In this document: positions 1 through 64,000 of the stretch, piece by piece
How the letters are laid out: each line of letters starts with the position of its first letter
How positions within the stretch are numbered: position 1 is the first letter of the stretch
DNA from: Patescibacteria group bacterium UBA6017
GTDB taxonomy: Bacteria > Patescibacteriota > Saccharimonadia > UBA4664
Assembly: GCA_002429485.1 (NCBI GenBank)
Contig: DIZX01000015.1
Location: 256,197-320,196 of the forward strand
DNA length: 64,000 nt
Reading direction: 5' to 3'
Translations under genes and position numbers: made by a program
The notes under the pieces: model-generated
What the model saw: the letters and a program-made list of their open reading frames with translations, nothing else
What the model was told of the DNA's origin: nothing
Databases searched by the model: none

Positions 1-347
1 TGAGTCATATCGCGGAGTTTCCACGCGGAGAACTGACCGTATACGTTATTGACCTCGCCGATCAATTCTAGATCCTCCTGACTTATATCGACTGCCTCGT
101 CAGGAACCGGAAGCGGTTCGCTGCCTAGATCTCGGTAGCGATTATATAGTTCACGAACTACAGGGCCGTGTTCCCATGCAAGAATATCTTCGCTGAATAG
201 GGGCCGATCATGTACTGCTAGGGAGAAGCCCTGAGCATAGTAAACGAGTTTTTGTAGTTTCAAATTAGTCATATAGTCACCTAATTCGGGCTGACTCAAT
301 TTGAGAAAGGCATTGGCTACTGTTTGAGCTGTCATTGTAGTTTCCAT
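1..347 (-). CDS. Panacea/DUF4065-domain protein (SocA-like antitoxin domain), 5' part only. The gene runs off the left edge of the window.
   Basis: Minus-strand translation from ATG at 347..345 (alternative ATG 335..333) gives METTMTAQTVANAFLKLSQPELGDYMTNLKLQKLVYYAQGFSLAVHDRPLFSEDILAWEHGPVVRELY..., matching the DUF4065 pattern (VA-x-FL ... NLKLQKL-YYAQG ... AW-x-GPV). It is absent from the ORF track because no stop codon lies within the window. Confidence 0.7.
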   Translation of the reverse strand, partial: METTMTAQTVANAFLKLSQPELGDYMTNLKLQKLVYYAQGFSLAVHDRPLFSEDILAWEHGPVVRELYNRYRDLGSEPLPVPDEAVDISQEDLELIGEVNNVYGQFSAWKLRDMT

Positions 348-494
348 AGCGCTTGTGCTTCAAGCATAGCTTACTTTATTACGTCACGCCAATATCCTAC
401 AGAATGGAGGCCCATGCAAGCATGGGCGGTTACTCCAAACATAGTGGTGCTACGGATGGGTATTTTTGATAATATGCCAAACAAAAACCAAACA

Positions 495-1625
495 TTACCC
501 TTTAGGTTCTGTTACTTGCCCTTCGCCCGCCGCTTCATAGGCCTTGAGCGTCTGCTCGGCCATCCGCCGCCATGAAAACGCCTTCACGCGCTCCAGGCCC
601 GCCGCCCGCAACTTATCTGCCCGCGCCTTGTCCTCCAGCACCCGACCCAGCGCCGCCGCCTGATCGCCCGCATCCTTAGCATCAAAGTATTCCGCCGCCT
701 CGCCATACACTTCGGGCAGGCACGATGCCTTCGAGGCCACCACCGGCACCCCCTGCGCCATCGCTTCGAGCCCCTGCAATCCAAAGCCCTCCGACAGCGA
801 CGGGTTCACGTAGGCCGCCGCCCCGCGGTACAGCGAAATCATCTCGCCGTCGCTCACGTAGCCCACAAATTTCACCCTCTCGCTCAGCCCCAGCTGAGCC
901 GCCTCACGCTCCAATTCGGCGCTAAACGCATCGCGCTTGCCCGCCACCACCATCTTCACGTCCTCGTGCGCCTCGCCCAGCGCCACCATCGCCAGCAGCG
1001 TCGAGATCAAATTCTTATATGGGTACACATTGCCGATATAAAACACGTACCGCCCCAGCGCCCCAAATCGCTCAATCGGCGCCGGCTCGGCCACATTCGG
1101 ATCCACCGCAAGCAAAGTCGTGCGCACCTGTCCATTCTTCGCTCCGAATCGCTCTACCAGCTGATCGTGGACATAATCCGTATCCGCTAACAGCTGAGTC
1201 GCAAAGCGGGTATTATTCCAAAATACCAATCGAAACGGCAGTCGTTTCGCGCTGCGCAATAATTTCGCCAACCCTCGCCCGCGGCTAGTATCGTAATCTA
1301 CTAGCGTCAGGTCATGAATCGTCACCACCCGCCGCCCCTGGTAGAGCAGGGGAGTATTGGGTGCGGTAAAGTGCACCAGATCGACACCAAGCGCCCGCAG
1401 CTGCAAATAAAACGCCCACTGCTCACCCAGCGTATACGGATTTACACTCGCCTCCACCTTGGTGAAGTTTGGTGCGGTAGGCTCCCACAGGCCCCAATCC
1501 GCCTTGCGCATCAGCACCACGTAGGTATTCTCAGCATCAATTTGCTCCAGCTCATCCAGCAGCGCCTTGGTATAGCGCCCAATTCCGGTCCAGTACAGCA
1601 TGCGGGCGTCGATTGCGATCTTCAT
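495..1625 (-). CDS. Glycosyltransferase, family 4 (GT-B fold).
   Basis: ORF 495..1685. The likely true start is MKIAIDARM at 1625. The C-terminal motif SLSEGFGLQGLEAMAQGVPVVAS is typical of GT4/GT1 retaining transferases. Confidence 0.85.
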   Translation of the reverse strand: MKIAIDARMLYWTGIGRYTKALLDELEQIDAENTYVVLMRKADWGLWEPTAPNFTKVEASVNPYTLGEQWAFYLQLRALGVDLVHFTAPNTPLLYQGRRVVTIHDLTLVDYDTSRGRGLAKLLRSAKRLPFRLVFWNNTRFATQLLADTDYVHDQLVERFGAKNGQVRTTLLAVDPNVAEPAPIERFGALGRYVFYIGNVYPYKNLISTLLAMVALGEAHEDVKMVVAGKRDAFSAELEREAAQLGLSERVKFVGYVSDGEMISLYRGAAAYVNPSLSEGFGLQGLEAMAQGVPVVASKASCLPEVYGEAAEYFDAKDAGDQAAALGRVLEDKARADKLRAAGLERVKAFSWRRMAEQTLKAYEAAGEGQVTEPKG

Positions 1626-1678
1626 AAACGCATTATAACGGCAATATCTAACTTTTAGCTCACCAGAGCATGCATGCA

Positions 1679-1707
1679 TTGACACGCCTGCATGCCTACA
1701 CTACAAT
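1679..1707 (+). promoter_or_regulatory. Sigma70-type promoter TTGACA-N17-TACAAT, ending 6 nt before the vapB ATG. This predicts a leaderless transcript.
   Basis: TTGACA at 1679..1684, a 17-nt spacer, TACAAT at 1702..1707, and ATG at 1714 with no Shine-Dalgarno sequence. Confidence 0.55.
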
Positions 1708-1713
1708 GTATGC

Positions 1714-1977
1714 ATGAACATTAGCCAACAACTTACCATTCGCGGCGTCGATAAGACCACCAAGAAGAGCTTGGAGGCCCGTGCCCGTCAGCGCGGCCTC
1801 AGCCTCAATGCCTACAATCTTGAGCTACTACGTCGCGACGCGGGCACCAGTCCCGCCCGGCCCACCAATGGGCTCGAGCGCTTTGCCGGTCTTATGCCCT
1901 TCGACCCCATAGTTGAGGAGACGCTGGCCGATCAGCGCCGCCCCACTCCCGACAAATGGGACAATCATGGCCTATAG
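1714..1977 (+). CDS. vapB: Type II antitoxin (VapB-like, ribbon-helix-helix/AbrB-type).
   Basis: An 87-aa basic N-terminus (MNISQQLTIRGVDKTTKKSLEARARQRGLSLNAY) directly upstream of a PIN gene and overlapping it by 11 nt. Confidence 0.6.
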   Translation: MNISQQLTIRGVDKTTKKSLEARARQRGLSLNAYNLELLRRDAGTSPARPTNGLERFAGLMPFDPIVEETLADQRRPTPDKWDNHGL

Positions 1978-2368
1978 CCAATCATTCGCCATCGATACCA
2001 GCACCTTTTCACTCCTGTTGCGCGGTGATGACGACGTCAGAGACCTAGTTGGCACGGCCGAGCTCGTAGCTGTCCCGATTATTGTTGTAGCCGAGCTGCG
2101 CGCCGGCTTCCTGCATGGCCAAAAAACTGCACAGTATGGTCCCATCCTCGATGACTTTCTCTCTGATCCCCACACTATCGTTTTGCAGATCACGGACGAC
2201 ACCGTACCGGTCTACGCCGAGCTCTACGCCTACGCTCGCTCCAACGGTAAGCAATTCTCCAATAATGACCTCTGGATAGGGGCGCTCTGCATCCAGCACA
2301 GCTATCCGTTGCTTACGCACGACAAGGACTTTGATGCCCTGCCCCAGGTACGTCGCGTCCGGGGATAG
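1967..2368 (+). CDS. vapC: PIN-domain ribonuclease toxin (VapC-like).
   Basis: ORF 1913..2368. The likely start is MAYSQSFAIDTS at 1967. The acidic residues are spaced as in a PIN domain (IDTS...D...D), and the gene is translationally coupled to the upstream antitoxin. Confidence 0.7.
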   Translation: MAYSQSFAIDTSTFSLLLRGDDDVRDLVGTAELVAVPIIVVAELRAGFLHGQKTAQYGPILDDFLSDPHTIVLQITDDTVPVYAELYAYARSNGKQFSNNDLWIGALCIQHSYPLLTHDKDFDALPQVRRVRG

Positions 2369-2437
2369 CGGTCCTCCGTTTGACTTCAGATAGCAAAGAC
2401 GGCAAAATCGATAAGGTAAAGAGGTTGTGAATTACAC

Positions 2438-3451
2438 ATGGCAAACACGCAGAAACGCGCCCTCATCACGGGCATCACCGGTCAAGATGGAATGTATCTC
2501 GCTGAGTTACTCCACGAGAAAGATTATCAAGTTTATGGACTAATTCGGGGTCAGCACAACCCCAAGCGGCACATCCTTGAGCAGCACTTCCCTTGGGTTG
2601 AGCTTCTCGAAGGCGACCTGTCCGATATGGGTTCGCTCATCGCCGCTCTCGAAGTCTCTCAGCCCGACGAGGTCTACAACCTCGGGGCCATCAGCTTCGT
2701 CGCCCTATCATTCAAGCAACCTGAGCTCACCGGCAACATTACTGGTCTCGGAGCTCTGCGCCTGCTCGAGGCCATTCGCGTGGTCGATGGTGGTAAGGGC
2801 AAGATGCGCTATTACCAGGCTTCCACCAGCGAACTTTACGGCAAAGTTCGTGAAACTCCTCAAAATGAGCTCACCCCCTTCCACCCGCGCAGCCCCTACG
2901 GCGTCGCTAAGGGCTACGCTCACTTCATGACCGTCAACTACCGTGAGAGCTACGGCATCCACGCCTCTTGCGGCATTCTCTTCAACCACGAATCTCCCCG
3001 CCGTGGCTATGAATTTGTCACCCGCAAGGTCACTAGCTCTGTAGCTCGCATCAAGCTCGGCCTCCAAAAGGAGCTCGTACTCGGCAATATCGACTCCCAG
3101 CGCGATTGGGGCTTTGCCGGCGACTACGTCGAAGGTATGTGGCGCATGCTCCAGCAGGACGAGCCCGATGACTACGTGCTAGCTACCGGTGTCACTCACC
3201 CCATCAGCGAACTCCTCGACCTCTCCTTCGCCGAAGTCGGCATCACCGACTGGAAGCCCTACGTGAAGCAAGACCCGCGCTTTATGCGCCCGGCCGAAGT
3301 CGACCTGCTTCTGGGCGACCCGAGCAAAGCCAAAACCAAACTAGGCTGGGAGCCTAAAGTTAAGTTCCCCGAGCTAGTAAAGATGATGGTCGCAAACGAC
3401 CTCGAAATCGAAGGCAAAAAAGAGCTCGGCTCCGCAAACTCTGGCGCTTAG
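2438..3451 (+). CDS. gmd: GDP-mannose 4,6-dehydratase.
   Basis: [38 protein letters not shown]... has the Gmd N-terminus and a Y-x3-K SDR core. The length is 337 aa. Confidence 0.95.
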
Positions 3452-3456
3452 GCGAT

Positions 3457-5874
3457 ATGTCGGGCGTAGAGAATCACGAACCTGGTGGTGGCTCCGACGA
3501 CCACGGCCACTTCCCGAATGTCGACGACCTAACAAACCAGGAAATTGCAGAGATCCCGGAGACAGACCGGGCCGACATCCGTACCCCTGAATTTGATGCC
3601 GGTTCTGTTGTTATAACCGCTTTGTCTGACTCTCCCGAAGGGTTCGAAGTTGCGACACACCAAAGTATCGGCAGAACGTCATCCATCGATGGTCCGTTGG
3701 AGCTAAACCCCGACCAACGCGCCAGGTTGGCGGCTGCCTATCAAGGAATGCCGAAATATACGGCCTTGCAAAATTCAGAGCGTGCTCGCAGCGCTCTGAA
3801 TTCGGCTATTCAATCTGGTGCACCCGATGCAGAAATTGACCAACTTCAGTCGGACTTCGACCGCGCCACCTCGGATCGAAGATCAACTCCGGTTGAGGGC
3901 GAGATAAAGTTTAACGGCGGAGATAGCGTAGAAGATGCCAAGAGCGTCGTTCGTGGTTTTGAGGCTGCTCTAGATGCCCGAAGGGCTCTTGGTGGGCAAG
4001 AAGTAGCAGACGAACCCACTCCGGCTCAGCTAGAAACTGATCTCGAACAAGCGACTGCAAATCTCGAGGCTCTCCAATCCGCATATAAGCAACGCGGCAA
4101 AAAAATTGGTATCCGAAACATCTCAGTAACCGACAACACTATTACCGCCGACGTCCTGTCGGTTCCATTCCCGGTATACAGCGAGCTCTCTAAACCTGAG
4201 AATTCTCAAGATATTCTTGATTTGAGTCGGACGTTGGGTGCGGCCATGATCCTTCACACGGCTGATGATAGGTTTATTATTCAGCATCGGGCGGTCGCCA
4301 CGCAGCGACTTCATGAGCCAAGTATGACGCGCGGCAATGCTAGTTACACCGACATTCCGGGCGCGAGTGCAGCCGGTTGGGTTGATTCGACCATGGCTCA
4401 ATCCAATCGCGAACCGGGCACCCCCGACCCCATCGACACCACATCTATAAAGGGCTTAATTTACAAAGAGGCCGGCGAGGAGCTGGGGCTAAGTCCGGAG
4501 CAGCTTGAGCAAATACGAATAGTTGGGCTCGCCGAGGACAAAGTTAAGCCCCATGACGAGTTCCTGCTCATTGGTTTCTCAAACTTGACCGCCGAACGGG
4601 TACGGGAAGCTTCGAGAACCTCAACCCGAAATAAAAACCTTGGCGACGCCGATTTTGAAGAAAAGTTCTTCGATATTGAAGCCTCCCCCCGGGCTGTCGA
4701 AATATTGGCGGCTCAGGTGCAGTGCCCGCTACCCCCTACTCATGCGGCAGCGTTGGTTGCCGCCGGCTATTCTCTGGAAGTCCAAGAGCACGGGGTCGAG
4801 GCAGCTGAGGAGTGGAAACGGCGAGTTGAGGCTCAGATGCAGGCAAATTATCGTCTAATGGACGAAATGGTCTCTACGTACTACGCCAAACATCCGGAAA
4901 GCCACAATCAAGTTCCTGAGCGTTTCTGGGGCAAATCAGTGCCGAGCAGAAACGTCAACGGATACGACCCCTCTTATACACCGAACGAGCAGGGGCTACC
5001 GAGTCTCATTGATGAGATGGTACGCACGGGGTTAGTCCAGGAGCGTCGTCAGCTCGTAGATAGCGCACTCATCTTTGATGTTGACGGTGTATTAACAAGT
5101 CCTGAGACCAATGAAATGCCGCCTGCGCTAATCCTGGAGATTTCCGAAAAGCTACAGCAGGGGATACCGATTGGCTTAAATACCGGTCGCTCAACTGGGT
5201 GGGTCAAAGAGCACGTGATCGAACGGCTTCTAACCAATAACGAAGACCGGATGTTGCTTTCAAATCTCGTTGTAATCGGCGAAAAAGGTGGAACGTGGAC
5301 GCACTTTGACGACAAAGGGAATGAGAAAGATGGGAGTGTTAAGTCGATTTCCATGCCCGAAGAGCTAAAAGATCGGGTGAAGAGCCTCATCGAAGAAAAA
5401 TACTCGGATTGCATGTTCATAGATGAGACTAAGCAAACTATGTTGACCGTCGAGATGCGTCCAGGCTTCAACTTGGCCGAGTTCACCCGCCGCCAGGCTC
5501 AAATTGTTCCTGAGCTCGCTGCGATACTCTCTGACGCCGGTCAAACCGACACGTACAATGTGGACGCTACTACCATCGCCACAGATATAGAGAGTTCCCA
5601 TGTCTCAAAGGCCCTCGGCGCACAAAGGTTCTTGCAGTGGCTCGATGACCTAGAGGTTAACCCCGGTGAATTTGAGGCCGTTGGCGACAGTCTCTCCGAC
5701 CTCGCCATGGCCGACGAGTTAGATCGAAGAGGTAAAAAAGTTAAGTTTGTTTTTGTTGGCGATCCCACTAAATTCGAGGGAGTTAGCAGGCAATATGACA
5801 TCGAAACCCACCAAGGCTTCGACAGGGGAACTCTTGCATACCTGGATAGGTTAGACGGTCATTCTGCGAAATAA
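3457..5874 (+). CDS. 805-aa multidomain protein. The N-terminus is acidic with a coiled coil, the central segment is Nudix-like, and the C-terminus is a HAD-superfamily phosphatase domain.
   Basis: HAD motif I is IFDVDGVLT, motif II is LNTGRS, and motif IV is VGDSLSDLAMADE. The central KEAGEELGL resembles the Nudix REUxEExGU core, but the flanking Nudix positions are not conserved. The ORF begins 6 nt after the gmd stop. Confidence 0.5.
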   Translation: MSGVENHEPGGGSDDHGHFPNVDDLTNQEIAEIPETDRADIRTPEFDAGSVVITALSDSPEGFEVATHQSIGRTSSIDGPLELNPDQRARLAAAYQGMPKYTALQNSERARSALNSAIQSGAPDAEIDQLQSDFDRATSDRRSTPVEGEIKFNGGDSVEDAKSVVRGFEAALDARRALGGQEVADEPTPAQLETDLEQATANLEALQSAYKQRGKKIGIRNISVTDNTITADVLSVPFPVYSELSKPENSQDILDLSRTLGAAMILHTADDRFIIQHRAVATQRLHEPSMTRGNASYTDIPGASAAGWVDSTMAQSNREPGTPDPIDTTSIKGLIYKEAGEELGLSPEQLEQIRIVGLAEDKVKPHDEFLLIGFSNLTAERVREASRTSTRNKNLGDADFEEKFFDIEASPRAVEILAAQVQCPLPPTHAAALVAAGYSLEVQEHGVEAAEEWKRRVEAQMQANYRLMDEMVSTYYAKHPESHNQVPERFWGKSVPSRNVNGYDPSYTPNEQGLPSLIDEMVRTGLVQERRQLVDSALIFDVDGVLTSPETNEMPPALILEISEKLQQGIPIGLNTGRSTGWVKEHVIERLLTNNEDRMLLSNLVVIGEKGGTWTHFDDKGNEKDGSVKSISMPEELKDRVKSLIEEKYSDCMFIDETKQTMLTVEMRPGFNLAEFTRRQAQIVPELAAILSDAGQTDTYNVDATTIATDIESSHVSKALGAQRFLQWLDDLEVNPGEFEAVGDSLSDLAMADELDRRGKKVKFVFVGDPTKFEGVSRQYDIETHQGFDRGTLAYLDRLDGHSAK

Positions 5875-5920
5875 TGGTTTCATCCCGCACCCGATGAGTA
5901 AAGGTGCCTATTTTCGACCC

Positions 5921-5971
5921 AAAAAACTCCATAAAAAGGCAAAACACCCCGCCGACAAGTAGTCGGCGGGG
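5921..5971 (-). terminator. Intrinsic terminator for the minus-strand cupin/rmd-like operon.
   Basis: A hairpin CCCCGCCGAC-aagta-GTCGGCGGGG at 5947..5971 is followed on the minus strand by a U-rich tract (plus-strand A-tract 5921..5946). Confidence 0.5.
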
Positions 5972-6000
5972 CTGCGAGCGTGTTGCTCGCGGGGTTGGGC

Positions 6001-6402
6001 TCATACACGGACGAGTTTCCAGGTGTGGGTCCCCAGGTCCTCGTACGAGCAGCTCGTGGATGCCACGAGGGTGAACGGTCCATCCACCGGGGTGAACGTG
6101 TGTGCAACCCCTCGCGGGATCTGCACTGCGGCCGGTGCGACGAGTAGCGTCTGATTCACGAGGTGTGAGCCTTCCCAGACGTCCTGCGTGAACAGAATCG
6201 CCTCACCATCGACGAGCGTGAAGTGTTCGTCTCCGTCGTGGTAGTGGTTCCCCAGCGGGTCAGCGTTGGCGTTGGCCTTGATGACTGTCGTTCGCACGAC
6301 GCTTCCGTCTTCCGCCGTGATCGTGGATTCGTGAATCGATCGACGATCATCTTCGTGGACCAGGGGCATTTCGGCGTCCAGCACAACATAGAACATGTTC
6401 AT
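6001..6402 (-). CDS. Cupin-fold protein, probably a sugar-nucleotide 3,4-ketoisomerase or epimerase-like (FdtA/WxcM type).
   Basis: A 133-aa protein with the cupin metal motif HYHDGDEHFTLVDGEA...H, located between an SDR sugar reductase and gmd. Confidence 0.45.
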   Translation of the reverse strand: MNMFYVVLDAEMPLVHEDDRRSIHESTITAEDGSVVRTTVIKANANADPLGNHYHDGDEHFTLVDGEAILFTQDVWEGSHLVNQTLLVAPAAVQIPRGVAHTFTPVDGPFTLVASTSCSYEDLGTHTWKLVRV

Positions 6403-6500
6403 CTCATTTCACTTGTCGGCAAGGTTGCCGTACGGGTGTCGCTGATGACGCGTACTATTATACCCTATAATACTTATGTTTGTCAAGAGCCAGAACTGCT

Positions 6501-7430
6501 CTAGCCCTCAACCCTCGCCCGCCAATCCTCCAGCGCCTCGCCCAGCGTCTGTTCCAAGGCAATCCCAGGCTCCCAGCCCGTATCCGCCTTTAGCTTCCCG
6601 TAGTCGCCATAAATCTCCGGCGCATCCACCGGCCTTACCTTGGATTCATCCACCACCGGCTTCAAATCGGAGTTCTTGGCATGCGCCAACAGACCCGCTA
6701 GGATATCGTTTCCGCTCGCCGAGCGTCCCGAGCAAATGTTGTAGGTCTCCCCGTTCTTGCCCTTCTCCAGTAGCGCTATATAGGCTCGTACGATATCTCG
6801 CACGTCGGTGTAGTCCCGCCGAGCGGACAAATTACCCACCGCAATCGTCGTCGCTCCCGACTTTCCGGCCTCGGCCACCTGTTTTGCCAGGTCGGCCACT
6901 ATAAATCCTTCGTTCTGCCCCGGCCCAATGTGGTTAAACGGCCGGGCGATCACATACTCAAACCCCCGTACCCCGTAGTATCCGGCCAGCTCTTCCTGCA
7001 AGCGCTTGCTCACGGAATACGGCGACGCGCACTTCACCCGCGAAGTCTCGGTGAGCGGCAATGGGGAAGTGGGGTCATACAAACTGCCGCTGCTCACAAT
7101 TACAAACCGCGGCTTCGCCCCCTGCGCCACCGCTGCCTCAAATAAGTTCAATTCAATCCCGCCATTCACCTCGATGTAATGCATCGGCGCATCAAACGAC
7201 GGCCCCACCGCCGCCAACCCCGCCAAATGCACCACCCCGTCGATCTGAGTGAAGTCGAGCGTGTCCACCTGGGCCCGGTCTGTGAGATCGAGGCTGGCAA
7301 ACGTCAGCCCTTCGGGTAATTCGCTCTTCCCCTTGCTCCCCGTAGCCATCACTTGATGCCCAGCTTCCAGCAGAGCACTCAATAAATGCGGCCCCACAAA
7401 TCCATTCGCGCCCGTAACTAATACTTTCAT
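6501..7430 (-). CDS. NAD(P)-dependent epimerase/dehydratase family. It may be a GDP-4-keto-6-deoxy-D-mannose reductase (Rmd-like).
   Basis: MKVLVTGANGFVGPHLL has a Rossmann GxxGxxG, the catalytic YSVSK (Y-x3-K) is present, the length is 309 aa, and the gene sits in the same locus as gmd. Confidence 0.65.
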   Translation of the reverse strand: MKVLVTGANGFVGPHLLSALLEAGHQVMATGSKGKSELPEGLTFASLDLTDRAQVDTLDFTQIDGVVHLAGLAAVGPSFDAPMHYIEVNGGIELNLFEAAVAQGAKPRFVIVSSGSLYDPTSPLPLTETSRVKCASPYSVSKRLQEELAGYYGVRGFEYVIARPFNHIGPGQNEGFIVADLAKQVAEAGKSGATTIAVGNLSARRDYTDVRDIVRAYIALLEKGKNGETYNICSGRSASGNDILAGLLAHAKNSDLKPVVDESKVRPVDAPEIYGDYGKLKADTGWEPGIALEQTLGEALEDWRARVEG

Positions 7431-7558
7431 TCGTGCTCCAGATCCGTTTAGGTGTGATAAATCCTATGGTATGAGATATCATAAGAACAGTCTACCCGTG
7501 AGGTGGGCAAGAACCCAGCTCGTAACCAAGATAAATCCGTAAAGGTATACTTCCGCTT

Positions 7559-8362
7559 GTGAAACAATTCTTTAGCAATCTAGCCAATCGATATCGCTAC
7601 TCCCTGATCCTGCTTCGGCAGCTGGTTATTACCGACTTCAAGCTTCGGTACCAAGGCTCAGTACTTGGCTATGTTTGGTCGCTGCTCAAGCCCCTCGCCC
7701 TTTTTTCAATTTTGTACGTCGTCTTCGTCAGATTTCTAAGGTTTGGCGTCAAACCGGTGCCCTTGTTCCTAGGCATTGTGCTTTGGACCTATTTCGCCGA
7801 AGTCACTATGCAGGGTATCAACTCAATCGTGGGTCGCGGCGACCTTTTACGAAAGCTTAACTTTCCCCGCTACGTCATAGTTCTTTCTACCGCCTTTTCA
7901 GCATTGATCAACTTATTCCTCAATATGATTGTGGTAGGAGTCTTCATGGTCTTCACACATACTGCCCTTCGCACAGAAGCCCTTCTGCTGCCGATATTGA
8001 TAGTTGAACTCTTCGTTCTCGCAGTATCGCTGGCATTTTACCTGAGCGCGCTATTCGTTCGCTTCCGGGACCTCAGTCATATCTGGGAGTTAGTTTTGCA
8101 GGCAGCCTTCTATGCGACACCTATTATGTATAGCCTGAATTATGTTCCCGCCAAATATGCCAAATTCCTAATCCTTAACCCCTTGGCCCAAATCATCCAA
8201 GATTCCCGGTATGTCCTCCTCGATCCAAGCTCTCAGACCATTACTAGCTTCTACTCCAACCCCGCCATTCGATTGGTTCCGATTGGTCTTGTCGCAACAT
8301 TCGCTGTAATTTCAGTTATGTATTTCCGCCGTCGGTCACGCTTCTTTGCGGAGGAGGTTTAA
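7559..8362 (+). CDS. wzm: ABC-2 type polysaccharide exporter permease (Wzm/KpsM/TagG family).
   Basis: 267 aa and 6 predicted TM segments. The typical ABC-2 N-terminal amphipathic region is present, and the gene lies immediately upstream of the ATPase. Confidence 0.85.
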   Translation: MKQFFSNLANRYRYSLILLRQLVITDFKLRYQGSVLGYVWSLLKPLALFSILYVVFVRFLRFGVKPVPLFLGIVLWTYFAEVTMQGINSIVGRGDLLRKLNFPRYVIVLSTAFSALINLFLNMIVVGVFMVFTHTALRTEALLLPILIVELFVLAVSLAFYLSALFVRFRDLSHIWELVLQAAFYATPIMYSLNYVPAKYAKFLILNPLAQIIQDSRYVLLDPSSQTITSFYSNPAIRLVPIGLVATFAVISVMYFRRRSRFFAEEV

Positions 8363-8365
8363 GTT

Positions 8366-9562
8366 ATGGGCGCAAAAAGTAACGACATCGCAATTAGCGT
8401 AAATAATGTTTCAAAGAACTTCGTGCTGCCACACGAACGCATTGATACCATCAAAAGCACCTTCGTCCAGATGTTTGGCAGTAGCAACCGGGAGGTCGAG
8501 GTCCAGCACGCGCTTCGCAACATCAGCTTCGAAGTCAAAAAGGGGGAGTTCTTCGGTATCGTCGGGCGGAATGGCTCAGGTAAGAGTACTCTGCTCAAAA
8601 TATTGGCCGGGATATACCAACCATCCCACGGCAAAGTAGATGTGGTCGGAAAACTCGTACCCATCATTGAGCTGGGGGTCGGCTTTAATGGTGAACTTAC
8701 TGGTCGCGAGAATGTCTATCTCAACGGTGCTCTTTTAGGTTTTTCCCGAAAAGAGATGGAAGGCATGTATGCCGATATTGTCGAATTTGCCGAACTTGAA
8801 GAGTTTATGGATCAGAAATTGAAAAACTACTCCTCGGGCATGCAGGTCCGTTTGGCGTTTTCACTGGCTACTCGTGCCCAGGCCGACATTCTCCTCGTCG
8901 ACGAAGTCCTGGCTGTCGGCGATGCCGATTTCCAGCGTAAGTGCTTCGACTACTTTAAAAAGCTCAAAAAAGCTGGCAAGACGGTCGTATTCGTAACCCA
9001 CGATATGAGTGCAGTTCGCGAGTATTGCGGTCGGGCCATTTTGATCGATGACAGCCGTATTGAGGCCAGTGGAACTGCCGAAGAGATCGCCTCTGCCTAT
9101 ACCCGGCTGTTTACCCATAAAGTATCTGGAGTGAGTGGCTCTCAGTCGGATATGCGCTGGGGTGATGGCCAAATTAAGTACACCAAAGTGACTGCTTCAG
9201 TCGATGATGCCAGCAATCAGATCATTATAGATACCACCGTTAAAGCGATGGCCGATGTACACGAGCCGATTTTTGGATTTGCCATCAAGACTGGCGCCGG
9301 CGTAAATATCTTAGGGACTAACACCAAACTCAAGAAGATGTCTGCTAAGTCGATGCGAAAAGGCGAGACAGTTCGGCATATTTGGCGCTTAGATAATATC
9401 CTTGGGGATGGGACATTCTCGGTTTCCGCTGCAGTTGTTGCGGATGATAATGTGACAGTCCACGATTGGTGGGAAGATGCCAGTACGCTGACGATATTTA
9501 GGCCTGAGCACACCCCCTACGAAATCGAGCCCGACATATCCGTTGAGCGAAGTGATGGGTAG
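8366..9562 (+). CDS. wzt: ABC exporter ATP-binding protein Wzt with a C-terminal carbohydrate-binding extension.
   Basis: Walker A is GRNGSGKST, the signature is YSSGMQVRLAF, and Walker B is ILLVDE. About 150 aa beyond the nucleotide-binding domain is consistent with the Wzt C-terminal glycan-binding domain. Confidence 0.9.
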   Translation: MGAKSNDIAISVNNVSKNFVLPHERIDTIKSTFVQMFGSSNREVEVQHALRNISFEVKKGEFFGIVGRNGSGKSTLLKILAGIYQPSHGKVDVVGKLVPIIELGVGFNGELTGRENVYLNGALLGFSRKEMEGMYADIVEFAELEEFMDQKLKNYSSGMQVRLAFSLATRAQADILLVDEVLAVGDADFQRKCFDYFKKLKKAGKTVVFVTHDMSAVREYCGRAILIDDSRIEASGTAEEIASAYTRLFTHKVSGVSGSQSDMRWGDGQIKYTKVTASVDDASNQIIIDTTVKAMADVHEPIFGFAIKTGAGVNILGTNTKLKKMSAKSMRKGETVRHIWRLDNILGDGTFSVSAAVVADDNVTVHDWWEDASTLTIFRPEHTPYEIEPDISVERSDG

Positions 9563-10721
9563 TCGATCTAAGACGAGGCTATTCATAGACGCCGGGCCAA
9601 TATCTACCCCTCGCATGAGCGGGATTGGGCATGCAACCCTTGAGCTTATACGTACCCTAGGCTCAATGGAAATCTTCGTTCGGGATTATGAATTGGTTCT
9701 GGTTGGCAGTATTAGGGCGCGTGCCCAGCTCGAAAAGCTAAATCTTCCCAGCGTGAAATTCGCCCTGCTTCCTCTACCCACCAGGGTTTTTAACCGGGCC
9801 CCCGGAACATGGTTTGCACCTTTCCTAGATCTGTTTATCGGTCGGGGGATATATCTATTCACCAACTATCGCGCCTGGCCATTATTACGCTCGCCTTCCA
9901 TCACCTTTATCTATGATGTGAGCTATATAACACACCCAGAAACGGTTGGAATTCGAAATCAGCGTTTTTTAAGTAATTGGGTCCCCCGTTGGATCAAACG
10001 CAGCACAAAAATTGCCGCTATTTCAAGAAGTGCAGAGAAAGAGATCGAGCAATATCTTCGCGTTGAAAAAGACAAATTAGTTTATGTGCCGTGCGGTGTC
10101 GACACGATCCAGTTCTCCTCCCGCCCTCCTGCTGAGGTCAAGAGCCTGTCTGAGAAGTACTCTCTCTCCGAAAATTATATTTTATATCTTGGAAATATTG
10201 AGCCGCGGAAAAACCTGGCCCGTCTTGTCCGCGCTTATCGCCAGCTTCCCTCCGAGTTAAAACAGATGCATCCGCTTCTGCTCGTGGGCGGAGGTAGCTG
10301 GCAAAATTCGGAAATTGATGCCGAGATTGCAGCTGCTTTGCAGGCAGGGGAGCGCATTATTCGTCCCCAACAATACATTGAGGATGCGGATTTGCCCGCC
10401 CTGTACTCGGGGGCTGTAATGTTGGCGCATCCCGCTATCTATGAAGGCTTTGGTTTTACTCCGCTACAAGCAATGTCGTGCGGCACGCCGGTGATGGCCG
10501 GCGATAATTCTTCGATGCCAGAAGTTGCTGGAGGTGCCGCGCTCATGGTAGATGTTGCTTCAGAAAAGCAAATGACCCATACTATGCATACGATCCTTAC
10601 AGATAAGGCGGTTCGGGATCGCCTCAGATTGGCCGGTCCGAAACGCGCGCAACATTACACTTGGGCCGCTAGCGCGGAACGCCTGCTGAGCGCCATAAAC
10701 AGCATGAATTCAACCAAATGA
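9543..10721 (+). CDS. Glycosyltransferase, family 4.
   Basis: The EGFGFTPLQAMSCGTPVMAGDNSSMPEV motif is typical of GT4. The start may be at 9555. Confidence 0.85.
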   Translation: MSEVMGSRSKTRLFIDAGPISTPRMSGIGHATLELIRTLGSMEIFVRDYELVLVGSIRARAQLEKLNLPSVKFALLPLPTRVFNRAPGTWFAPFLDLFIGRGIYLFTNYRAWPLLRSPSITFIYDVSYITHPETVGIRNQRFLSNWVPRWIKRSTKIAAISRSAEKEIEQYLRVEKDKLVYVPCGVDTIQFSSRPPAEVKSLSEKYSLSENYILYLGNIEPRKNLARLVRAYRQLPSELKQMHPLLLVGGGSWQNSEIDAEIAAALQAGERIIRPQQYIEDADLPALYSGAVMLAHPAIYEGFGFTPLQAMSCGTPVMAGDNSSMPEVAGGAALMVDVASEKQMTHTMHTILTDKAVRDRLRLAGPKRAQHYTWAASAERLLSAINSMNSTK

Positions 10722-11767
10722 ACCAGCTCATTTCATACGCCCAAAATCGCGAAGATATCATTATTGACGCGTTTTTTGATTACAAAGACGATGGGTTCTA
10801 CCTGGATGTTGGGGCCAACTATCCAGTCGAAGCGTCGGTAACCAAACGTTTCTACCAGCGGGGGTGGCATGGTATAAATTTCGAACCGAATGTTAAGTTA
10901 CACGGCCTCCTAACTGCCGACAGACCTCGAGACACGAATCTGTGCCTAGGCATTGGGGCTGTCGATGCCGAAACTACCTTTCGGCAATACGACGCCGCAG
11001 ACGGGTTGTCTACTTTCTCTGAAACCGAAATGCAGACCTTGGACCCAAGCTATGTGGATCTAAAAAAGGATTATGTCGACATCAAGGTCCCGGTTCGCAC
11101 CCTGGCAAGTATAGCCAAGGAGTATTTGGAGGGGGTTCAGGTTGATTTCCTCAAGGTTGATGTTGAGGGTTTTGAGTATGATGTGCTCGCGGGCAACGAC
11201 TGGAATATCCTGAAACCTGAGGTCATATGTATCGAAGCCAACCACGTCGACCGGGACTGGCACCCAATCCTGTCTAGCCACGGCTACTCGCAATTTTTTA
11301 ACGATGGCCTCAACGAATATTATGCCCAAGAAGACTCTCCTCGCCTGAAGGCATTTAAATTCCCCGAAAAAGTCCTCATGAAAGGCAGCGTAGTTCCTTA
11401 TCAATCGCAAAGTGAGCGCAGTTGCGTGGATATTGAGCAACTCATTAGCGAAGAGGCCTCAGTGCTTGTTGAGCCACACGTGGGGCCCAAGAAACGGGCG
11501 ATTTTTCATGCCTATGCACTTCGAAGCGCGGTAGAGGATATATTCGTTGAATCAATTATGCTTTCTCGACGGGCAAAACTGCAGCAAAGTCTAGTGAAGG
11601 CAGTATCCTCATCCTCTACATTACGTCCTAACGCACTAGTAGAGAGACTGGTACCCGTGCCTCAACCCAACTCAACCCGAATTTTGATAAAAAGAGTAGT
11701 ACTAAGAGCTCTTTACCTATTCAATGAACTCACTATGGCGATTGTGGTATATGCAAAAAAAAGTTAA
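10718..11767 (+). CDS. FkbM-family SAM-dependent methyltransferase.
   Basis: YLDVGANYPVEASVTKRFYQRGWHGINFEP resembles the FkbM domain core (DVGAN...G). The gene overlaps the upstream GT by 4 nt. Confidence 0.65.
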   Translation: MNQLISYAQNREDIIIDAFFDYKDDGFYLDVGANYPVEASVTKRFYQRGWHGINFEPNVKLHGLLTADRPRDTNLCLGIGAVDAETTFRQYDAADGLSTFSETEMQTLDPSYVDLKKDYVDIKVPVRTLASIAKEYLEGVQVDFLKVDVEGFEYDVLAGNDWNILKPEVICIEANHVDRDWHPILSSHGYSQFFNDGLNEYYAQEDSPRLKAFKFPEKVLMKGSVVPYQSQSERSCVDIEQLISEEASVLVEPHVGPKKRAIFHAYALRSAVEDIFVESIMLSRRAKLQQSLVKAVSSSSTLRPNALVERLVPVPQPNSTRILIKRVVLRALYLFNELTMAIVVYAKKS

Positions 11768-13370
11768 CACCATTATTTTTGATCTCCGGCTGCTTCAGAC
11801 CGGCGCGTGGTATCGAGGCATGGGCCGCTACACCGCGGCACTACTTGGAGAACTTCCCGGGGTAATTCCAAAGGGGACTCGGTTAGTTGGGCTGTTTGGG
11901 ACTGATCTCCCCTATGCCAAGGAACGAGCCGATGAGGTGAGGAAGATATCTCCAGGGATCGAAACTGTTGTGCTCAAATTTAAAAAAGGCAGCAGCATAC
12001 CCGCAGAACGATATAATGCCGCAGCAACCTCTGCCTGGGTGAAGCAAAATGTCGTCGGCGAAGTTAATTTTATTGCAGCTTCTATTTTTAGTTTCGACTT
12101 TCAACCGTTCCTACTGCATGGAGCACGTAACTCTGTCATCTTCTACGACCTGATTCCTTACAAGAATTGGGATATCTTCGCTAATCATTTTCCACTCGAA
12201 GAGTATTTCAAGAGGTTCTCGTATATATATTCTGCCGACCATCTGTTCGCCATCTCAGGGGCGGTCCGTCAGGATTTAATCGGCCTGCTCGGGGTCAATA
12301 GCGGGCGCATTACCAACATTATGGGCGCGGCCATTCCCGCGGCATTACTCGATGATACCAATGAGCAGGATGACACAGCTCTGCTTGATCAGCTAGCAGG
12401 ACAGCGGTATGTTTTGTTGCCCGGGGGGGCCTCGCCTCACAAGAACATGTATCGTGCAGTTGCTGCTTTTGATATCTTCAATAAGAACTTTGGCGATACC
12501 TTTAAATTAGTTATTAGTTCAAACTACCCTGAACATATGCGACGGAATCTTCAAAATATTTCTCCAAATATTTTATTGAGCGGGGAGGTGTCCTCGGATA
12601 CTTTGGCCAAGATGTATGGCGACGCTGAGGCCGTTATGTTCCCTTCACTCGACGAGGGCCTCGGCCTACCAATCCTTGAGGCCGCTATGCATGGTAAGCC
12701 CGTTGTTTGCTCGGACATACCTGTCTTTAGGGAGTTTTCGGATGATTTTTACTTTTTTGACCCGAAGTCTCTGGACTCGATCGCAAGGGGGCTCCTCCAG
12801 GCCGTAGTTGACGCCAGTGCCGGTATAAACTACGCAGATAAATATAGAGGGATTAACGATAAGTTTTCTTGGCACCAGACCTCAAGGTCATTCGTCGAGG
12901 GGCTTACCGGTTTTCCCTCAAGAGAGCTATCCCGAGACCATCATGATATTCTTATCGAGTTCGACACCGAATATGGCGATATAAAGCAAATAGGGCAAGT
13001 CCTTGAGCAACATGAACTCGGTGCAGTCACACTCTGGGCTGATACTTATATTGAAAAAAATCGGCCACGGCATGAGTTGCCACTCGTCCAGCGTCATTTT
13101 TTGCGCTCTAACGACATTGTTAGCTATGTAGCGTCAAAAGGTTCTCCCGTCGAATCTCGTTCGGTTATCTTTACCGGTAAAAGCCTCTATACCGCATATT
13201 TTGCACTCAAATATGCAAGTAGCATTATTTGCTCGAAGTCGGATATGCGACATGCGATTAAGCGATTTTTAGGGTTCGCCGGAGCGCAACAAGCCTCGGA
13301 ACATGAGATTGATGCCTTAACCAAATTGGTGTCTCCAGAAATATCGAATGTAGGGACAAAAGGTGAGTAA
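11751..13370 (+). CDS. Glycosyltransferase family 4 with a ~150-aa C-terminal extension of unknown function.
   Basis: ORF 11724..13370. The likely start is MQKKVNTIIFDLRLL at 11751. The GT4 motif is SLDEGLGLPILEAAMHGKPVVCSDIPVFREF. Confidence 0.8.
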   Translation: MQKKVNTIIFDLRLLQTGAWYRGMGRYTAALLGELPGVIPKGTRLVGLFGTDLPYAKERADEVRKISPGIETVVLKFKKGSSIPAERYNAAATSAWVKQNVVGEVNFIAASIFSFDFQPFLLHGARNSVIFYDLIPYKNWDIFANHFPLEEYFKRFSYIYSADHLFAISGAVRQDLIGLLGVNSGRITNIMGAAIPAALLDDTNEQDDTALLDQLAGQRYVLLPGGASPHKNMYRAVAAFDIFNKNFGDTFKLVISSNYPEHMRRNLQNISPNILLSGEVSSDTLAKMYGDAEAVMFPSLDEGLGLPILEAAMHGKPVVCSDIPVFREFSDDFYFFDPKSLDSIARGLLQAVVDASAGINYADKYRGINDKFSWHQTSRSFVEGLTGFPSRELSRDHHDILIEFDTEYGDIKQIGQVLEQHELGAVTLWADTYIEKNRPRHELPLVQRHFLRSNDIVSYVASKGSPVESRSVIFTGKSLYTAYFALKYASSIICSKSDMRHAIKRFLGFAGAQQASEHEIDALTKLVSPEISNVGTKGE

Positions 13371-14670
13371 ATTAATAGTAGACATCACGCAGTTAGTGAA
13401 CTGGCAGGGTAAACTCACCGGCATACCCCGGGTGATGGACGAAATCGCCAGTAGGTATGCGGTATCTGAAAATGATCCCCACTTTGTCGCCTGGTCCGCC
13501 CCGCTTGGCGGCTTTGAGCCCGTTGATCTCAAGGTATCAATGGGCAGACGGCAAACAACTGTGATTCCTCAGGTAGCTTCGCCAGAGGTCGGGCATACAG
13601 ATAGTTACTCTCTCGTCCATCGAGCCCTGCGGAAGGGAAAGAGGCTAGCCGCGGGAGCTTCTCGCCGCGTCGGCATATATGAATACGCTAACCGGGTTGC
13701 TGGACCGTACCTTCGGCTCCAAAGCAGTTTTGAGACCCCGCGTTCACTCGTGACTCCCGCCCATGGTGATACCCTGTTGATTTTATGGGGGGAGTGGGCC
13801 GACGATACTTATATTCGCCGCATAGTTGAGCTAAAGGCCAATGGGGTCCTGCTAGCCCAGGTCTCCTACGATATGCTCCCTGCTGTTACCCCGCAGTATT
13901 CGGGTCATTCCACCGCACCATTCATCCGCTACAACCGAGAGATCCTCCCAATATGCGACCTCGTCTTGTCTATATCTGAGCATACCCGCCAGGACATAAA
14001 GGTCTGGCTTGGCGAGCAGGGTCTCAAAGTTCCGCGTATCGAAGTTATTCGGCTTGGTGATACGCTCACTAATAAACACGCCATCCAGCCCCAAGATCCC
14101 TCATTTGATAGCGCTGGGCTTATGGGCGGTGACTATATTCTTTGCGTCGGGACAATTGAGGCCCGAAAGAACCACGCTCTTCTCTACTACGTGTATAAGT
14201 TGGCCAAAGAACGCGGTATTAAGCTACCGAAATTGATAATTGTTGGCCGGCGCGGGTGGTTGACGGAAAACATCTTTGAGCTAATCACGACCGACCCCGA
14301 TACGGCCAACAAGATCATTCCTTTGCTGGAGACCAGCGACGACGAGCTTACTTGGCTATATCGTCATTGTAGTTTCACGGTGTACCCTAGTTTCTATGAA
14401 GGCTGGGGGCTGCCCATCGCAGAGAGCGTAGCGCATGGGGTGCCATGTATAAGCAGTAACACCAGCAGTATGCCTGAAATCGCCGGCTCGCTTATCGATT
14501 ATTTTAGCCCGGCTTCCACCGAAGAGTGCTTGGGCGCTATCATGGGGCTTACAGATCCATCTAAACTTGCGGACGCCAAGCGCCGCGTTCGGCAATATAA
14601 GATCACATTGTGGGACGAAACTTTTATCACAGTTGAGCGCTTAATAGGAGAGCTGAAAAATGCAAATTAA
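13363..14670 (+). CDS. Glycosyltransferase, family 4.
   Basis: YPSFYEGWGLPIAESVAHGVPCISSNTSSMPEIAG. It is a paralogue of 17039..18346. Confidence 0.85.
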   Translation: MSKLIVDITQLVNWQGKLTGIPRVMDEIASRYAVSENDPHFVAWSAPLGGFEPVDLKVSMGRRQTTVIPQVASPEVGHTDSYSLVHRALRKGKRLAAGASRRVGIYEYANRVAGPYLRLQSSFETPRSLVTPAHGDTLLILWGEWADDTYIRRIVELKANGVLLAQVSYDMLPAVTPQYSGHSTAPFIRYNREILPICDLVLSISEHTRQDIKVWLGEQGLKVPRIEVIRLGDTLTNKHAIQPQDPSFDSAGLMGGDYILCVGTIEARKNHALLYYVYKLAKERGIKLPKLIIVGRRGWLTENIFELITTDPDTANKIIPLLETSDDELTWLYRHCSFTVYPSFYEGWGLPIAESVAHGVPCISSNTSSMPEIAGSLIDYFSPASTEECLGAIMGLTDPSKLADAKRRVRQYKITLWDETFITVERLIGELKNAN

Positions 14671-15838
14671 GATTCTCAATATAACAACTCAGCATGAAGT
14701 CTGCGGCATTGCGAAGTATCAGGAACAATATATGGAAGCCCTGAATGATCACGAGGGTATTAAGTCGGACCTATTTCCGTATTCTCCGAATATAACAAAG
14801 CTCATGTCTCGGGCCCAGTTCTCTGCGGTTCTTGCGGAATTTGAACAGCAGCTCCAAGATTACGATATTCTGCATCTACAGCATGAGTTTGCTTTTTATC
14901 GTGGCAATCAGCTTGGTCAGTATTTTGATGTCGCCAAGAAGCTTGGCAAAAAAATAGTAGTTACAATTCACACCTCGCCCGAGATTGTCCATTTGCCCGC
15001 CGTTAGCCCTCGGGGTGTCCGTAGCGGCCTACTATTTCTGAAAAATATTAGCGCAGAGCGTCATTTTGATCAAAGTTTCATATCGCCTATGCATCAAGCA
15101 GATCGTATTCTCGTTCATAATCTTCGGACTCATCACGTTCTGCTTGACCTCAAGCTATCCGCCGACAAGGTGAAGCTTATTGAGCTCCCCGTACCAATGC
15201 TAGGTCAAATCTCGCCATCGGCCCGGCTACACAAAGCGCTATCGGTAAAGTCAGGCGATGTCCTAATTGGTATAGTTGGCTTTGTTGCGAAAGTTAAAGG
15301 GGTAGATCATGCAGTTCGTGCGCTGAGCTTTTTGCCGGATAACTATAAATTAGCGATTATTGGAGGGATCCATCCTCAGAGCGCCGATATGGGTTATCTC
15401 GACTACGTGTGCGATATAGTCGTGCAACATGGGCTTCAAGACAGAGTTTATATTACAGGGTTTGTGCCCGAAAACGATGAGCTCAATAGGTTGATTCGGG
15501 AGTGCGATATATGCGTGTACCCATACGAGCAGCATTATTATGCCGGAGTATCGTCTGCGGCACTTGCCGATGCTTTTGCGAACCATAAGCCGGTAATTGC
15601 TTATCCCACGGCCGCTTTCCAAGAGCTAAACACGCATAATGAGGCGATGATTCTCTGTAAATCGTTCAATTATTATGAATTAGCCCGTGAACTCAAGGGC
15701 ATCAATATTGAGGCCGCCCGGAAAGCTTCAACGCTTTTTGCGGTCGGACATTCGTATCCAAAGGTGGCGCCAAAGGTCATATCTGCTTATGAGAATCTAC
15801 TTTCCGGTGTACGGCAACAGACCGATGCAAAGGATTAG
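14660..15838 (+). CDS. Glycosyltransferase (GT-B, GT4-like).
   Basis: YPYEQHYYAGVSSAALADAFANHKPVIAYPT. The N-terminal half is a Rossmann-like domain. Confidence 0.7.
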   Translation: MQIKILNITTQHEVCGIAKYQEQYMEALNDHEGIKSDLFPYSPNITKLMSRAQFSAVLAEFEQQLQDYDILHLQHEFAFYRGNQLGQYFDVAKKLGKKIVVTIHTSPEIVHLPAVSPRGVRSGLLFLKNISAERHFDQSFISPMHQADRILVHNLRTHHVLLDLKLSADKVKLIELPVPMLGQISPSARLHKALSVKSGDVLIGIVGFVAKVKGVDHAVRALSFLPDNYKLAIIGGIHPQSADMGYLDYVCDIVVQHGLQDRVYITGFVPENDELNRLIRECDICVYPYEQHYYAGVSSAALADAFANHKPVIAYPTAAFQELNTHNEAMILCKSFNYYELARELKGINIEAARKASTLFAVGHSYPKVAPKVISAYENLLSGVRQQTDAKD

Positions 15839-17042
15839 TTCAAAGCGAGTCCTTATTCTAGGGACATACCCGATCGCTCAGCCGCAGCATGGGGGCCAGA
15901 AGCGGACCCGGGCTATCCTCGACTTTTACGCTGATATATTCGCCGAGGTCAAATATGTTGCGGTATTTTCGCCGAAAGATTATCCGGCTTCAGGTCGCGA
16001 TGACATCGCCTTTAACCCGCCGATCAATCAAGAACACCCCGAGGACAGCCTCGTTTCGGACTTGGCCCTCGGTCGAGCCATCGCCTCCGACCCAGGTGTT
16101 AAGGGAAAAATTGTTAAGTTACTCACTAGATATCGGCCGGACATTATTCAGGTCGAGCAGCCATATGTGTATTCGGGCCTCGCCGAAACACTTACTGAGC
16201 TAGGATTGAATCCAGCGATAATATACAGCTCCCAGAACGTTGAATCTCAGATGAAAGAGCAAATGCTAACCGCGGCCGGGTGCAATCGGGCGACGGTCAA
16301 TCGATATTGCACCCAGATTCAAGAACTCGAGCAAGGTTTAGTCAAATCGGCGGACTTGGTCATTGCCGTAAGCAAGGAGGATGCGGCGCAATTCACGAGC
16401 TATGGACCTCGTCGAATTGTGCTGGCCCCGAATGGCATCGCTCGCTCAGTAGTCTCTCCCTCCTCGCTCAAATACTGGGGACGACATTTGGCAAAGCGCC
16501 ATGTTGCTCATCTGGCGATCTTTGTTGGCAGCGCTCACCTTCCCAACTGGGAAGGCTTCCTTGAAATTATTGGCCCCAAGCTGGGTTTTCTGCCCTTTGG
16601 AACAGAAATTATGATTGTCGGCGGAGTCGGCGGGATGGTTAATAGCTACCGATTCAGCCCTTGGTTCTCGCGGGTTGGCTTCCTTCAGCGCGCTGAAGTC
16701 GTTGGGAGGGTAGATGAGACCAGTCTGGCTGCACTGCTTTCTCTCGCTAAAGTAATCATCCTGCCCATCACCACCGGCGGTGGGTCCAACCTCAAAACCG
16801 CGGAAGCAATACTCTCCGGCAAGAAGATCGTCGCCACGCCATTTGCCTTTCGAGGGCAAGAACAATTTCAGCACCTGCCCGGCGTCGATATCCAGAGTAC
16901 TCCGGAGGGTTTTCGTACGGCACTGGTTGCTGCCCTGGAGTCGTCTGAGCCCAAGCGAAGTCCTCAAGATAAGCAGACTGCCGGCCAGGTAGTCTGGAGT
17001 GAAACTCTTAGGCCGTTAACCATGGAAGTGAACAAACTATGA
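15825..17042 (+). CDS. Glycosyltransferase (GT-B fold).
   Basis: ORF 15687..17042. The likely start is MQRISSKRVLILGTY at 15825. The motif is ILPITTGGGSNLKTAEAILSGKKIVATPFAFRG. Confidence 0.7.
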   Translation: MQRISSKRVLILGTYPIAQPQHGGQKRTRAILDFYADIFAEVKYVAVFSPKDYPASGRDDIAFNPPINQEHPEDSLVSDLALGRAIASDPGVKGKIVKLLTRYRPDIIQVEQPYVYSGLAETLTELGLNPAIIYSSQNVESQMKEQMLTAAGCNRATVNRYCTQIQELEQGLVKSADLVIAVSKEDAAQFTSYGPRRIVLAPNGIARSVVSPSSLKYWGRHLAKRHVAHLAIFVGSAHLPNWEGFLEIIGPKLGFLPFGTEIMIVGGVGGMVNSYRFSPWFSRVGFLQRAEVVGRVDETSLAALLSLAKVIILPITTGGGSNLKTAEAILSGKKIVATPFAFRGQEQFQHLPGVDIQSTPEGFRTALVAALESSEPKRSPQDKQTAGQVVWSETLRPLTMEVNKL

Positions 17043-18346
17043 AGCGACCCCGCGTCTGGATTGATCTGAGCGATATCAGCACCTGGAAGGGTCATTACAC
17101 GGGCATTCAGCGCGTCGTAGTGAGTCTTAGCGGCCAATTTGCGGCCAGCGAGGAGGATGTGCGTTTCTTCGTTTACAACCAACGGCGCAACGAGTTCCTG
17201 CGCACTCAGCTATCTACTATTACACGCCCAGAAACCGACGACATGCCCGCCCCCGACCGGGCTAGCTCGCTAGGGGTCAGGCTAAAAGCTCTTATGCGCT
17301 GGACGTACGCCCATACTCCGACACGAATCCAGCGAGTTGTTCCGCCTGAACGCCGGAGGCAAATCCGAGCCGCTGGTGGCAAGATGATTAGCTCCCTACG
17401 GGCAAATGGGCGCTCCACAAGCCTTCCGACCGATGGGCCCGCCCAATTTGAGCGCGGAGACATTGTCCTCGTTCTCGGGGCAGCCTGGGAGCGGCCAGGC
17501 CTACTGCCCTCGCTAGCGAAACTCCGCCAAGACCATGGGATTAAACTGCATTGTTTAATTTACGATCTCATCCCCGTAATTCAGCCTCAATTTTTTGGTC
17601 CTGGGCTACCGGAGCGATATACCAAGTTCATGTTTGAGCTTGCGGCAAATTCCGACGGCATCATGGCCATCTCACAGTCCACCAGTCGCGATTTTGGGAC
17701 ATTTTGTACCTCTGTTGGGATAATAGCGCCGCCGGTTAGTGTCATACGGCTTGGCGATAATCCCGAGCTCCAGCCCGTGAAATCGGTACCAGTCGTAGGC
17801 ATCGAATCCGAAAGCTATATTCTTGCGGTTGGGTCTTTTGAAGCCAGGAAGAACTACGCCCTTCTGTACAGTGTCTGGAAGCAGGCCGCCCTCAACGGGC
17901 AAATCCTTCCTCGTTTGGTTATCGTTGGTTCTAAGGGCTGGGCAGCAGGGGATACGCTGGCAGCAATGCAGCTAGATCCGGACGTAGCAGAAGCTATCAC
18001 TGTTCTGGGAGGCATCAGTCGCGCTCGTCTGACCTGGCTGTATCAAAACGCGATGTTTACGATTTACCCTTCTACATACGAGGGCTGGGGGCTTCCGATA
18101 GCCGAGTCTCTTGCCTACGGTAAGCCATGTCTGGCCTCTAATACGTCGTCGATGCCGGAGGTCGGAGGGGATCTGGTGGATTACTTCAACCCCCTCGATC
18201 CGCAGGGTTGTCTCTTGGCTATCAAAGCCTATTTGGAGCCCGGCGCCTTAGCCGCTCATCACGAACGCATCCAGTCCGAATTCAAGACCACCTCTTGGGC
18301 CGCAACCCTCCAACAGGTTCAGCGCAATCTCGCGGGTGAAGAGTAA
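17039..18346 (+). CDS. Glycosyltransferase, family 4.
   Basis: YPSTYEGWGLPIAESLAYGKPCLASNTSSMPEVGG. The length and architecture match 13363..14670. Confidence 0.85.
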   Translation: MKRPRVWIDLSDISTWKGHYTGIQRVVVSLSGQFAASEEDVRFFVYNQRRNEFLRTQLSTITRPETDDMPAPDRASSLGVRLKALMRWTYAHTPTRIQRVVPPERRRQIRAAGGKMISSLRANGRSTSLPTDGPAQFERGDIVLVLGAAWERPGLLPSLAKLRQDHGIKLHCLIYDLIPVIQPQFFGPGLPERYTKFMFELAANSDGIMAISQSTSRDFGTFCTSVGIIAPPVSVIRLGDNPELQPVKSVPVVGIESESYILAVGSFEARKNYALLYSVWKQAALNGQILPRLVIVGSKGWAAGDTLAAMQLDPDVAEAITVLGGISRARLTWLYQNAMFTIYPSTYEGWGLPIAESLAYGKPCLASNTSSMPEVGGDLVDYFNPLDPQGCLLAIKAYLEPGALAAHHERIQSEFKTTSWAATLQQVQRNLAGEE

Positions 18347-18389
18347 CTCAGTCTGTGTTCCCGCAGCTCGATAGTAGCAAATAAAGATG

Positions 18390-20180
18390 TTACTGCAGGC
18401 TGAAAAGGGAAAATCGCATATCCTCATAAATCTTATGATGGACGGCCGCATCCACTTGGTTCGCAAGTTCCGGGTTGCTCGTAGACAGTTGCTTATCAAC
18501 TAGAATATAGCGTAGATTCAACGCTCTCATTTTAGCTACATCATCAGAGTGGAAGTCGGAAAAATCATTAATTTGAGAAAAATATTCAGGTGGGGTGTAG
18601 CCGCTGTAACCGTTAAAAATGTTCCGGTTATAGTAGCCCGACCACATCACCTCTTCGGCCCGGGCTACTGGAATCTGTGCGTTAGGGTAGTCGACGTCGG
18701 CCGAAATAATTACAATATTGTTCACTTCCGGGTGCGCCTTAATGTACTTGTAGACCGCCGGAATATTCAGATTGTAGTTGTATTCGTGGGTGCTCATGGC
18801 TACCTGGTGCTGTGGCAATAATTCAATCGCAACCAGCAAGCAAATGAGAGCGTATAGCCCTGTTCGAGCTTTGTTACCTATGTTCCATTGCTTAAGCACC
18901 CCAGGGAGAAAAGCTAACCCTATACATAGTGCTAATAGTACCAACCCGCTCGATCTTCCTACGGCGCGAATGAAGGACAGTTGAGGCAAGAATCTATCAA
19001 CGAGCAGGTAAGGCAACGGAATTGTGATCGGTATGCCGCCGCCTAATCCTGGATACATAAAGTTACCCCTGATCTTAAGCAGCGGGCCCAATGACACTAT
19101 AAACCCCGCCACGCCAATACCGAGGAATGTCATCGCCAACCCATACCTCCGCCAATTCGCCAGACTGCCACGCCGCCAGACGAATACCATCAATAATATT
19201 AGAGCAAAAACTAGATATAATGTTATGCCGTGGAATGACCGGCTATCGAGGTTATATGATTGCGCGTGAGGGTGGAAATGATAAAAAACTCCGCCCACAA
19301 TAGTAGATGGATCTGGTGTCAAATAATCCGCCAAACTCGAGGCATACTTCGTCTGATCCGCCACGCTGAAAGCCGCATGGTTGGCTTTAGAAAAACGTAC
19401 GTATTGAACCGCTAGTGGCATAGTCGTAGCAATAGCCAACGCAACTGCTGCTCCCAGCATAAGGATTTGTTTTGGTTTCGTAAGCCTAAACGCTATAAGT
19501 CCGAGTATTAGTACAGACATCGCCAATAACACGAACGCCATCTGGTACCAAGAGGCATAGAACTGAAGCACCAAAGATAGCCATAAAAAGACCAGCCACT
19601 TGATATTCTTTTTCTCTAGATACTTCAACACCATCAAGATTGCTAAAGGCAAGTAGAAAATACTAAGGCTCTGGAGGTGGGATACTGCCGCAATTTTAAA
19701 GGGGGCAAATTCAAACGCCAGGCCTGCTAACACGGAGACAACTTCATTCCCCCGGCTGATGTGCTTTACGAGCAGGTAGACGAACCAGCCGGATAGGAAA
19801 AAACTAATAACTGTCCAGATATTATAAGAAAACAGTGGGCTATTATTTATCCAGTATAAGGGCAGCGTGAGGAGGCCGGCTGAAAGCTGTGTTTCCGAAT
19901 ACAGCATAGTGTCTGGGTGGGGGTAGTATATATTTGAGTTAATGTATTGTGGGCAGCTTTGGGCCAGAATACAGTGCTGATCTCTCGCCAACGTCCAGGC
20001 ATTGAACATAGCATCGCCGCCCTCGCTATAAGAGGCTGCTCTGGTTATCATAGGCCAGAAAAATATTGCTGTGGCCGCCAATATTAGAAGTGTGCCTATC
20101 CAGTACCGGCGGATATATTTTCTGGGACTTGTTGCGTTCGCCCAAATCGTGGAGGCGACTTCGCTTAGCTTAGCCATCAT
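18390..20180 (-). CDS. Polytopic membrane glycosyltransferase-like protein (GT-C-like; polyprenyl-phosphate-sugar dependent). The family is uncertain.
   Basis: A 596-aa protein with more than 10 TM segments plus a C-terminal soluble domain. It is encoded directly downstream of a GtrB-like GT2 gene. Confidence 0.5.
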   Translation of the reverse strand: MMAKLSEVASTIWANATSPRKYIRRYWIGTLLILAATAIFFWPMITRAASYSEGGDAMFNAWTLARDQHCILAQSCPQYINSNIYYPHPDTMLYSETQLSAGLLTLPLYWINNSPLFSYNIWTVISFFLSGWFVYLLVKHISRGNEVVSVLAGLAFEFAPFKIAAVSHLQSLSIFYLPLAILMVLKYLEKKNIKWLVFLWLSLVLQFYASWYQMAFVLLAMSVLILGLIAFRLTKPKQILMLGAAVALAIATTMPLAVQYVRFSKANHAAFSVADQTKYASSLADYLTPDPSTIVGGVFYHFHPHAQSYNLDSRSFHGITLYLVFALILLMVFVWRRGSLANWRRYGLAMTFLGIGVAGFIVSLGPLLKIRGNFMYPGLGGGIPITIPLPYLLVDRFLPQLSFIRAVGRSSGLVLLALCIGLAFLPGVLKQWNIGNKARTGLYALICLLVAIELLPQHQVAMSTHEYNYNLNIPAVYKYIKAHPEVNNIVIISADVDYPNAQIPVARAEEVMWSGYYNRNIFNGYSGYTPPEYFSQINDFSDFHSDDVAKMRALNLRYILVDKQLSTSNPELANQVDAAVHHKIYEDMRFSLFSLQ

Positions 20181-20186
20181 TTAAGC

Positions 20187-20909
20187 CTAATACTTAGTGA
20201 GCAAGTTAAAACGAATAATTTCCCAAATAGCCTTAATGCCGTCACTTACACCGATCTTCTTGCCCTCTTCCTTGCTCCGGCCATAGTAGCTAATCCCTAT
20301 CTCGTAAACGGCCGCTTTGCTCTTGGCAATCCGAGCCGTGATCTCGGGCTCAAAACCGAATCGCTGCGCCTTAAGATCTTGTGCCAGTCGACGCGCCAAG
20401 TCGCCTCGCATCATTTTGTAGCAAGTCTCCATATCGGTGAGGTTGAGACCAGTCAGCGCATTCGAAAGAAAAGTCAGGAACTTATTTGCAACTTGGTTGC
20501 GGTAGTAAATAATCCTGTGTGGTTGTCCGCCAATAAACCTTGATCCGTAGACAACATCAGCTTGTCCGCGCTCGATCGGGTATAGGAGGCGTTTATATTC
20601 CTGGGGATCATACTCTAGGTCGGCATCTTGAACTACCACGACGTCGCCCGTAGTCTCGAGGATGCCACGCTTAAGAGCCGCCCCCTTACCCTGGTTGCGG
20701 TCTTGCAGTAGCACGCGGATAGTTTGGCTATTCGCAGCCAACTTCGACAGGATCCCTCTTGTGCCATCCGTGGAATAGTCGTCCACGATTACGATTTCTT
20801 TTTTGGTTGCCCCCAGGTCAACGGCAGCAACCTCTTTAAGAATCTTTTCGATCGTCGCCCGCTCATTGTAGCAAGGGATCACGATGGATAAGGTGTCGAT
20901 TTTTGCCAT
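20187..20909 (-). CDS. GT2 polyprenyl-phosphate glycosyltransferase (GtrB/DPM1/ArnC-like).
   Basis: [10 protein letters not shown]... and [15 protein letters not shown] (DxD region) match this family. The length is ~240 aa. Confidence 0.85.
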
Positions 20910-20932
20910 CATGCCTCAATGTCATTATACTG

Positions 20933-21397
20933 ATGGTTATGTTATCACAGTCGACGGTGGGTCGCACTCACTACATCTTGCGGCGACTTCTTAAGATCGA
21001 CTTCGTTCGCTTCAGCCTTGTTGGTGGTTGTGGGTTTGTCATAAATCTTTCCATACTTATGCTGCTATATAGGGGCGTTCACGTCTCAATTTTTCTGGCT
21101 CAATTGATCGGGTCCGAGATTGCACTATTTTTCAATTTCATCTTGCACCACAAATGGACTTATAAACACCGGAACATCGTTAGCTCGATACCGACCCTGC
21201 TGGTGCAATTTCACGCCAGCTCTTGGGCGGCTACGTTGGGCAGTGCCGCGTTGGTAGGCGCTCAAGTAAAGTACCTTCACCTAAATTACGTTGTAGCCCT
21301 GGTCGCCAGTTCCGCCGTTGTGCTGTTCTGGAACTACACTTGGGCAAGGTCGGTAATCTGGCGGCATCATCTCGATACCGACCGGGAACCGGCATGA
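20933..21397 (+). CDS. GtrA-family small membrane protein (putative flippase component).
   Basis: A ~150-aa protein with 4 TM segments. FVRFSLVGGCGFVINLSILMLLY is GtrA-like. The gene is divergent from the GT2 gene, and its stop overlaps the ugd start (ATGA). The start could instead be 20903 or 20939. Confidence 0.6.
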   Translation: MVMLSQSTVGRTHYILRRLLKIDFVRFSLVGGCGFVINLSILMLLYRGVHVSIFLAQLIGSEIALFFNFILHHKWTYKHRNIVSSIPTLLVQFHASSWAATLGSAALVGAQVKYLHLNYVVALVASSAVVLFWNYTWARSVIWRHHLDTDREPA

Positions 21398-22707
21398 AGA
21401 TAGTCGTTATTGGTACGGGTTATGTTGGCTTAGTCTCGGGTACCTGCTTCGCCGAAGAAGGGAATACCGTTATCTGTGTTGATATCGACGAAGATAAGGT
21501 TAGCCGGATGCAGAACGGCCAGATGCCTATATACGAACCGGGTCTCGAGGTTCTATTCCATCGAAATATCCAGGAGCAGCGGCTCAGTTTCACTACTAAC
21601 CTCAAGGCTGGTATCCAAGGTGCTGAAATTATTTTTCTTGCGCTTCCGACACCGCCCGGTTCGGATGGCTCGGCCGACCTGTCATACGTGCTTGGCATGG
21701 CCGAAGAGCTTGGCCCGATGCTGGAAGAGTATGTAGTGATAGTGGATAAAAGCACAGTACCGGTTGGCACTGCGGAAAAAGTTAGGGCCAAAATCGCTGC
21801 CAGCAGCAAAGTAGACTTTGACGTTGTTTCAAACCCTGAGTTCCTTAGAGAAGGCTTTGCCGTGGCCGACTTTATGCGGCCGGATCGTATTGTTGTTGGG
21901 AGCTCGTCGGAGCGAGCGGACAAACTTATGGAGCGGCTGTATCTCCCATTCGTCCGGACAGGCAACCCGATCCTATTTATGAGCGAACGCTCTGCCGAAA
22001 TGACTAAGTACGCCGCCAATGCAATTCTCGCTACGAGGTTAAGCTTCATGAACGAAATCGCCAACATGTGCGAATATGTTGGGGCAGACGTTGATTCCGT
22101 TCGGCTTGGGGTGGGCCATGACCCTCGTATAGGCAAACGTTTCCTCTTTCCAGGAATCGGCTACGGAGGCAGCTGTTTCCCCAAGGATGTCGCGGCGCTC
22201 AAATATATGGGAGGCCAGGAGGGTTACCATTTTCGTGTGCTTGAAGCTGTTGAGCAGGTTAATGAGTACCAAAAAACCCGGCTGTTTGAAAAGATTACTA
22301 GGCACTACAAAGGGGACCTCCGGGACCGGGTATTCGCGCTGTGGGGTCTCTCTTTCAAGCCCGACACGGACGATATTCGGGAGGCACCTTCTTTGGCTAT
22401 TATTGAGCAACTTACCTCGGCTGGTGCCAAGGTAGTCGGTTATGATCCGGTTGCAATCCCCAACGTCAAGAGACAACGGGGGGACAACCCGAATCTCAGT
22501 TTTTCCTCTAACCCCTACGATGCCCTAGGTGGGGCTGATGCCCTCCTTATTGCTACCGAATGGGGTGAATTTAAGACCCCCGACTTCAGGAAGATTAAAC
22601 AATATTTAAAAAAGCCAGTCATTTTTGATGGCCGCAATGTGTTTAGTCTCGACGAAATGAAAGAACAGGGGTTTAAGTACTATAGTATCGGTCGGCCGGT
22701 CGTTTAG
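21394..22707 (+). CDS. ugd: UDP-glucose 6-dehydrogenase.
   Basis: ORF 21223..22707. The true start is MKIVVIGTGYVGLVSGTCFAEEGN at 21394. The catalytic GGSCFPKD is present. Confidence 0.95.
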   Translation: MKIVVIGTGYVGLVSGTCFAEEGNTVICVDIDEDKVSRMQNGQMPIYEPGLEVLFHRNIQEQRLSFTTNLKAGIQGAEIIFLALPTPPGSDGSADLSYVLGMAEELGPMLEEYVVIVDKSTVPVGTAEKVRAKIAASSKVDFDVVSNPEFLREGFAVADFMRPDRIVVGSSSERADKLMERLYLPFVRTGNPILFMSERSAEMTKYAANAILATRLSFMNEIANMCEYVGADVDSVRLGVGHDPRIGKRFLFPGIGYGGSCFPKDVAALKYMGGQEGYHFRVLEAVEQVNEYQKTRLFEKITRHYKGDLRDRVFALWGLSFKPDTDDIREAPSLAIIEQLTSAGAKVVGYDPVAIPNVKRQRGDNPNLSFSSNPYDALGGADALLIATEWGEFKTPDFRKIKQYLKKPVIFDGRNVFSLDEMKEQGFKYYSIGRPVV

Positions 22708-22734
22708 GTGGTGCTAATTAAGAAGGAGCAAATT

Positions 22735-23694
22735 ATGGGCAAGCGAGTGATGGTTACGGGTGGTGCCGGGTTTGTTGGTTCGCATCTGTGTGAGCGCCTG
22801 CTGGTCGACGGGCATGAGGTACTCTGCGTCGACAACTTTTATACGGGGCGTCGCCAAAATATTTATGAGATGCTTGAACATCGGAATTTTGAATTATTAC
22901 GGCACGATATCACTGTGCCTCTCTCAGTAGAAGTGGATCAGATCTACAATCTGGCTTGCCCCGCCTCGCCAGTACACTATCAATTTGACCCTGTCCAGAC
23001 CACCAAGACCAGCGTCCTGGGTGCCATCAATATGCTTGGCTTAGCTAAGCGAGTAAAGGCCAGTGTACTCCAAGCATCTACCAGTGAAGTCTATGGAGAC
23101 CCGGACGTCCACCCACAACCCGAAAGTTATTGGGGTAATGTGAACCCCGTTGGTATTCGGTCATGCTATGACGAGGGTAAGCGTTGCGCCGAGACGCTTT
23201 TCTTTGATTATCACAGGCAGTCAAATGTAGATATTCGGGTCGTGAGAATATTCAACACGTATGGGCCCAAAATGCTTCCAAATGACGGTCGCGTAGTCTC
23301 AAACTTTATTGTCCAGGCATTAACAAATCAGGATATCACTATTTATGGTGACGGCTCACAAACAAGGAGCTTTCAGTATGTTGACGACCTAGTAGAGGGG
23401 ATGGTTAAAATGATGAATAACACTCGTCAGCTTATAGGCCCAGTAAATTTGGGCAATCCGAACGAGTTTACGATAAAAGAATTGGCCAATGCGATATTAA
23501 AGCAGATACCAGAGAGTACGAGTAAGATAATCTTCAAAGAACTACCCCAAGATGATCCTCGGCAACGTCAACCCAACATTGATCTAGCCCGTAAGGAGCT
23601 TGATTGGGAGCCAAATATCCAGTTGCAGGCAGGGCTCAGCCGCACTATCGATTATTTCCGGTTGGTAATGAAGGTCAAAAATTACACTAAGTAG
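22735..23694 (+). CDS. uxs: UDP-glucuronate decarboxylase (UDP-xylose synthase).
   Basis: [40 protein letters not shown]. An AAGGAG Shine-Dalgarno sequence lies upstream of the 22735 start. Confidence 0.9.
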
Positions 23695-23784
23695 TCGCGG
23701 GTTGGCATTGATATCTCCAGATGTAGCGTAGCCACAGTATCAACTTTAGTCATGCTAAAATGCTTATATTAGATAGGGGCCACA

Positions 23785-24315
23785 ATGCCGAGATTGCCAA
23801 AGAAGCGAATAATCCTCTCCTGCGCAGTATTGGCTGTTGTGGCCATTTGCATAGGCGCTTATGCGTACAATCTAGATAGGCGATTGGCCATCGTTCCGAC
23901 CAGCGCAACCCCATCGGCTAGCCAAACCCCCGGAGCAGACACCGCAACCCACGCTGGCCCGGGTTCCGACATCGCGGCGTCCCCCAAGGTCGAACCTACG
24001 CCCTCTACAGCCAAGGTGCAGCAACCTACCGGTCAACTCCTGAACACTCATTCCGTCAGCCTCAGCTCGGGGATAACCAGTATAGATTCTACCTGCAACT
24101 CAGTGTCTGGGGCCACCTGCGCCATCCGGGCCACTCGGGGCGCTGAGACCATCACGGTCGGTACGGCAACTACCTTGTCTGATGGCTCAAATGGTCTTGA
24201 AATAATCTGGGATGCCAAGAAACTCAGTAAAGGAACCTGGATTATCCGTGCGGTTGCTAGTAAAGGTTCTCAAGAGGCACAATCGGACCCTGACAGTCTG
24301 GTGGTTGTTGAATGA
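23785..24315 (+). CDS. Membrane-anchored Ser/Thr/Pro-rich protein of unknown function.
   Basis: An N-terminal TM segment (ILSCAVLAVVAICIGAYAY) is followed by a low-complexity linker and a small C-terminal domain. The stop overlaps the next gene (ATGA). Confidence 0.5.
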   Translation: MPRLPKKRIILSCAVLAVVAICIGAYAYNLDRRLAIVPTSATPSASQTPGADTATHAGPGSDIAASPKVEPTPSTAKVQQPTGQLLNTHSVSLSSGITSIDSTCNSVSGATCAIRATRGAETITVGTATTLSDGSNGLEIIWDAKKLSKGTWIIRAVASKGSQEAQSDPDSLVVVE

Positions 24316-27233
24316 CTAAATCGTTACGTGTTTCGGCCCTTGTGCTCTTAGTAGCTACGGTTTCAATTGCAGCTTTTATTGTCCCTGCACATGCCACCGA
24401 CTATAATAACTCCCGTCTCATGGACGACCAGATCTTCGATAACAACGCGAGCATGAATGAGTCTCAGATTCAATCCTTTTTGAGTGCTCGTGGGTCTTGT
24501 CTTGCAAGTTATAACGACGTGGACCCAACCTGGACCGGCTCAACTTGGACATACGGCGGAAGCGCCTCAGCCGCCCACACCATCTACAAGGTCTCTCAAC
24601 AATGGGGGCTGAATCCGCAGGTAATCATTGCGACACTCCAGAAAGAGCAGAGCCTGATAACTGGCGCGGGTTGTGTTGCTCCACAAATAATCTCTGCGAT
24701 GGGGTATGATTGCCCAGATTCAAATGGCCGGTATGACTATCCCGCTATCGGAGTTACCCAAACCTGTGTTTCCCATCAGAAGAATGCGGGCTTCGCCAGG
24801 CAAGTGCTTTGGGGTTCATGGCAATTAAAGTTCAATAAAGAGCGTGCCTATGGCAATACCAGCTGGGACGGCGATGGTAGCCTTATTTACGGTGGGTACA
24901 TGACAGCCGGAGTTCGCAAGCGGTGTGATACTTGCCAGTCATTCTCCTACGACGGCAATACATCTATCGACGGGCAGGCTCTCCATATCGACAACGGCAC
25001 GACCGCCTCGCTCTACTACTACACTCCTCACCTCGGACAGTCTTTCCCCGGGATATTCGAGGGTTGGTTTGGCTCAACTCTTGTTCCCACATATGCCTCT
25101 CAGTTCGCTGGTGTGTCGGCTTACCCTACAATCGTCCCAGGCACCTCTGTAACGGTCACATTGAGCTATCAAAATGTCGGGAACCTAGCTTGGTACGACG
25201 ACGTTAGTGCGCAATCCGCGGGCCAGTTGCCGACCCACCTCGCCACCAGTCACGCCTTAAATAGGACTAGCCCATTTGTCCTGGGTGGGGGCCAAAATCG
25301 CCCTGCCCTAACTTTTGCTGCCGTGTATATGAGTGATGGGACCACGCTAGCTTCAAACCAGCACGTAGCGCAATCGAGTCAGATTGTTAAATTCTCATTA
25401 GTTCTCGTGGCCGACCGGTCGTTGCCGGCAGGGCAATACCGGGAGTATTTCCAGCCGATCATCGAGGGGGGGAGCGTAATGAATGATCCCGGCACTTTCG
25501 TGGATGTAAATGTACCCGACCTTGACGCTTCGTCAGCGGCCGGTCAATCTGGCTATCCTACTTTAAAACCCGCACAGGGGGCTGCCGCCTTCTTAACCTA
25601 TCGCAACGCCGGCAACACTCGGTGGTGCGACGATATTGCTATGGCACAGGCTTCGTCTGGGTGTCATCGCGTTCATTTGGCAACGTCTCATGCCATCAAT
25701 CGTGCCAGCGCCATAGGCTCCGAATGGGGTCCAGGTAAAAACCGCCCCGCCCTAACCTTTGCCGCCGTTTATTTGGGGGATAATATCACTCCAGCGCCAG
25801 ACCAACATGTCGCTTTGCCTGGGCAGTTTATTAAATTCACCTTCAATTTCGTTGTGCCAGAAAACCAGGCGCCCTCAACCTCGCAAGAGTACTTCCAGCC
25901 AATAGTCGAGGGTGGAGCCACCATGAACGACCCTGGAACCTTTCTAAATGTCACAATATCATCAGCGTCAACTTCTGTAGCAGTTAGTGCCCCCGCTCAG
26001 CAATTTGTTGCGGGCGAGACCAAGACGCCCTCCCTCTCCTTCAGGAATACGGGCAACGTCGCCTGGTCGAATGCTAATACCAAACTTTTGGCAGTCAATG
26101 ACTCTAGCAAGGTTTTCAAAAACATCAGCTGGGCTAGCCCTACGATAGCCGCTAGCATGAACGAGTCAAGCGTGGCTCCGGGAGGCACCGCTACCTTCAG
26201 CCCCTCTCTGACTGCGCCAGTAGGAGCCGGGAGCTATACTCTTAATTTTGCCCCCGGTGAGCAGAATGTAGCGTACGACGGCCCCAAGGCCTCAATGGGT
26301 GCGACCGTCTCTGGTGCTATATACTCTTCACTTTATGCTGGCGAGTCAGGGTATCCTCAGATTCGCCAGGGCCAGTCTGCAACTGCCTGGATTCGTTATA
26401 AGAACACGGGCAATATTGCCTGGTACGACGATACCAATGCTTCCACTGGCCCCGCTGGCGTCAAGCCAAGTCACCTCGCAACGAGTCACGAACTCAATCG
26501 TAGTAGCGTCCTAGGTAACGTCTGGGGAGGAGATAATAACCGCCCCTCAGGCAGCCCTTCCGCTGTCTACGAAAGTGACGGGACTACTCTTGCGGCTAAC
26601 CAGCATCTCATTCAGCCTGGCCAAATTGCCCAATATCGTTTCATTTTGAGCGCTCCGTTCGGCCTTGCCACGGGCATAAGACGTGAATATTACCAGCCGA
26701 TCGTAGAGGGCGGAACCACCATGAACGACCCCGGGACTTTCCTAGACGTCGAAGTATTGCCTGGCACGTATTCTAGCCAGTACTACTCGCAGTCTGGCTA
26801 CCCCAGCATAGCTCGACCCGCGAGCGGGTCTGCAACAGCCGCCGCCTACATAAGCTACAAGAATACCGGTAACACTCCCTGGTATGACTCTTCCAGTGTG
26901 ACGCCCGGCAATTTGCCCACCAACTTAGCCACTAGCCACTCCGTCAACCGAGCCAGTGGTTTGGCTGACGTATCGCCCAGCGGCTGGTGTAATAGCAGCT
27001 CCCGCAATCGCGCCGCGTGCCAGTTCGCTGCCGTATACGAAAGCGATGGTATCACTCCTGCCGCCAGCCAGCATGTAGCCCAGCCCGGCCAAATCGTGAA
27101 ATTTGCTTTCAGCTTCTCTGCCACCCCCACCACTCCGCTAGGAACCACGCGCGAGTTCTTCCAGCCCATCATCGAGGGCGCCACTACTATGAATGACCCG
27201 TGGACCTCCCTCGAAGTTACTATCACGCCTTAG
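24312..27233 (+). CDS. Large secreted repeat protein (973 aa). A signal peptide and a ~260-aa N-terminal domain are followed by five tandem ~135-aa repeats.
   Basis: The signal peptide is MTKSLRVSALVLLVATVSIAAFIVPAHA. The repeats share a (S/A)GYP ... Y-N-GN-x-W-DD ... LATSH-x-NR-S ... NRPA ... FAAVY-SDG-T ... QPGQI ... REYFQPI-EGG-x-MNDPGTF core. The third repeat is divergent. Confidence 0.75.
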   Translation: MTKSLRVSALVLLVATVSIAAFIVPAHATDYNNSRLMDDQIFDNNASMNESQIQSFLSARGSCLASYNDVDPTWTGSTWTYGGSASAAHTIYKVSQQWGLNPQVIIATLQKEQSLITGAGCVAPQIISAMGYDCPDSNGRYDYPAIGVTQTCVSHQKNAGFARQVLWGSWQLKFNKERAYGNTSWDGDGSLIYGGYMTAGVRKRCDTCQSFSYDGNTSIDGQALHIDNGTTASLYYYTPHLGQSFPGIFEGWFGSTLVPTYASQFAGVSAYPTIVPGTSVTVTLSYQNVGNLAWYDDVSAQSAGQLPTHLATSHALNRTSPFVLGGGQNRPALTFAAVYMSDGTTLASNQHVAQSSQIVKFSLVLVADRSLPAGQYREYFQPIIEGGSVMNDPGTFVDVNVPDLDASSAAGQSGYPTLKPAQGAAAFLTYRNAGNTRWCDDIAMAQASSGCHRVHLATSHAINRASAIGSEWGPGKNRPALTFAAVYLGDNITPAPDQHVALPGQFIKFTFNFVVPENQAPSTSQEYFQPIVEGGATMNDPGTFLNVTISSASTSVAVSAPAQQFVAGETKTPSLSFRNTGNVAWSNANTKLLAVNDSSKVFKNISWASPTIAASMNESSVAPGGTATFSPSLTAPVGAGSYTLNFAPGEQNVAYDGPKASMGATVSGAIYSSLYAGESGYPQIRQGQSATAWIRYKNTGNIAWYDDTNASTGPAGVKPSHLATSHELNRSSVLGNVWGGDNNRPSGSPSAVYESDGTTLAANQHLIQPGQIAQYRFILSAPFGLATGIRREYYQPIVEGGTTMNDPGTFLDVEVLPGTYSSQYYSQSGYPSIARPASGSATAAAYISYKNTGNTPWYDSSSVTPGNLPTNLATSHSVNRASGLADVSPSGWCNSSSRNRAACQFAAVYESDGITPAASQHVAQPGQIVKFAFSFSATPTTPLGTTREFFQPIIEGATTMNDPWTSLEVTITP
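25101..27230 (+). repeat. Five tandem ~400-nt coding repeats inside gene 24312..27233.
   Basis: Approximate units are 25101..25511, 25542..25955, 25989..26306 (divergent), 26337..26753 and 26787..27230, with conserved W/Y/NDPGTF positions. These are protein-level repeats, not CRISPR. Confidence 0.7.
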
Positions 27234-27276
27234 CTTAGGGCGACTATATCCGCAGAAGGGCTTCGGCCGACTCTTG

Positions 27277-28563
27277 TCAGAGCATCCCCTCAAAACGAAC
27301 CTTGATAGCAGATCCAGTTTTGGCGTAGCCAGATAAAAGTTTTTTGATAAGTTTCAGTGGGGTAGCCATTGCTATTAAACCCGGCGCCTGTGCGCCCGTT
27401 AGAGCCCAGTTAGCCACCTGAGCCGAAATGCTTATTGCGGCACGGTCAACATAAATTTCAAAATAGTGAGCGCCAAGTAGGGTCAGGCTCAGGTATGCGA
27501 GTACTGTGATAGCGACACTAGGCGTGTATCCGAAGTGAGGGATAAGGGAAGAGAAGATATAGGTAGAAAGGCCCATAAGGGTAATTTGGTGTAGCAAATA
27601 TAGGCTGAATGATTTTTGCCCCAGATAAACCAACGGCCGCCAGCTAAGCCATTTTTGAACACGCGGTAGTCCAAGGATTGCAACCAGCACAAAAAATGCC
27701 GCAAGGTTATGCCAAAAAAACGTGTTCTCAACCACACTCCACCCTTGAACAAACAACAACTGGTATGTCGTCTGTGCCGGGTTTCCATATGTTGTGTAGC
27801 CTCCTAGGAGTATGCCGGTTGCCAGTAGCCCCCAACCACATCTTCGGATCTGACGAGCCAAGTCAGCACGCCGATCTGCTGTTGCCAGTAAATCGGCCAG
27901 CAGCATACCGACGACAAATCCCAGGTATTCCGTTCTCAGCACCGCAGCAACCAGTGCTAGGTAAATAACCCAGCGTAGCCTGTTCTGCCCAAATAGGGCG
28001 GTTATAGCAAATACCAGAAAAGAACCAAATAACTCTATTTGCATAGTCCAAAGAACGGGGTTGTATATTCCGGAGCCGGAAACGAATGTGCCGAAAAGCC
28101 CCTCGTAAATCGCCTTGCCTATTGAAGGCTCGAACTGAAAATAGTTTGCTGGGCTATGTGTAATGAGCTGGACCCCTGCCCAGTTTTGAAACAGACCAAG
28201 CTTCATTAGTAAGTATGCCAATATAACTGAAACTAGCACTGGTATTGCCAGACGAAGATACCTTTTGGACGCGGCTCGCTCTAGTGACTTCGGGTCACGC
28301 CGTTTAAAAAAAATCCGAGCAAGAACGTACCCGCTCAAGGTGAAGAATATTGCCACTGCGAAATTACCACTTACTAGTACGCCGAGCGGTGAGGTATAAA
28401 ATAAATGCGCGAATCGCGAGTGTGTCGCAATGGGCGGCCCGACAACCATTGCGGGGAAGTAAACCGACGCGGTGTGAAAAAGCACCACCATAAGAGCTGC
28501 TAGCCCCCGCAGACTCTCCAGATATAATAACTTCGCTTTTGGCTCACCGGTATCTTCCATCAT
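27277..28563 (-). CDS. Acyltransferase family 3 membrane protein (O-acyl/acetyltransferase).
   Basis: MMEDTGEPKAKLLYLESLRGLAALMVVLFHT followed by ~10 TM segments. Confidence 0.85.
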   Translation of the reverse strand: MMEDTGEPKAKLLYLESLRGLAALMVVLFHTASVYFPAMVVGPPIATHSRFAHLFYTSPLGVLVSGNFAVAIFFTLSGYVLARIFFKRRDPKSLERAASKRYLRLAIPVLVSVILAYLLMKLGLFQNWAGVQLITHSPANYFQFEPSIGKAIYEGLFGTFVSGSGIYNPVLWTMQIELFGSFLVFAITALFGQNRLRWVIYLALVAAVLRTEYLGFVVGMLLADLLATADRRADLARQIRRCGWGLLATGILLGGYTTYGNPAQTTYQLLFVQGWSVVENTFFWHNLAAFFVLVAILGLPRVQKWLSWRPLVYLGQKSFSLYLLHQITLMGLSTYIFSSLIPHFGYTPSVAITVLAYLSLTLLGAHYFEIYVDRAAISISAQVANWALTGAQAPGLIAMATPLKLIKKLLSGYAKTGSAIKVRFEGML

Positions 28564-28622
28564 AACTATTATAAGGCATAAGCTTTCAATCCTTTACACT
28601 TACGCTATGATTCGCATGGAGT

Positions 28623-29834
28623 TTATGGCGCGGGCGCGGGTTCGTAGGCTGAGCGGCTCGACACCCTACGGCGCGGTAGCCGAGCGCGCAAAAAAAGGCT
28701 AGCCGGTGCCTCAAACAGTCGAAAGCTCAGCCAGGCGATGATGAGTGTTGTGACGAAGGTTAGGAGTGTAAATACGGGCGCTGATCGTTGGCCTAGCAGC
28801 TTTAACAGTAAAAAAATCACTAGGGGATGAAGCAAATACATCCCATAGCATAGCGCCCCCGGCAGCGTGAGAAATTGAGGCATTCGATTTGCCCACGGAC
28901 GAGTCCTCGCCACGGTTAAAATTCCGGCTATCGCGAGGCTAAGAAGAGTTGGAGCATAAACACGAGTCAGCGGAAGCTGGGCCAAGCTCAAACCCCAAAA
29001 AACGCAAAACGCCAACACTGCGAACCCTAGAGCCATGCCCAGGGCAGTTTTCCTCCCGAGATTCCGAATCCTAGGATTCGTGCTCGCCAAGAACGCCATA
29101 ACCCCAAATGCTATGCTCTCAAAGCCACTCGGGGAGCCACTAAAACCGAGCCAAAAATTCGTCGGGGCCACGAGTGAAGTTGTTAGCCGGTACAAAATGC
29201 CGATTCCGACAACGAGAGCCATAACGCGCACCAGACGAGCCGCGGAACCCCCGAAGCGCCGCAATATAAATGGGTATAACAGGTAAAACTGTTCCTCAAT
29301 CGCCAACGACCAAAATATGTCCCACTGCAGGCCCCACCCGCTCGCAATGCTCTGGTACGCGATCCGGACCCAATTGAACGCAAATAATGGCAGAGAGACG
29401 AAAAACCAGCCACTGAATTGGGCTTGGGGGTCCCGCAGGACGAAGTCGCGCGCTATGCCTGGGTGAGTTAAGTGAGCGAGCACCGCTGCCGTTAGAACCA
29501 CCACCATCGCAAGTGGCAGTAAGCGAGCCACCCGGCGTCCATAGAAGTCTAGGCTTGAGACAGCTGACAAGTTAGGACTACGAATGGATATTGTCTTAGT
29601 AATAATGAAACCGGACACAACAAAAAATATTGTCACGCCGTAAGCGGAGTTTCCTTCGAGCCGCCCCTGTAGCCAGCCTGGCCAGCCAGCCATGGCGAAT
29701 GAAACAGTAGCGCTATGACCAAATACCACAATCGCAATACTTATAGAACGCAGCAGATCTACGACCGCAAAACGTGACGTCGGTTTGGGTAGCATTAAAG
29801 CTCTCGGCTCACCAGTCTCTTCCATCATAACCAT
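28623..29834 (-). CDS. Acyltransferase family 3 membrane protein, a tandem paralogue of 27277..28563.
   Basis: MVMMEETGEPRA...LLRSISIAIVVFGHS. The 5' flank is nearly identical to that of the downstream paralogue. Confidence 0.85.
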   Translation of the reverse strand: MVMMEETGEPRALMLPKPTSRFAVVDLLRSISIAIVVFGHSATVSFAMAGWPGWLQGRLEGNSAYGVTIFFVVSGFIITKTISIRSPNLSAVSSLDFYGRRVARLLPLAMVVVLTAAVLAHLTHPGIARDFVLRDPQAQFSGWFFVSLPLFAFNWVRIAYQSIASGWGLQWDIFWSLAIEEQFYLLYPFILRRFGGSAARLVRVMALVVGIGILYRLTTSLVAPTNFWLGFSGSPSGFESIAFGVMAFLASTNPRIRNLGRKTALGMALGFAVLAFCVFWGLSLAQLPLTRVYAPTLLSLAIAGILTVARTRPWANRMPQFLTLPGALCYGMYLLHPLVIFLLLKLLGQRSAPVFTLLTFVTTLIIAWLSFRLFEAPASLFLRARLPRRRVSSRSAYEPAPAP

Positions 29835-29906
29835 TATAAGGCACCCGCCTCGAAATTTGGTATAATCGCATCGAACTCGGCTCGTTTAATTGACGGGCGC
29901 CCAAGA

Positions 29907-30362
29907 GTGGGCTACTTGAGCAAATTAAGGAGACGTAAGGTTATGAGCGAAAATACACTGCCAGGGCCAGATCGTGACCAGCCAGAGGCCGGCTTCAGCA
30001 ATGCCGCCGAGGCCAGAGACTTGGCGAACGATCCCGAGGTTGAAGCAATTAGCCCCGAATTAGACCCAGAGGCCATCGGCCTGCGCCTCGAAAATGAAGA
30101 CGATCGCCGCAGCATATACACCATTGATGATGTCGACCTCTTTCTGGGTGAACAGTCACCCGTTCCGGGAGGCCTTAAGCGTAAGGTTCGGGAATTATTT
30201 GCCACCTATCCCGATGGTCTCAAGCAGTTTTTCGTTAAAAAGAATCAAGATGACGCCGTGCTGGCCAAGCATCATCATACCGAGGTAGAAACTGGAGGCT
30301 CGGGGGTCGAAACATTTCTATTTACCGACATCCCAGCGGGATCATCGGTTACTACCGAGTAA
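29907..30362 (+). CDS. Hypothetical acidic protein.
   Basis: A 151-aa ORF (possible start MSENTL at 29943) with no recognisable motif. Confidence 0.3.
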   Translation: MGYLSKLRRRKVMSENTLPGPDRDQPEAGFSNAAEARDLANDPEVEAISPELDPEAIGLRLENEDDRRSIYTIDDVDLFLGEQSPVPGGLKRKVRELFATYPDGLKQFFVKKNQDDAVLAKHHHTEVETGGSGVETFLFTDIPAGSSVTTE

Positions 30363-30683
30363 TACGATCTGGGCCGTGCACAGGGGCGCATTCAGTCAGA
30401 CGTTCCTATCGGAACCGAAATGCGCAACCTTCCCGAGACTTATCATGTCATTAATATCCACGGTCCGGCTAGCTTTGTGCAAATGCTGGAGAGCCCCGAT
30501 TTTCATTCTGAAGATCTCATTGCATATGATAGGGATAATTGGTCGAAGGAAGACGGACGCATGGTCGAGGGCACCCTACCTTGGCCTAAGGAAAAGCCCG
30601 ATTCGCCAGAGGCTGCTTAAACCGGTTGCTGAGGCAGCCCCTTTGGTGAAGCGCAACCGAGACAAATCTGATATACTTTCGCC

Positions 30684-31718
30684 ATGATTATTGTGATTAT
30701 CGCTGGCGGATCGGGAACTCGGCTCTGGCCCTTGTCTGTTGGTAACTACCCCAAACACCTACTAAAACTAACCGGTGAGCGCTCGGGAGTCCAAGAGGCC
30801 TATGATCGTGCCAAGCGCATTAGTGACGACATCTATGTGGTCACCGAAGCCAGCCACTCTGAGCATGTGAAAAAGCAATTGCCCGACCTGCCCGACCACG
30901 CTTTCATCGTGGAACCCGGCCGCCGCGGGACTGCTAGCTGTTTTATTGCCGCTCTCGACCGCGTAGCGCGTCATCACGACCTCGACGAGCCGATTGGCTT
31001 CCTGTGGGCCGATCACTTCATCCGCGACATTGACGGCTTCGTGCACGCCTTCAAGACCGCCGAAGCCCAATCCAAGCACCACGGCCGCCTCACCCTAGTC
31101 GGTATTGAGCCGACGCACCCGTCCACCCTATTTGGGTACATTGAAAAAGGCGCCATTATCGACAAAGCCGCCTTCGTGTCCGAAGTCGCCAGCTTCAAAG
31201 AAAAACCCGAGCTCGAGCAGGCACGGGAATTCTTTGCCAGCGGCAAATACCTCTGGAACAGCGGCTACAACGTTGGCTCCGTCAACGTCTTCTTGTCGGC
31301 CATGAAGAAGCACGCTCCCGAGCGCTACGCGGACTTCCAAAGTCTCCAAAAGGTCAAAACCCCCGCCGAATACGATGAAACCTACCTCGGCTTCGAAAAC
31401 GACGCCATCGACTACGCTCTCAGCGAAAAAGTCGACAACCTCATGGTGGTGCCCGCCACCTTCGATTGGCTAGATGTGGGCTCATTCAAGGAATTGTATG
31501 AAGCCAACAATAACGATGGTTCCGGCAACGTGATCACCGGCGACGGGGTAGTGGAGACCATCGAAGTCGAGAACTCCTACATCCGCAACGACGGCGACAA
31601 GCCGATCGCGGTCATTGGCCTCGACAACGTAGTGGTGGTCAACACCCCCAACGGCATCCTGGTCGCTCGCAAAGACCTCTCCCAGCGCGTCAAAGAGATC
31701 GTCAAGAAACTCGCTTAG
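30684..31718 (+). CDS. manC: Mannose-1-phosphate guanylyltransferase (nucleotidyltransferase domain only, no PMI cupin).
   Basis: MIIVIIAGGSGTRLWPLSVGNYPKHLLKL. A TATACT hexamer 6 nt before the ATG suggests a leaderless transcript. Confidence 0.9.
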   Translation: MIIVIIAGGSGTRLWPLSVGNYPKHLLKLTGERSGVQEAYDRAKRISDDIYVVTEASHSEHVKKQLPDLPDHAFIVEPGRRGTASCFIAALDRVARHHDLDEPIGFLWADHFIRDIDGFVHAFKTAEAQSKHHGRLTLVGIEPTHPSTLFGYIEKGAIIDKAAFVSEVASFKEKPELEQAREFFASGKYLWNSGYNVGSVNVFLSAMKKHAPERYADFQSLQKVKTPAEYDETYLGFENDAIDYALSEKVDNLMVVPATFDWLDVGSFKELYEANNNDGSGNVITGDGVVETIEVENSYIRNDGDKPIAVIGLDNVVVVNTPNGILVARKDLSQRVKEIVKKLA

Positions 31719-31757
31719 TAGACGACCACCGTCTGGTTGCTCACCCTAGGGACAACC
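31717..31757 (-). pseudogene. Relic 3'-terminal gene fragment homologous to the C-terminus of gene 33753..35597.
   Basis: Minus-strand reading gives ...LKAPIQVVPRVSNQTVVVY*, against ...MANMNVVPGVSNQTVVVY* at the real gene end. The nucleotide repeat is ~30 of 38 identical. Confidence 0.5.
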
Positions 31758-31775
31758 TGAATTGGCGCTTTCAAC

Positions 31776-31813
31776 AAAAGATAGGGGTGTTTTCGCAAAC
31801 ACCCCTATCTTTT
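31776..31813. terminator. Bidirectional intrinsic terminator hairpin.
   Basis: A perfect 17-bp stem AAAAGATAGGGGTGTTT / AAACACCCCTATCTTTT with loop tcgc. The A/U runs on both sides are part of the stem. Confidence 0.6.
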
Positions 31814-31949
31814 ACGATTCGAGCTCAGAATTAAGGTATTTGCTTCCTTATATTATATATCCTATATATCGGGCACATCTGGAATTCTTGTCAGTTTTCA
31901 GGTGTAAGCTATAGTTTAAGCACAAGCACTATAAATTTCTCGAGGATAC

Positions 31950-33731
31950 ATGGAATCAGAAGCACCAACCACCGATAATCAGGCTCAGCCCGTTCCCGAA
32001 GCGCCCGTCGCCGCTCCAGTCACCGCGCCCGTTGAACCTCCAGCCCAGCGACCGCACAACAAAAAGCCCCTTGTGATCACCCTTGGCGTATTGATCCTTG
32101 CCGGCATCGGCGGCGGACTCTATTGGCAATTTGGCCGCACCCAACCCGCTAAGGTTACTTCGATCCAGGCCAGCCCGTCCGTTACCCCCGTCCCGTCGTC
32201 CACTCCCGATTCTAAAGCCACTCTATTGCTCCAGCGTTTCACTAAGCCGACGACCGGCGAGACCTGGCTCCCGGCCCCCAAGAAGCTGGCCGCTCAAGGT
32301 TTCCTCAAAGACGGCGATACCGATGCCGAGTACTACCAGCTCGGTATGCGCGGCACTTCAACTATCATCTTGTCGGTCGTTTCGCAGGTTGGTGAATGGA
32401 ATATTCTCTACGAGAAGACCGCTGCTGGTAACGTCACGGTCATTGCTCATCCGGACGGCGAGGCGGTTTACAATGCCGACTCAGATACCCAGTACGCCAG
32501 CGCCGTATCGTCGAAAGTTAAGCTCGATACCGTCACGCACTATGATTCGCTCACCATGCCACTCGAGCTCCCACTCGCTAAGGGCTACGTCGTGAAGAAG
32601 CCGACTCATCCCGATTTCGGCAGCCTCATCCGCCCGGTAGTTGCCGGCCAGATCGTCCCCGTCGACACCGTCGTGGCCAAATACGGGGGGAGCACCCTGG
32701 TAAAAACCGAGACGACTTACGCGGACACCAAGCTAACTTCCATCGGCTACAACATGCTGACCGCGGCTCATATGCGCGTCGCCATGTCGTTCATGCCCCT
32801 GGAACTCAGCCTCACTGGCTATCAATGGCAAAGCGGTGCCACGCCCGTGGATACCATTTCGCCCATCAACCGCGGTTGCAGCCTCTCTACCATCTCCGCG
32901 AGCCGTTCCGACGTGCTGACCGCTGCCGACGTCCAGGTGATTGGTAAATCCCCGTCAGGCGTTACGGTCTACGAGCTCAAATCGCTCGATAACCCGCTCA
33001 TGACGAAAGCCTACCAGGAGTTTATCGACTTCTATAAGGGCACCGATGCCAACTCGACACCCTACTTCAATATCACCAAGGCCAAGTTTGCCACCGAGCA
33101 CGGCGTCATCGTTATCAAAGATAATTACGGCCAGTGGCTCGTCTACGCTCGCGATCAGCTCCGACCAATGGGTGGCTGCGCCAAGCCGGTCATTTACCTC
33201 TACCCGCAACAGGCCGAGCAAGTCTCGGTTCGGGTCGGTGCTAGGGTTAAAGTTTCTCTGCCCACCTATGATCCCTTCAAAGGCTGGAATGTCTGGGCGA
33301 CACCGAGCGGGTCCTTGAGCGTAGCAGGTGCTCCGTACGACTCACTCTTTTGGGAGGGTCCCGGCCTTGGCGCCTACCCGGGGATAACCTCCGGTACCGT
33401 GGTGGCCCGGAGTCGGGCCGCCGGTACTATCCGGCAGCAACTTGCCCAACAGGGCCTCGTGGGCCGCGAGATTGACGATTTTATGGCCTACTGGGAGCCC
33501 AAGCTGCCAAATAAACCGTATGTGAGGCTCACTTGGTTTAATACTGGGCAGATGAATGTTCTGGCCCCGTTGGCCATCTCGCCCAAGCCAACTACCGTCC
33601 TGCGCGTCTTCCTCGACTTCGACGGACTCGACTCGCCGATTAATCTTCCGGCCCAACACCTGACCTCGACCCCGCGCCAAGGCTTTACCGTTGTGGAATG
33701 GGGCGGTTTAGCCAACTTTCCTCTCAAATAG
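31950..33731 (+). CDS. Membrane-anchored extracytoplasmic protein of unknown function.
   Basis: A Pro/Ala-rich N-terminal tail is followed by one TM segment (LVITLGVLILAGIGGGLYWQF) and a ~520-aa external domain. Confidence 0.6.
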   Translation: MESEAPTTDNQAQPVPEAPVAAPVTAPVEPPAQRPHNKKPLVITLGVLILAGIGGGLYWQFGRTQPAKVTSIQASPSVTPVPSSTPDSKATLLLQRFTKPTTGETWLPAPKKLAAQGFLKDGDTDAEYYQLGMRGTSTIILSVVSQVGEWNILYEKTAAGNVTVIAHPDGEAVYNADSDTQYASAVSSKVKLDTVTHYDSLTMPLELPLAKGYVVKKPTHPDFGSLIRPVVAGQIVPVDTVVAKYGGSTLVKTETTYADTKLTSIGYNMLTAAHMRVAMSFMPLELSLTGYQWQSGATPVDTISPINRGCSLSTISASRSDVLTAADVQVIGKSPSGVTVYELKSLDNPLMTKAYQEFIDFYKGTDANSTPYFNITKAKFATEHGVIVIKDNYGQWLVYARDQLRPMGGCAKPVIYLYPQQAEQVSVRVGARVKVSLPTYDPFKGWNVWATPSGSLSVAGAPYDSLFWEGPGLGAYPGITSGTVVARSRAAGTIRQQLAQQGLVGREIDDFMAYWEPKLPNKPYVRLTWFNTGQMNVLAPLAISPKPTTVLRVFLDFDGLDSPINLPAQHLTSTPRQGFTVVEWGGLANFPLK

Positions 33732-33752
33732 CGCTAAGAAGTCCTATATCCG

Positions 33753-35597
33753 CTAGTACACGACCACCGTTTGATTGCTAACCCCGGGCACCACGTTCAT
33801 ATTTGCCATCAGCTGATCGGTCGTCCAATAAAACGGCTTGCCCGTCATCGATTCGATAATCCAAAAGCCCAGCGGATTATCGGCGCTGCCCACCACGCCA
33901 AACACCACCCGCGCGTGCGACGACAGCCACGTCTGCACAACCCCGCTCGAGGTATTCCACGCATCGGCTTTCGACGGCGTACTGTGGCCCCAGAACTCCA
34001 CCGGATTGCCCCCGTGCACTTGCGCGCTGATGTAGCTGGCCGGTACGTTAAAGCTCGCCGTGGCCTGGCGGCCGCGACTTTGGGCCTCCTTCGCGATTGG
34101 TCCGGCATGCACCCCGTAGCCCGTGTTGTTGGGGTAGCCGCCTAGATCGCCCACGTACGTCAGGTTCGGGTTGTCCCATAGGTTGTTGGCTTGGTCCCTG
34201 GGATGGGGATTGTACCCGATCGTCGACAGGAGGTCCTTGTCGTCGCCCACATTCACGCCCCGAAACGCCAGCAGCATCCGCAGGGACGCCAGCTCGCAGC
34301 TCATCCGGTACTGGGTCTTGTACATCGGCACCCCCAGCTTGATCGTCTCTGGCAGCGTCGCCAGTGAGCCACTCAGTACGGCGGTATTGGGTAGGCCCCA
34401 AGTGGGTACTACCCCCGGCGCCACCCGAATCGTGTAATTGCTTTGGTACGCCAGGGTTGGCGAGTAGATCATGGTGTTGCCGCTCCACGAGAACGCTCCC
34501 GCCGCTCCGGGATTGAGGCTAAACTTGGCCTGCGCCGAGGCGTGGTCCACGGCCTGGTCGAAGGCCACCTTTATCGGTGCATTCAAGCCCACATCGCCCC
34601 CGCCCGGGCTAAAGCTCGCTCCCACTGCCCCGTTGCTGGCGAACTGGTAGGGCACATCTGCCTCGAGCACCCCGCCCACCTTCGACTTCAAACCGGCTTT
34701 GACCACGTAATTGTAGGTCGTGCCCGGTTTGAGCGCCCCGTCCGTCGGCACGTAGCGGTAGGTGTGATCGTCGACCCAGCTGCCCTTGCCCGCCAGATCA
34801 AACTTGAAGCCCGTTGCGCTCGGCTCCATCGGCTGAGCGAAGACGATGTCCGCGGTCTGCCCGGGCGCAAAGAACCCGCCCGTACGCGCTGCGGCAATTG
34901 CCGGCTGCGCCACCACCGTAAAAACATTGTTGAATAAATTGCGTTTGAGCGGATCGGCCACCCGGGTGTCTTCCAGCGTAAAGGTGTACTTTTCCCCCTG
35001 CTTCAGTGGCATTTGCGGCTCCCACACGAAGGTTTTGTCATCGCTCGAGATCAGCTTCAGCGGCTCCGCGGGCGTTAACGTGGGTTTGAGTTGACGAACC
35101 CCCTGGTTGGCGTCTCGCAGCGTCACGCTCAGCCGGGGCTTCACGCCCACGTCTTTGGCGTCAGCTGCCGGCGAGGTCTTGGCCACCCCCGATGGCAACT
35201 GAACCGTAAACCCTGCCTGGATGTCGCCCAGCCTTTTGCCCGTGACTGCCCGTCTGATGCCCGTAATCTTTAGCGCGTACTTGCGCCCGGCTTCGAACCG
35301 TTTTGTAGGCGTAAAGGCCGCCGCGCTCACCCCGAACACCGTGTGCTCCTGTTTCCACGATCCGGCCACCTGGGGCTCGATCGTGGCCGTATAGCCGGCC
35401 GCCACGTCCTGGCCGAAATCTACCTTGAGCGGCCCGGCCACCAGTACGGCTTGCTGGCTGGCCAGTGCTACCTTGAGCGTTCCCTGTGTGCGCATCCAGC
35501 CAATCACCGCCACGGTTCCAACGAGCACCAGGCCTACGCCTATGCCCGCCGTTACCGGTCGTTTAGAGATTATCTGCATGCACCCTCGATGCTCCAA
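33753..35597 (-). CDS. Secreted/anchored protein with Ig-like segments and a C-terminal C39-like (papain-fold) peptidase-like domain.
   Basis: An N-terminal TM segment is present. The C-terminal motif QYRMSCELASLRMLLAFRG (Cys) ... HARVVFGVVG (His) resembles the peptidase_C39-like family. Confidence 0.55.
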   Translation of the reverse strand: MEHRGCMQIISKRPVTAGIGVGLVLVGTVAVIGWMRTQGTLKVALASQQAVLVAGPLKVDFGQDVAAGYTATIEPQVAGSWKQEHTVFGVSAAAFTPTKRFEAGRKYALKITGIRRAVTGKRLGDIQAGFTVQLPSGVAKTSPAADAKDVGVKPRLSVTLRDANQGVRQLKPTLTPAEPLKLISSDDKTFVWEPQMPLKQGEKYTFTLEDTRVADPLKRNLFNNVFTVVAQPAIAAARTGGFFAPGQTADIVFAQPMEPSATGFKFDLAGKGSWVDDHTYRYVPTDGALKPGTTYNYVVKAGLKSKVGGVLEADVPYQFASNGAVGASFSPGGGDVGLNAPIKVAFDQAVDHASAQAKFSLNPGAAGAFSWSGNTMIYSPTLAYQSNYTIRVAPGVVPTWGLPNTAVLSGSLATLPETIKLGVPMYKTQYRMSCELASLRMLLAFRGVNVGDDKDLLSTIGYNPHPRDQANNLWDNPNLTYVGDLGGYPNNTGYGVHAGPIAKEAQSRGRQATASFNVPASYISAQVHGGNPVEFWGHSTPSKADAWNTSSGVVQTWLSSHARVVFGVVGSADNPLGFWIIESMTGKPFYWTTDQLMANMNVVPGVSNQTVVVY

Positions 35598-36855
35598 TCA
35601 TAGCAGGTTCTCGATAGGGCTTGGGTTCCGCGACCGGCTTTGAGGCCGACTTTCGGGGTGACATGATTTTCCGCTGCACCCACCCGGCCAGCCGCATACT
35701 CGGCTCGTCGACGTGCCTCGTGTAGATATCAGCCGCAATTACCACGATTACCAGGTACGCCGCTCCCGTGACCCCCAGGCTAAAGGCGTAACCGTGGCTG
35801 ACGTTGAGCGCCGCAAACATGTACGAGCTGATCGTCCCCAGCACCAGCAGGTGCAGCAGGTACATCGAAAACGACACCCGGCCGAGGTAGCGCAGTGGCC
35901 GGCTGGCGAAGACCGTTTTAAGGGCGGGGGAGTACAGTACCGCACCCAGCAGCAACGCCGCCCCCACGATATGCGTCAGAATAAATACCACGTTCGGATC
36001 GGCACCCTGCCACCCCAGCGCGCTGTATATTGTGCTCGTGGCTCCCGGAATCGGCGCCGCTCCCAGTCCCAAGCCCGCCAGCGCCAACCCCGCCGTGATC
36101 GGCCACGCCAGCTCTTTTGGTGACCAGCTTCGCGAGGTGACGTCGCACAGGGCAATCCCAAGCACAAACGCCAGGTAGTACGAGTTCCAGCTCGCCACCA
36201 TGAGCACCAAATACACCAGCCACCGCAGCCGCAACTTGCCAAACAGCGCCAGGAAGGCAAATACCAGCATTGAGCCCAGAAACTCCACCTTCATCGTCCA
36301 CAGCGCGTTATTGAGCACCCCCGGCTCCGAATTGCCGACCAGTATTCCGTACGCCCCGTAATACACCGCCTCCCCCAAGCTCACTGTCCGCGGCCAGAAA
36401 TTCGCCAGCCATGACGACCCGCTGATCGCCGCCGCCGGGTCGCTGAAGTTCAGCCCGAACCGAATAATGGCCCACGCCAGCAGTACCGACCCCAGAATCG
36501 GCGGCATCAGCCGAAAGTAGCGCTTCACCGCCGCCTTGCGCACCGCCGCCGTGTTGCCGGTCTGAAAGAACGCGTAGCTCAGTACGTACCCGCTCAAAAT
36601 AAAGAAGATACACACCGCAAAGTTGCCCGCTACCAGTAGCTGAAGGGGAGTCGTGTAAATTGTTCGCTCAATCGCGAAGTGATTCGCCCCCGCCCCGCGC
36701 GTGGCAAACACCAAGAAAACATAAGCAAAATGATGAAACACCACAATTAGGGCAGCCAAGCCGCGTAGGCCGTTTAGGTATTCGAGCCTAATTTTTCCAA
36801 CCGCGATTAGGCTCGGCTCGCATCGCCTCGGTTTCATCTGGACGAGCATAGTCAT
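35563..36855 (-). CDS. Acyltransferase family 3 membrane protein (third paralogue).
   Basis: LEYLNGLRGLAALIVVFHHFAYVFL plus multiple TM segments. The start is uncertain: ORF track 36900, likely 36855 or 36837. It overlaps the 3' end of the upstream cupin gene. Confidence 0.8.
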   Translation of the reverse strand: MTMLVQMKPRRCEPSLIAVGKIRLEYLNGLRGLAALIVVFHHFAYVFLVFATRGAGANHFAIERTIYTTPLQLLVAGNFAVCIFFILSGYVLSYAFFQTGNTAAVRKAAVKRYFRLMPPILGSVLLAWAIIRFGLNFSDPAAAISGSSWLANFWPRTVSLGEAVYYGAYGILVGNSEPGVLNNALWTMKVEFLGSMLVFAFLALFGKLRLRWLVYLVLMVASWNSYYLAFVLGIALCDVTSRSWSPKELAWPITAGLALAGLGLGAAPIPGATSTIYSALGWQGADPNVVFILTHIVGAALLLGAVLYSPALKTVFASRPLRYLGRVSFSMYLLHLLVLGTISSYMFAALNVSHGYAFSLGVTGAAYLVIVVIAADIYTRHVDEPSMRLAGWVQRKIMSPRKSASKPVAEPKPYREPAMIGASRVHADNL

Positions 36856-37243
36856 CTTCAAGCCGCAGCGTGGTGCCCAGCTCGGGAGTGGAGGCCTCAA
36901 ATACGTCGCAGTCGCCCAGTCCGATCAATCGGTGGCGCTGCCCCAGTGCGGTGGTGTAGCCCACGCCCGGTTTGAGCTCAATCTGCTCCATTTCACCGGC
37001 CGCATTTTCGATCAGCACGCCCGCCTGCCCGCGCAGCACGCACCAAGTTTCGGTCTTCTGGTCGTGCGCCTGCAGGCTCAACCGTGCCCCGGAGTTAATG
37101 TGAATAATTTTAGCTGCATATGGCGCATCCGCAGCCGTCAGCAGAATCTCGTAGCCCCACGGCTTGTCGGTACGTTTGGCGGTTGCATCAGTCTTAAACC
37201 CGGACTTGTCGATCGAATTCAAAAAATCTTTGGCGTCAGCCAT
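36788..37243 (-). CDS. Cupin protein of the mannose-6-phosphate-isomerase type II / ManC C-terminal domain family.
   Basis: KPWGYEILL...KIIHINSGARLSLQAHDQKTETWCVLRGQAGV...GQRHRL is the PMI-type cupin signature. GGGAG lies 8 nt before the ATG at 37243. Confidence 0.7.
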   Translation of the reverse strand: MADAKDFLNSIDKSGFKTDATAKRTDKPWGYEILLTAADAPYAAKIIHINSGARLSLQAHDQKTETWCVLRGQAGVLIENAAGEMEQIELKPGVGYTTALGQRHRLIGLGDCDVFEASTPELGTTLRLEDDYARPDETEAMRAEPNRGWKN

Positions 37244-37305
37244 CTCATTACTCCCTTTTCTTGATTGTACACTCACCCCGCGGCTACGTCCGCCCCATCC
37301 CGCCG

Positions 37306-37707
37306 CTACGCCTCCGGAAGTGTTTTCGCATCCAGCACTAGGCGCTGGATATCCGTCGGCACGGTATTTTCGAATAAACCCAGCCCCTTCATGATCTCCA
37401 CGGCGTACCCCAAACGTTGGGCCTCCTCTTGCAGACGAATCTTTCCGTGCCCAGATATCCCATAATATTGGCGTTCTTTGCCCGATTTTCCGGCCGGTGC
37501 GCGCCTAATCATATCCACTAGGCCTTCTTCGCATAGGCGCTCGAGCAATGGGTATAGTTTGCCATCTTTTAGCAATACACTGCCCAATGAGGCGTTGGCG
37601 ACCGCCCCTTTTATGGCGTATCTGTGCAGCGGGCTACCCGCCAACACCAACAAAATATAAAATTCAGTGGCACTACTCGGCTTTGGGAGGTAGGAGTAAG
37701 GATACAT
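37306..37707 (-). CDS. PadR-family transcriptional regulator.
   Basis: A winged helix (HRYAIKGAV...GKLYPLLERLCEEGLV...RQYYGISGHG). A TAAAAT hexamer 8 nt before the ATG suggests a leaderless transcript. Confidence 0.75.
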   Translation of the reverse strand: MYPYSYLPKPSSATEFYILLVLAGSPLHRYAIKGAVANASLGSVLLKDGKLYPLLERLCEEGLVDMIRRAPAGKSGKERQYYGISGHGKIRLQEEAQRLGYAVEIMKGLGLFENTVPTDIQRLVLDAKTLPEA

Positions 37708-37878
37708 AGAGCGTTATTTTACTTAAAAATTTTATGCATACCAAATTTAAGTAAAATCCGGAGCAGGCATTACCAACGTATGGGCGGCGCCGGGAGTAGA
37801 GAAGTGTCCAATGTACAGCCCCCTTAAAAGATGCCTTAAACCCTTCCACCCGCATCAGTAGAGCGTATAATCAATGGC

Positions 37879-39705
<1,827 letters not shown>

Positions 39706-39735
39706 TTCGCCCTTGCCAGAGCGGATAAGCCGACC

Positions 39736-39765
39736 TTGACTATATCGCGCGAATCGGTCTAATAT
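39736..39765 (+). promoter_or_regulatory. Candidate promoter TTGACT-N18-TAATAT upstream of the small Cys-rich ORF.
   Basis: A hexamer match only. A TATCGCGC(G/A)A direct repeat at ~39742 and ~39772 overlaps or follows it. Confidence 0.3.
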
Positions 39766-39834
39766 ATCCCGTATCGCGCAACGGTTACGTCGTGCGTCGG
39801 ACGGGCTAAGGCCCACAACTTGAAGGGGAAGATC

Positions 39835-39942
39835 ATGATCGGACTGATCATGGAGTTCTTGGGCCGCTTCGGCTGCCGTTGCTACTGCGGGGGTTGCAAG
39901 GCCGACCGCCACTGCGGTGGCCCCATGTGCCATATCAGCTAG
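39835..39942 (+). CDS. Unannotated 35-aa cysteine-rich peptide (MIGLIMEFLGRFGCRCYCGGCKADRHCGGPMCHIS).
   Basis: An ATG preceded by AAGGGGAAG at 5-nt spacing. It has six Cys and two His, a TAG stop, and is followed by a hairpin. It is below the 60-aa cutoff of the ORF track. Confidence 0.4.
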   Translation: MIGLIMEFLGRFGCRCYCGGCKADRHCGGPMCHIS

Positions 39943-39966
39943 CGGCTCTGCCGCACCGCGCTACAG

Positions 39967-40010
39967 CTCCCGCCGGTGATTAACTTCACTGGCGGGAGCA
40001 TGCTATTTCC
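39967..40010 (+). terminator. Hairpin (12-bp stem, 8-nt loop) followed by a weak U-tract, downstream of the small ORF and glmS.
   Basis: CTCCCGCCGGTG-attaactt-CACTGGCGGGAG followed by catgctatttcc. Confidence 0.4.
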
Positions 40011-40183
40011 GGTGGATTGTCGAATATCTTTGTGATAGTCTGTACGTTATGAAGAGCATACGAATTCTCCTGGCAGCCTCAATTACCCAATCCGGGCTGG
40101 CGCTGCATACGTAGAAAATAGTTCACATCACCCTCGCAGCACAGCCCCGACCCCGGGGTCATTTTTATTAAGAAAGGAAGATT

Positions 40184-41482
40184 ATGCAGTTCTCGGACTT
40201 CGGCCAAAAATTTACCGCCCACTCAGGAATATTGGAGCTCATGGATGATCTGGGCCAAGCCTTGGCTACGGGCGATCAGGTGGCGATGTTTGGCGGCGGC
40301 AATCCGGCCGCCATTCCCGGCGTGCAGCGGACGATCGAAGACCACCTCACGACCCTTATGAAGCGCCCTGGCGGCGTCAATGGCTACCTGGGCAACTATG
40401 ATGTTCCCCGAGGCAACCCGGTCTTCATCGATACCGTCGTCGATTACCTCAACCGCACCATGGACTGGCAAATCACTCCGGCCCACATCGCCATTACACC
40501 TGGCAGCCAAACCGGCTTTTTCATGCTCTTTAATCTGTTGGCGGGGGACACCCAAGGCACCAAGCGCACTATCCTATTCCCGTTGGTCCCCGAGTACATT
40601 GGCTACGCCGATCAGGGCATTCAGGAGGGGATGTTTGAGGCCAACCGCCCCCGCATCGAAACCCGTGGCGAGCATACCTTCAAGTACGGCATCGACTTTG
40701 ATAACCTCAAGATCGAGCCCCATCACGCCGCCATCTGCATCTCCCGCCCCACCAACCCAAGCGGCAACGTGGTCACCGATGAAGAATTGGCGCGCCTCAG
40801 TGACCTCGCCAAGCAACACGACATCCCGTTAATTATCGATAATGCCTACGGCCTGCCTTTCCCCGGCGTCATAACCAATTCCGCCCACCTGCCAAAGTGG
40901 GACGAGCAGATGGTCTACTCCTTTAGCTTGTCGAAGGTCGGCTTGCCCAGCTCGCGTGTGGGTATCTTCGTGGCCAGGCCCGAGATCGCGGCCGCTATCA
41001 GCAAAGCCAACGCCATCCTCAGTCTCGCCAGCCCCACCCTGGGCCAGGCGCTCGGCACCTCATTGATTCAGGATGGCTCCTTGCAGCGCATTTGCCGCAA
41101 TCACATCCACCCGTACTACCGGGGCGCCGAACATTACGCCCAAACCGTGCTGGCCGAAAAATTGGCCGGCTTACCGTACCGCCTGCACGAGTATGAGGGC
41201 GCCTACTTCTTGTGGCTGTGGTTGCCGGAACTGCCGATCACCAGCAAGGAATTATATGGCCGGCTCAAAACCCGCGGGGTCATCGTGGTGCCGGGCGAGT
41301 ATTTCTTCCCCGGCCTAAACGATCCCAAGTGGGCCCATCAGCGCCAATGCCTCCGCCTCAACTTTGCCCGCCCAAAAGCCGAAGTCGACGCCGGCTTCAC
41401 CATCCTGGCCGAAGAAGTCCAGCGGGCCTATACGCAATCGTCAAAGTTATTAAATATTAATAAAAAAGCATTGATAAGTTAA
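40184..41482 (+). CDS. avtA: Valine--pyruvate aminotransferase-like class I/II PLP aminotransferase.
   Basis: MQFSDFGQKFTAHSGILELMDDLGQALATGDQVAMFGGGNPAAIPGV closely resembles the E. coli AvtA N-terminus. AAGGAAG lies before the ATG. Confidence 0.8.
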   Translation: MQFSDFGQKFTAHSGILELMDDLGQALATGDQVAMFGGGNPAAIPGVQRTIEDHLTTLMKRPGGVNGYLGNYDVPRGNPVFIDTVVDYLNRTMDWQITPAHIAITPGSQTGFFMLFNLLAGDTQGTKRTILFPLVPEYIGYADQGIQEGMFEANRPRIETRGEHTFKYGIDFDNLKIEPHHAAICISRPTNPSGNVVTDEELARLSDLAKQHDIPLIIDNAYGLPFPGVITNSAHLPKWDEQMVYSFSLSKVGLPSSRVGIFVARPEIAAAISKANAILSLASPTLGQALGTSLIQDGSLQRICRNHIHPYYRGAEHYAQTVLAEKLAGLPYRLHEYEGAYFLWLWLPELPITSKELYGRLKTRGVIVVPGEYFFPGLNDPKWAHQRQCLRLNFARPKAEVDAGFTILAEEVQRAYTQSSKLLNINKKALIS

Positions 41483-41522
41483 TAATAAGTTGATATACTG
41501 GAGACATAAATCGGAGCTCCCC

Positions 41523-41738
41523 ATGAGTGTCGTCAGTTTCTCGGTCGATAAACAAACCGAGATAGAAATCAACCAAATTGCGCTCGATGAACGCCGTTCC
41601 AAGAGTGATATTTTTCGCGATATGTACAAGTCTTACAAGTTCAACCGCACCCTATCCAAGGTCCAAAGCGTCGGCCGCGAGAGATTCTTGGCCTTGGGCA
41701 TCGAGTCAATCGATCAAGCCGAGGAATTCTTAGGCTGA
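41523..41738 (+). CDS. Putative ribbon-helix-helix antitoxin (CopG/Arc-like).
   Basis: ORF 41490..41738. The likely start is MSVVSFSVDKQTEIEINQIALDERRSKSDIF. It lies directly upstream of a PIN gene with an 8-nt gap. Confidence 0.5.
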   Translation: MSVVSFSVDKQTEIEINQIALDERRSKSDIFRDMYKSYKFNRTLSKVQSVGRERFLALGIESIDQAEEFLG

Positions 41739-41745
41739 GCCGGCT

Positions 41746-42192
41746 ATGAAACCCCTGAAGGTCGTATTTGATACCAATATCTATGTCATGGCCGCCGGCA
41801 TGCCCGGTGGTTACATTGAATATTGGATGGAACTGGTCCGACCACCCCAACTGAAATTCGAGCTGTATACCTCTCCCGCCATTTTGGCCGAGGTTCAAGA
41901 AAAATTAGAGCAAAAGCTGCAGTTTGAGCGGGCGCTGGCGGTGGACTATATTGAATCCCTTAAAACTATTGCCCGTGTGGTCAGTCCGACCATGGCATTA
42001 AACGCCGTCCCGGACGGCCCCGACGACAACCGTATCCTCGAGTGCTCACTTGAGGCTCGGGCCGACATTATTGTCTCGGCTGATAAGGATTTATTGCGCC
42101 TCAAAACCTTTGAGAGTGCGCAGATCACCCACCCGTCCAACCTTAAGTACATTTTCAAATATTTAGAGACCGAAACTAATCCCCAGACATGA
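41746..42192 (+). CDS. PIN-domain protein (putative toxin/RNase).
   Basis: KVVFDTNIYV is the PIN N-terminal acidic motif. The length is 148 aa. Confidence 0.7.
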   Translation: MKPLKVVFDTNIYVMAAGMPGGYIEYWMELVRPPQLKFELYTSPAILAEVQEKLEQKLQFERALAVDYIESLKTIARVVSPTMALNAVPDGPDDNRILECSLEARADIIVSADKDLLRLKTFESAQITHPSNLKYIFKYLETETNPQT

Positions 42193-42250
42193 CAAACCCC
42201 CGATAAAGGGCCTCGGGGGCTCGTCATCGGGGGTAGTGCGGCGGTATCGC

Positions 42251-42625
42251 CTAGTCGTCCAAGGACATCGCTCCGATAAACTGAACGGCGCTCCTGAACG
42301 CTCTCAGGGTCATCGTGACAGTTCCGTCATCACGTAGAGTGATGTCCTGGTAGGCATTTGGAATGCGCCTGTAGCAGGCGAGGAATTCCTCCGCCATCTT
42401 CTGGCTCACGTGTGGAGTGCGAGACCAGCGCATGCCGAAACCTTTGTGGTCGCCCTCGTGACCCAGCGGTTCTAGGCAGTAGGGTCCTCTAATGACTCCC
42501 GGGTGCCACATCCGCCAGCACTCATTCTTGCCGGCCCGGTCGTAGTCCTTCGAATGGGTTGTGTAGCGCTGCTCCCAATCCTCGTCGGTAACGCGCAAGG
42601 GTGCTTCTGGTGATGCAGTTGTCAT
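42251..42625 (-). CDS. Hypothetical protein (125 aa).
   Basis: ORF 42251..42793. The likely start is MTTASPEAPL at 42625, with GAGGGG 8 nt upstream and 17 nt after the stop of the upstream gene. No motif was recognised. Confidence 0.45.
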   Translation of the reverse strand: MTTASPEAPLRVTDEDWEQRYTTHSKDYDRAGKNECWRMWHPGVIRGPYCLEPLGHEGDHKGFGMRWSRTPHVSQKMAEEFLACYRRIPNAYQDITLRDDGTVTMTLRAFRSAVQFIGAMSLDD

Positions 42626-42642
42626 GGCGTGCCCCTCGTCTA

Positions 42643-43008
42643 TCAGTGAAGTTGAAGGTGTACGTTTCCTGTAGGGGCATCGGATGGAGCGACTTTGCTG
42701 AGAGCCAAGCGCACCAATCCAGCCTCGGCGGTTGATAGATGCCTTAGCCCGCGTCGCAGTTGGATGGAATCGATGATTGATCCATCCTGGCAATCAGTCC
42801 GGATATCCCAGTCCGAGTACTGGCTGATGGGTCTCCATTCCCTAGTCACGCGTTGGATCGCCCAACCGCCACTGTAGTGGAAAAGAACGCACGACTGGTT
42901 GTGTCGGCTTACTTCGATGCCTGTTACTGTCTTAACAGGTGTCTCAGTGAGCCTGTATCCATCAACCCGGTGGAGCTTTTCCAGCTCTGCTCGATGGTCG
43001 TTGGACAT
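42643..43008 (-). CDS. Hypothetical protein (121 aa).
   Basis: The ATG at 43008 has GGAG upstream. It forms a two-gene unit with 42251..42625. Confidence 0.45.
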   Translation of the reverse strand: MSNDHRAELEKLHRVDGYRLTETPVKTVTGIEVSRHNQSCVLFHYSGGWAIQRVTREWRPISQYSDWDIRTDCQDGSIIDSIQLRRGLRHLSTAEAGLVRLALSKVAPSDAPTGNVHLQLH

Positions 43009-43155
43009 AATAGGTACTCCATTCGGTCGGGGACGTGAGGAGCATCGACTATATCACTACAATACAAATAATTCTATTAGAAAAGGATATTCAGCTCATG
43101 ATTAGCGCGATCTATTCCGAGCTGGTCGGCCAAATTGTAGTTATATTGGTGGTAT

Positions 43156-44361
43156 CTAGGAGTAATCTTTTATCAGTCTCGCATAGTAATGCGCGCTCGG
43201 CCGAATCCGCCGGTTCATGGTTCTACGGTCCACCTCAATCAGCCCGAATTTTGGCCAGTAGCCCTCGTGCCATTCGAAGTTGTCGAGCAGACTCCAATAA
43301 AAATACCCGCGGCAATCTACACCTTCGCTCGTGGCTTTGGCGATGCTCTTGAGAGATTCCTCGATATACCAGCCCCGGTGTATGTCCGCCGCGTCAGCCA
43401 GGCCACTCTCTGTGATATACATCGGTTTGAGGTAGCGCGCGAGCCGGGCGAGTACTTCGTAGTGGCCCTCCGGGTGTAACTCCCAGCCCATGTCGCTTTT
43501 TTGCGCTAGCTTTCGGCGACCAAAACTGCGCTTGAGGTAAAACTGTACCCCCAGCCAATCAGAGTGCGGGGCCAACCGTTTCACGAAATAGTCGTTCGCC
43601 ACCTGCAACAATTGGTGCGTGGCTTCGAACAGTGTTTGGCTGGTACAAAAACCGACCTGAAACTCTGGATTCACCGTCTTGAGGGCTTCATAGGCCCGAA
43701 TATGAGCCTGCACCATACTGCGCCTCACCCGGGAATAACGGGTTGGACTATGCCGCTGCGGCGGCCAGATTCCTCGCACGTAGGCCATTGCCGAGGAGAC
43801 CTCGGGCTCATTGAGAGTCGTAAAGTGTGCTACATAAGGCTTCATAGCCGCGCCCATAGTGCGGGCATAATCCGCGAACCGCCGCACGACGGTCTCAGAC
43901 TCCCATCCACCCTGGGCCGCCGCCCACACCGGCAGCGTGAAGTGCCATAGCGTCACAAAGGGCTCCTGGCCATGATCCCGGCAGGCTTTGGCGACGTCGA
44001 CATAGTGGGCGATGGCCGCCTGGTCGTAAGTTCCTTCTTGGGGTTCAATCCGTGACCACTCCACCGAAAATCGGAAAGCCGTTAGACCCAGTGCTTGGGC
44101 CGTAGCCAGATCTTGAGCGTACCGAGTGTAATGCCCCGCCGCATCACCAGAGATATAGTTGGATTCAGATTTGGCCGCGGTTTTAATGTCGGGCCATACT
44201 GGTGACGGCCCTTGGCCATAACTTGTCCGATACGTGGCATTGGCCGCCAGTCCTGGGGCCGATTTCCGCTCCCACTCTGTCCAGTCATTGTGGTTGCCGC
44301 CCTCTACCTGGTGGGCCGCCGTCGCGCTTCCGAACAGAAAATTTGCGGGAAGCTTGTGCAT
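43156..44361 (-). CDS. GH1-family beta-glucosidase.
   Basis: FLFGSATAAHQVEGG, the acid/base TLNEP and the nucleophile YITESG motifs are present. Confidence 0.9.
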   Translation of the reverse strand: MHKLPANFLFGSATAAHQVEGGNHNDWTEWERKSAPGLAANATYRTSYGQGPSPVWPDIKTAAKSESNYISGDAAGHYTRYAQDLATAQALGLTAFRFSVEWSRIEPQEGTYDQAAIAHYVDVAKACRDHGQEPFVTLWHFTLPVWAAAQGGWESETVVRRFADYARTMGAAMKPYVAHFTTLNEPEVSSAMAYVRGIWPPQRHSPTRYSRVRRSMVQAHIRAYEALKTVNPEFQVGFCTSQTLFEATHQLLQVANDYFVKRLAPHSDWLGVQFYLKRSFGRRKLAQKSDMGWELHPEGHYEVLARLARYLKPMYITESGLADAADIHRGWYIEESLKSIAKATSEGVDCRGYFYWSLLDNFEWHEGYWPKFGLIEVDRRTMNRRIRPSAHYYARLIKDYS

Positions 44362-44369
44362 GGCCGGTG

Positions 44370-46178
44370 CTAATCCTCGCTCGCCGGCCGAATGTGCGTC
44401 ACATGCGCCGGGCTGAGGCGGAACAGCCCCTCGTCCAAACGAACCTGGTCGAAGTAGTGGGCCATAAAGCCGACCGATCGCGACAAAATAAATAGCGAGT
44501 TGAAGAATTCGGTGGCCGCCAGCGCTTCAAGTTGCTCGATCGAATAGCCTTCTTTTTCGGCCAACAAGTCCAGTAAGATGGCCGCCATGGCGCCATCCAC
44601 GTTCAGGATCAGATTACCCTTTTTGCGGGTAGTTTCGGCTTCCACACCCAGTGCAAATTTGGTGAACTTAGCCTGTTCCAGGCCGTCAACGAAGGTCAGT
44701 AATTTGGCCACGCGGGGGTCGGGGGAGTCGATACGGTATTTCTTGTGCCCTATGCCCAGAATGTAGCGCTTGTCGGCCGCGTAGGCCTCCACCAGCGCCG
44801 TGGGGGATACGCCAGTACTCACGCCTTCGAGCCAGGTCAGTGCGGCTTGGTTGACCGCTCCGCCGAAACGCGGGCCGATCGTGAGCAGTCCCGCCGCCAA
44901 AGAGCTCACCAGATCGCGCCCGGCCCTCGCCGTCACGATGGTATTGACCGCCCCCGACACGTACGGACCGTGATCGACTAGCAGTTTGAGTACATAATCC
45001 ACGAAGGCTTCGAGCTCGGCCGAGTGCACTTGCTTGCCCAAAAACATCGAGATTACAATTTTAGCGAAGGAATTATTGTCGGCCAAATCGAGTAGACTTT
45101 GATCCAGCACCTGGACCTCGCCGTCACCCATATCGTGCGAGATGGAGCTGGCTATTAGGCCGGCCTTGCGAGCCGACATGGCTTTGATCACCGGCGCCAG
45201 GTCGGCGGCCTCGACCGCTCCCGGCAATTCGGCCACGTACTGCGCAAACTCAGCAAAGGTGGTCGCACTCTTGGCGCCCGCCGCGCGCAAGGCGTCGCTC
45301 TTGGCCCGCGCCGATTCATCCACACTGGCTGCCATGGCCTTAGCATGGCCAAACTGCGGCGGCGTCTCAAACAGCTCGGCCACCGTGCCGGCGATGTAGG
45401 CCACCACCGGCTTGGTTACTGCGCCGCTGGAGATCATCTCCGCCAGCTCGTATTCATCGCGCCCGCCCAGCTCGCCGAAGTACACAATTGAAGTAGTTGC
45501 TGGGTCGGCCTCTGCCGCCGCAAACACCTCCTGCGGCGAGCTCATCGGAAACCGTTCGCCGCCCAACGCCAGCGAAAAGCTCAACGCGTGGCCGGTGGTG
45601 GCCACCAGCCGAATAATCTCACTCACCATGCCGCCGCTCGAGCTCACCACTGCTACCGAGCCGGACGTAAATAGCTTCGAATTCACCAGCTGTGGCGCCT
45701 GCACTCCGCCGATCGGACCGAGCTTCACCACGCCCGGTACTACTATGCCTACGCTGGCCCCGCCCGCTAGCCACACTCCTGCCGCGTTGGCCGTTTCGGC
45801 CAGCTCCAGCGCGTGCTTTTCGGGTAACCCTTCCGCGAACACCACCCCGCCCACCAGGGCTGGCAGTGCCTCGATGGCCTGCTTCGACGACGCCAATACT
45901 CGCCGCCCCGACGATAAGTTCAAAAATAAGTTCACCTGCTCGCTCAAGCTCGTTGGCAGCCGTCCCACGGCCGAATACACCGGTATCGTCACTTCATTTT
46001 CGCCAAAGAAGTAGCGCTCGCTTTTGCGCCCCGTAGCCACTATCGCCACTACCGACGGCGCGGTGCGACCCGCCAAAAAGTCGAAATCCAGTATCGATTG
46101 AATAATACCTTTGGAGCTTCCCAGAGCCACAATCTTGGGATCAAGCGCCCGCAGAGCTGAAATATTTAGTGTACTCAC
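44370..46178 (-). CDS. aclA: ATP-citrate lyase alpha subunit (CoA-binding/phosphohistidine domain plus citryl-CoA lyase domain).
   Basis: PPQFGHAKAM matches the ACLY catalytic His loop (QFGHAGA). GIGHKKYRIDSPDPRV matches the ACLY/citrate-synthase-like GIGHRVKSINNPDMRV. The length is 602 aa. Confidence 0.8.
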   Translation of the reverse strand: MSTLNISALRALDPKIVALGSSKGIIQSILDFDFLAGRTAPSVVAIVATGRKSERYFFGENEVTIPVYSAVGRLPTSLSEQVNLFLNLSSGRRVLASSKQAIEALPALVGGVVFAEGLPEKHALELAETANAAGVWLAGGASVGIVVPGVVKLGPIGGVQAPQLVNSKLFTSGSVAVVSSSGGMVSEIIRLVATTGHALSFSLALGGERFPMSSPQEVFAAAEADPATTSIVYFGELGGRDEYELAEMISSGAVTKPVVAYIAGTVAELFETPPQFGHAKAMAASVDESARAKSDALRAAGAKSATTFAEFAQYVAELPGAVEAADLAPVIKAMSARKAGLIASSISHDMGDGEVQVLDQSLLDLADNNSFAKIVISMFLGKQVHSAELEAFVDYVLKLLVDHGPYVSGAVNTIVTARAGRDLVSSLAAGLLTIGPRFGGAVNQAALTWLEGVSTGVSPTALVEAYAADKRYILGIGHKKYRIDSPDPRVAKLLTFVDGLEQAKFTKFALGVEAETTRKKGNLILNVDGAMAAILLDLLAEKEGYSIEQLEALAATEFFNSLFILSRSVGFMAHYFDQVRLDEGLFRLSPAHVTHIRPASED

Positions 46179-47365
46179 GCTGTTACCTCCAGCTCTTTTA
46201 TCGCCAACGGAATAATCGCCGCCAGCATCATTTCCGGCCCCGCTACCTCCCCCAGCAATCCTTCTCGCTCCAGGAAGCTGCGCATCATTGCCAGCCCCTC
46301 AACTTCGAACGGACCGCCCCGACGCACAAATACCTTGATACCTTGCTCGCGCATGGCCGCTTTGGCCTCGTCCAGCGCCGCAAGCACACCCTTGAACGTC
46401 GCCCGCACGTCGGTGAAGTTGGCTACTCCGCCGGCAATCACCAGCACCTTGCGCGGCGCCTTAGATTCGAGCATCAGCGAAATAATCTGCCGTGTGTAAA
46501 TTTGGGTTTCCTCGGCATTAGGGTTGCCGCTGTACTCACCGTAATTACCCAGTTCTTTGCCGCGCCCCTGATTAAACACCTCGTCCGCCAGCGCCACGCT
46601 CGCCCCGCCGCCGCTCAGTAGCAAGAAAATATTGCCCTGCGGGTTCAGTACCGCCAGCCGAAATGACGCCTGGCTTTGAGACGCCAGCTCTTCCACGGCC
46701 GCCGCCTGAGGCAGCGGAGCTGATGCCGTATAATCGCGAAAATCTTCCGGCGTCCAGCGTCCGTCCACAAAGAAGGCCGCCTCGGTATCTACCTCCACCG
46801 CCGCATCGAGTAGGCCCACTTTGCCGTCCATCACTACCAACGGGTTCACTTCCAAAAATGACCAGTAGTTATCATTAAAGGTCTTGGCGAGGAGCTGAAG
46901 TGTGTCCGTTGATACTCCCAGCGCCTCAGCCGCCCGTCCGGCTACCTCGGTCGTAAATACCGCCTGGCGAATTCCGTCCGCCGCATCTTCCACATTTACC
47001 CCGCCGGCCGCCGACCAGCTAATAATCGTGCCCGCCCGTTGGCGTTCGAACGCCAAATACCGTTCGGAATCTGCTGCGTGGTCCATCTGCGGCTCCACTA
47101 ACATAAATTCAAAACCCTTCGCCGCCAGCTCGGCGATATCGCCGCTCACTTCGGCTTTGGTGCGGCCCAGCTTCACCAGCCCCTTTTTGAAGCGCCCCTT
47201 CACTCCTTGATCCACTTTCACCACGTAGCTGCCGCCAGCCGCCAGCGAGTCCACCGTGGACTGCCAGTTGGCCTTCAGATCTATACTCACACCGCTATAA
47301 GCCGTGCCTAGTTCTTTAGCGAGGATTGTTTTGGCTCTGAATTCGGAAATTTTCTTGCGCGGCAT
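46175..47365 (-). CDS. aclB: ATP-citrate lyase beta subunit (ATP-grasp).
   Basis: ORF 46175..47449. The likely start is MPRKKISEFRAKTILAKEL at 47365, which parallels the ACLY N-terminus (KAISEQTGKELLYKF ... VVKPDQLIKRRGKLGL). A TATAAT lies ~26 nt upstream. Confidence 0.75.
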   Translation of the reverse strand: MPRKKISEFRAKTILAKELGTAYSGVSIDLKANWQSTVDSLAAGGSYVVKVDQGVKGRFKKGLVKLGRTKAEVSGDIAELAAKGFEFMLVEPQMDHAADSERYLAFERQRAGTIISWSAAGGVNVEDAADGIRQAVFTTEVAGRAAEALGVSTDTLQLLAKTFNDNYWSFLEVNPLVVMDGKVGLLDAAVEVDTEAAFFVDGRWTPEDFRDYTASAPLPQAAAVEELASQSQASFRLAVLNPQGNIFLLLSGGGASVALADEVFNQGRGKELGNYGEYSGNPNAEETQIYTRQIISLMLESKAPRKVLVIAGGVANFTDVRATFKGVLAALDEAKAAMREQGIKVFVRRGGPFEVEGLAMMRSFLEREGLLGEVAGPEMMLAAIIPLAIKELEVTA

Positions 47366-47433
47366 GGATTCTTCTCTACTTACGACAGGTATTATACCGT
47401 GATGGGTACTTAAATGTGCCATAATACTTACAT

Positions 47434-49227
47434 ATGGTGAAACCTTCAAGCGACTTCCTCGAAGACGAGGACACTGGGCAATCCGAACTCAGCTCGCAGT
47501 GGCAGCGTGCTCCGCTGTGGCTTCGTGGGGTCGGCTTAATCTTTGTTGGCGGGTTCTTGTTGGTGGGTAGCTTTGAGCTGGTCTACGCCGGTAAGATCTA
47601 TCCGGGCATTTCCGCCGATGGCGTTTCGCTGGCTGGTGCCACCCGGGCTTCCGCTGCCAAACAGCTCAATTCCAAAATTGATACCTTTTCCGGCGGCGTT
47701 GTCACCATCTCGAATGGCGACACCAATCTCCGCATCCCCGTGGCCGGTCTCGACGTGTCCTATGACACCAACAAAGCCGTCGATCTGGCCTACCAATACG
47801 GGCGCGAGGGGAGTTGGACCAACCGGCTTCATCAGCAATTACGCGCCCTTCTGGGCCGGGCAACCAACTTTTCGGCCTACGGCTATTCCGATACCCGTTT
47901 GGCCCCCTACGTGGTTCAGCTTGGCGATGATTTATCCACGCCGGTAGCCGACGCCAGCCTAAACTTTGACTCCGACAAGCCCCAGGTCACCCCGGCGCAG
48001 TCCGGCACCCGCCTCGATTATGGCCGCCTCACTCAGCTCGTTGGCGACCGGCTGTCCCAAACCTCTATCGACCCGATCCCCGCGCCCGTCTACCAGCTCT
48101 CGCCGGTCCTCGGCACCGATGCTCTCACGGCCGTCACCAACCAACTCGGCAGCTACCTGGCCGGTCCCATCACCCTCAGCTACAGCGGCACCGAAACCAC
48201 CATCGATCAGAAGACTATCATTTCGTGGATCCAGGTCGGCGCCCGCCCCACGAAGTTATTCCTTAACTCTCACGACCTAGCCGATTTATACCCGCCGCCG
48301 GCCGCGGCCAATCTGGGCTTGAGCAAGCCCGCCGTCGCCAAGTACGTTACCGATCTGGCGGCTCAGCTCGACCAAACGCCCCAAAACTCCGGCTTGGCCA
48401 TGAAGGACGGCGTGCTGGCTATCGTGCAGGCCAGCCGCACCGGCATCAAGCTCGATCAAGCCGACACTACCAGTGCCATCATCGGCAGCCTGGGTCGCAC
48501 CTCCGGCGACCGCCTCATCACTCTCAAGCTCGAGACCACCCAAGCCGCCGTCAACGAGTCTAATCTCGACTCGCTCGGCATCAAGGAGCAAATCTCGGAG
48601 GGCGAAACCTACTTCCCCGGCTCACCCAGCACCCGCCTCACCAACGTCCGCGCCGGCGCCAAGCGCTTCAATGGCGTCTTGCTGGCTCCCGGCGAAACCT
48701 TTTCCTTCGGCAAGCTCCTCGGCGCCGTCGACGCTTCCACCGGTTACGTCCCCGAACTCGTCATCCTCGGTGACCATGAGGAAAAGCAGTATGGCGGGGG
48801 ACTCTGCCAGGTATCGTCCACCGCTTTCCGCGCTGCTTTGGCTGCGGGCCTGCCCATTACCGAGCGCGTCAATCACGCTTTCGCCATTAGTTATTACACC
48901 TGGCCCTACACCGTCCCCGGTATGGACGCCACGATTTATTACCCCGCCGTTGATCTCAAATTCACCAACGATACCGGCAGTTACATCCTTATGCAGACCA
49001 TTATGAATGGTGTCGATCTCAAGTTTGACTTCTTTGGTACCAAAACTAAGACCGGCGTCATTCGCGGCCCCAACTTCGTCACTGGTACGAACGACGCCAC
49101 CCAACCTTCGCACACCGTCTTCTACCGTGACGTGCTCGACCTCGCAGGCAACGTCACCAAGACCGACACCTTCAATACCTACTACAAGTCGAGCAAGGAC
49201 TTCCCGGTTACCAAACAGTTCAACTAA
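47434..49227 (+). CDS. VanW-domain protein with an N-terminal membrane anchor.
   Basis: GGGLCQVSSTAFRAALAAGLPITERVNHAF...YPAVDLKF is VanW-like. A TM segment is present near the N-terminus. Confidence 0.8.
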   Translation: MVKPSSDFLEDEDTGQSELSSQWQRAPLWLRGVGLIFVGGFLLVGSFELVYAGKIYPGISADGVSLAGATRASAAKQLNSKIDTFSGGVVTISNGDTNLRIPVAGLDVSYDTNKAVDLAYQYGREGSWTNRLHQQLRALLGRATNFSAYGYSDTRLAPYVVQLGDDLSTPVADASLNFDSDKPQVTPAQSGTRLDYGRLTQLVGDRLSQTSIDPIPAPVYQLSPVLGTDALTAVTNQLGSYLAGPITLSYSGTETTIDQKTIISWIQVGARPTKLFLNSHDLADLYPPPAAANLGLSKPAVAKYVTDLAAQLDQTPQNSGLAMKDGVLAIVQASRTGIKLDQADTTSAIIGSLGRTSGDRLITLKLETTQAAVNESNLDSLGIKEQISEGETYFPGSPSTRLTNVRAGAKRFNGVLLAPGETFSFGKLLGAVDASTGYVPELVILGDHEEKQYGGGLCQVSSTAFRAALAAGLPITERVNHAFAISYYTWPYTVPGMDATIYYPAVDLKFTNDTGSYILMQTIMNGVDLKFDFFGTKTKTGVIRGPNFVTGTNDATQPSHTVFYRDVLDLAGNVTKTDTFNTYYKSSKDFPVTKQFN

Positions 49228-49245
49228 ATCCCTCTAGCAAAACGC

Positions 49246-49274
49246 TTGACACTACGGCTTTTGTTCGGTAAACT
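49246..49274 (+). promoter_or_regulatory. Candidate lexA promoter TTGACA-N17-TAAACT, with a GTTCGGTAAAC element overlapping the -10 as a possible operator.
   Basis: Hexamer matches only. The operator assignment is speculative. Confidence 0.3.
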
Positions 49275-49304
49275 TTAATCAAGTTAAGCCTGGGAGGGTA
49301 ACCG

Positions 49305-49923
49305 ATGGCAGAGCCACTAACAAAGCGTCAAAAAGAAGTTCTCGACTTCGTGTCCCAATTCATCGAGCTGCACGGCTACGCGCCCAGCTATCGTGAAATT
49401 GCGACTTATTTCAAATACGGCTCCGTTGCGACCGTGGCTGAGCACATTGAGTCGCTCGTCGGCAAGGGCATGCTCAGCAAAAGCGACAATGAGGCCCGCT
49501 CCATCCAGCTAGTCAAAACCGATGTTGATGCTACTCCCAGCATCTCCCTGCCAATTCTTGGCCTCGTGGCTGCCGGCCAACCCATTGAAACCCTCGGCAT
49601 GCATCCCGAAACCCTCGAAGTTCCGCCTTTCATGGTCGGCCGCAAGAACTCCTACGTCCTCCAGGTCAAAGGCGACTCCATGATCGACGAAGGCATTCAC
49701 ACCGGCGACTACGTAGTCGTTACCGAGAAGCCCGTCCCCTCAAAACGGCGAGATGGTCATTGCCCTCATCAACGGTGGCGAGGCCACCCTCAAGCGGTAC
49801 TACAAAGAGAAGACGCACATCCGCCTCCAGCCCTCCAATGCCGCCATGGACCCCATAATCATCGAGCCCGGAACGCCCATCGAAATTCAGGGCGTTGTCA
49901 TCGGTCTCATCCGTAAGTACTAG
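49305..49923 (+). CDS. lexA: LexA repressor, interrupted by an apparent +1 frameshift in a C4 run at 49736..49739.
   Basis: The N-terminal wHTH and the Ser motif GDSM are in frame 0 (ORF 49305..49916). The Lys motif and canonical C-terminus NGEMVIALINGGEATLKRYYKEKTHIRLQPSNAAMDPIIIEPGTPIEIQGVVIGLIRKY* are in the +1 frame ending at 49923. Deleting one C restores a 205-aa LexA. Confidence 0.85.
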
Positions 49924-50342
49924 GGGCACGGCGATGAACCAGACTTCACACAACACCTTTGAGTGTCATATGTATGTCTCGCCCCGCGGGAGTATGAATT
50001 TTATGCTCCCAGCCGAATCCGGTCCCGAGCGCATCGCCCGTCTCGAGCCGCTTGCCCACGACAAATTGATTGATCCCAGCTTCCGCCGCCTCTTGGCCGC
50101 TTTTGAGTCGGTCTCAAATCCGCGCTATCCCCAGTCGCTCCAAACTGTGCAGGTCTAAACAGCGACAACATTAGCAGGGGATATGCGCCCGCGCGGCACG
50201 TCACTAGGCTTACTGAAGCATTGTTGTCGCCGCGAATGTAACAAATTATTATCGTAGTGAGCGCCTGACAAGACAGAGCGCGCGCATAATCAACGGGTCG
50301 AGTTCGCGAACAAGATAATAATTAGTTACGAAGCGGCCAATT

Positions 50343-51401
50343 TTAGTCGGCAAACACCAAGTCGGCCAACTCTCGCCGAAACGCATTAATCCCGTCACGA
50401 CTGGACGGCCTGGTTGGGTATGTTGCGTTCGACAGGTGGACTAGTGCAGCTTCCTTCTCGGGGTCGATCATCATTACACAGCCGGTAAATCCGGTTTTTC
50501 CAAAGGTTTGCTCGCCGGCTTGTGTGCCTCGCAGCCGCTCCGGCAATAGCTCCCAACCCAACCCGGTCCGCTCGGGCAGCCCTTGCAGCTGATTGGTGTG
50601 CATCAACTCGACCATGTTTGCGGCAAATATTTTCGTTCCACTGAGTGACCCCTCCCCGAGCAGCATTTGGCAGTATTTCAGCAGGTCGTCCGCGGTCGAA
50701 AACAACCCCGCAGCCCCGCTGCGCCCGCCAGAAGCAGTAATCGCCCAAGACGACTCGTCGTGCACGCGTCCCTTTATCTCGCCGTCTGGGCCGATTTCAG
50801 TTGGGGCAATCGAGTCTTTATAGGTACCGAGCGGCGTGAACGTCGAGCGCTTCATGCCCAAAGGGCCGAATAGCTCGGTCTGAGCGACCTCGTCAAGACT
50901 CCGTCCGTAGACGCGTTCGATTATGGGGCCCATTAATATGGCCGGACCATTTGTGTACCAGTAGCTATCCCCCGGAGGGCCAACCAGTGGGGCGCGCATG
51001 AGTTGCTGGACCACTCGACCAGGGTCTACTCGGGCCAACGCTGCGACCCCGCCGTCCAAATCAAACGTCACCGTGTACGTGAGCAAGTGCCTGATTAATA
51101 TTCTCTCTCGGTAGGCATTCTTCAGCCCAGGGATATAGTCGATTACCCTGTCGTTGAGCCTTATCCTGCCCTCATCAACCAGTTTGAGAATTAACGATCC
51201 GGTCGGGACCGATTTCGTGATCGAGGCGACATCATAAAGCGTTTCTAAGCCAACTTTTGGAGCATCTTCGCCGTATGTTAATCGGCCATAGTCTACCCGG
51301 GTGATTCGGCCTCGACGGGCGACAGCAATGCTACATCCCGGGAATAACCGATCTCGAACCGCCTGCTCGCACAGACTTCTAATCTGCTCATCCAGTACCA
51401 T
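50343..51401 (-). CDS. Beta-lactamase-family serine hydrolase (class C / PBP4-like fold).
   Basis: SxxK is present as ASITKS. The likely start is MVLDEQIRS at 51401. Confidence 0.75.
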   Translation of the reverse strand: MVLDEQIRSLCEQAVRDRLFPGCSIAVARRGRITRVDYGRLTYGEDAPKVGLETLYDVASITKSVPTGSLILKLVDEGRIRLNDRVIDYIPGLKNAYRERILIRHLLTYTVTFDLDGGVAALARVDPGRVVQQLMRAPLVGPPGDSYWYTNGPAILMGPIIERVYGRSLDEVAQTELFGPLGMKRSTFTPLGTYKDSIAPTEIGPDGEIKGRVHDESSWAITASGGRSGAAGLFSTADDLLKYCQMLLGEGSLSGTKIFAANMVELMHTNQLQGLPERTGLGWELLPERLRGTQAGEQTFGKTGFTGCVMMIDPEKEAALVHLSNATYPTRPSSRDGINAFRRELADLVFAD

Positions 51402-51907
51402 TATTTTGCGCTTGAGTGCTCTTCTCCGTGATGCTGCCCGGTTACACGCCACGGCTTTTCGATGTCTTCAAATGGCTTCATGGCTTCCTCGCGCAGAATA
51501 CCGCCTACTACCTCGGGTCGGTAGTCCCAATCCTCGGCCAGTTGGGCGATGCGGATTTTGCGTCGTCGAAACAGGTGCGGCAGATCATCACGGTAGATCC
51601 CAAACACTACTCGCGGGATATTTGACTGAAAAATAGCCGCCGAACACATCGGGCACGGCTCGGCTGACGAATATATAATACAATCGCTCAAATCGCGCTT
51701 GGCCAGTTTCCATGAGGCTTCGCTCAGCGCCATCATCTCGGCGTGTGCCGTCACATCGGCCTTGCGGTGCTCGCCGTTCTCGGCCGCCACGATTACCTTG
51801 CCGTTTTGGGTTATCACGGCCCCAAAAGGAAATTCACCGCGCTCTTTTGATGCCCAAGCCAGGTCGAGCGTTAATTTCATATGATCTTCATTGATCCAAT
51901 TGTTCAT
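51401..51907 (-). CDS. CMP/dCMP-type zinc deaminase (tRNA adenosine or guanine deaminase-like).
   Basis: HAEMMAL ... PCPMC are the zinc ligands. The stop overlaps the start of the downstream hydrolase by 1 nt. Confidence 0.8.
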   Translation of the reverse strand: MNNWINEDHMKLTLDLAWASKERGEFPFGAVITQNGKVIVAAENGEHRKADVTAHAEMMALSEASWKLAKRDLSDCIIYSSAEPCPMCSAAIFQSNIPRVVFGIYRDDLPHLFRRRKIRIAQLAEDWDYRPEVVGGILREEAMKPFEDIEKPWRVTGQHHGEEHSSAK

Positions 51908-51950
51908 GACGGAACTTTACAGGTTTGAAGCTGCATGTGCAACGGCCTCA

Positions 51951-52898
51951 TCATGGCTCACGGATAGTCGGCGTCTCTAGCTCTACCTGGATGTGGCTCA
52001 CGATTGGGGCCCGCCGCTTCACTCGCGATTTGATTTTATCAATCAACTTCTCAATTTCCCGGGTTTCCAACCCGCCCTTCATATGCACTTCCAGGTTTAC
52101 CAGTAAGCGCTCCGAACCCAGATACATTGTTCGTAGGTCCAGAACCTCTTGCACCTCGTCAACTTCCAGCACGGCTTTTCTAATCAGGCTTTCGATATCA
52201 TTGGTTGCACTGCGCCCAACCAATAAATCCTTTACCCCGTTAATGAGCATCACCGACAGTACCGCCGTAGCTACACCAATAACCACCGCCCCGACCCCGT
52301 CAAATCTGGCGTTGCCGGTAATCTGGTACAGCCCGATTGCCGCCAATCCAATCAATGCCGATAGTGATCCCAGCATATCCAGCACCAAGGTAGCTTTTGT
52401 CTCAACCATACTCGAGTGCCGGAATCGCTGCCACATGTTTGGCCCCACATGCACTCCCCGCATACGCCGTAAACTCAGGCTCAGAGCATATCCGTTTGTC
52501 GATAATCCCAGCAGTAGAGCGATGTATGTCAGCCAAGAGTTATGAATCGGCGCAGGGTGTAGTATCCGCTCTACCCCAAGCAGAACCGATAAGGTCGCCG
52601 TGAGCATAAACATCGCCACCCCAGCCATCAGCACCCAGAAAAACAGCTCCCGTCCGTGCCCAAACCGGTACTTTCGATTGGCCCGGCGCCCAGAGCGGTG
52701 GATCCCCACCCATAACAAAGACGACGTTAGTAGGTCGGCCCCACCCTGGAGAGCCTCTGCCAGCATCACCACACTGCCAGTGAAGATGGCCACAGTCAGG
52801 TTAAATACTAAGTCGATGAGGTCAACTGCAAAGGAGGTTATTATTACCCGTTGAGCCGAAATCTGTGCCTTTGCTATGGTGTTGCCCTTATTATTCAT
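51951..52898 (-). CDS. Cation diffusion facilitator family transporter.
   Basis: 6 TM segments with a CDF signature around TM2 (SLLWVGIHRSGRRANRKYRFGHGR), plus a C-terminal cytoplasmic domain. Confidence 0.85.
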   Translation of the reverse strand: MNNKGNTIAKAQISAQRVIITSFAVDLIDLVFNLTVAIFTGSVVMLAEALQGGADLLTSSLLWVGIHRSGRRANRKYRFGHGRELFFWVLMAGVAMFMLTATLSVLLGVERILHPAPIHNSWLTYIALLLGLSTNGYALSLSLRRMRGVHVGPNMWQRFRHSSMVETKATLVLDMLGSLSALIGLAAIGLYQITGNARFDGVGAVVIGVATAVLSVMLINGVKDLLVGRSATNDIESLIRKAVLEVDEVQEVLDLRTMYLGSERLLVNLEVHMKGGLETREIEKLIDKIKSRVKRRAPIVSHIQVELETPTIREP

Positions 52899-52960
52899 AG
52901 AGTATAACTCGTCTGGACAACAAAATTAACTACTTTCTCTTATTCCTGTAGTCCGTATAA

Positions 52961-53827
52961 TTGAACCCAGTGAGTCCAGATATTGCCCTCGAATATATTA
53001 ATGCCTCCAAATCAACCACCTATTCGGTCGCTGATCAGTTTCATGGTGGAGAAAACCAGGGAGCATACCGGTTGGTATCTGGAGACGGAACTGGTGCCGT
53101 ACTCAAGCTGAGTTCTAATCCTATGTGGCGCTCACAAATTGAGCGTGCTAAGGCCGCAACCGATCACTTGCGGCCGCTCGGCTATCCTGTTCCGAAATAT
53201 CTGTATATCGATTCTACCGACCAGGGTACGTTTTGGCTCGAGGATCAGTTGCCTGGCGATGCAATAGTGTCTCCGACACCCGCTCAAATCACGGAGCTTC
53301 TTAACCTCGTCGAGTTGCAGAAAGGTCAGGCTATAAGTGAGGTTCAAGGTCAGGATTGGTCGTGGTACGTTGCTGGAGTTGTTTTCCGCGGCGACGGGGG
53401 ACTCGTGCGCGTATTAATGCAATTCTCTGTCGAAACCTCCGCCCTCGCTGCCCAGATCGAAGGCCTTGTACTTGGGCTCGATAGCAAAGTATTGAGCAAA
53501 AGCGACCTGGTCCACGGCGACCTAGGCATCTCGCAGGTTTTGGCCCAAGGCGACAAAATTTCCGCTGTTCTTGATTGGGATCAGGTTGGATACGGTGATC
53601 GCGCGATGGACCTCGTCGGGCTCTGGTACTCGCTCATGGACCTCCCGGCTGCCCGGGATCAGGTATATGCCAAGCTCCTCCAGATAACCGACCACGAATC
53701 ACTCAAAATTTTTGCCGCCAACAAGATGCTGGCCATGGTTGCTTGGAGTATTAATAAACCGGGCGGCGAGGTGGCCACCGCGGTTCAGCAGGCCAAGTCC
53801 GCGCTGCAGATCCTCAGTACGCTGTAA
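52961..53827 (+). CDS. Phosphotransferase enzyme family protein (APH/choline-kinase-like).
   Basis: Brenner-like LVHGDLGISQVL and DWD motifs are present. Confidence 0.55.
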   Translation: MNPVSPDIALEYINASKSTTYSVADQFHGGENQGAYRLVSGDGTGAVLKLSSNPMWRSQIERAKAATDHLRPLGYPVPKYLYIDSTDQGTFWLEDQLPGDAIVSPTPAQITELLNLVELQKGQAISEVQGQDWSWYVAGVVFRGDGGLVRVLMQFSVETSALAAQIEGLVLGLDSKVLSKSDLVHGDLGISQVLAQGDKISAVLDWDQVGYGDRAMDLVGLWYSLMDLPAARDQVYAKLLQITDHESLKIFAANKMLAMVAWSINKPGGEVATAVQQAKSALQILSTL

Positions 53828-53848
53828 TGGCCCGCCTATACAAACTTA

Positions 53849-54133
53849 TTAAAACAGGCGGTCCTGCCTCGGTACGCTGGGCAGCAGCTCTATTGCCGCC
53901 AAAACCACCGCTGTCTCAGCCTTAATCTCAAGGGTCTTGTGGCGGGAGGTCCAACCCTTAACAACCGTCACCCGGCTCTTAGCTAACCCCAACCATTCAG
54001 CCACCATCTCAATCAGCCGCTCGTTGGCCGCGCCCTGCACCGGGGGAGCCTTAACCACCACAACCAGCTTCTCGCCATCCCATCCTAATGATTCCCGCTT
54101 GCGGCCTGGGTTAACTAATGCGTGTACTTGCAT
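53849..54133 (-). CDS. DUF167 (YggU) family protein.
   Basis: A 94-aa protein. PGRKRESLGWDGEKLVVVVKAPPVQGAANERL...KSRVTVVKGWTSRHKTLEI matches the YggU pattern. Confidence 0.7.
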   Translation of the reverse strand: MQVHALVNPGRKRESLGWDGEKLVVVVKAPPVQGAANERLIEMVAEWLGLAKSRVTVVKGWTSRHKTLEIKAETAVVLAAIELLPSVPRQDRLF

Positions 54134-54226
54134 GATTTCATTCTAATACTCAGCTCGACCAAGTTATTTCGTCTTCATTATGAGCCCCGATTTCCGAACT
54201 TCAAGGTAGGCGTTCATAATACCAAT

Positions 54227-54475
54227 ATGAAGCAATACATATTTCGAGATAAAGATGGGAAAGTAGCCTTAATCGCGTGGCCCAACTGGGCCCTGATCGG
54301 CTGGGGGAGCTTTTCGCTACTAGGTCGCTTTACTCAATGGAAGCAGCTCGCCTGGATCGGTACCGCTTTTCTGCTCGTATGGGCTTTGTTGGAAATTTTT
54401 CTGGGCGTAAATTATTTTAGGCGGGCGCTTGGTCTGGCCGTTTTAGTGCTCACGCTAGGAAAACTTCTCGCTTAA
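54227..54475 (+). CDS. Small membrane protein, hypothetical.
   Basis: ORF 54122..54475. The likely start is MKQYIF at 54227 with CATAAT 8 nt upstream. It has 2 TM segments. Confidence 0.35.
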   Translation: MKQYIFRDKDGKVALIAWPNWALIGWGSFSLLGRFTQWKQLAWIGTAFLLVWALLEIFLGVNYFRRALGLAVLVLTLGKLLA

Positions 54476-54518
54476 GAATATTATGTAGGGGCAATCTACC
54501 CACAGGTAGGAGTCTAAT

Positions 54519-55397
54519 ATGCTAGCAATCAAAATTTCCAATGTCAGTAAGCGCTACGGCCACAGTGCAGCCCTGTCTGGGGTGTCGCTAGAGGTAGAAG
54601 CTGGCGAAATTTACGGCTTCCTGGGACCTAATGGTGCGGGCAAAACCACCACCATCCGCTGCCTGATGGATTTTATCCGCCCAAACGAAGGCTCTATATC
54701 GATTTTTGGCCTCGATGCTCGGGGTGACAGCGTCGAGGTTAAGCGCCAGGTGGGATTCCTTTCGGCCGACAATCAACTTTATTCCAAATGGAACGCCCGG
54801 CAGCATATTGACCTCATCGCCGGGGTCCGCGGCGGCACCGATAACAGCGCTGCCCTGATCAAGCGACTCGGCCTCGACCCGGAGGTTCCGGTCCATCATC
54901 TATCTTCCGGTAACCAACAAAAACTCGGTTTAATCCTTGCGCTCATGACCAACCCAAAGCTGGTGATTCTCGACGAGCCTACCAAAGGTCTCGATCCGCT
55001 GCTCCAGCATGAGATTTACTCGATCCTAAAAGAGTACGTTGCCGGTGGCGGCACGGTCTTCTTGTCGTCCCACAACTTGGCCGAAGTCGAGCACCTCTGC
55101 TCCAACGTGGGCGTTATCAAGCAAGGCAAGATAGTAGCCAGCAAAAGTATGAACGAAATTGTGGCCATGAACTTGCATATCGTCACGGTAACTTTCCCCG
55201 CTGGGTCAACGGCGCCCGTCCTCGATGTCCCCGGAGCCGAAATCATCACCGCCACCGATGGCCATATGGTTCTCAAAATCCGTGGCGATCTCAACCCGCT
55301 GATCGCGAAGCTAGCCAGCTTCCAGCTCACCGATATTGAAATCAAGCACGCCCCGCTCGAAGAAATCTTTATGGAATATTACCGAGACAAACCATGA
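54519..55397 (+). CDS. ABC transporter ATP-binding protein (ABC-2 exporter type).
   Basis: Walker A is GPNGAGKTT, the signature is LSSGNQQKLGL, and Walker B is LVILDEPT. Confidence 0.9.
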   Translation: MLAIKISNVSKRYGHSAALSGVSLEVEAGEIYGFLGPNGAGKTTTIRCLMDFIRPNEGSISIFGLDARGDSVEVKRQVGFLSADNQLYSKWNARQHIDLIAGVRGGTDNSAALIKRLGLDPEVPVHHLSSGNQQKLGLILALMTNPKLVILDEPTKGLDPLLQHEIYSILKEYVAGGGTVFLSSHNLAEVEHLCSNVGVIKQGKIVASKSMNEIVAMNLHIVTVTFPAGSTAPVLDVPGAEIITATDGHMVLKIRGDLNPLIAKLASFQLTDIEIKHAPLEEIFMEYYRDKP

Positions 55398-56194
55398 TTC
55401 CCATCATCAAAAAAGAATTTAGCGCCAAATGGATATCGCTTACGGTATATTGCCTGGTTATTATTGGTCTCAGCTGGTTGTACGTCGGCCTCTTTCCCTC
55501 CATTCAGGCTCAGGCCGCCAGCCTCACCAAAATCATCGATCAGCTGGGGGCGGGGATTAAGGCCCTTGGCGTTACTCAAATAGGCTTCGATACGCTCGAT
55601 AAGTACTTGTCGATTGAGGTTTATGGCATCACCTGGCCGCTGCTGGTCATAACTTTTGTCACGTCCCGGGCCGGGCACGCCTTAGCTGGTGAAACCGAAA
55701 CCGGCACCATGGGCACGATTTTGTCGCTTCCGGTATCTCGCGCCAATATCTACCTGGCAAAATACTTTGCAGGGTTGGTGGGGTTAGTTGTTTTTGTGGC
55801 GGTAAGTATTTTTTCTGCCCCAATCTTCGCCACAATCTACAATGTTGAGTTCGCCTGGAGCAATTTTGTTAGCCTGTCGGTGCTATGCCTGTTGTTTAGC
55901 TGGGCGCTGTATAGCCTGGGTATGATGCTCTCGGCCATTTTCAACGAGAAAGGCCGCGTCAATTTAGCCATCGGCGGCATCTTACTGCTCATGTACGTGG
56001 CTAATGTCATTGCCGGCCTCAGCGACAAATTCGACTGGCTCCGGTTCGGCTCACTCTTTCACTACTTCAACGCTTCGGCCGTGCTTATTTCTAATGACGT
56101 CAGCCTTACTTCCTATGGCGTCTTTACCTGCATCATCTTAGTCTCAACTGTCGCCGGCATGATCTGGTTCGCCCGCAAGGACGTTATCGTCTGA
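55394..56194 (+). CDS. ABC-2 family transporter permease.
   Basis: 6 TM segments. The gene overlaps the ATPase gene by 4 nt. Confidence 0.7.
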   Translation: MIPIIKKEFSAKWISLTVYCLVIIGLSWLYVGLFPSIQAQAASLTKIIDQLGAGIKALGVTQIGFDTLDKYLSIEVYGITWPLLVITFVTSRAGHALAGETETGTMGTILSLPVSRANIYLAKYFAGLVGLVVFVAVSIFSAPIFATIYNVEFAWSNFVSLSVLCLLFSWALYSLGMMLSAIFNEKGRVNLAIGGILLLMYVANVIAGLSDKFDWLRFGSLFHYFNASAVLISNDVSLTSYGVFTCIILVSTVAGMIWFARKDVIV

Positions 56195-56960
56195 TATCTT
56201 TTCTTAGCCACGGAATAAACATGCTCGTTCGGCGCTCATACTCAGCAAAATCTGGGTTATTCATCATTTTCTTTTCCAGCAGCGAAACCCCCGACACTTT
56301 CAGGATTAGCCAGGTAATGGTTAGCGGGCCAATAATTGAGAGCATTCCGTTTGGCGCCGACAGCGCCATCAGCCAGATACCCCACCACATAGTCACTTCG
56401 CCAAAATAGTTCGGATGTCGGGTGTAGCCCCAAAGACCAGACTGGATCAACTTACCCTTATTCGTCGGGTCAGTTTTGAACCGTGCCAGCTGGGCGTCTC
56501 CTACGGCTTCAAACGTAAAGCCAACCAGCCACACTATAATCCCGATAACATCGAACCAGCCAAGCTGAGGGCCCTGCGCGACATTGATCATCATTACCGG
56601 CAAGGCAACCAAAAAGATCAGTAACCCTTGGAACAGAAACACTTGTGCGTACGACCGCAAATAAAACCATTTGCCCCAATCCTTGCGCCACTGCTGGTAA
56701 CGGGAGTCTTCCGGCTTGCCTTGGTGCCTCCGGTGGATATGCCACGCCAGGCGCAGCCCCCAAATACTCACTAAGATTCCTACCAGCAGTCCCCGGCCGC
56801 TCAACCCGGCACCAATCACCAATGACCACCAGGCCAATACAACAAACCCGAGCCCCCAGGCCTCATCCGCCACATCATTTCGTTTCCTTACCAAGGAGAT
56901 ACCAAACCACACGCTCATGTACCCGACTAGAACAATGGCCAGGACGAGGAAATAATTCAC
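56184..56960 (-). CDS. DUF1295/ICMT-like membrane protein (steroid-5alpha-reductase/methyltransferase superfamily).
   Basis: The YTRHPNYFGE motif plus multiple TM segments. Confidence 0.6.
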   Translation of the reverse strand: MNYFLVLAIVLVGYMSVWFGISLVRKRNDVADEAWGLGFVVLAWWSLVIGAGLSGRGLLVGILVSIWGLRLAWHIHRRHQGKPEDSRYQQWRKDWGKWFYLRSYAQVFLFQGLLIFLVALPVMMINVAQGPQLGWFDVIGIIVWLVGFTFEAVGDAQLARFKTDPTNKGKLIQSGLWGYTRHPNYFGEVTMWWGIWLMALSAPNGMLSIIGPLTITWLILKVSGVSLLEKKMMNNPDFAEYERRTSMFIPWLRKDIRR

Positions 56961-57355
56961 AGCCCTAGTTTGACGGCAATAAAGTACGTCGCCGTCGAGA
57001 CCGCTGCCGCCAACATTACTCCCCAGGCCATATCAACAACCGTTAGTAGCACCGGCCAGTTCTTGAGCGTAGCCAGATTGGTTAGATCATAGGTCGCATA
57101 TGTGATCAGTCCGAACGCGGCCCCGTACCACAGCGCGTGCGTCCATGAGCCAGCCTTAATGGCGGGCAAGATAACGAATAACACCATCCCAGCAAGAAAC
57201 AGCAGGTAGAACACCACTGCCGCCGTTCGGTTGATATCGCTTTTAATCAACATGCCAATTTGGCTGGCGTAAAAATTCTTGGCTACCACCCCGATCCAGA
57301 GCATATCGAGGGCAAAGAATACCGGCAGCGCAATAAGGTAGAGTTTCCAAAACAT
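56957..57355 (-). CDS. Small membrane protein, DUF2177-like.
   Basis: MFWKLYLIALPVFFALDMLWIGVVAKNFY... has 4 TM segments. Confidence 0.45.
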   Translation of the reverse strand: MFWKLYLIALPVFFALDMLWIGVVAKNFYASQIGMLIKSDINRTAAVVFYLLFLAGMVLFVILPAIKAGSWTHALWYGAAFGLITYATYDLTNLATLKNWPVLLTVVDMAWGVMLAAAVSTATYFIAVKLGL

Positions 57356-57359
57356 ATTA

Positions 57360-57755
57360 TTAGTTCCTGTAGGTTATGGTTAATTGTAGTGCGGTTGCAA
57401 ATAGGCCCCAGAGTAAGTAGGGGATATTGGCGTAAGTTACCCAGGGCAGATGCGGCCACACCTCCACCAGAGCCCAGATGAGCGTGCCGACCACCAGCAG
57501 AATATCGACCGCCGCCAAGGCATTGTTATTAAGCCCAAACTGAATTGGCGTAAAGGCCAAGTTAAACACCAGGTTCAAAGCAAACGGCAAGGCTACTATC
57601 GCCGGTATCTGGCCTGTGCTCGCCTTGTAAAATACCGTCCCGAAAGTATAGGCAATAATCACGTACAGCACCGTCCACACTGGGCCAAACAGCCAGCTTG
57701 GCGGCGCCCATGATGGTTGGATCAGTTCGGCGTACTTTTGCGGTGTATCCATCAC
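57360..57755 (-). CDS. tspO: TspO/MBR family tryptophan-rich protein.
   Basis: PSWAPPSWLFGPVWTVLYVIIAY plus 5 TM segments and Trp-rich loops. Confidence 0.8.
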   Translation of the reverse strand: MMDTPQKYAELIQPSWAPPSWLFGPVWTVLYVIIAYTFGTVFYKASTGQIPAIVALPFALNLVFNLAFTPIQFGLNNNALAAVDILLVVGTLIWALVEVWPHLPWVTYANIPYLLWGLFATALQLTITYRN

Positions 57756-57760
57756 TCCTC

Positions 57761-58534
57761 CTAATTAAGTAGCGCCCCGCCATCCACCACAATCTGGCTG
57801 CCGGTCATATACGATGCCAAGTCGGAGGCCAGAAATAGAGCTACTGTGCCTATTTCATCAGCTTCGCCCATTCGGCGCATTGGTATTTTTGCCAAAAAGG
57901 CTTCAACGAGCTTAGCAGGGTCAATCCCGGCTAGCGGCTGCTGATTCTGTTGCACCGCTGCCACCCCCGGAGTGGTGATCCCCCCTGGGGCAATCGCATT
58001 CACCCAGATTCCGTACGGTGCCAGTTCCAGCGCGGAGTTCTTTGTGAACCCCCACACTCCGTGCTTGGAGGCGTCGTAGTGCGCCAATCCCACCATCGAA
58101 GGGTGCAGCGCATCTATCGAGGTCACGTTGATAATCTTGCCGCCCTTGCCCGCTGTCTTCATCAGCTCCGAGGCATATTTGGTGGTCAAGAAAACGCTCC
58201 GCAGGTTCACGTGCATCACCTTCTCAAAATCTTCAGCGCTCATTTGGGCGATCGGCTCACTTGGGTAGATCCCGGCATTATTTACCAGAATATCCACGGA
58301 ACCATACAATTTCGAGCAACTACTCAGCATGCGCTTAACATCGCCCTCACTCGATACATCGATCTCGATAGCCTCCGCCGACCAGCCCTTATCCTTTAAT
58401 TCACCCACGGCGCTTTCCGCGGCCGGCATGTCAGTATCGGCAATCAGCACCTTCGCGCCCGCCTCCGCCAAGCGGTAGCTTATGCCGTACCCAATGCCCT
58501 TGGCGGGTTTATTTTGAGGCTGGGTTGATTTCAA
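57761..58534 (-). CDS. SDR-family oxidoreductase.
   Basis: The glycine-rich N-terminus, NNAG, and the YDASKHGVWGFTK catalytic Y-x3-K are present. Confidence 0.9.
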   Translation of the reverse strand: MKSTQPQNKPAKGIGYGISYRLAEAGAKVLIADTDMPAAESAVGELKDKGWSAEAIEIDVSSEGDVKRMLSSCSKLYGSVDILVNNAGIYPSEPIAQMSAEDFEKVMHVNLRSVFLTTKYASELMKTAGKGGKIINVTSIDALHPSMVGLAHYDASKHGVWGFTKNSALELAPYGIWVNAIAPGGITTPGVAAVQQNQQPLAGIDPAKLVEAFLAKIPMRRMGEADEIGTVALFLASDLASYMTGSQIVVDGGALLN

Positions 58535-58907
58535 ACTCTGCCATTAGCGAAAACAGTATCAAGGTATGAATGCCCAGCCCGGCCACTAGATTGGCCATCA
58601 CTATCCCAAAACTTCCCTGGAACTTCAGTACTCCCAATAAATATCCGAAGAACACGATGGCTAGAATACGTGTCCCGAAGCCAACTTTATTTGATGTCAG
58701 GCGCGCCCAAGGTAGCTTAGCGAAGTAGGTATATAAAAATACCAGGTGCAGCGCGAGCAGGGCCGTGACGTAGAGACCCGCCGGCACGTATAGCTTGTAA
58801 TAAACCAGAGGAACCAAGATGAGCGTGGCGACGAAAACCGTCACCAACTTCTTCAAAAATAAGCTATTGTCCAGCAACCGAATCGATAATTTGTCAGTAA
58901 TATTCAC
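58509..58907 (-). CDS. Hypothetical membrane protein.
   Basis: 132 aa with 4 TM segments and no motif. Confidence 0.4.
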   Translation of the reverse strand: MNITDKLSIRLLDNSLFLKKLVTVFVATLILVPLVYYKLYVPAGLYVTALLALHLVFLYTYFAKLPWARLTSNKVGFGTRILAIVFFGYLLGVLKFQGSFGIVMANLVAGLGIHTLILFSLMAEFEINPASK

Positions 58908-58957
58908 ACCTCAATTATAGCAACACGCCCCTTTAATACTATCCGAAGCCAGATTGC

Positions 58958-58985
58958 TTGACATTATAAGCATAAAGACTATAAT
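58958..58985 (+). promoter_or_regulatory. Consensus sigma70 promoter TTGACA-N16-TATAAT.
   Basis: TTGACA at 58958..58963 and TATAAT at 58980..58985, in an AT-rich flank. An AAGGAG Shine-Dalgarno sequence lies 6 nt before the ATG at 59047. Confidence 0.65.
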
Positions 58986-59046
58986 AGTATATTCGCTAGG
59001 CATTATCCCTGCAGCACCCGGCACGACCTCGACGAAGGAGCTTCAC

Positions 59047-59622
59047 ATGTTCAACCAGACATCCGGCCTCACTTTGGCCGTGTCAACGACTGACTTCAGC
59101 CGGAACTACCCCCACCTCACCGCAGCCCAGCAGGCCGACCCCGAAGCCCTCCGCCCTCTCCTGCGGCTTCCCCGAACCCCGGACCCCGTCGATCCCGACA
59201 ACTTTGCCGAGATGATGGTTCTTCGGGCATCGAGGATCTCCAGGACACTCTGGTCCGCGTTCCGGGGCGACACCGGTCTTGGCTCCGACAACTTCCAGGA
59301 GTGGGAGAGCCTCTCTCTCCCCGACCTGCTGAAGCGCCGCGTCTTCGACGATCAGCGTCTCGAGGACCCCGACGTGATGAAGTCGCTTCTCGCGACTATC
59401 GAGCAAGGGCTGGAGTACCTCGGAACACCTTCCGAGCCGTTCTTCACCCACTGGCACGGAGACTCCGACATGTTCCTCATGCCGATCCGCAACGTCTCCT
59501 CGGGCCAGATCCGTGGCCTGACCCTCGTCCTGGGCTCCAACCCCGAGTTCGACCTCCGCGAGGAGGGCGACGAGGAGGACGCCACCGTCCGAAGCATGTT
59601 GGCCCAACTCAAGGCCGCCTGA
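59047..59622 (+). CDS. Hypothetical protein (191 aa) in a high-GC ORF.
   Basis: ORF 58954..59622. The likely start is MFNQTSGLTLAVS at 59047. G/C at codon position 3 is visibly higher than in neighbouring genes. The antisense ORF 59083..59625 is judged an artefact. Confidence 0.5.
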   Translation: MFNQTSGLTLAVSTTDFSRNYPHLTAAQQADPEALRPLLRLPRTPDPVDPDNFAEMMVLRASRISRTLWSAFRGDTGLGSDNFQEWESLSLPDLLKRRVFDDQRLEDPDVMKSLLATIEQGLEYLGTPSEPFFTHWHGDSDMFLMPIRNVSSGQIRGLTLVLGSNPEFDLREEGDEEDATVRSMLAQLKAA

Positions 59623-59658
59623 CACGATCAGGCCGCCTCAAGCGCCGACTACGCCTTG

Positions 59659-59713
59659 CTGGCAGACCTTCCCCCTTTCGGGGAGAGGGTCTGCCAGCTC
59701 TTTTTATTTTCGA
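59659..59713. terminator. Strong intrinsic terminator between convergent genes.
   Basis: The stem CTGGCAGACC ... GGTCTGCCAG encloses an inner CCCC-tttc-GGGG hairpin and is followed by CTCTTTTTATTTT. Confidence 0.75.
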
Positions 59714-60760
59714 TCAATTATGCCGAAATGGATGCCCGGGCTTATCATTTAGCAACTGGCCAAGAATCTTGGTAATACGCTCATTCGAATCTTCTAGCCT
59801 CAGTTGGTGCTCAGTACCCTCATTCAGCTCCAGCAAGATTTTATCCCGCGCCAGCCTTAGCTCTTCCGCCTTTCGCACTAGTCCCTGCTCATAGAATTCT
59901 CGCTGCAGCACCGCCACGGCCAGGAATATGCCGCTCATGGACAAAATAGCCATGTTCAACAGGGTCACGAACTGTTGCTGTGAAGTTCCGAATCCTGCAA
60001 ATGGCCCGCTGGCGCCCGCCACGCCCGACACCGTGACAACCGAAGCAATCATACTCACCGCCGTCACGCCCAACTGTTTGAACCTAAAGGCCGCCCATAT
60101 AATCAACGGGAAGATCAGATACTCCAGATCGTTACCCTGAGGTTTGAATTGCCAAAACAAAAAGACCACGCCAATTGCTAGTGTACTGAAAAGCAGGGCC
60201 GCAAATTCCTTCCACTGCTTCCGGTCTAACTGCCGCCAAGCATCGTGCCAGACAAACAAGAATGGTGCGAACATCAATACCCCCGCCGTGTCTCCGACCC
60301 ACCAGAGGAGCCATGACGTCCAGAAGGCGCTCCATGGTAACGCGCCGCCGACAATCAGGCTGGTAGTGCCGATTGTTGCCCCCAGCATAGTGCTGAAAAT
60401 GGCTGCACCGACAATCAAGCCAACCACGCTGCCAACATTAGTCAGCGCCGGCCTGAAATGTACTAATCGCCTCAGTATTATGGCACCAAATGCCGCTTCA
60501 ATCGTGCTTCCTATGGCTATTCCTAGCGAGATCCCAGCCGGCTCGTTCGACAACAGGTTCGCCAGCAAAGCTCCAAAGAATACACCGGGCCACACCTTGG
60601 GGCCGTATAAAAATAGTGCCACCAGCGCTAGCGCGGTGGGAGCCCCGACCGTAATAATATTGTGAACAGTCAACGCCAACGACAAGCCGATCATCACGGT
60701 TACAACATAAAGCCCAGTCAGTATCAGCACCGTAAGTAGATATCGTGGCTTTATCTTCAT
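59714..60760 (-). CDS. Polytopic membrane protein with a C-terminal coiled coil (MASE1-like sensor domain, no output domain).
   Basis: ~8 TM segments and a Trp-rich TM region (WTSWLLWWVGD). The C-terminus reads EELRLARDKILLELNEGTEHQLRLE. Confidence 0.4.
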   Translation of the reverse strand: MKIKPRYLLTVLILTGLYVVTVMIGLSLALTVHNIITVGAPTALALVALFLYGPKVWPGVFFGALLANLLSNEPAGISLGIAIGSTIEAAFGAIILRRLVHFRPALTNVGSVVGLIVGAAIFSTMLGATIGTTSLIVGGALPWSAFWTSWLLWWVGDTAGVLMFAPFLFVWHDAWRQLDRKQWKEFAALLFSTLAIGVVFLFWQFKPQGNDLEYLIFPLIIWAAFRFKQLGVTAVSMIASVVTVSGVAGASGPFAGFGTSQQQFVTLLNMAILSMSGIFLAVAVLQREFYEQGLVRKAEELRLARDKILLELNEGTEHQLRLEDSNERITKILGQLLNDKPGHPFRHN

Positions 60761-60825
60761 AGGTCAACAGTAGCACTTCGTATGCCGCCATACAAAGCCG
60801 TTTCTGAGGGGCGGGGGATTCGGGT

Positions 60826-61794
60826 TTAACTATCCGCGTGGCTTGATGAGAAATGCTTGTATATGTCCGCTATCCAGTTTGAATGCAGGGCCCGGGCATC
60901 GGTCACCCACCCCATACTTGGCACCTTAGTGGGGTCATCCGATAGATAGTAGTGCTCCGGAAGCTTATGCCCGCTCGCAAGGTCGCGCCTGTATTCGGCG
61001 TCCAGATCATATTTGTCATATTCGGGGTGTCCTTGTATGAAATAATCATGTCCGCCGGCATCATTCTTGTCTTCCGCGAGCAGCCAGCCAATTTTGTCGT
61101 TTGATGCCAAAACCGATATATTAGCCGCCAACAACGCCTCGGTCGGTACATCGCCCCACCTCGAGTGAGGAGCAACTATGTCATCATTCATATTCAACAC
61201 CATACTGCTCGAGGTGCCATTGGGTACTTTGTGCGCAAAAACCCCAAATATCTTCTCTTCCACCGCAGATCGCTCTAGTCCATATATCGTGTGCAGGGCG
61301 AAGTGGCTCGCCAAACAGGAATATATTGTTGAATAGATATTACTGCGTGCATATCTTATTACTCCCTCTAGCTGCTTGGCGTATCGTATCTGAGAGAAGT
61401 CTAAAAGTTTGTGACCCTTAGCGTTATCCGTCTGATTTAGCTCAAGATTATCACCCGTAATAATTAGCCCGTCTAGACCGATCTCAGCTGCCTGAGAAAA
61501 CGCTTCATAGCGAGATAACTGTTTGGCTCTGCTCCCGCCGTTTCGTTCGCGGTCATCATCATCAAATTTCAATAATATCGGCTCGATCTGCAGCAGGGTA
61601 TGGCTGATATATTTCAGCCATTGTTCCTCGGTTTGCTTCATCACTGCCGCCGGCATTAAATTCAGTAGGCCAATCCGCGCCGGCCGAATGTCTTGCCTGT
61701 TCGCAGCTGCTTCGGAAATCACTGAAGCTCCCTTTTGGCGAAGGTTAAAGAATAGCGGGTCTTGCTTCAATCGATCGGGGATTATGATAGACAT
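60826..61794 (-). CDS. metA: Homoserine O-acyltransferase (MetA/HTS family).
   Basis: IRPARIGLLNLMP, GLIITGDNLE, APHSRWGDVP and GHPEYD parallel the E. coli MetA motifs. Confidence 0.85.
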   Translation of the reverse strand: MSIIIPDRLKQDPLFFNLRQKGASVISEAAANRQDIRPARIGLLNLMPAAVMKQTEEQWLKYISHTLLQIEPILLKFDDDDRERNGGSRAKQLSRYEAFSQAAEIGLDGLIITGDNLELNQTDNAKGHKLLDFSQIRYAKQLEGVIRYARSNIYSTIYSCLASHFALHTIYGLERSAVEEKIFGVFAHKVPNGTSSSMVLNMNDDIVAPHSRWGDVPTEALLAANISVLASNDKIGWLLAEDKNDAGGHDYFIQGHPEYDKYDLDAEYRRDLASGHKLPEHYYLSDDPTKVPSMGWVTDARALHSNWIADIYKHFSSSHADS

Positions 61795-61806
61795 GGATTT
61801 AGCTTA

Positions 61807-62274
61807 TCAGAGAGCCCCATCAATAAGTTGCAGCTTGATTGCGTCAATTAATCCCGGCTCGATATCTCGTACAGCCGTTTTATCGTAGTGATGGGCAAAA
61901 TTCGGGTCCTCAAACACCACACCGTTCACTACCGGTGCCGTTTGGTAACGAGGCCAAATGTGCAGGTGAAGGTGAGGGTCAGGGGAGTCACTTTTGTAGG
62001 CATTATTCATCAGTGCGGTCCAGTTGAAGCAGGTTGCATCAAATACTTTCGTCGCTGTTTCCTCAAACCGCCTGACTACTTCCCCGAGCTCAGCCCACTC
62101 ATCCGGCGTAAGTGAGCTCAAGTGCCCAGCATGGCGCTTCAAATTGACGTACGATCGTCCCAGATACGCTTGGTTTGGAGCCAGATCAACCTTCCAATAC
62201 TTAGTCTCAAACAGGGTGAGATTATCTTGTGCTAAGGCAGAGCAGCTATTGCAGGTCGAGGGCGTGTTATTCAT
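61807..62274 (-). CDS. HIT-family nucleotide hydrolase/transferase.
   Basis: The histidine triad HLHLHIWPR is present. Confidence 0.8.
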   Translation of the reverse strand: MNNTPSTCNSCSALAQDNLTLFETKYWKVDLAPNQAYLGRSYVNLKRHAGHLSSLTPDEWAELGEVVRRFEETATKVFDATCFNWTALMNNAYKSDSPDPHLHLHIWPRYQTAPVVNGVVFEDPNFAHHYDKTAVRDIEPGLIDAIKLQLIDGAL

Positions 62275-62292
62275 GATTCTTAGCCTTACCGG

Positions 62293-62895
62293 TTATCGCT
62301 TTACCTTATGCCGTTTGCTCGCCAGCCAGTCCGGTACTTCGGAGAATCTAACCTCTTCCCAGCCGTCGATTTCTTCTTCAGTAACATCGTAAACTGCCTG
62401 ATAGGCTGGCTCTACGCTCCCGTGAAGGGCCTTTCTTTCATCTAGCCCGAGCTTTTTCGCCGCCTCGTAAAGCGATTTACTATCTTTAGCCTCAAGCTCA
62501 ACGAAGCTAGGTATCCACGGCCAAGAGTCGAGCTCGATTTCAACCGCCCCAAGCTTCCAGCTTTCCCTTTTAGTCTCTTGGAGTGATTTCGACTCGAGAC
62601 CAATCGCGTACAAAAAGGCGCACGTCGCATCGAAATCTGTCACAGTTACCGTTACTTCTTGCGTTCCGTGGAGGGTCCGATCGTTTACCTGCTTGTAGCT
62701 GAGCGTTATTCTCTCGCCTTCATCCCGAACCCTCACCCAGCCGCCAACTTCGCCGAGGCGTTTATCGGGATAATCAAACACCCGACGCACCATTTTTCGT
62801 TCAGGTGCAACCAATTCTGCCCCGGCACTCTTGAGGATATCTCGAAAGGCCACGTGATCGATATTCAGCCACTTAGCTTCTATTTCAGTTTCCAT
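62293..62895 (-). CDS. CYTH-domain protein (triphosphate tunnel metalloenzyme / class IV adenylate cyclase-like).
   Basis: The N-terminal EIEAKW (ExExK) motif is present. The length is 200 aa. Confidence 0.7.
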   Translation of the reverse strand: METEIEAKWLNIDHVAFRDILKSAGAELVAPERKMVRRVFDYPDKRLGEVGGWVRVRDEGERITLSYKQVNDRTLHGTQEVTVTVTDFDATCAFLYAIGLESKSLQETKRESWKLGAVEIELDSWPWIPSFVELEAKDSKSLYEAAKKLGLDERKALHGSVEPAYQAVYDVTEEEIDGWEEVRFSEVPDWLASKRHKVKR

Positions 62896-63189
62896 ATCCA
62901 GTAATATAACAAAAAAGAGGCCCGATAAGGCCTCTTTTTGCTTTATGTCCTTCGGTATGGGGTTGCCGAGTTCACCGCAACCGCTAAAGAACTTACTCGA
63001 TACCTATAGTCACATCATCAACGGGGGCATGGTTATCGGCCATATTCTCCTGTTGGTCATTGCCCGCCGTCTCTGCAGAGTAGGGGGGGTGAACCCACGC
63101 TCCTCGTACCCTGCAACGGGGGCAAAATGTCTTCTATGAATAAGGGGCTCTTCGTGTCCTCCTCATTCCCCGGGCGGAAACTATCCATA

Positions 63190-63549
63190 TTAGTCGTCGG
63201 AGCCGTCGTGGCCCGAGTTGTGACCGCTGTCATTTGACCGAACTTCGGTCGCATCATCGTCAGAGGCCTTAGCCCCATCGTTAATGCGATCTTCTGTTGC
63301 GTTTGTCGGTGTAGCCGCGGGGCTTGCCGTAGCGGTCTCATCTGCTTCTTCGGTCTGGTTCTCATTGGCATCATGGCTGACTGCCTGGTCCTGCGCGTGG
63401 TTGTCCTCGGCGCGAGCCTGGACGCTATGGTCGGCTTGATGGACATCAGCTGCGGCCTTGGTAGCATTTTCAATGCCTGGGTGGGCGAGAGCTACCAGGG
63501 GAAAAGCCAGCGTGGCTGTTGCGATTAACGTAGCGACATATTTCTTCAT
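63190..63549 (-). CDS. Secreted acidic low-complexity protein.
   Basis: The signal peptide MKKYVATLIATATLAFPLVALA is followed by a D/E/T/A-rich region. Confidence 0.5.
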   Translation of the reverse strand: MKKYVATLIATATLAFPLVALAHPGIENATKAAADVHQADHSVQARAEDNHAQDQAVSHDANENQTEEADETATASPAATPTNATEDRINDGAKASDDDATEVRSNDSGHNSGHDGSDD

Positions 63550-63629
63550 ATGAATGGACTCCTTCGTTGTTTACTTCACACAAGATGAAACGGGCGAATT
63601 CGCCATTCGTTACATATTCCAGGCTCAGG

Positions 63630-63881
63630 CTACTTATCTTCGGGGAGTGCAGCAAAGTCCTTCTTGGTCTGAATATACCAGCCCATTCCCGCTATGGGAT
63701 TCTTCCATCGACCCTGCATCAACTTCAAGGCGCTTTGGTGCGAGTCGTCATCTCCTGCGACCATCTCCTTCAAATGAGCATCTTGCGCTTTTATCACTTC
63801 GTCAGCCGTTTTGCCGTGGAATGGGTGATCACACGGGCCGCCCATTTGTTTGCATGTCATTGTCTTCATAGTACTTCTCAC
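63630..63881 (-). CDS. DUF1059-like small protein.
   Basis: MKTMTCKQMGGPCDHPFHGKTADEVIKAQDAHLKEM resembles DUF1059 proteins. Confidence 0.5.
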   Translation of the reverse strand: MRSTMKTMTCKQMGGPCDHPFHGKTADEVIKAQDAHLKEMVAGDDDSHQSALKLMQGRWKNPIAGMGWYIQTKKDFAALPEDK

Positions 63882-64000
63882 TTTCCTTCGCAGTATAACG
63901 CAACAGTACTCATAGTATTAAAGCCTCGATCTGAGGCGTTTGCTCGGAAAATCCATTACACTTATTTCATGAAAGCTAGCAAAAAATTGCACTACCATGC

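Follow-up and report, generated by a model that had tools for sequence, protein, structure and literature searches.

We favour, with modest confidence, the explanation that the gene at positions 24312-27233 (forward strand) encodes a secreted, wall-associated enzyme that would cleave peptidoglycan as a glycosidase, and that its repeats would target it to the wall. The enzyme of this Saccharimonadia (TM7, CPR) bacterium would be exported by the Sec system and kept at the wall without a covalent anchor. Its N-terminal domain of about 235 aa, which is predicted to represent a branch of the lysozyme-like superfamily that had not been catalogued before, would cut a beta-linked wall glycan with Glu112 as the catalytic acid, and the most likely substrate would be the peptidoglycan backbone. 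Five FW-type modules, four insertion-bearing long ones around one short one, would form an arm for targeting and retention; by analogy with the wall-binding repeats of Gram-positive autolysins, their probable target is the cell wall or the surface glycopolymer of the surrounding locus. A membrane-tethered Ig-like protein would be the co-translated partner of the enzyme, with a probable role in positioning or restraining it.

Architecture of the protein and its upstream partner

The reading frame starts with ATG and comprises 973 codons and a stop codon. Its product is 100% identical to a JGI metagenome protein (P0001), which had been called 36 aa shorter. By inspection, a Sec-type signal peptide that ends with AHA was assigned to aa 1-28 (24312-24395, forward strand), with the cleavage site between MTKSLRVSALVLLVATVSIAAFIVPAHA and TD, and the alignment with homologues extends over the N-terminus with this putative signal peptide. 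The N-terminal domain and the five tandem modules follow, in agreement with an earlier note on this DNA, which had described a secreted modular protein. The 973-aa protein was searched for an LPXTG motif and for a C-terminal membrane anchor, and neither was found; the fifth module (R5) ends the protein. No second copy of the repeat, of the N-terminal domain, or of the partner gene is present in the window, i.e., the whole 64-kb stretch of DNA that was analysed.

The partner gene (23785-24315, forward strand) encodes 176 aa, and its stop codon overlaps the start codon of the enzyme gene. The ATGA overlap mentioned in the earlier note can be read directly (...GTT GAA TGA / ATG ACT AAA). The partner consists of an N-terminal membrane anchor, a linker rich in Ser, Thr and Pro, and a C-terminal beta-rich domain of about 90 aa with two conserved Cys. 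In about 35 related loci, some of them from Actinomycetota, the enzyme gene is immediately preceded by a gene of this type; within Actinomycetota, it was found upstream in 5 of 23 cases. The Ig-like Gmad2 family was matched by 6 of 38 partner members (best E 2.4e-5), and a partner profile that was compared with solved structures gave no sequence match beyond the membrane anchor and the linker. Judged from its sequence, the partner appears to be a membrane-tethered Ig-like protein that forms a conserved pair with the enzyme gene.

Identity of the repeats

Profile comparisons indicate that the repeat is an expanded bacterial subfamily of the Ig-like FW domain (N_BRCA1_IG, PF16158), and not a new domain. 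All five copies are encoded on the forward strand. R1 (aa 262-405, 25095-25526), R2 (aa 406-553, 25527-25970), R4 (aa 673-819, 26328-26768) and R5 (aa 820-973, 26769-27230) are long FW-type Ig-like modules, and R1, R2 and R5 score 188, 192 and 177 bits, respectively, against an HMM of the long repeat. R3 (aa 554-672, 25971-26327) is a short, divergent FW-type module. The five tandem repeats had thus been correctly recognized in the earlier note, but not their length of about 135 aa, as the long copies measure 144-154 aa. The long copies are 45-55% identical in pairwise comparisons, with BLASTP E values of 1e-41 to 1e-52 that are far beyond chance. For R3, with 119 aa, the similarity to the long copies is weak (BLASTP E 8e-5 to 3e-4), and its description as a shorter and divergent third copy was accurate. 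The LATSH motif starts at aa 310, 456, 722 and 872, and MNDP at aa 390, 538, 804 and 960; GYP is found at aa 414, 680 and 829, and R1 contains SAYP instead. The motif order is identical across the long copies. A common motif set had been ascribed to every repeat, which holds for these four copies but not for R3, from which LATSH, NRPA and FAAVY-SDG are absent.

R3 is the sole copy that is recognized by Pfam. It matches PF16158, which has a gathering score of 28 bits, with 34.4 bits (E 3.6e-8) in a scan of the whole protein and with 27.3 bits when scanned alone, whereas no Pfam family was matched up to E = 10 by R1, R2, R4 or R5, each scanned alone. The profile of the long copies (A2) was aligned with a profile of classical repeats of about 120 aa (A4) using hhalign, which yielded 99.8% (E 1.8e-30), and 99.9% (E 8.6e-32) in a separate local run. 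PF16158 is matched by 23 of the 25 members of the classical profile, which also matches human NBR1 (4ole) by sequence (E 2.4e-4). The profile of the short, R3-type copies gave 96.7% with the long-copy profile. The repeat family, which had been regarded as undescribed, therefore maps in substance to a known Pfam family, although the long copies alone match no Pfam model up to E = 10. The long copies escape the model because two insertions mask the FW domain; PF16158 thus misses a whole subfamily of FW repeats, and the supposed new fold is removed.

The structure predicted for R4 has the FW fold, and its nearest structures are the FW domains of ILRUN and NBR1, consistent with the earlier proposal of beta-sandwich modules. 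The four-tryptophan signature of FW domains is incomplete in the long-copy consensus: W32, after N-T-G-N, is near-invariant, a Trp at about position 65 is the majority residue, and the remaining Trp positions are occupied by other residues, e.g., the M of MNDP. The classical bacterial copies retain three Trp (W33, W61 and W113). The long-copy profile gave one weak match of 44 residues to the C-terminal carbohydrate-binding module of Wzt (PF14524; 5hno, E 0.04), which was treated as chance; this candidate was discarded because hhalign of the long-copy profile with the Wzt_C domain of the window itself gave 0.1%. An S-layer role of the repeats, as also suggested earlier, is unlikely because the N-terminal domain is predicted to be enzymatic. 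That the bacterial repeats bind walls or glycans is purely what we infer; the experimentally known ligands of FW domains, all of them eukaryotic, are proteins (PMC3357945, PMC9233695).

The N-terminal domain and competing explanations

The candidate catalytic domain comprises aa 29-262 (24396-25097, forward strand) and has a lysozyme-like fold in the predicted model. Its closest structural matches are peptidoglycan enzymes, at about 11% identity to any solved lysozyme-like enzyme and with about 133 of 234 residues (about 57%) superposed; Foldseek with this model returned no significant match, and the profile of the domain had no match among the sequences of solved structures. The QKEQS segment (aa 109-113) includes Glu112 (codon 24645-24647, forward strand, within TLQKEQSL), which is proposed as the catalytic acid based on its conservation and its position in the model. 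Glu112 is invariant in alignment A1, and 97% of 354 domains have Glu at this position; Asp38, Asp39, Asp136 and a Y-x-Y-T-P motif are also conserved in this set. In the model, it is located at the C-terminal end of helix 74-85 (model numbering), and the C-terminal end of a helix is the usual place of the catalytic Glu in lysozyme-like enzymes. The earlier remark that the domain may be a hydrolase is strengthened by the modelled fold and by the conservation of Glu112 within QKEQS.

The domain of the window matched no Pfam family up to E = 10, and Pfam, NCBIfam and PHROGs yielded no family for the domain, but only sub-threshold SLT_4 matches (2 of 27 family members, E 0.0088). The modelled fold thus suggests a lysozyme-like family that has no model in these three collections and that comprises about 5,200 clusters at 50% identity. 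Our literature searches yielded no account of such an enzyme family for Saccharibacteria, and the annotation of such proteins is "hypothetical" throughout the genomes of Saccharibacteria and Microbacteriaceae. The lysozyme-like assignment would therefore provide a testable function for many envelope genes of CPR bacteria and actinobacteria. The fold does not fix the substrate, because it is also found in chitinases, chitosanases and a GH124 cellulase.

The locus in the window contains wzm, wzt with a Wzt_C domain, six GT4 genes, and genes for an FkbM methyltransferase, ManC, UGD, a UXS-like protein and acyltransferases. The link with a Wzm/Wzt locus, which had been put forward for comparison with other genomes, recurs: both genes are no more than 10 kb away in 23 of the 42 related loci that have full flanks (Actinomycetota, 13 of 18; CPR bacteria, 10 of 24). 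The enzyme gene was also found inside glycan loci of the Wzx type, and ManC is frequently its neighbour. In P0026 and other proteins, an Amidase_2 domain precedes the same long repeats, and in P0081 and P0087 a subtilase domain does so; in related genomes, these genes are located directly downstream of the enzyme orthologue and overlap it. Several wall-active enzymes thus share one C-terminal module, which is the pattern expected of a common wall-targeting module. The catalytic domain is elsewhere fused to LGFP repeats, a bulb-type lectin, DUF5648 or FG-GAP/VCBS, and in one case to CHAP.

This genomic context also fits a rather unlikely alternative, i.e., that the lysozyme-like domain trims, releases or remodels the surface polysaccharide made by the locus instead of peptidoglycan, and that the repeats hold the enzyme on the same polymer. 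Trimming, release or remodelling of the polymer is performed by BcsZ, PslG and AlgL in other polysaccharide operons. Residence in glycan loci of two export types, the frequent proximity to ManC, the occurrence of the fold in chitinases and the GH124 cellulase, and the mannose-type bulb lectin domains of some family members are all consistent with such an enzyme; however, the modelled fold comes closest to peptidoglycan enzymes, the same repeats are carried in the operon by a peptidoglycan amidase or a protease, and one family member is fused to CHAP. In addition, the catalytic domain has been conserved across the phyla (about 30% identity), whereas the neighbouring sets of glycosyltransferases differ, and an invariant substrate, e.g., peptidoglycan, fits this better than a variable polysaccharide.

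The preferred peptidoglycan glycosidase can be extended to a wider, doubtful reading. The gene pair, often together with the amidase or protease that carries the same repeats, might form a wall-remodelling system that is coupled to a surface glycopolymer, in which the C-terminal arm would read the neighbouring strain-specific glycan, the partner would be a membrane-bound regulator or inhibitor, and Saccharibacteria would have the whole system in common with their Actinomycetota hosts, perhaps through exchange. The arm that would vary in such a system consists of long FW repeats here, and of lectin, LGFP, DUF5648 or VCBS elsewhere. If the reading were true, an epibiont could use the system to recognize or open host walls. 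The conserved site beside surface-glycan loci and the membrane-anchored partner, in epibionts as well as in the host phylum, suggest that wall hydrolysis and wall glycopolymers are linked, which could be relevant to the way in which Saccharibacteria construct or breach Gram-positive envelopes.

It is improbable, in our view, that the protein is a weapon or adhesin, the repeats of which grip the actinobacterial surface while the lysozyme-like domain opens the host wall. Cultivated Saccharibacteria do live on Actinomycetota (PMC10633639), and essential envelope proteins with glycan-binding domains have been reported for Southlakia. Among 80 loci, which were the best tblastn matches and not a random sample, the catalytic family is common to exactly Saccharibacteria and Actinomycetota, plus a few other CPR lineages. 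However, free-living Actinomycetota have the same enzyme, usually beside wzm/wzt and in some cases with the partner gene upstream (see above), which indicates a role in the envelope of the producer itself. Furthermore, neither immunity-like nor secretion-system genes were found near the gene, and tblastn searches with the N-terminal domain yielded no match in collections of phages and plasmids; the origin from a prophage lysin or a plasmid is therefore also unlikely. A structural protein of a surface layer or stalk, with a functional Ig-like array and an inactive, lectin-like N-terminal remnant, is very improbable: about 73% of the protein consists of the five Ig-like modules, and the order long-long-short-long-long is preserved in 46 homologues with partial position-specific orthology, but the putative catalytic Glu and the surrounding motifs are conserved to 90-100% across the 354 domains, as expected of an active enzyme, and the same repeats are found on an amidase and a subtilase.

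Comparison with known systems

The repeats share with the FW domains of NBR1 (4OLE) and ILRUN (6VHI) an Ig-like beta-sandwich with the strand motif N-x-G-N-x-x-W, and P-G-x-x-x-x-F followed by G-x-Y-x-E-x-F in the second half. In contrast to classical FW members of about 100-120 aa, the long copies (144-154 aa) contain insertions of about 8 aa after W-Y-D and of about 14 aa (F-x-x-V-Y-x-S-D-G-x-T-L-A), and they have an additional L-A-T-S-H-x-x-N-R-x-S loop. They form tandem arrays that are predicted to be extracellular, whereas the eukaryotic FW domains are single, cytosolic and protein-binding.

The N-terminal domain resembles GH73 N-acetylglucosaminidases (LytB of S. pneumoniae, Acp of C. 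perfringens, Atl/AtlA) in having a lysozyme-like core in which a helix ends with a Glu. These enzymes, like the 973-aa protein, are modular and secreted and have repeated non-catalytic modules, which would target the wall in the present case; in LytB, choline-binding repeats attach the enzyme to teichoic acid. However, the Pfam model Glucosaminidase (PF01832) was matched neither by the domain of the window (up to E = 10) nor by 27 family members (up to E = 1), and no match indicating GH73 membership was found in NCBIfam or among the sequences of solved structures. The low identity and the partial superposition described above apply here too, and the family has motifs of its own, K-E-x-S-L, G-x-x-C-P-D and L-Y-x-Y-T-P. 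At the sequence level, no counterpart of the second carboxylate and of the YATD motif of GH73 was identified among the conserved acids of the family (Asp38, Asp39 and Asp136) and its Y-x-Y-T-P motif.

A single strongly conserved Glu is common to the family and to GH23/SLT lytic transglycosylases and goose-type lysozymes. Yet the family stays below the threshold of every SLT model, its motifs (E-(Q/S/N)-S-L, M-G-Y-G-C-P-D and L-Y-x-Y-T-P) differ from E-S, G-L-M-Q and A-Y-N-x-G, and the N-terminal domain is larger, with an extra beta-rich lobe (strands 172-197 of the model).

A parallel for the arrangement of the repeats is provided by the wall-binding repeats of Gram-positive surface enzymes (choline-binding repeats, CWB2, SLH and LGFP), of which one type occurs on several secreted wall-active enzymes of the same organism. 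Likewise, the repeats described here are common to the lysozyme-like enzyme and to the amidase and the subtilase that are encoded with it in one operon in related genomes, and the genes are located beside a locus for a secondary wall polymer. The fold differs from that of these repeats, as it is of the Ig-like FW type, and the modules described here may bind the wall polymer.

Architecture of the enzyme gene and identity of its repeats

The enzyme gene, an ORF at 24312..27233 (+), encodes a protein of 973 aa, and its ATG shares four bases with the TGA stop codon of the upstream 176-aa gene (23785..24315, +), confirming an overlap that had been read from the sequence in an earlier note. The ATG at 24312 is backed by homologues; in the public JGI gene call (P0001, 937 aa) the start was placed at Met37, so that 24312..24419, and with it the signal peptide, is lost. 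By inspection, the N-terminus carries a Sec signal peptide that ends with AHA, and a C-terminal anchor is absent from the 973-aa protein.

For comparison of the modules, the protein was cut at aa 262, 406, 554, 673, and 820. The four long modules (R1, R2, R4, and R5) aligned with one another over their full lengths with identities of 46-55% (BLASTP, E 1e-41 to 1e-52), and all four contained the complete motif set of the earlier note in unchanged order. The tandem repeats are thus real, and the third copy, R3, is indeed divergent and shorter (119 aa, weak similarity to the long copies). The length of the long copies is, however, 144-154 aa instead of the claimed 135 aa or so. The whole protein matched 353 proteins, and the few with organism names were nearly all from Saccharimonadia. 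The long-long-short-long-long order was kept in 46 of the 353 matches, where there was also partial position-specific orthology, and the repeat array is therefore old.

R3 was the sole copy recognized by Pfam, as N_BRCA1_IG (PF16158, the FW domain), with 34.4 bits in the whole-protein scan versus a cut-off of 28, and with 27.3 bits when R3 was used by itself. The long copies, scanned singly, yielded no Pfam family match up to E = 10. Nevertheless, a profile built from 266 long copies of homologous proteins matched the profile of the short middle copies (96.7%, E 3e-10) as well as that of classical repeats of about 120 aa from related proteins (99.8-99.9%, E 1e-30 to 1e-31). PF16158 was matched by 23 of 25 classical repeats, and human NBR1 (4ole) was found by sequence with the classical-repeat profile (E 2.4e-4). 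In the alignments, the long form differs from the classical one by two insertions, one of about 8 residues after W-Y-D and one of about 14 residues (F-x-x-V-Y-x-S-D-G-x-T-L-A). Judged by the profile matches and the two-insertion alignment, the long repeat is an expanded subfamily of the known N_BRCA1_IG domain that is missed by the Pfam model, and not the undescribed family that had been proposed. The four-tryptophan signature of the eukaryotic FW domain is not retained.

The lysozyme-like domain and its upstream partner

The N-terminal domain contains Glu112 (within QKEQS), Asp38, Asp39, Cys134-Pro-Asp136, Gln164, and the motif T-A-x-L-Y-x-Y-T-P. Glu112 would be situated at a helix end, like the catalytic acid of lysozyme-like enzymes. 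Clustered at 50% identity, the family comprises 5,178 clusters at E <= 1e-3 and 2,946 at E <= 1e-30; in every naming source its proteins are called hypothetical or are named after the C-terminal domain. The catalytic domain is present in Saccharibacteria, in Actinomycetota (Microbacteriaceae, Cellulomonas, Oerskovia, Sanguibacter), and in a small number of further CPR lineages. In some proteins (P0241, P0242, P0243; 824-1116 aa), the lysozyme-like N-terminal domain itself is repeated in three or four tandem copies.

Both halves of the protein also occur in other combinations. Long repeats follow an Amidase_2 domain in P0026, P0051, P0052, P0058, and P0073, and a subtilase domain in P0081 and P0087. 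The catalytic domain is also joined to other modules at its C-terminal side, namely LGFP repeats, bulb-type lectin, DUF5648, FG-GAP/VCBS, and, once, CHAP. By Tn-seq in Southlakia epibionticum, envelope proteins carrying VCBS (SEML1_0891) and FN3 domains were identified as essential (PMC10633639), and VCBS/FG-GAP modules are fused to the lysozyme-like domain in P0121, P0130, and P0162.

In the upstream partner, a Ser/Thr/Pro linker joins a membrane anchor or lipobox to a beta domain with two Cys residues, and 6 of 38 members matched the Ig-like Gmad2 family. It directly precedes the enzyme gene in about 35 loci, including some of Actinomycetota. In Oerskovia and Agromyces its start is lipobox-like (L075:9357-9881, …AVGGC; L077:9441-9890, …MAAC), and there the partner is probably a lipoprotein rather than a helix-anchored membrane protein.

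Surface-glycan genes around the enzyme gene

The 80 related loci analyzed were best matches and not a random sample. In 23 of the 42 with full flanks, wzm and wzt were present within 10 kb (13/18 in Actinomycetota and 10/24 in CPR bacteria), and thus the co-occurrence that the earlier note had suggested checking does recur. By our own estimate rather than a computed control, only a few percent of random genes in such genomes would lie so near to wzm and wzt. Two related Saccharimonadia contigs encode ManC, a small membrane protein, the FW-repeat lysozyme-like enzyme, and then, in an overlapping gene, an amidase or subtilase with the same FW repeats, followed by a Wzx-type glycan locus.

In the window, wzm, wzt (with a Wzt_C domain), six GT4 genes, an FkbM-type methyltransferase gene, and manC (7559..18346 and 30684..31718) resemble the capped polymannose O-antigen ABC-transporter pathway of the E. 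coli O8/O9a type, and this likeness points to a mannose-rich, methyl-capped glycan on the surface of a CPR bacterium. The genes for a 596-aa polytopic membrane protein lacking a Pfam match (18390..20180, -), a GT2 (20187..20912, -), and a GtrA-like protein (20903..21397, +) resemble a Gtr-type system, in which three components glycosylate outside the membrane. The next stretch (21394..23694) encodes a UDP-glucose dehydrogenase and, after it, a short-chain dehydrogenase that is UXS-like by family resemblance only. Together, the two enzymes would provide UDP-glucuronate and probably also UDP-xylose, which is an uncommon sugar donor in bacteria. GT2, GtrA, UGD, and UXS-like genes are also found together in the related loci L021 and L041, and L041 has the gene for the 596-aa membrane protein as well. 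Immediately downstream of the enzyme, two divergent Acyl_transf_3 membrane acyltransferases (27277..29834) may O-acylate the glycan or peptidoglycan, and could thereby modulate the enzyme's substrate. Two further proteins lack Pfam matches, an acidic one of 151 aa (29907..30362) and one of 593 aa that starts Pro/Ala-rich and is anchored in the membrane at its N-terminus (31950..33731). The G+C content is about 0.48-0.54 over the glycan locus (8000..32000) versus 0.54-0.63, mostly 0.56-0.62, downstream (32000..50000), a contrast that is common at surface-polysaccharide loci of the exchangeable type.

Proposed function and comparison with known wall hydrolases

We favor, with moderate confidence, a secreted peptidoglycan glycosidase that is targeted to and retained at the wall by its FW-type arm and acts with the membrane-tethered partner. 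The arm would hold and direct the enzyme on the wall, possibly via the glycopolymer encoded next door, and the partner would cooperate with the secreted glycosidase. It is unlikely that the enzyme is instead a glycanase acting on the polysaccharide of its own locus. Somewhat more doubtful is a host-directed lysin or adhesin of an epibiont, because the same enzyme occurs in free-living Actinomycetota, sometimes preceded by the same partner gene. That the protein is structural, a surface component whose enzyme domain is dead, is very improbable, as the active-site-like residues are strongly conserved.

With regard to the favored wall glycosidase, three aspects are new: the catalytic family is lysozyme-like but uncatalogued, it has a conserved partner with a membrane anchor, and it is positioned in surface-glycan loci of Saccharibacteria and of their host phylum. 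In its predicted activity the enzyme is a modular wall hydrolase, a known kind of protein, and autolysins are usually built in this way, with a constant catalytic domain and an exchanged tail that binds carbohydrate or the wall.

Follow-up and report, generated by a model that had tools for sequence, protein, structure and literature searches.

Genes and features at the manC junction

In the window, i.e. the whole stretch of 64,000 nucleotides that we analyzed, a manC-like gene and a C39-like gene point towards each other on either side of one further gene. The features of this region are:

30684..31718, plus strand: manC-like gene, 344 aa, sugar-1-phosphate nucleotidyltransferase (Pfam)
31715..31774, minus strand: leftover of the native C39-like 3' end, 19 codons LKAPIQVVPRVSNQTVVVY plus stop TAA, non-coding
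31716-31756, minus strand: well-preserved core of the leftover (repeat copy 1)
31776..31813, no strand assigned: perfect 17-bp inverted repeat with a 4-nt loop, terminator-like, at the left edge of the insert
31888..31915, plus strand: sigma-70-like promoter match upstream of the 593-aa gene (TTGTCA, 16-nt spacer, TATAGT)
31950..33731, plus strand: cargo gene, 593 aa (open reading frame)
33753..33794, minus strand: current functional tail of the C39-like gene, VVPGVSNQTVVVY plus stop TAG (repeat copy 2)
33753..34325, minus strand: 3' ~190 codons of the C39-like gene, with discordant phylogeny (maximum chi-square, bootstrap)
33753..35579, minus strand: C39-like (YvpB-type) gene, 608 aa from ATG (NCBI gene call in the same-strain locus L011)

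The manC-like protein matches NTP_transferase (2e-38) and ManC_GMP_beta-helix (6e-13) in Pfam and is 96.5% identical in amino acids to its orthologue in L001. The C39-like protein has a membrane anchor, Ig-like Big_5/Big_10 domains, and a Peptidase_C39_2 domain; its mechanical open reading frame runs on to a TTG at 35597. The names given to both genes by a sequence-only reading of this DNA agree with these domains (NTP_transferase and ManC_GMP_beta-helix for the one, Big_5 and Peptidase_C39_2 for the other), and the gene that it placed at 31950..33731 is confirmed as an open reading frame of 593 aa.

The 593-aa protein is predicted to start with a disordered stretch, to cross the membrane once (helix at residues 40-61), and to carry a beta-rich ectodomain. 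Its gene is the only open reading frame of the insert. The protein has no match in Pfam or NCBIfam and is a member of a widespread, uncharacterised family whose genes lie on the chromosomes of many Saccharibacteria, with varied neighbours. Judging from structural models, this family appears to be membrane-anchored and confidently folded yet structurally unmatched, and no recognisable immunity or other fold was found in the cargo protein. Its best relative is 64% identical and lies in an unrelated context, and a scan of genome contigs with the protein returned three loci only, none of them near a C39 gene or manC. We found no recombinase or transposase in the insert or within ~10 kb, and no inverted repeats pairing the insert ends. 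The GC content of the insert is similar to that of its neighbours, with no clear anomaly.

The arms of the hairpin (31776-31792 and 31797-31813) are 100% complementary, with an A-tract on one side and a T-tract on the other, and the fold of 31700-31830 reaches -44.9 kcal/mol (z = -4.7). The hairpin is unique in the window and was found elsewhere in same-strain loci only. A consensus terminator scan did not call it, because the T-run lies within the stem. What had been described as a perfect 17-bp hairpin terminator holds as a hairpin, and its role as a terminator gets no backing from the scanner. The promoter-like match fits at 10 of 12 positions, and matching to the consensus alone gave 1 site where 1.2 are expected by chance. 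A scan of 31400-34100 with Rfam returned only a chance miRNA match (E = 0.16).

The stranded gene tail and the empty site

The longest direct repeat within 30000-37000 pairs 31716-31756 with 33754-33794 (33 of the 41 nt identical, 80%), and the longest exact run common to the two copies is 11 nt, ACGACCACCGT. A degenerate 26-mer fitting both copies has 2 sites only in the 64-kb window and no match in 100 shuffles. Read on the minus strand, the first copy gives ...VVPRVSNQTVVVY at a C-terminal end, directly before a stop. The full minus-strand translations are QVVPRVSNQTVVVY for the leftover copy (stop 31715-31717) and NVVPGVSNQTVVVY for the present C39-like tail (stop 33753-33755), and a six-frame scan of the window found just two VVPxVSNQTVVVY-like peptides, each followed by a stop codon. 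By tblastn, the leftover lengthens to 19 codons, LKAPIQVVPRVSNQTVVVY, at 31718-31774. These searches and shuffles bear out the sequence-only reading in its claim of a gene tail duplicated at manC and at 33753; the repeat of ~35-38 nt that it reported is real, with a corrected length of 41 nt and weaker similarity extending to 60 nt.

No part of the C39-like family is more conserved than the C-terminus, as seen from the invariant columns, and on sequence comparison the VVPRVSNQTVVVY-type ending is a conserved, family-specific end of Saccharimonadales C39-like (YvpB-type) proteins. It occurs nowhere else in the window, which disposes of the earlier worry that the similarity might reflect a generic sorting motif. 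A stop codon upstream of the leftover leaves only a 27-aa open reading frame with a TTG start (31715-31798); we rejected it as a gene, the TTG lying in the hairpin loop without plausible ribosome-binding spacing. The segment 31715-31774 should be annotated as a pseudogene fragment and not as a small gene. No further C39-like remnant was found in 31650-31960, the native gene end being reduced to its last 60 nt.

Comparison of synteny among relatives, which had been proposed as a check, favours an insertion. In a related genome (L003/L004) the C39-like gene and manC are convergent, with a 4-nt overlap of their stops and nothing between them, i.e. the site is empty. The L003 tail aligns to both copies in the window (HSPs 30667-31744 and 33754-37111), and ~2 kb of new sequence in the window is missing from the empty site of L003. 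The stop of manC in the window (TAG, 31716-31718) overlaps that of the leftover (31715-31717) with a geometry identical to that of the C39-like gene and manC in L003, in agreement with the earlier claim that a 3' fragment of the C39-like gene had been left behind. The closest relative (L001/L002) has an unrelated 2.4-kb insert at the same junction, a mobile-looking segment with Bro-N and Replic_Relax domains flanked by ACTAG. We found no long flanking repeats around this insert and no leftover in the 46-nt spacer beside manC of L001 (Smith-Waterman against shuffles, p = 0.05-0.5). Because the site is empty in L003/L004 and holds a different insert in L001/L002, the 593-aa gene, along with its hairpin and promoter-like site, was gained by insertion in the lineage of the window. 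The distant C39 homologues P0005, P0006, and P0020 have other neighbours, the pairing of C39 and manC being confined to a close clade. Assemblies of the same strain (L009-L012), with an identity of at least 99.96%, are uninformative as to polymorphism.

Over the 39 nt on which the tail comparisons are based, the two copies show 7.0 differences at 10.2 synonymous sites and 1.0 at 28.8 non-synonymous sites, whereas 6-14 non-synonymous differences would be expected if the leftover had decayed neutrally after a duplication in situ (P <= 0.012 down to 4e-8). Since the differences are almost all synonymous, both tails diverged as working coding sequences, which speaks against a local duplication and requires a foreign or paralogous tail. 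At synonymous sites the current tail is closest to L005 (3.5/10.5). The leftover most resembles the tail found in the sister lineage L001: its nucleotide core matches that tail at 27/29 nt, the L003 tail at 27/30, and the window's current tail at 27/31. The leftover is the displaced native tail, and the present tail is most likely a diverged allele that came with the insert. The sequence-only reading had left the gene as inserted or duplicated: synteny supports the former, and the synonymous-only divergence and the mosaic C39 gene described below go against the latter.

Mosaic structure of the C39-like gene

The maximum chi-square method places a breakpoint in the C39-like gene at about residue 425, near 34325 (chi2 of 58 against a null maximum of 23; 0/2000 permutations, p < 0.0005), coinciding with the start of the Pfam C39_2 domain at residue 422. 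In the 5' part (~425 codons) the window groups with P0002 in 100% of the bootstrap replicates, a grouping that falls to 0% in the 3' part, where P0002 joins P0003 (97.5%) and the window groups with P0004 (68%). When the window is left out, the 5' and 3' trees agree and place P0004 outside P0002 and P0003. Between the window and L001, pS rises from 0.54 in the 5' part to 0.66, the saturation level, in the 3' part, a rise that faster protein evolution alone would not explain. Among the informative sites of the 3' part, 17 unite the window with L001 and 18 unite it with L003, so the former excess is gone. The protein closest to the window's 3' part is at most 71% identical. A scan of metagenome contigs with the C39 family returned 46 loci, all distant (27-54% identity), with neither manC nor a homologue of the 593-aa protein beside any of them.

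Distances to the outgroups are equal for the window and P0002 in the 5' part, and in the 3' part they are larger for the window in 22 of the 26 cases. The offset of P0002 to the outgroups is the same in both parts and that of the window shifts; since the shift concerns the window only, the window, rather than L001, appears to be the recombinant. The 3' parts of L001 and L003 are unusually close (pN 0.119), with a pN ratio of 0.49 vs ~0.70 for other pairs, where a single event in the window predicts less closeness. Hence, an additional event in L001, or else rate heterogeneity, has to be assumed. With the breakpoint at the start of the C39 domain, a lineage-specific rate change in that domain could mimic part of the signal. 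The segment 33753..34325 would be derived from a donor and would contain the homologous anchor for the import.

Probable recombination with diverged DNA and its alternatives

We consider that the locus was probably shaped by a one-sided homologous recombination in which a foreign C39 3' end entered together with the hairpin and the 593-aa gene, about 2.55 kb in all. Originally, the C39-like gene and manC would have been convergent in this Saccharimonadales lineage, with overlapping stop codons. Foreign DNA from a related but clearly diverged lineage of Saccharibacteria would have carried the terminator-like hairpin, the promoter region, the 593-aa gene, and the 3' ~570 nt of the donor's C39-like gene. 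A homologous crossover inside the conserved C39 peptidase domain, near 34325, and a second joint without homology, ~41-60 nt before the resident stop codon (31757-31775), would follow the pattern of homology-facilitated illegitimate recombination (HFIR). The resident ~510 nt between the joints would thereby have been replaced by ~2.55 kb of donor DNA and the last 60 nt of the resident gene stranded beside manC, non-coding; with a new end from the donor, the C39-like gene would have remained whole. We infer a joint arrival of mosaic segment and insert, presumably through natural transformation. The breakpoint, the switch in topology, and the rise in pS are what a homologous anchor in the C39 gene would leave, and a replacement agrees with the 60 nt left of the native end beside the ~2 kb that are new relative to L003. 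Scans of genome and metagenome contigs revealed no donor for the insert or the C39 3' part.

As in HFIR, homology to a conserved gene would anchor one end only, the other being joined without it, and a longer foreign DNA replaces the resident DNA between the joints, giving a mosaic anchor gene and new cargo. The illegitimate joint of HFIR typically shows 3-10 nt of microhomology. Unlike the observed cases, the event here is reconstructed from a natural genome, and the anchor has a low identity of about 65-80% nt, which lies at the limit of what usually allows efficient RecA-dependent anchoring, or past it. In natural transformation, HFIR has been described for Acinetobacter, S. pneumoniae, and P. 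stutzeri (de Vries & Wackernagel 2002, Prudhomme et al. 2002, Meier & Wackernagel 2003, all cited by PMC5361080). For Vibrio T6SS and Rhs loci, a displacement of this type, with the 3' ends of genes left behind as fragments, has been put forward (PMC5361080). In Rhs, CDI, and Vibrio cholerae T6SS effector loci with orphan 3' fragments, too, a new 3' end and cargo are recombined in via a conserved 5' part, and the former 3' end survives as a fragment further downstream (PMC5361080). However, those systems pair a variable C-terminal toxin with a downstream immunity gene, whereas here the C-terminus is conserved, the domains are Big_5 and Peptidase_C39_2, and the cargo shows no recognisable immunity fold. 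The displaced piece is only 60 nt long, without a functional domain, and there is a single displacement, not an array.

Among the alternatives, the insertion could be real and the discordance of the C39 3' part a separate matter of faster peptidase-domain evolution or of exchange in L001, the two tails stemming from two events, for instance with gene conversion by a paralogue from another place in the genome. This would suit a breakpoint at a domain boundary, the closeness of L001 and L003, and the fact that L001 also has an insert at this junction. We find it unlikely, since synonymous divergence is likewise up in the 3' part, the sites uniting the window with L001 lose all their excess, the offset of P0002 stays constant while the window shifts, and the coding-type divergence of the tails independently calls for a foreign or paralogous tail. 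It is still less probable that a small element integrated site-specifically, at an att site within the final ~60 nt of the C39-like gene, restored that gene with an end of its own while displacing the native tail, and later lost its integrase and all but the 593-aa gene. The precedent would be e14 and phage 21, which Hill, Gray and Brody reportedly described in 1989 as integrating into E. coli icd. These elements bring a substitute icd 3' end that differs mostly at synonymous sites, and the native end survives beyond the insert as a pseudogene fragment; the reaction is integrase-mediated, uses an exact core site, and inserts a full prophage. A substitute 3' end and a stranded native end would have their counterparts here, in an attL/attR-like layout of diverged direct repeats around the cargo, with mainly synonymous differences, an exact 11-nt stretch in both copies, and a junction also used by the mobile-looking insert of L001. 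Yet there is no prophage, and no integrase or recombinase in the insert or within ~10 kb; the insert amounts to one gene, whose family has chromosomal members, in varied surroundings, in many Saccharibacteria; the discordance spans ~570 nt, far past a 60-nt tail borne by an element; and the L001 insert lacks such a repeat.

A local event, in which the 41-60-nt gene end was duplicated in place (by a long target-site duplication or slippage) as the 593-aa gene moved in from the same genome, the copies then drifting, would account for the direct repeat around the insert and for a GC content near that of the neighbours. It appears very improbable given 7 synonymous differences to 1 non-synonymous, where neutral decay expects 6-14 of the latter, and given that terminal inverted repeats and a transposase are missing; moreover, known target duplications are far shorter than 41 nt. 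A transposon or IS insertion was rejected as well: the 41-nt repeat is long and imperfect, and the insert has neither inverted repeats at its ends nor a transposase domain. Finally, we give practically no credence to a chance resemblance, or a generic C-terminal motif, linking copies without common history. The common peptide is indeed short (13-19 residues), but shuffles gave no matches, the motif is confined to the C-termini of the C39-like family, and its position and stop-overlap geometry are identical to those of the intact L003 gene; the alignment to the empty site refutes this explanation. Taken with the mosaic host gene, the coding-type divergence of the tails points to recombination with DNA of another lineage rather than to the enzyme of a mobile element.

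The event is of a known kind, a clear yet ordinary footprint of gene acquisition, and it leaves current understanding unchanged while offering a tidy case study and a useful annotation of 31715-31774. It is a clean natural case of the gain of a surface-protein gene in an uncultivated Saccharibacteria genome, in which a datable leftover can be set beside relatives whose site is empty or differently occupied, and it flags a widespread family of membrane-anchored proteins as mobile cargo in a cell-envelope locus. Recombination with another lineage fits the recently shown natural competence of the phylum, cultivated Saccharibacteria being naturally competent (PMC10633639). More tentatively, and in our view less likely than not, the C39-like 3' end abutting manC, in a cell-envelope glycan locus, might be a recurrent landing pad in soil and permafrost Saccharimonadales, where sister lineages would have independently gained different cargo. 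On the side of the window, this would be a structurally novel 593-aa surface protein, with the end of the peptidase domain swapped too; on that of L001, an ACTAG-flanked mobile module with Bro-N and Replic_Relax. One-sided recombination driven by transformation would then regularly remodel the cell surface of these reduced-genome epibionts.

The gene tail repeated beside manC

The locus pairs a manC-type nucleotidyltransferase gene with a large minus-strand gene that encodes Ig-like Big_5/Big_10 domains and a Peptidase_C39_2 domain. Homologues of this C39-like protein come from Saccharimonadales and Saccharibacteria, some named YvpB or C39 family peptidase at source. The neighbours (acyltransferase-3 paralogues, a cupin-type mannose-6-P isomerase fragment and glmS) indicate a cell-envelope glycan locus. 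The three acyltransferase-3 paralogues lie at 27277-28563, 28623-29834 and 35563-36849. In same-strain assemblies one or another of the three is called shorter or split (L009 3540-4469, 309 aa; L010 13614-14910, 134 + 313 aa), which suggests single-base frameshift variants or homopolymer assembly errors. The C39-like gene, from its ATG at 35579, shares 17 nt (35563-35579) with the 3' end of the acyltransferase gene upstream. This overlap recurs in two related loci, L001 and L005, so the two genes are probably co-transcribed.

The elements discussed here are:
30684-31718, plus strand, manC
31715-31774, minus strand, leftover C39-like tail
31776-31813, perfect 17-bp hairpin
31888-31915, sigma-70-like match (number found no higher than the scan's chance expectation)
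31950-33731, plus strand, 593-aa ORF (the cargo)
33753-35579, minus strand, C39-like gene

Directly past manC, which stops with TAG at 31716-31718, the minus-strand translation is ...LKAPIQVVPRVSNQTVVVY and ends in TAA (31715-31717); the intact C39-like gene ends in ...LMANMNVVPGVSNQTVVVY*. The sequence-only reading had described a repeat and a duplicated gene tail enclosing a perfect 17-bp hairpin and the 31950..33731 gene, and all of these were recovered. The longest direct repeat within 30000-37000 joins 31716-31756 to 33754-33794 (33/41 identical); a degenerate 26-mer covering both copies has no match in the window other than these two sites, and no match in 100 shuffles. Likewise, a six-frame scan of the window found tail-like peptides only at the leftover and the current tail. 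Weaker similarity carries the leftover to 19 codons (31715-31774), up to the hairpin, and 31650-31960 holds no further C39-like remnant. That the shared peptide might be a generic sorting motif does not hold: the C-terminus ...NMNxxPGVSNQxVVV[YF] is conserved in 30 homologues, with S607, N608, V611 and V613 invariant, and is thus the end signature of the C39-like family.

The repeat search revealed no inverted repeats pairing the insert ends, and neither the insert nor the DNA within some 10 kb of it encodes a recombinase or transposase. A 22-nt inverted repeat (31550-31571/33612-33633, 86% complementary) has its arms in manC and the 3' part of the 593-aa gene. Its spacing (2040 nt) nearly equals that of the direct repeat, but it is probably due to chance, since many similar pairs were listed.

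The junction in related genomes

We compared synteny across four related lineages. In L003/L004, whose C39 protein is 66% identical, the C39-like gene and manC are convergent, with stops overlapping by 4 nt and nothing between them, the same geometry as the leftover and manC in the window. One blastn match spans manC and continues into the leftover (window 30667-31744, L003 12857-11780) and another starts from the present C39 stop (33754-37111, L003 11808-8392). The L003 tail therefore matches both copies, the classic picture of an empty site, in agreement with the earlier proposal that a 3' fragment of the C39-like gene was left behind. The closest relative, L001/L002 (manC 96.5% and C39 77% identical in amino acids), has a different 2.4-kb insert at the same junction, made up of an 85-aa gene and genes for a Bro-N and a Replic_Relax protein; L005-L007 have a 228-nt spacer there. 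More distant C39 homologues have other neighbours, and four other same-strain assemblies (≥99.96% identical) share the window's arrangement. The empty site and the relatives' arrangements thus polarize the change as an insertion in the window's lineage, supporting the suggested insertion between manC and the C39-like gene.

The L001 insert (7088-9449, 2.36 kb) is flanked on both sides by ACTAG (7083-7087 and 9450-9454), which in the empty site holds both overlapping stop codons. These flanks look like a 4-5-bp target-site duplication, and so point to a different insertion mechanism at the same junction. This insert also contains a 35-nt repeat (7370-7404/8094-8128, 83% identical), the first copy of which includes a perfect 14-bp palindrome, ATTCAACTGTACGA/TCGTACAGTTGAAT, and which could be an operator or origin-like site of a mobile module. 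In the L005 spacer (11619-11845) several short motifs recur (GGTACTCC three times, TAAGTACGCT twice); the spacer could be a small element in decay or what is left of a different event at this junction.

The cargo protein has no Pfam or NCBIfam match. Its family counts at least 184 members across Saccharibacteria, and its gene has a different neighbourhood in every genome examined. A membrane-anchored protein of 315 aa, encoded on IMG/VR contigs (L067 4593-5540; likewise L068-L071), shares 38-41% identity with cargo residues ~410-588 in its C-terminal domain, and in L067 its gene has a serine-recombinase-like ORF on either side. The same domain is therefore also carried by mobile or viral DNA beyond Saccharibacteria.

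Origin of the two tails and of the mosaic gene

Compared across the last 13 codons ahead of the stop, the two tails differ by 7.0 synonymous changes in 10.2 sites and by 1.0 non-synonymous change (R/G) in 28.8 sites. Had they started identical, with the leftover drifting neutrally, 6-14 non-synonymous differences would be predicted at that synonymous distance; the probability of one or fewer is 0.012 to 4e-8, the value varying with how conservative a pS is assumed. Local duplication is thus rejected, and of the earlier "inserted or duplicated" only insertion stands. Since the differences are mostly synonymous, the tails diverged inside working genes and one derives from another allele. In nucleotide sequence the core of the leftover is nearest to the L001 tail (27/29), then to L003 (27/30), then to the window's current tail (27/31); the current tail is nearest to L005 at synonymous sites (3.5/10.5). 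On this reading the native tail survives, displaced, as the leftover, and the current tail is most likely an imported allele.

The C39-like gene itself is a mosaic. The identity of its protein to the L001 homologue, P0002, falls from 82% over residues 31-450 to 67% over 451-614, where the homologues P0003 (71%) and P0004 (70%) are as close or closer and P0002-P0003 identity rises to 83%. A maximum chi-square scan of first and second codon positions in the window, L001 and L003 placed a breakpoint near residue 425 (~34325; chi2 58, the highest value in permutations being 23, 0/2000). Informative sites shared by window and L001, L001 and L003, and window and L003 number 154/33/43 before it and 17/53/18 after it. 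Neighbour-joining bootstrap support for pairing the window with P0002 drops from 100% for the 5' part to 0% for the 3' part, where P0002+P0003 (97.5%) and window+P0004 (68%) group instead. Window-L001 pS also rises from 0.54 to 0.66, which argues against a mere acceleration of protein evolution. Without the window sequence the two trees are congruent, and in the 3' part the window is further than P0002 from 22 of 26 outgroups, while in the 5' part both are equidistant; these comparisons suggest that the window rather than L001 is more likely the recombinant. However, the breakpoint coincides with the Pfam C39 domain boundary (residue 422), L001 and L003 are closer in the 3' part than a single event predicts, and all compared lineages are deeply diverged (dS ≥0.6).

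A proposed single import event

The simplest account that would cover all the evidence is that a segment of about 2.55 kb, bounded by 31757/31775 and ~34325, was imported in one step, bringing with it the hairpin, the 593-aa gene with its promoter region, and the 3' end of the donor's C39 gene. One end would be anchored by homology inside the conserved peptidase domain; the other would be an illegitimate joint, 41-60 nt short of the resident stop codon, that left the native tail stranded next to manC. Products of this kind are described for homology-facilitated illegitimate recombination, which has been put forward as the source of 3' gene fragments displaced at Vibrio T6SS and Rhs loci (PMC5361080). 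Natural competence is reported in cultivated Saccharibacteria (PMC10633639). The collections searched yielded no donor. An integrase-mediated event of the e14/icd type, with later decay of the element, is a possible alternative, but it leaves the ~570-nt exchanged tract unaccounted for. The event is of a well-documented kind, in a poorly studied phylum, and so of modest interest.

Follow-up and report, generated by a model that had tools for sequence, protein, structure and literature searches.

Does the spacer between glmS and avtA in this Candidatus Saccharimonadia genome carry a gene for a small cysteine-rich peptide, or is the apparent gene a leftover or a coincidence? A preliminary description of the window (the whole stretch of DNA analyzed, 64 kb in length) reported a 35-codon open reading frame (ORF) at this position, here called the Cys ORF. 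The elements of the spacer and its two flanking genes are as follows.

37879 to 39705: glmS (TIGR01135, 767 bits)
39708 to 40012, no strand assigned: lineage-specific segment of ~305 nt between the glmS stop and the avtA promoter/leader
39736 to 39765, plus strand: candidate sigma-70-like promoter, TTGACT-N18-TAATAT (9 of 12 matches)
39823 to 39831, plus strand: Shine-Dalgarno (SD)-like sequence AAGGGGAAG, 3 nt before the ATG at 39835, with its G run ending 6 nt before the ATG
39835 to 39942, plus strand: Cys ORF, 35 codons and a TAG, product MIGLIMEFLGRFGCRCYCGGCKADRHCGGPMCHIS
39966 to 39999, plus strand: GC-rich hairpin of 14 pairs (one G-T) with a 6-nt loop, candidate terminator for the ORF and for glmS read-through
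40184 to 41482: avtA, valine-pyruvate transaminase (NF006964, 546 bits versus a cutoff of 467)

The Cys ORF and its start signals

Both glmS and avtA scored above the curated NCBIfam cutoffs. Direct reading of the sequence placed the ATG of the Cys ORF at 39835 to 39837 and its TAG at 39940 to 39942, and the translation is exactly the peptide first reported (35 aa, 6 Cys, and 2 His). The cysteines are located between residues 14 and 32 and are spaced as C-x-C-x-C-x2-C-x5-C-x4-C, with no Cys-Cys pairs; FGCR and ADRHCGGPMCHIS are stretches of this predicted product. The annotation was said to have overlooked the ORF, and the JGI gene caller likewise did not call it.

The SD-like sequence reported upstream of the ATG was also confirmed. 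Its duplex with the anti-SD sequence has an energy of -8.6 kcal/mol, the same as that of avtA, against a median of -3.0 kcal/mol for the window's 31 ATG-start genes; only 4.2% of all ATGs have a duplex as strong. In the predicted fold, the ATG at 39835 is paired within an 8-bp local stem. The AlphaFold2 model of the peptide, built with no alignment, had a pLDDT of 55.

The Cys ORF was considered as a C-terminal extension of GlmS, with which it shares the frame, and this was rejected: TAA stops are present at 39703 and 39760, and the GlmS proteins of relatives end at the same ...VTVE. A type I toxin is not supported either, since the hydrophobic N-terminal stretch covers only ~13 residues, too few for a membrane-spanning helix, and PADLOC and PHROGs gave no match. 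The antisense ORF at 39421 to 39933, previously dismissed as an artefact, is best read in that way here also. It complements the reading frames of glmS and the Cys ORF exactly, codon for codon, and the GC-rich third positions of the sense strand leave few stops in it; it has zero Pfam matches and was not called by the JGI gene caller.

A variable slot downstream of glmS

JGI metagenome contigs encode the identical GlmS protein, and by AvtA the nearest genomes are Candidatus Saccharimonadia MAGs, which assigns the window to a Saccharibacteria-type (CPR) bacterium. The closest relatives, L003 and L088, have AvtA proteins that are 88% and 87% identical, respectively, to that of the window, and in both of them glmS is followed by avtA. 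According to the boundary alignments, homology to both loci ends at 39707/39708, 2 to 3 nt past the glmS stop, and resumes at 40013 (L088) or 40029 (L003). Neither locus has anything corresponding to the promoter-like site, the Cys ORF, or the hairpin. It had been proposed to look for the ORF in the same intergenic position of related genomes; L003 and L088 were found to lack the entire segment rather than to have diverged copies of it, an outcome that is uninformative. The segment is 100% identical in four contigs (L001, L002, L087, and L093) originating from four samples of one study; JGI samples 3300012001, 3300011996, 3300012008, and 3300011992 contain this population. These contigs show few differences, all of which are outside the ORF, and because all four copies of the ORF are identical, selection is unreadable from them.

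The contents of the slot in the two relatives are different from each other as well. In L088, it is occupied by a toxin-antitoxin pair, composed of a 71-aa gene and a PIN_3 gene, with an AT-rich promoter (TTGATA-N17-TATACT) of its own. The same pair is found after avtA in the window (41447 to 42192, corresponding to L088 positions 1542 to 2289; 80% nucleotide identity), where the final codons of avtA were replaced upon its insertion (432 aa versus 425 aa), and it behaves as a movable toxin-antitoxin cassette. In L003 (positions 1915 to 3313), glmS is followed by a DUF5671 gene (231 aa) and an overlapping 246-aa ORF without a family, which we take as a third state of the same variable slot. Because the contents differ among close relatives, the position after glmS can be described as a cargo slot and the Cys ORF as part of one cargo. 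The relatives at 69% to 75% AvtA identity (L089, L094, L095, and L097) say nothing on the slot, since avtA adjoins other genes in them.

The segment was also considered as a mobile element, and this reading was rejected. No repeats of the segment at 39708 to 40012 were found within the window, the boundary alignments showed no sign of terminal repeats or of a target duplication at its junctions, and the break is located 2 to 3 nt after the glmS stop. Tn7-type insertion usually takes place ~25 nt downstream of the glmS stop.

The window as a whole is dominated by cell envelope sugar genes, toxin-antitoxin pairs, and assorted metabolic genes, and the neighbors of the Cys ORF are glmS, avtA, PadR, the PIN toxin-antitoxin pair, and sugar metabolism genes. 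Elsewhere in the window, two adjacent genes with domains of the ATP-citrate lyase type are found on the minus strand at 44370 to 47449 (Citrate_bind and ATP-grasp domains in one; CoA-ligase and a C-terminal Citrate_synt domain in the other). In a CPR genome, which is reduced, such genes would be unexpected. An ORF of 973 aa that belongs to no clear family (24312 to 27233, plus strand) contains four units of ~73 nt, at 25443, 25887, 26685, and 27153, with 66% to 77% identity, which points to an internally repeated large protein that is possibly exposed on the surface. A 44-nt direct repeat (28535 to 28578 and 29800 to 29843; 89% identity) spans both the starts of two neighboring Acyl_transf_3 genes on the minus strand and the sequence upstream of them, and the two genes look like tandem paralogues with common 5' ends.

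Coding signals, homology, and RNA elements

The length of the ORF carries no weight by itself, because 54% of the dinucleotide shuffles of the 325-nt segment contain an ATG-initiated ORF of at least 35 codons on the plus strand. At least six cysteines were encoded in 0.7% of the shuffles, a figure that concerns a feature chosen post hoc, and Cys-rich short ORFs were equally common in real and reversed sequences (19 versus 14 in 597 kb). The SD and the third-position GC content (GC3) both reached the level of the Cys ORF in 1 of the 860 ORFs of 30 to 45 codons in the loci and in 2 of the 913 ORFs of the reversed-sequence control; therefore, ~0.1 to 0.2 such ORFs are expected per 64 kb by chance. 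That Cys strings arise by chance is also illustrated by the pattern CRCYCGGCK. Its matches on viral contigs L090 and L091 are the same sequence found twice and are considered to be chance matches because they are off-frame inside the ORF of a 253-aa gene (…SAVAIVVDANG…).

The ORF frequency in the shuffles, the reversed-sequence counts, and the viral matches favor an explanation in which the segment is a noncoding 3' untranslated region of glmS with a terminator, insulating the avtA promoter, and in which the ORF, its SD, and its cysteines coincided and were picked post hoc. The promoter-like site count, which is not above expectation, agrees with this as well. However, the codon phase speaks for a coding sequence, and we consider the noncoding explanation unlikely. 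The GC3 of the Cys ORF is 30/35 (0.86) versus 0.63 overall (binomial p = 0.003). Among off-frame windows, 0.46% have a synonymous-codon score as high as that of the ORF (0.276), which ranks within the top 6.5% of real in-frame windows. The whole-codon score is at the 1.7th percentile of real windows, which is low because Cys is rare in the genome (0.6%, versus 17% in the peptide). In the 225 nt from 39781 to 40005, 63 of the 75 third positions are G or C (p = 3e-5), a level that puts this stretch among the highest 0.16% of the 225-nt windows in the 64 kb; the remaining high scorers on the list come from inside long ORFs or from the very beginning of the 64-kb window. A frame translated merely by the way would not be expected to show so strong a codon-phase bias. 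Furthermore, the GC content of the segment (~0.62 to 0.63) is at the coding level, whereas that of other spacers is 0.41 to 0.47 (the genome GC content is ~54%), and relatives do without such a spacer or hairpin after glmS. Because the median intergenic gap in this compact genome is 40 nt, an empty stretch of 300 nt would be unusual.

On both sides, the phase bias seems to extend beyond the ORF (18 of 24 third positions are G or C before the ATG and 17 of 21 after the TAG), neither extension being significant alone (p = 0.03 and 0.09), and the plus-strand frame has a single stop, the TAG, between 39763 and 40030. A relic could produce such a pattern if a longer gene had once filled the slot and been shortened by a deletion and a nonsense change, the Cys ORF being a functionless leftover in the old frame. 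We regard this as possible, though doubtful. It would agree with the rearranged state of the slot among close relatives, including the toxin-antitoxin cassette that moved across avtA, and with the odd amino acid composition of the peptide; the coding-like GC content fits recent decay and a live gene equally well. However, no homologue was found for the 89-aa conceptual read-through product or for the minus-strand frame sharing its third positions, and tblastx of the segment against the ~600 kb of fetched loci, which include the cargo genes of L003 and L088, found nothing real. In addition, a relic would not be expected to retain a strong, well-spaced SD together with a hairpin right after the stop.

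Searches for homologues of the peptide were uniformly negative. The exact ORF product was not among the called genes. A word-index protein search gave no candidate for the 40-aa TTG-start form and none for a 201-aa query made up of both frames in agreement with the GC3 phase. A phmmer search of the 35-aa peptide against 1.84 billion representatives returned no genuine homologue; the sole match (P0001) was a 1211-aa repeat protein without Cys, matched spuriously through a summed score. No families were found in Pfam and NCBIfam scans at an E value of ≤1, in PADLOC, or in PHROGs, the PDB contained no meaningful relative, and blastn of the segment and tblastn of the peptide against plasmids and phages were negative. 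A metagenome scan with the C-terminal half of GlmS gave, among the matches listed, relatives at 54% to 64% identity, none of which has the peptide. Protein databases are a weak test in this case, because gene callers skip ORFs this short. Among the features by which a coding gene is recognized, a start with a ribosome-binding site and a genome-typical in-frame codon bias were thus present, and frame conservation or homologues were not, the segment being absent from L003 and L088 and the searches having returned no homologue.

The TTGACT-N18-TAATAT element reported upstream of the ORF is present. With one such site found in the 900-nt region and 0.6 expected, it is weak evidence of a promoter on its own; if used, it would start a transcript at ~39772 with a leader of ~62 nt. 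The hairpin reported after the stop is also present, with 14 pairs instead of the 12 described and beginning 23 nt, not 25 nt, after the TAG; the T tail behind it, ATGCTATTTC, is weak. It is the sole exceptional RNA structure of the segment, because the fold of 39772 to 40012 has a z score of -4.6 relative to shuffles and one of -0.7 without the hairpin. A structured small RNA is not supported, since apart from the terminal hairpin the fold is no better than that of the shuffles. Rfam gave no family at gathering thresholds in the whole window, and a permissive scan of 39650 to 40250, which includes the avtA leader, gave chance-level matches only.

The remainder of the spacer is conserved, its final 155 nt before avtA (from ~40029) being 81% identical in L003. 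The following elements were recognized in this region (40030 to 40183).

40033 to 40041: TGnTAGTCT, an extended -10-like box ending 7 nt before the ATG of the leader ORF
40049 to 40114: 21-codon ORF rich in Ile, Leu, and Ala, MKSIRILLAASITQSGLALHT, candidate leader peptide of avtA
40144 to 40169: GC hairpin with a T run (terminator), just before the SD of avtA

This layout is shared by six other Saccharimonadia-type loci (L003, L088, L089, L095, L097, and L004), whatever the upstream neighbor, and the changes across the loci include synonymous ones in the leader ORF and compensatory ones in the terminator stem. The 7-nt distance from the box to the ATG is as expected for a leaderless start. 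A conserved GGGCTG in the 3' part of the leader ORF can pair with GGCAGC at the Ala-Ala codons or, alternatively, with the 5' arm of the terminator (82% of cells paired versus 34% to 59% in slid controls; no covariation), so that alternative 1:2, 2:3, and 3:4 pairings are possible. The region is a candidate leader-peptide transcription attenuator that would sense the supply of Ile, Leu, and Ala. In Escherichia coli, avtA is reported to be repressed by alanine and leucine, which would fit such an attenuator. Between glmS and avtA, it is the avtA leader that has the better support as a regulatory element, and because it is conserved, this leader, rather than the Cys ORF, is likely to be functional.

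TATAAT-like boxes located ~7 nt before the ATG were also seen at many genes, including glmS (37866 to 37881; GCGTATAATCAATGGCATG) and the ORFs starting at 28563 (minus strand), 29834 (minus), 47434 (plus), 30684 (plus), 62895 (minus), and 52898 (minus). The genes with such a box near the ATG have little or no SD, suggesting that leaderless mRNAs are frequent in this genome. There is no room for a 5' glmS ribozyme, because the box ends ~7 nt before the glmS ATG, and Rfam was negative for it.

Proposed reading and comparison with known systems

We tentatively favor, with somewhat less than even confidence, the reading that the Cys ORF is a translation-competent, lineage-specific small ORF and possibly a real gene for a Cys/His-rich peptide. 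In favor of a live gene are the SD equal to that of avtA, the GC3 of 0.86, the 225-nt phase, the coding-level GC content, the hairpin 23 nt after the stop, and the complete small cassettes in the slot of the relatives (the toxin-antitoxin pair in L088 and the DUF5671 gene with its ORF in L003). Against it are the lack of a homologue, the absence of the segment from L003 and L088, the odd Cys level, an ORF length expected by chance, the 2 of 913 ORFs in the control, the phase extending past the ORF ends, the paired ATG, and the pLDDT of 55.

From the sequence we infer transcription, translation, and any function that the peptide may have. The Cys ORF would be a strain- or species-specific small gene cassette in the hypervariable slot after glmS. 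Its RNA could be initiated at the weak promoter-like site within the segment, although glmS read-through is the surer source, because there is no terminator before 39966. Ribosomes would load on the strong SD, start at the ATG at 39835, and stop at the TAG ending at 39942, and the hairpin at 39966 to 39999 would terminate transcription before the separate promoter and leader of avtA are reached. The predicted product, 35 residues long, would begin with an amphipathic helix and carry the cluster C-x-C-x-C-x2-C-x5-C-x4-C-H in its C-terminal part. If functional, it would most plausibly form disulfides or use thiolates and imidazoles as ligands to bind Zn or Cu.

If the peptide is real, it adds one more lineage-specific small protein to a CPR bacterium, where the tiny genomes make each kept gene interesting, and the position after glmS would be shown to be a cargo slot in these genomes. 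The present value of the case is mostly cautionary: a signal-rich short ORF without relatives gets no function from sequence.

Bacterial metallothioneins of the SmtA/BmtA type (PF02069), together with MymT, are one group of proteins with which the peptide can be compared. Like the SmtA/BmtA type, it is small and rich in Cys and His, with C-x-C and C-x2-C motifs and eight potential thiolate or imidazole ligands; it differs in that its cysteines number only six, its N-terminal helix is hydrophobic, and three of its residues are aromatic. No PF02069-type profile matched it in Pfam at an E value of ≤1, and no metal sensor gene is found next to the ORF, the nearest metal-related gene encoding a cation efflux protein 12 kb away. 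Metal binding by the peptide is a guess made from its Cys/His composition. We see a slim chance that promoter, ORF, and terminator were acquired together, as a self-contained cassette in a swap-prone slot after glmS, and that the peptide is a new Cys/His-rich mini-protein specific to the lineage of this ultra-small Saccharibacteria cell, which could be either a minimal metallothionein-like binder of Zn or Cu or a secreted disulfide or thioether peptide with its enzyme encoded elsewhere.

The preliminary description had compared the peptide to SCIFF/ranthipeptide-like precursors. SCIFFs are widely spread and conserved in Clostridia and have an adjacent maturase, and in the characterized case, CteB is the dedicated radical-SAM maturase that processes the precursor CteA (PMC8326336). 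The peptide of the Cys ORF may resemble them in being short with six cysteines towards the C terminus (in its C-terminal two thirds), as would suit a ribosomally made precursor that is Cys-crosslinked in a SCIFF/ranthipeptide-like or similar way by a maturase whose gene is located elsewhere. It differs in length (35 aa versus about 45) and in a Cys spacing that is unlike that of the family, and it matched no NCBIfam or Pfam model at an E value of ≤1, the SCIFF precursor model included. The earlier remark that no maturase is adjacent was borne out: Pfam labels of the called genes, together with Pfam scans for 42 to 63 kb, revealed no radical-SAM, SPASM, RRE, YcaO/cyclodehydratase, lanthipeptide, or MNIO-type enzyme gene in the 64 kb. 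The 13-residue N-terminal part is too short for a typical leader, and the ORF is missing from the nearest relatives, whereas SCIFFs are conserved across Clostridia (PMC8326336). The likeness to SCIFFs and other RiPP precursors is thus not supported, and such an origin appears extremely improbable.

Polycysteine leaderless short ORFs located upstream of cysteine genes are reported to act as attenuators in mycobacteria (bioRxiv 10.1101/834739). The Cys ORF is similarly unannotated and upstream of a hairpin and another gene, with 23 nt between its TAG and the strong hairpin, so a cysteine-sensing leader could be pictured in which stalling at the six Cys codons alters hairpin folding and controls read-through to avtA. 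However, unlike those of the mycobacterial ORFs, the Cys codons here are interspersed and do not form a tract, and the ORF is SD led, ~62 nt from the candidate promoter, and hence not leaderless. The gene that follows encodes a valine-pyruvate transaminase, not a protein of cysteine metabolism. Moreover, the promoter, leader ORF, and terminator that belong to avtA itself are conserved, and relatives use them to regulate it without the Cys ORF and its segment; the RNA apart from the hairpin is no more structured than the shuffles. A cysteine-sensing leader therefore seems very improbable.

A parallel to our preferred reading, that of a lineage-specific small ORF competent for translation, is found among short ORFs of this kind in other bacteria. 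Pervasive translation of short ORFs has been reported in Mycobacterium tuberculosis (PMC9094748). The Cys ORF shares with such ORFs a length of less than 50 codons, absence from the gene calls, the presence of translation signals, and a lack of conservation.

Follow-up and report, generated by a model that had tools for sequence, protein, structure and literature searches.

The locus analysed here raises the question of whether a toxin-antitoxin-like gene pair and two small ORFs that converge on it form one linked system, or whether they are independent genes that adjoin at a variable site. The preliminary description of the region had suggested that the two ORFs, named ORF A and ORF B below, might be associated with the toxin-antitoxin pair or constitute a novel small two-component function. 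Throughout, "the window" refers to the whole stretch of DNA that was analysed (64,000 nucleotides), and all coordinates are counted from its first letter. The features of the locus and its flanks are the following.

40184-41482, flank: aminotransferase gene of the Aminotran_1_2 family (avtA)
41471-41499, plus strand: promoter-like site TTGATA-17-TATACT with a TG extension, a consensus match with a presumed promoter function
41523-41738, plus strand: putative antitoxin gene of the ribbon-helix-helix (RHH, CopG-like) type, 71 aa, with Pfam RHH_1 and PHROG matches
41746-42192, plus strand: putative toxin (ribonuclease) gene of the PIN_3 family, 148 aa, with PF13470 and TIGR00305 matches
42188-42234, minus strand: GC-rich hairpin plus TTTGTCATG tail, resembling a terminator at the 3' end of the ORF B unit, according to folding and conservation
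42251-42625, minus strand: ORF B, 124 aa, which belongs to an undescribed family of small soluble proteins defined by its homologues and conserved columns
42626-42642, minus strand: 17-nt spacer that holds the GAGGGG ribosome-binding site of ORF B
42643-43008, minus strand: ORF A, 121 aa, a lineage-specific orphan of uncertain coding status
43009-43155, minus strand: AT-rich spacer (GC 0.47) from the GH1 stop to the ORF A start, which holds the GGAG of ORF A
43156-44361, flank: GH1 gene

The position of the small genes, wedged between avtA and the GH1 gene, agrees with what had been described. The same is largely true for the two minus-strand ORFs: the intergenic distance between them is exactly 17 nt, GGAG is located 7 nt ahead of the ATG of ORF A and GAGGGG 6 nt ahead of the ATG of ORF B, and the length of 121 aa given for ORF A is right; only the length of ORF B has to be corrected, from 125 to 124 aa. 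A promoter search of the region did not reveal a consensus promoter on the minus strand, and the spacer at 43009-43155 is presumed to be the promoter region for both ORF A and ORF B. The GC content is 0.43-0.52 over the RHH and PIN genes and the spacer upstream of ORF A, compared with about 0.6 in the flanks. This dip is a weak argument for a foreign origin, because the mean of the window is itself 0.54.

The presence of an RHH gene and a PIN gene at 41523-42192 was confirmed by the coordinates of the ORFs as well as by profile matches. The PIN protein matches PIN_3 (PF13470) over the entire profile (positions 1-115 of 115) with an E value of 9.5e-13 and 49.4 bits (cut-off 27), and TIGR00305 with an E value of 1.1e-12 and 48.3 bits (cut-off 29.15). 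The title of the latter family reads "putative toxin-antitoxin system toxin component, PIN family". Candidate acidic active-site residues of the PIN fold can be read in the sequence at the expected places: D9 (in VFDTN), E49 and D112/D114 (in SADKD). A close solved structure of the PIN protein was not found. The RHH protein matches a PHROG family of CopG-like repressors (E 2.7e-4) and Pfam RHH_1 (E 0.0024; 18.2 bits, which is under the gathering score of 20.5). The promoter-like site agrees with the consensus at 10 of 12 positions and overlaps the stop codon of avtA, and a GGAG ribosome-binding site (41513-41516) is located between this site and the start of the RHH gene.

In modules of the VapBC type the PIN protein is an RNase toxin, which is neutralised by the RHH protein. 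The pair in the window resembles such type II modules in that a small gene for a putative DNA-binding antitoxin is located directly upstream of the PIN gene, with a gap of 7 nt between the RHH stop and the PIN start, that a sigma-70-like promoter sequence precedes the pair, and that the PIN match is full-length and above the curated cut-offs. Nothing notable sets it apart from them; the differences are that the RHH match remains under the Pfam gathering score, and that the PIN protein has a tail of 29 residues past the domain, with the stop codon of its gene (42190-42192) lying inside the conserved tail of the ORF B hairpin. Judged by family membership, the pair appears to be an ordinary type II toxin-antitoxin module that offers nothing new. 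By the same token, the PIN protein would act as an RNase toxin, and the RHH protein would neutralise it and repress the promoter at 41471-41499. A second, different PIN gene is present at 1913-2368 of the window, and paralogy between the two PIN genes was undetectable by BLAST.

The arrangement of the locus is essentially unchanged in all contigs that belong to the same organism; their sources were several samples in JGI, ENA and Logan as well as GCA_002413465.1. ORF A is intact in all complete same-species contigs. Presence and absence of the genes were compared with the fragment of one closely related organism (L005/L006), in which the flanking genes show 79-84% nucleotide identity to those of the window and glmS shows 91% protein identity. 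The gene order in this fragment is ACL-beta, ORF B, hairpin and GH1, and glmS is convergent with GH1 and overlaps it. The avtA gene, the RHH-PIN pair and ORF A are absent from this site, and ORF B lies beyond GH1 instead, flanked by GH1 and the ACL-beta gene. The arrangement is thus islet-like, as had been proposed, and the cassette is incomplete at this site of the relative, where only ORF B is present, in a different position. A set of 80 metagenome loci with GH1 relatives was uninformative on presence or absence, the best of these being 45% identical and none of them containing any of the neighbouring genes.

There is no doubt that ORF B is a real gene, because homologues exist and because its dN/dS ratio is about 0.35 relative to the two nearest relatives, a sign of purifying selection. 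In addition, its score in a codon model of the window, 0.146, is inside the range of real genes. ORF B is 64% identical to its counterpart in L005, against 91% for the neighbouring glmS; it is therefore constrained yet fast-evolving.

The GC-rich inverted repeat between the PIN gene and ORF B had been described as an element that separates the two units. The repeat is real: the sequence at 42196-42234 folds with -33.5 kcal/mol (z = -4.9), and none of 200 shuffled sequences folded as well. What had not been recognised is that the ORF B unit ends at its 3' side with this hairpin, which accompanies ORF B in other genomes as well. When the sequences of the window, L005 and L001, which represent three different contexts, were aligned, the ORF B coding sequence and the hairpin were found to be conserved up to ...ATCGGGGGTTTGTCATG, and the homology ended abruptly after GTCATG in all three contexts. 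The tail motif is present in a single copy in the 64-kb window, is otherwise found only with close homologues of ORF B, and is absent from IMG/VR. The hairpin thus belongs to ORF B, judging by its conservation with this gene in other genomes. At the other end of the unit, a leader of about 50 nt upstream of the ORF B start is common to L005 and L001, and the window has the end of ORF A in its place. The simplest reading is that leader, ORF B and the intrinsic-terminator-like hairpin would constitute a self-contained transcription unit, which was relocated or of which the flanks were rearranged. The hairpin is also positioned to terminate the convergent PIN transcript.

The status of ORF A was evaluated by similarity searches and by its coding properties. 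Among 5.8 billion proteins only an identical copy of ORF A was found and no other relative, and searches of Pfam (E up to 10), PDB, and phage and plasmid collections gave no match. Two possible origins were considered and rejected. ORF A shows no sign of being a diverged ORF B paralogue, as the probability in an hhalign comparison with the ORF B family was 0.1%. Nor is it a recognisable remnant of another gene: no match was obtained when tblastn was run against the window and 100 other loci, when the other reading frames were compared with Pfam, or in the phage and plasmid collections.

A closely competing explanation for ORF A, to which we give somewhat less than an even chance, is that it is nonfunctional, a chance or decaying ORF that replaced the leader of ORF B after a rearrangement; the region 42626-43155 would then be only the promoter and 5' leader of ORF B. 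The complete orphan status of ORF A agrees with this explanation, and so does its score in the codon model, for which 31 long ORFs of the window served as the training set: at 0.006 per codon ORF A is below every training gene (real genes score at least 0.10) and near the mean of spurious ORFs (-0.02), although its frame is the best of six on the same model. Also unlike the neighbouring genes, ORF A has a GC3 (0.566) that is under its GC1 (0.598). When the 530-nt stretch with ORF A was shuffled, an ORF of at least 121 aa appeared in 2-3% of the cases, so that its length by itself is only mildly unusual; this figure fits a chance ORF, but it is still low. The variant contig L013 (99.8% identical) carries the changes Q38* and H44Q in ORF A, which also speaks for this explanation, but both are located less than 40 nt from the contig end, and for this reason the nonsense change could be an assembly error. 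Against this explanation stand the ATG start with GGAG at the right distance and the annotation of ORF A by gene callers in every assembly.

ORF A resembles orphan (taxonomically restricted) genes in having no detectable relative, atypical codons and a distribution limited to a single lineage. It differs from them in being closely linked to a conserved gene, in the manner of an operon, and in its good ribosome-binding site, which is more than most chance ORFs have. Taken together, the odds that ORF A encodes a functional protein are roughly even: it could be a very young gene, or a non-gene that is routinely called by annotation pipelines.

Outside the organism of the window, homologues of ORF B were examined in nine other contexts.

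L001/L002: after an unrelated membrane protein gene
L003, L004 and L014: solo between gatC and ligA
L005/L006: between an ACL-beta-like gene and GH1
L021: after hrcA-grpE
L106: among sortase, GH10, DUF218 and BipA genes
L015-17, L018-20, L102-103 and L105: within tightly packed same-strand gene arrays

L014 is a metagenome-assembled genome of an uncultured Candidatus Saccharibacteria and provided the sole ORF B match among the GTDB species representatives. ORF A is absent from all nine contexts, which share no conserved neighbour of any kind and in which no PIN gene adjoins ORF B. In agreement with this, a pairwise comparison of all immediate neighbours of ORF B showed that none is related to another neighbour or to ORF A.

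These contexts bear directly on the possibility that the two minus-strand ORFs work together as a new two-gene module of this lineage, resembling a toxin-antitoxin system or serving as a small defence pair, in which ORF A was recently recruited or evolves very fast. Such a module would account for the location of both ORFs on the same strand with a spacing of 17 nt and a Shine-Dalgarno site each, for the absence of any difference or disruption in either ORF among the complete same-species contigs of several samples, and for their position next to a toxin-antitoxin module at a variable site. We nevertheless consider it quite unlikely, since it has to accommodate an ORF A that lacks a homologue among 5.8 billion proteins, has a weak codon signature and may carry a nonsense allele in one variant, an ORF B without a conserved neighbour in nine other contexts and with an ancestral unit that has its own leader, and the finding that neither protein matches a PADLOC, Pfam or NCBIfam family. 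In line with the preliminary description, neither of the two small proteins is recognised by family searches, PHROGs being without a match as well, and a comparison that also included PDB sequences revealed no likeness of either one to a known toxin, antitoxin or defence family. The suggestion of a toxin-antitoxin-associated or two-component cassette is therefore not borne out, in view of the absence of a homologue for ORF A and of the nine contexts in which ORF B has neither ORF A nor a PIN gene as neighbour. The two ORFs did not turn out to be housekeeping core genes either. ORF A may yet be a real partner of ORF B in the lineage of the window, because it has a GGAG site, an ATG, the 17-nt spacing and the best frame of six, and is intact in the complete same-species contigs.

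We conclude that the locus is probably a variable islet of three independent accessory elements and not a linked system. The RHH-PIN pair would be a conventional toxin-antitoxin operon that is independent of ORF A and ORF B. ORF B would be a single gene that forms a unit by itself, complete with a terminator hairpin, and ORF A an orphan ORF of recent origin that took the place of the ancestral ORF B leader in the lineage of the window. As a consequence of this replacement ORF B would now probably be co-transcribed with ORF A. The apparent two-gene cassette would then be an accident of gene order, and there would be no reason to follow it up as a novel system of the toxin-antitoxin or defence type.

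The attC sites of integron cassettes have the cores RYYYAAC and GTTRRRY. That ORF B and its 3' inverted repeat are a mobile gene cassette, integron-like or similar, that was captured site-specifically is very improbable: the unit is a discrete block of coding sequence and imperfect inverted repeat that has sharp boundaries in three contexts and changes sides relative to GH1 between two close relatives, but the repeat and the tail motif are single-copy in the 64-kb window and hence do not form a site array, they have no match in IMG/VR, the tail GTTTGTC misfits the core GTTRRRY, the gene list of the neighbourhood contains no adjacent recombinase or integrase, the hairpin with the UUUGU after it is naturally understood as an intrinsic terminator, and the gatC-ligA site is fixed across two species in another clade. 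An integron cassette and a MITE were both rejected as identities of the unit on account of the single-copy motif and the lack of a core-site match.

Having established that ORF B stands by itself, the question becomes what kind of protein it encodes. A word-indexed search of 5.8 billion proteins yielded six homologues of ORF B with 50-99% identity, and 1.84 billion cluster representatives, searched exhaustively with a profile, yielded 19 matches, 18 of which are genuine. All 18 genuine clusters consist of single-domain proteins of 80-125 aa. In an alignment of 22 family members, H60, W67 and A78 are invariant, and at least 90% of the sequences share C36, C50, H56, G62, F81, P89, L97, D100 and V103. 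The family is thus marked by a nearly invariant signature, C-x13-C-x5-H-x3-H, which is followed by a conserved IPN...L.DDGTV.MTL segment. The four putative metal ligands in this signature are conserved in at least 90% (C36, C50 and H56) or in all (H60) of the 22 members, and on the strength of this pattern C36, C50, H56 and H60 most likely bind one zinc ion. No consistent match of the 22 members was found in Pfam, PHROGs or PDB sequences.

In the ORF B of the window, the sequence H56-E-G-D-H60 resembles the motif of HExxH zinc metalloproteases. This assignment was rejected because the glutamate of HEGDH varies within the family and because no Pfam peptidase family matches. In two close relatives (P0004 and the L014 protein) E57 is replaced by K, and in more distant ones by D (P0010, P0017, P0018, P0019 and P0022), G (P0015) or N (P0024). 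Moreover, the family lacks the third-ligand and Met-turn context of these metalloproteases, and is not a member of the group. The proteins of the ORF B family are hydrophilic and mostly have a pI of 5-6. These properties are unlike those of a typical basic DNA-binding protein, and on these grounds a role in DNA binding would be disfavoured.

The structure prediction that had been proposed in the preliminary description did not yield a usable model. AF2 gave low confidence for ORF B (pLDDT 47.8, from a 6-sequence alignment) and for ORF A (pLDDT 40.1, from a single sequence), and a Foldseek search of PDB and BFVD with the low-confidence ORF B model returned nothing below an E value of 0.4.

The neighbours of ORF B in some of the gene arrays are of a phage-like nature. 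In L015-20 they match PHROGs for RusA, WhiB, DNA methyltransferase, HNH endonuclease, tail-collar protein and nucleoside deoxyribosyltransferase, and 14 of the 18 phage records that match the latter neighbour, the two closest ones included, are Mycobacterium phages. The phage-like ORF B loci have a GC content of 64-68%, against 45-60% for the chromosomal ones. The L102 array is almost devoid of PHROG support. ORF B and its relatives had no match in INPHARED phages, PLSDB or IMG/VR, and an alignment of ORF B with JGI metagenome contigs found nothing; the phage link of the family is based on the neighbours of ORF B in a handful of metagenome contigs.

With respect to the non-structural small proteins of actinobacteriophages (the unknown function/moron class of PHROGs), the likeness is that relatives of ORF B with about 40% identity are embedded in arrays with RusA, WhiB, HNH and methyltransferase genes on GC-rich contigs, and that these relatives are proteins of about 100 aa that contain Cys and His residues and have no conserved enzymatic motif. 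In contrast with such array proteins, however, none of the 22 family members matches a PHROG family and no sequenced phage has the family, and the ORF B of the window is a chromosomal gene under purifying selection that is located outside any prophage.

Saccharibacteria live as epibionts of Actinobacteria. The division of the ORF B family between Saccharibacteria-like chromosomes and actinophage-like contigs is therefore suggestive, with the proviso that the phylum of the window is itself a presumed one. The window was found to have no orthologue in common with the named Saccharibacteria contig. Published CRISPR-spacer data suggest that Actinobacteria also target some of the predicted phages of Saccharibacteria (PMC10746230).

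Based on the ligand signature, the small size, the acidity, the absence of a partner and the phage non-structural genes among the neighbours, we tentatively propose, with confidence that falls clearly short of even, that ORF B is a stand-alone modulator that would be stabilised by zinc, would act by binding to another protein and would have originated from a phage. We do not think that ORF B is an enzyme, a DNA binder or a component of a toxin-antitoxin system. A more far-reaching version, which we regard as rather unlikely, is that the family represents an undescribed zinc-binding effector that is exchanged between actinobacteriophages and Saccharibacteria-like epibionts, and that the chromosomal copies are domesticated phage genes acting at the interface of epibiont, host and phage.

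The novelty of the locus is low as far as the toxin-antitoxin pair is concerned and moderate for the ORF B family. Its main remaining value is ORF B, which represents a tiny family that is missing from Pfam, PHROGs and PDB and has a clear metal-ligand signature. If the split distribution of ORF B reflects real gene flow, the family would give concrete access to the three-way interplay of epibiont, actinobacterial host and phage, and if the chromosomal copies are indeed domesticated phage genes, they might serve to manipulate an actinobacterial target or to resist phages that epibiont and host share.

In the window, the final codon of the PIN gene and its TGA stop (42188-42192) lie inside sequence that the ORF B unit keeps in other genomes. 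Therefore, the RHH-PIN toxin-antitoxin module either abuts the end of ORF B's terminator or was inserted exactly at that position. The spacing of the flanking genes also differs between the window and its closest relative. The convergent GH1 and glmS genes overlap by 14 nt at the related locus (L005, positions 3629-3642), whereas 3.45 kb separates them in the window, where avtA, RHH-PIN, ORF B and ORF A occupy the interval. The glmS side of this interval begins with a gap:

39706-40183, glmS-avtA gap, 478 nt

Neither a credible ORF nor a hit to Rfam was found in this gap, which may be a regulatory region or the scar of a rearrangement.

At the other side of avtA, the promoter region of the RHH gene (41471-41496) was seen to contain the hexamer TTGATA twice, at 41471 and 41491, 20 nt apart. 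As read from the sequence, the two hexamers may serve the RHH repressor as operator half-sites. The window contains a second PIN-like ORF:

1913-2368, plus strand, PIN-like (VapC-type) ORF

This ORF presumably represents the first RHH-PIN pair, which the preliminary description only implies, and it showed no BLAST-level similarity to the pair at 41523-42192.

For several ORF B homologues, the gene located directly downstream encodes a small Cys-rich protein with CxxC pairs. These genes are found at three loci carrying ORF B homologues:

L021, 2853-3092, small Cys-rich CxxC-pair gene
L015, 5317-5556, small Cys-rich CxxC-pair gene
L104, 593-886, small Cys-rich CxxC-pair gene

Comparison of the three encoded proteins revealed no sequence relationship among them.

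Sequence differences were observed on two contigs of the window's own organism. In L013, which is 99.8% identical, ORF A carries the changes H44Q and Q38* (window positions 42877 and 42897), both less than 40 nt from the contig end, and ORF B carries Q19H. In L011, a metagenome contig (JGI 3300013758), 35 bp of the GH1 gene (43551-43585) are missing. Because the gene caller splits GH1 into two pieces at this gap, it is either an artefact of assembly or a deletion allele that shifts the reading frame.

Searches of the whole 64 kb (1-64000) yielded zero tRNA genes and zero Rfam families at gathering score. Next to GH1, the window encodes an ATP-citrate-lyase-like pair:

44370-47449, minus strand, two neighbouring ATP-citrate-lyase-like genes, with domain sets Citrate_synth_N plus Citrate_bind, then Ligase_CoA plus Citrate_synt

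This pair is kept in the relative represented by L005, and its presence would be surprising if the window organism is a reduced Saccharibacteria-like bacterium.
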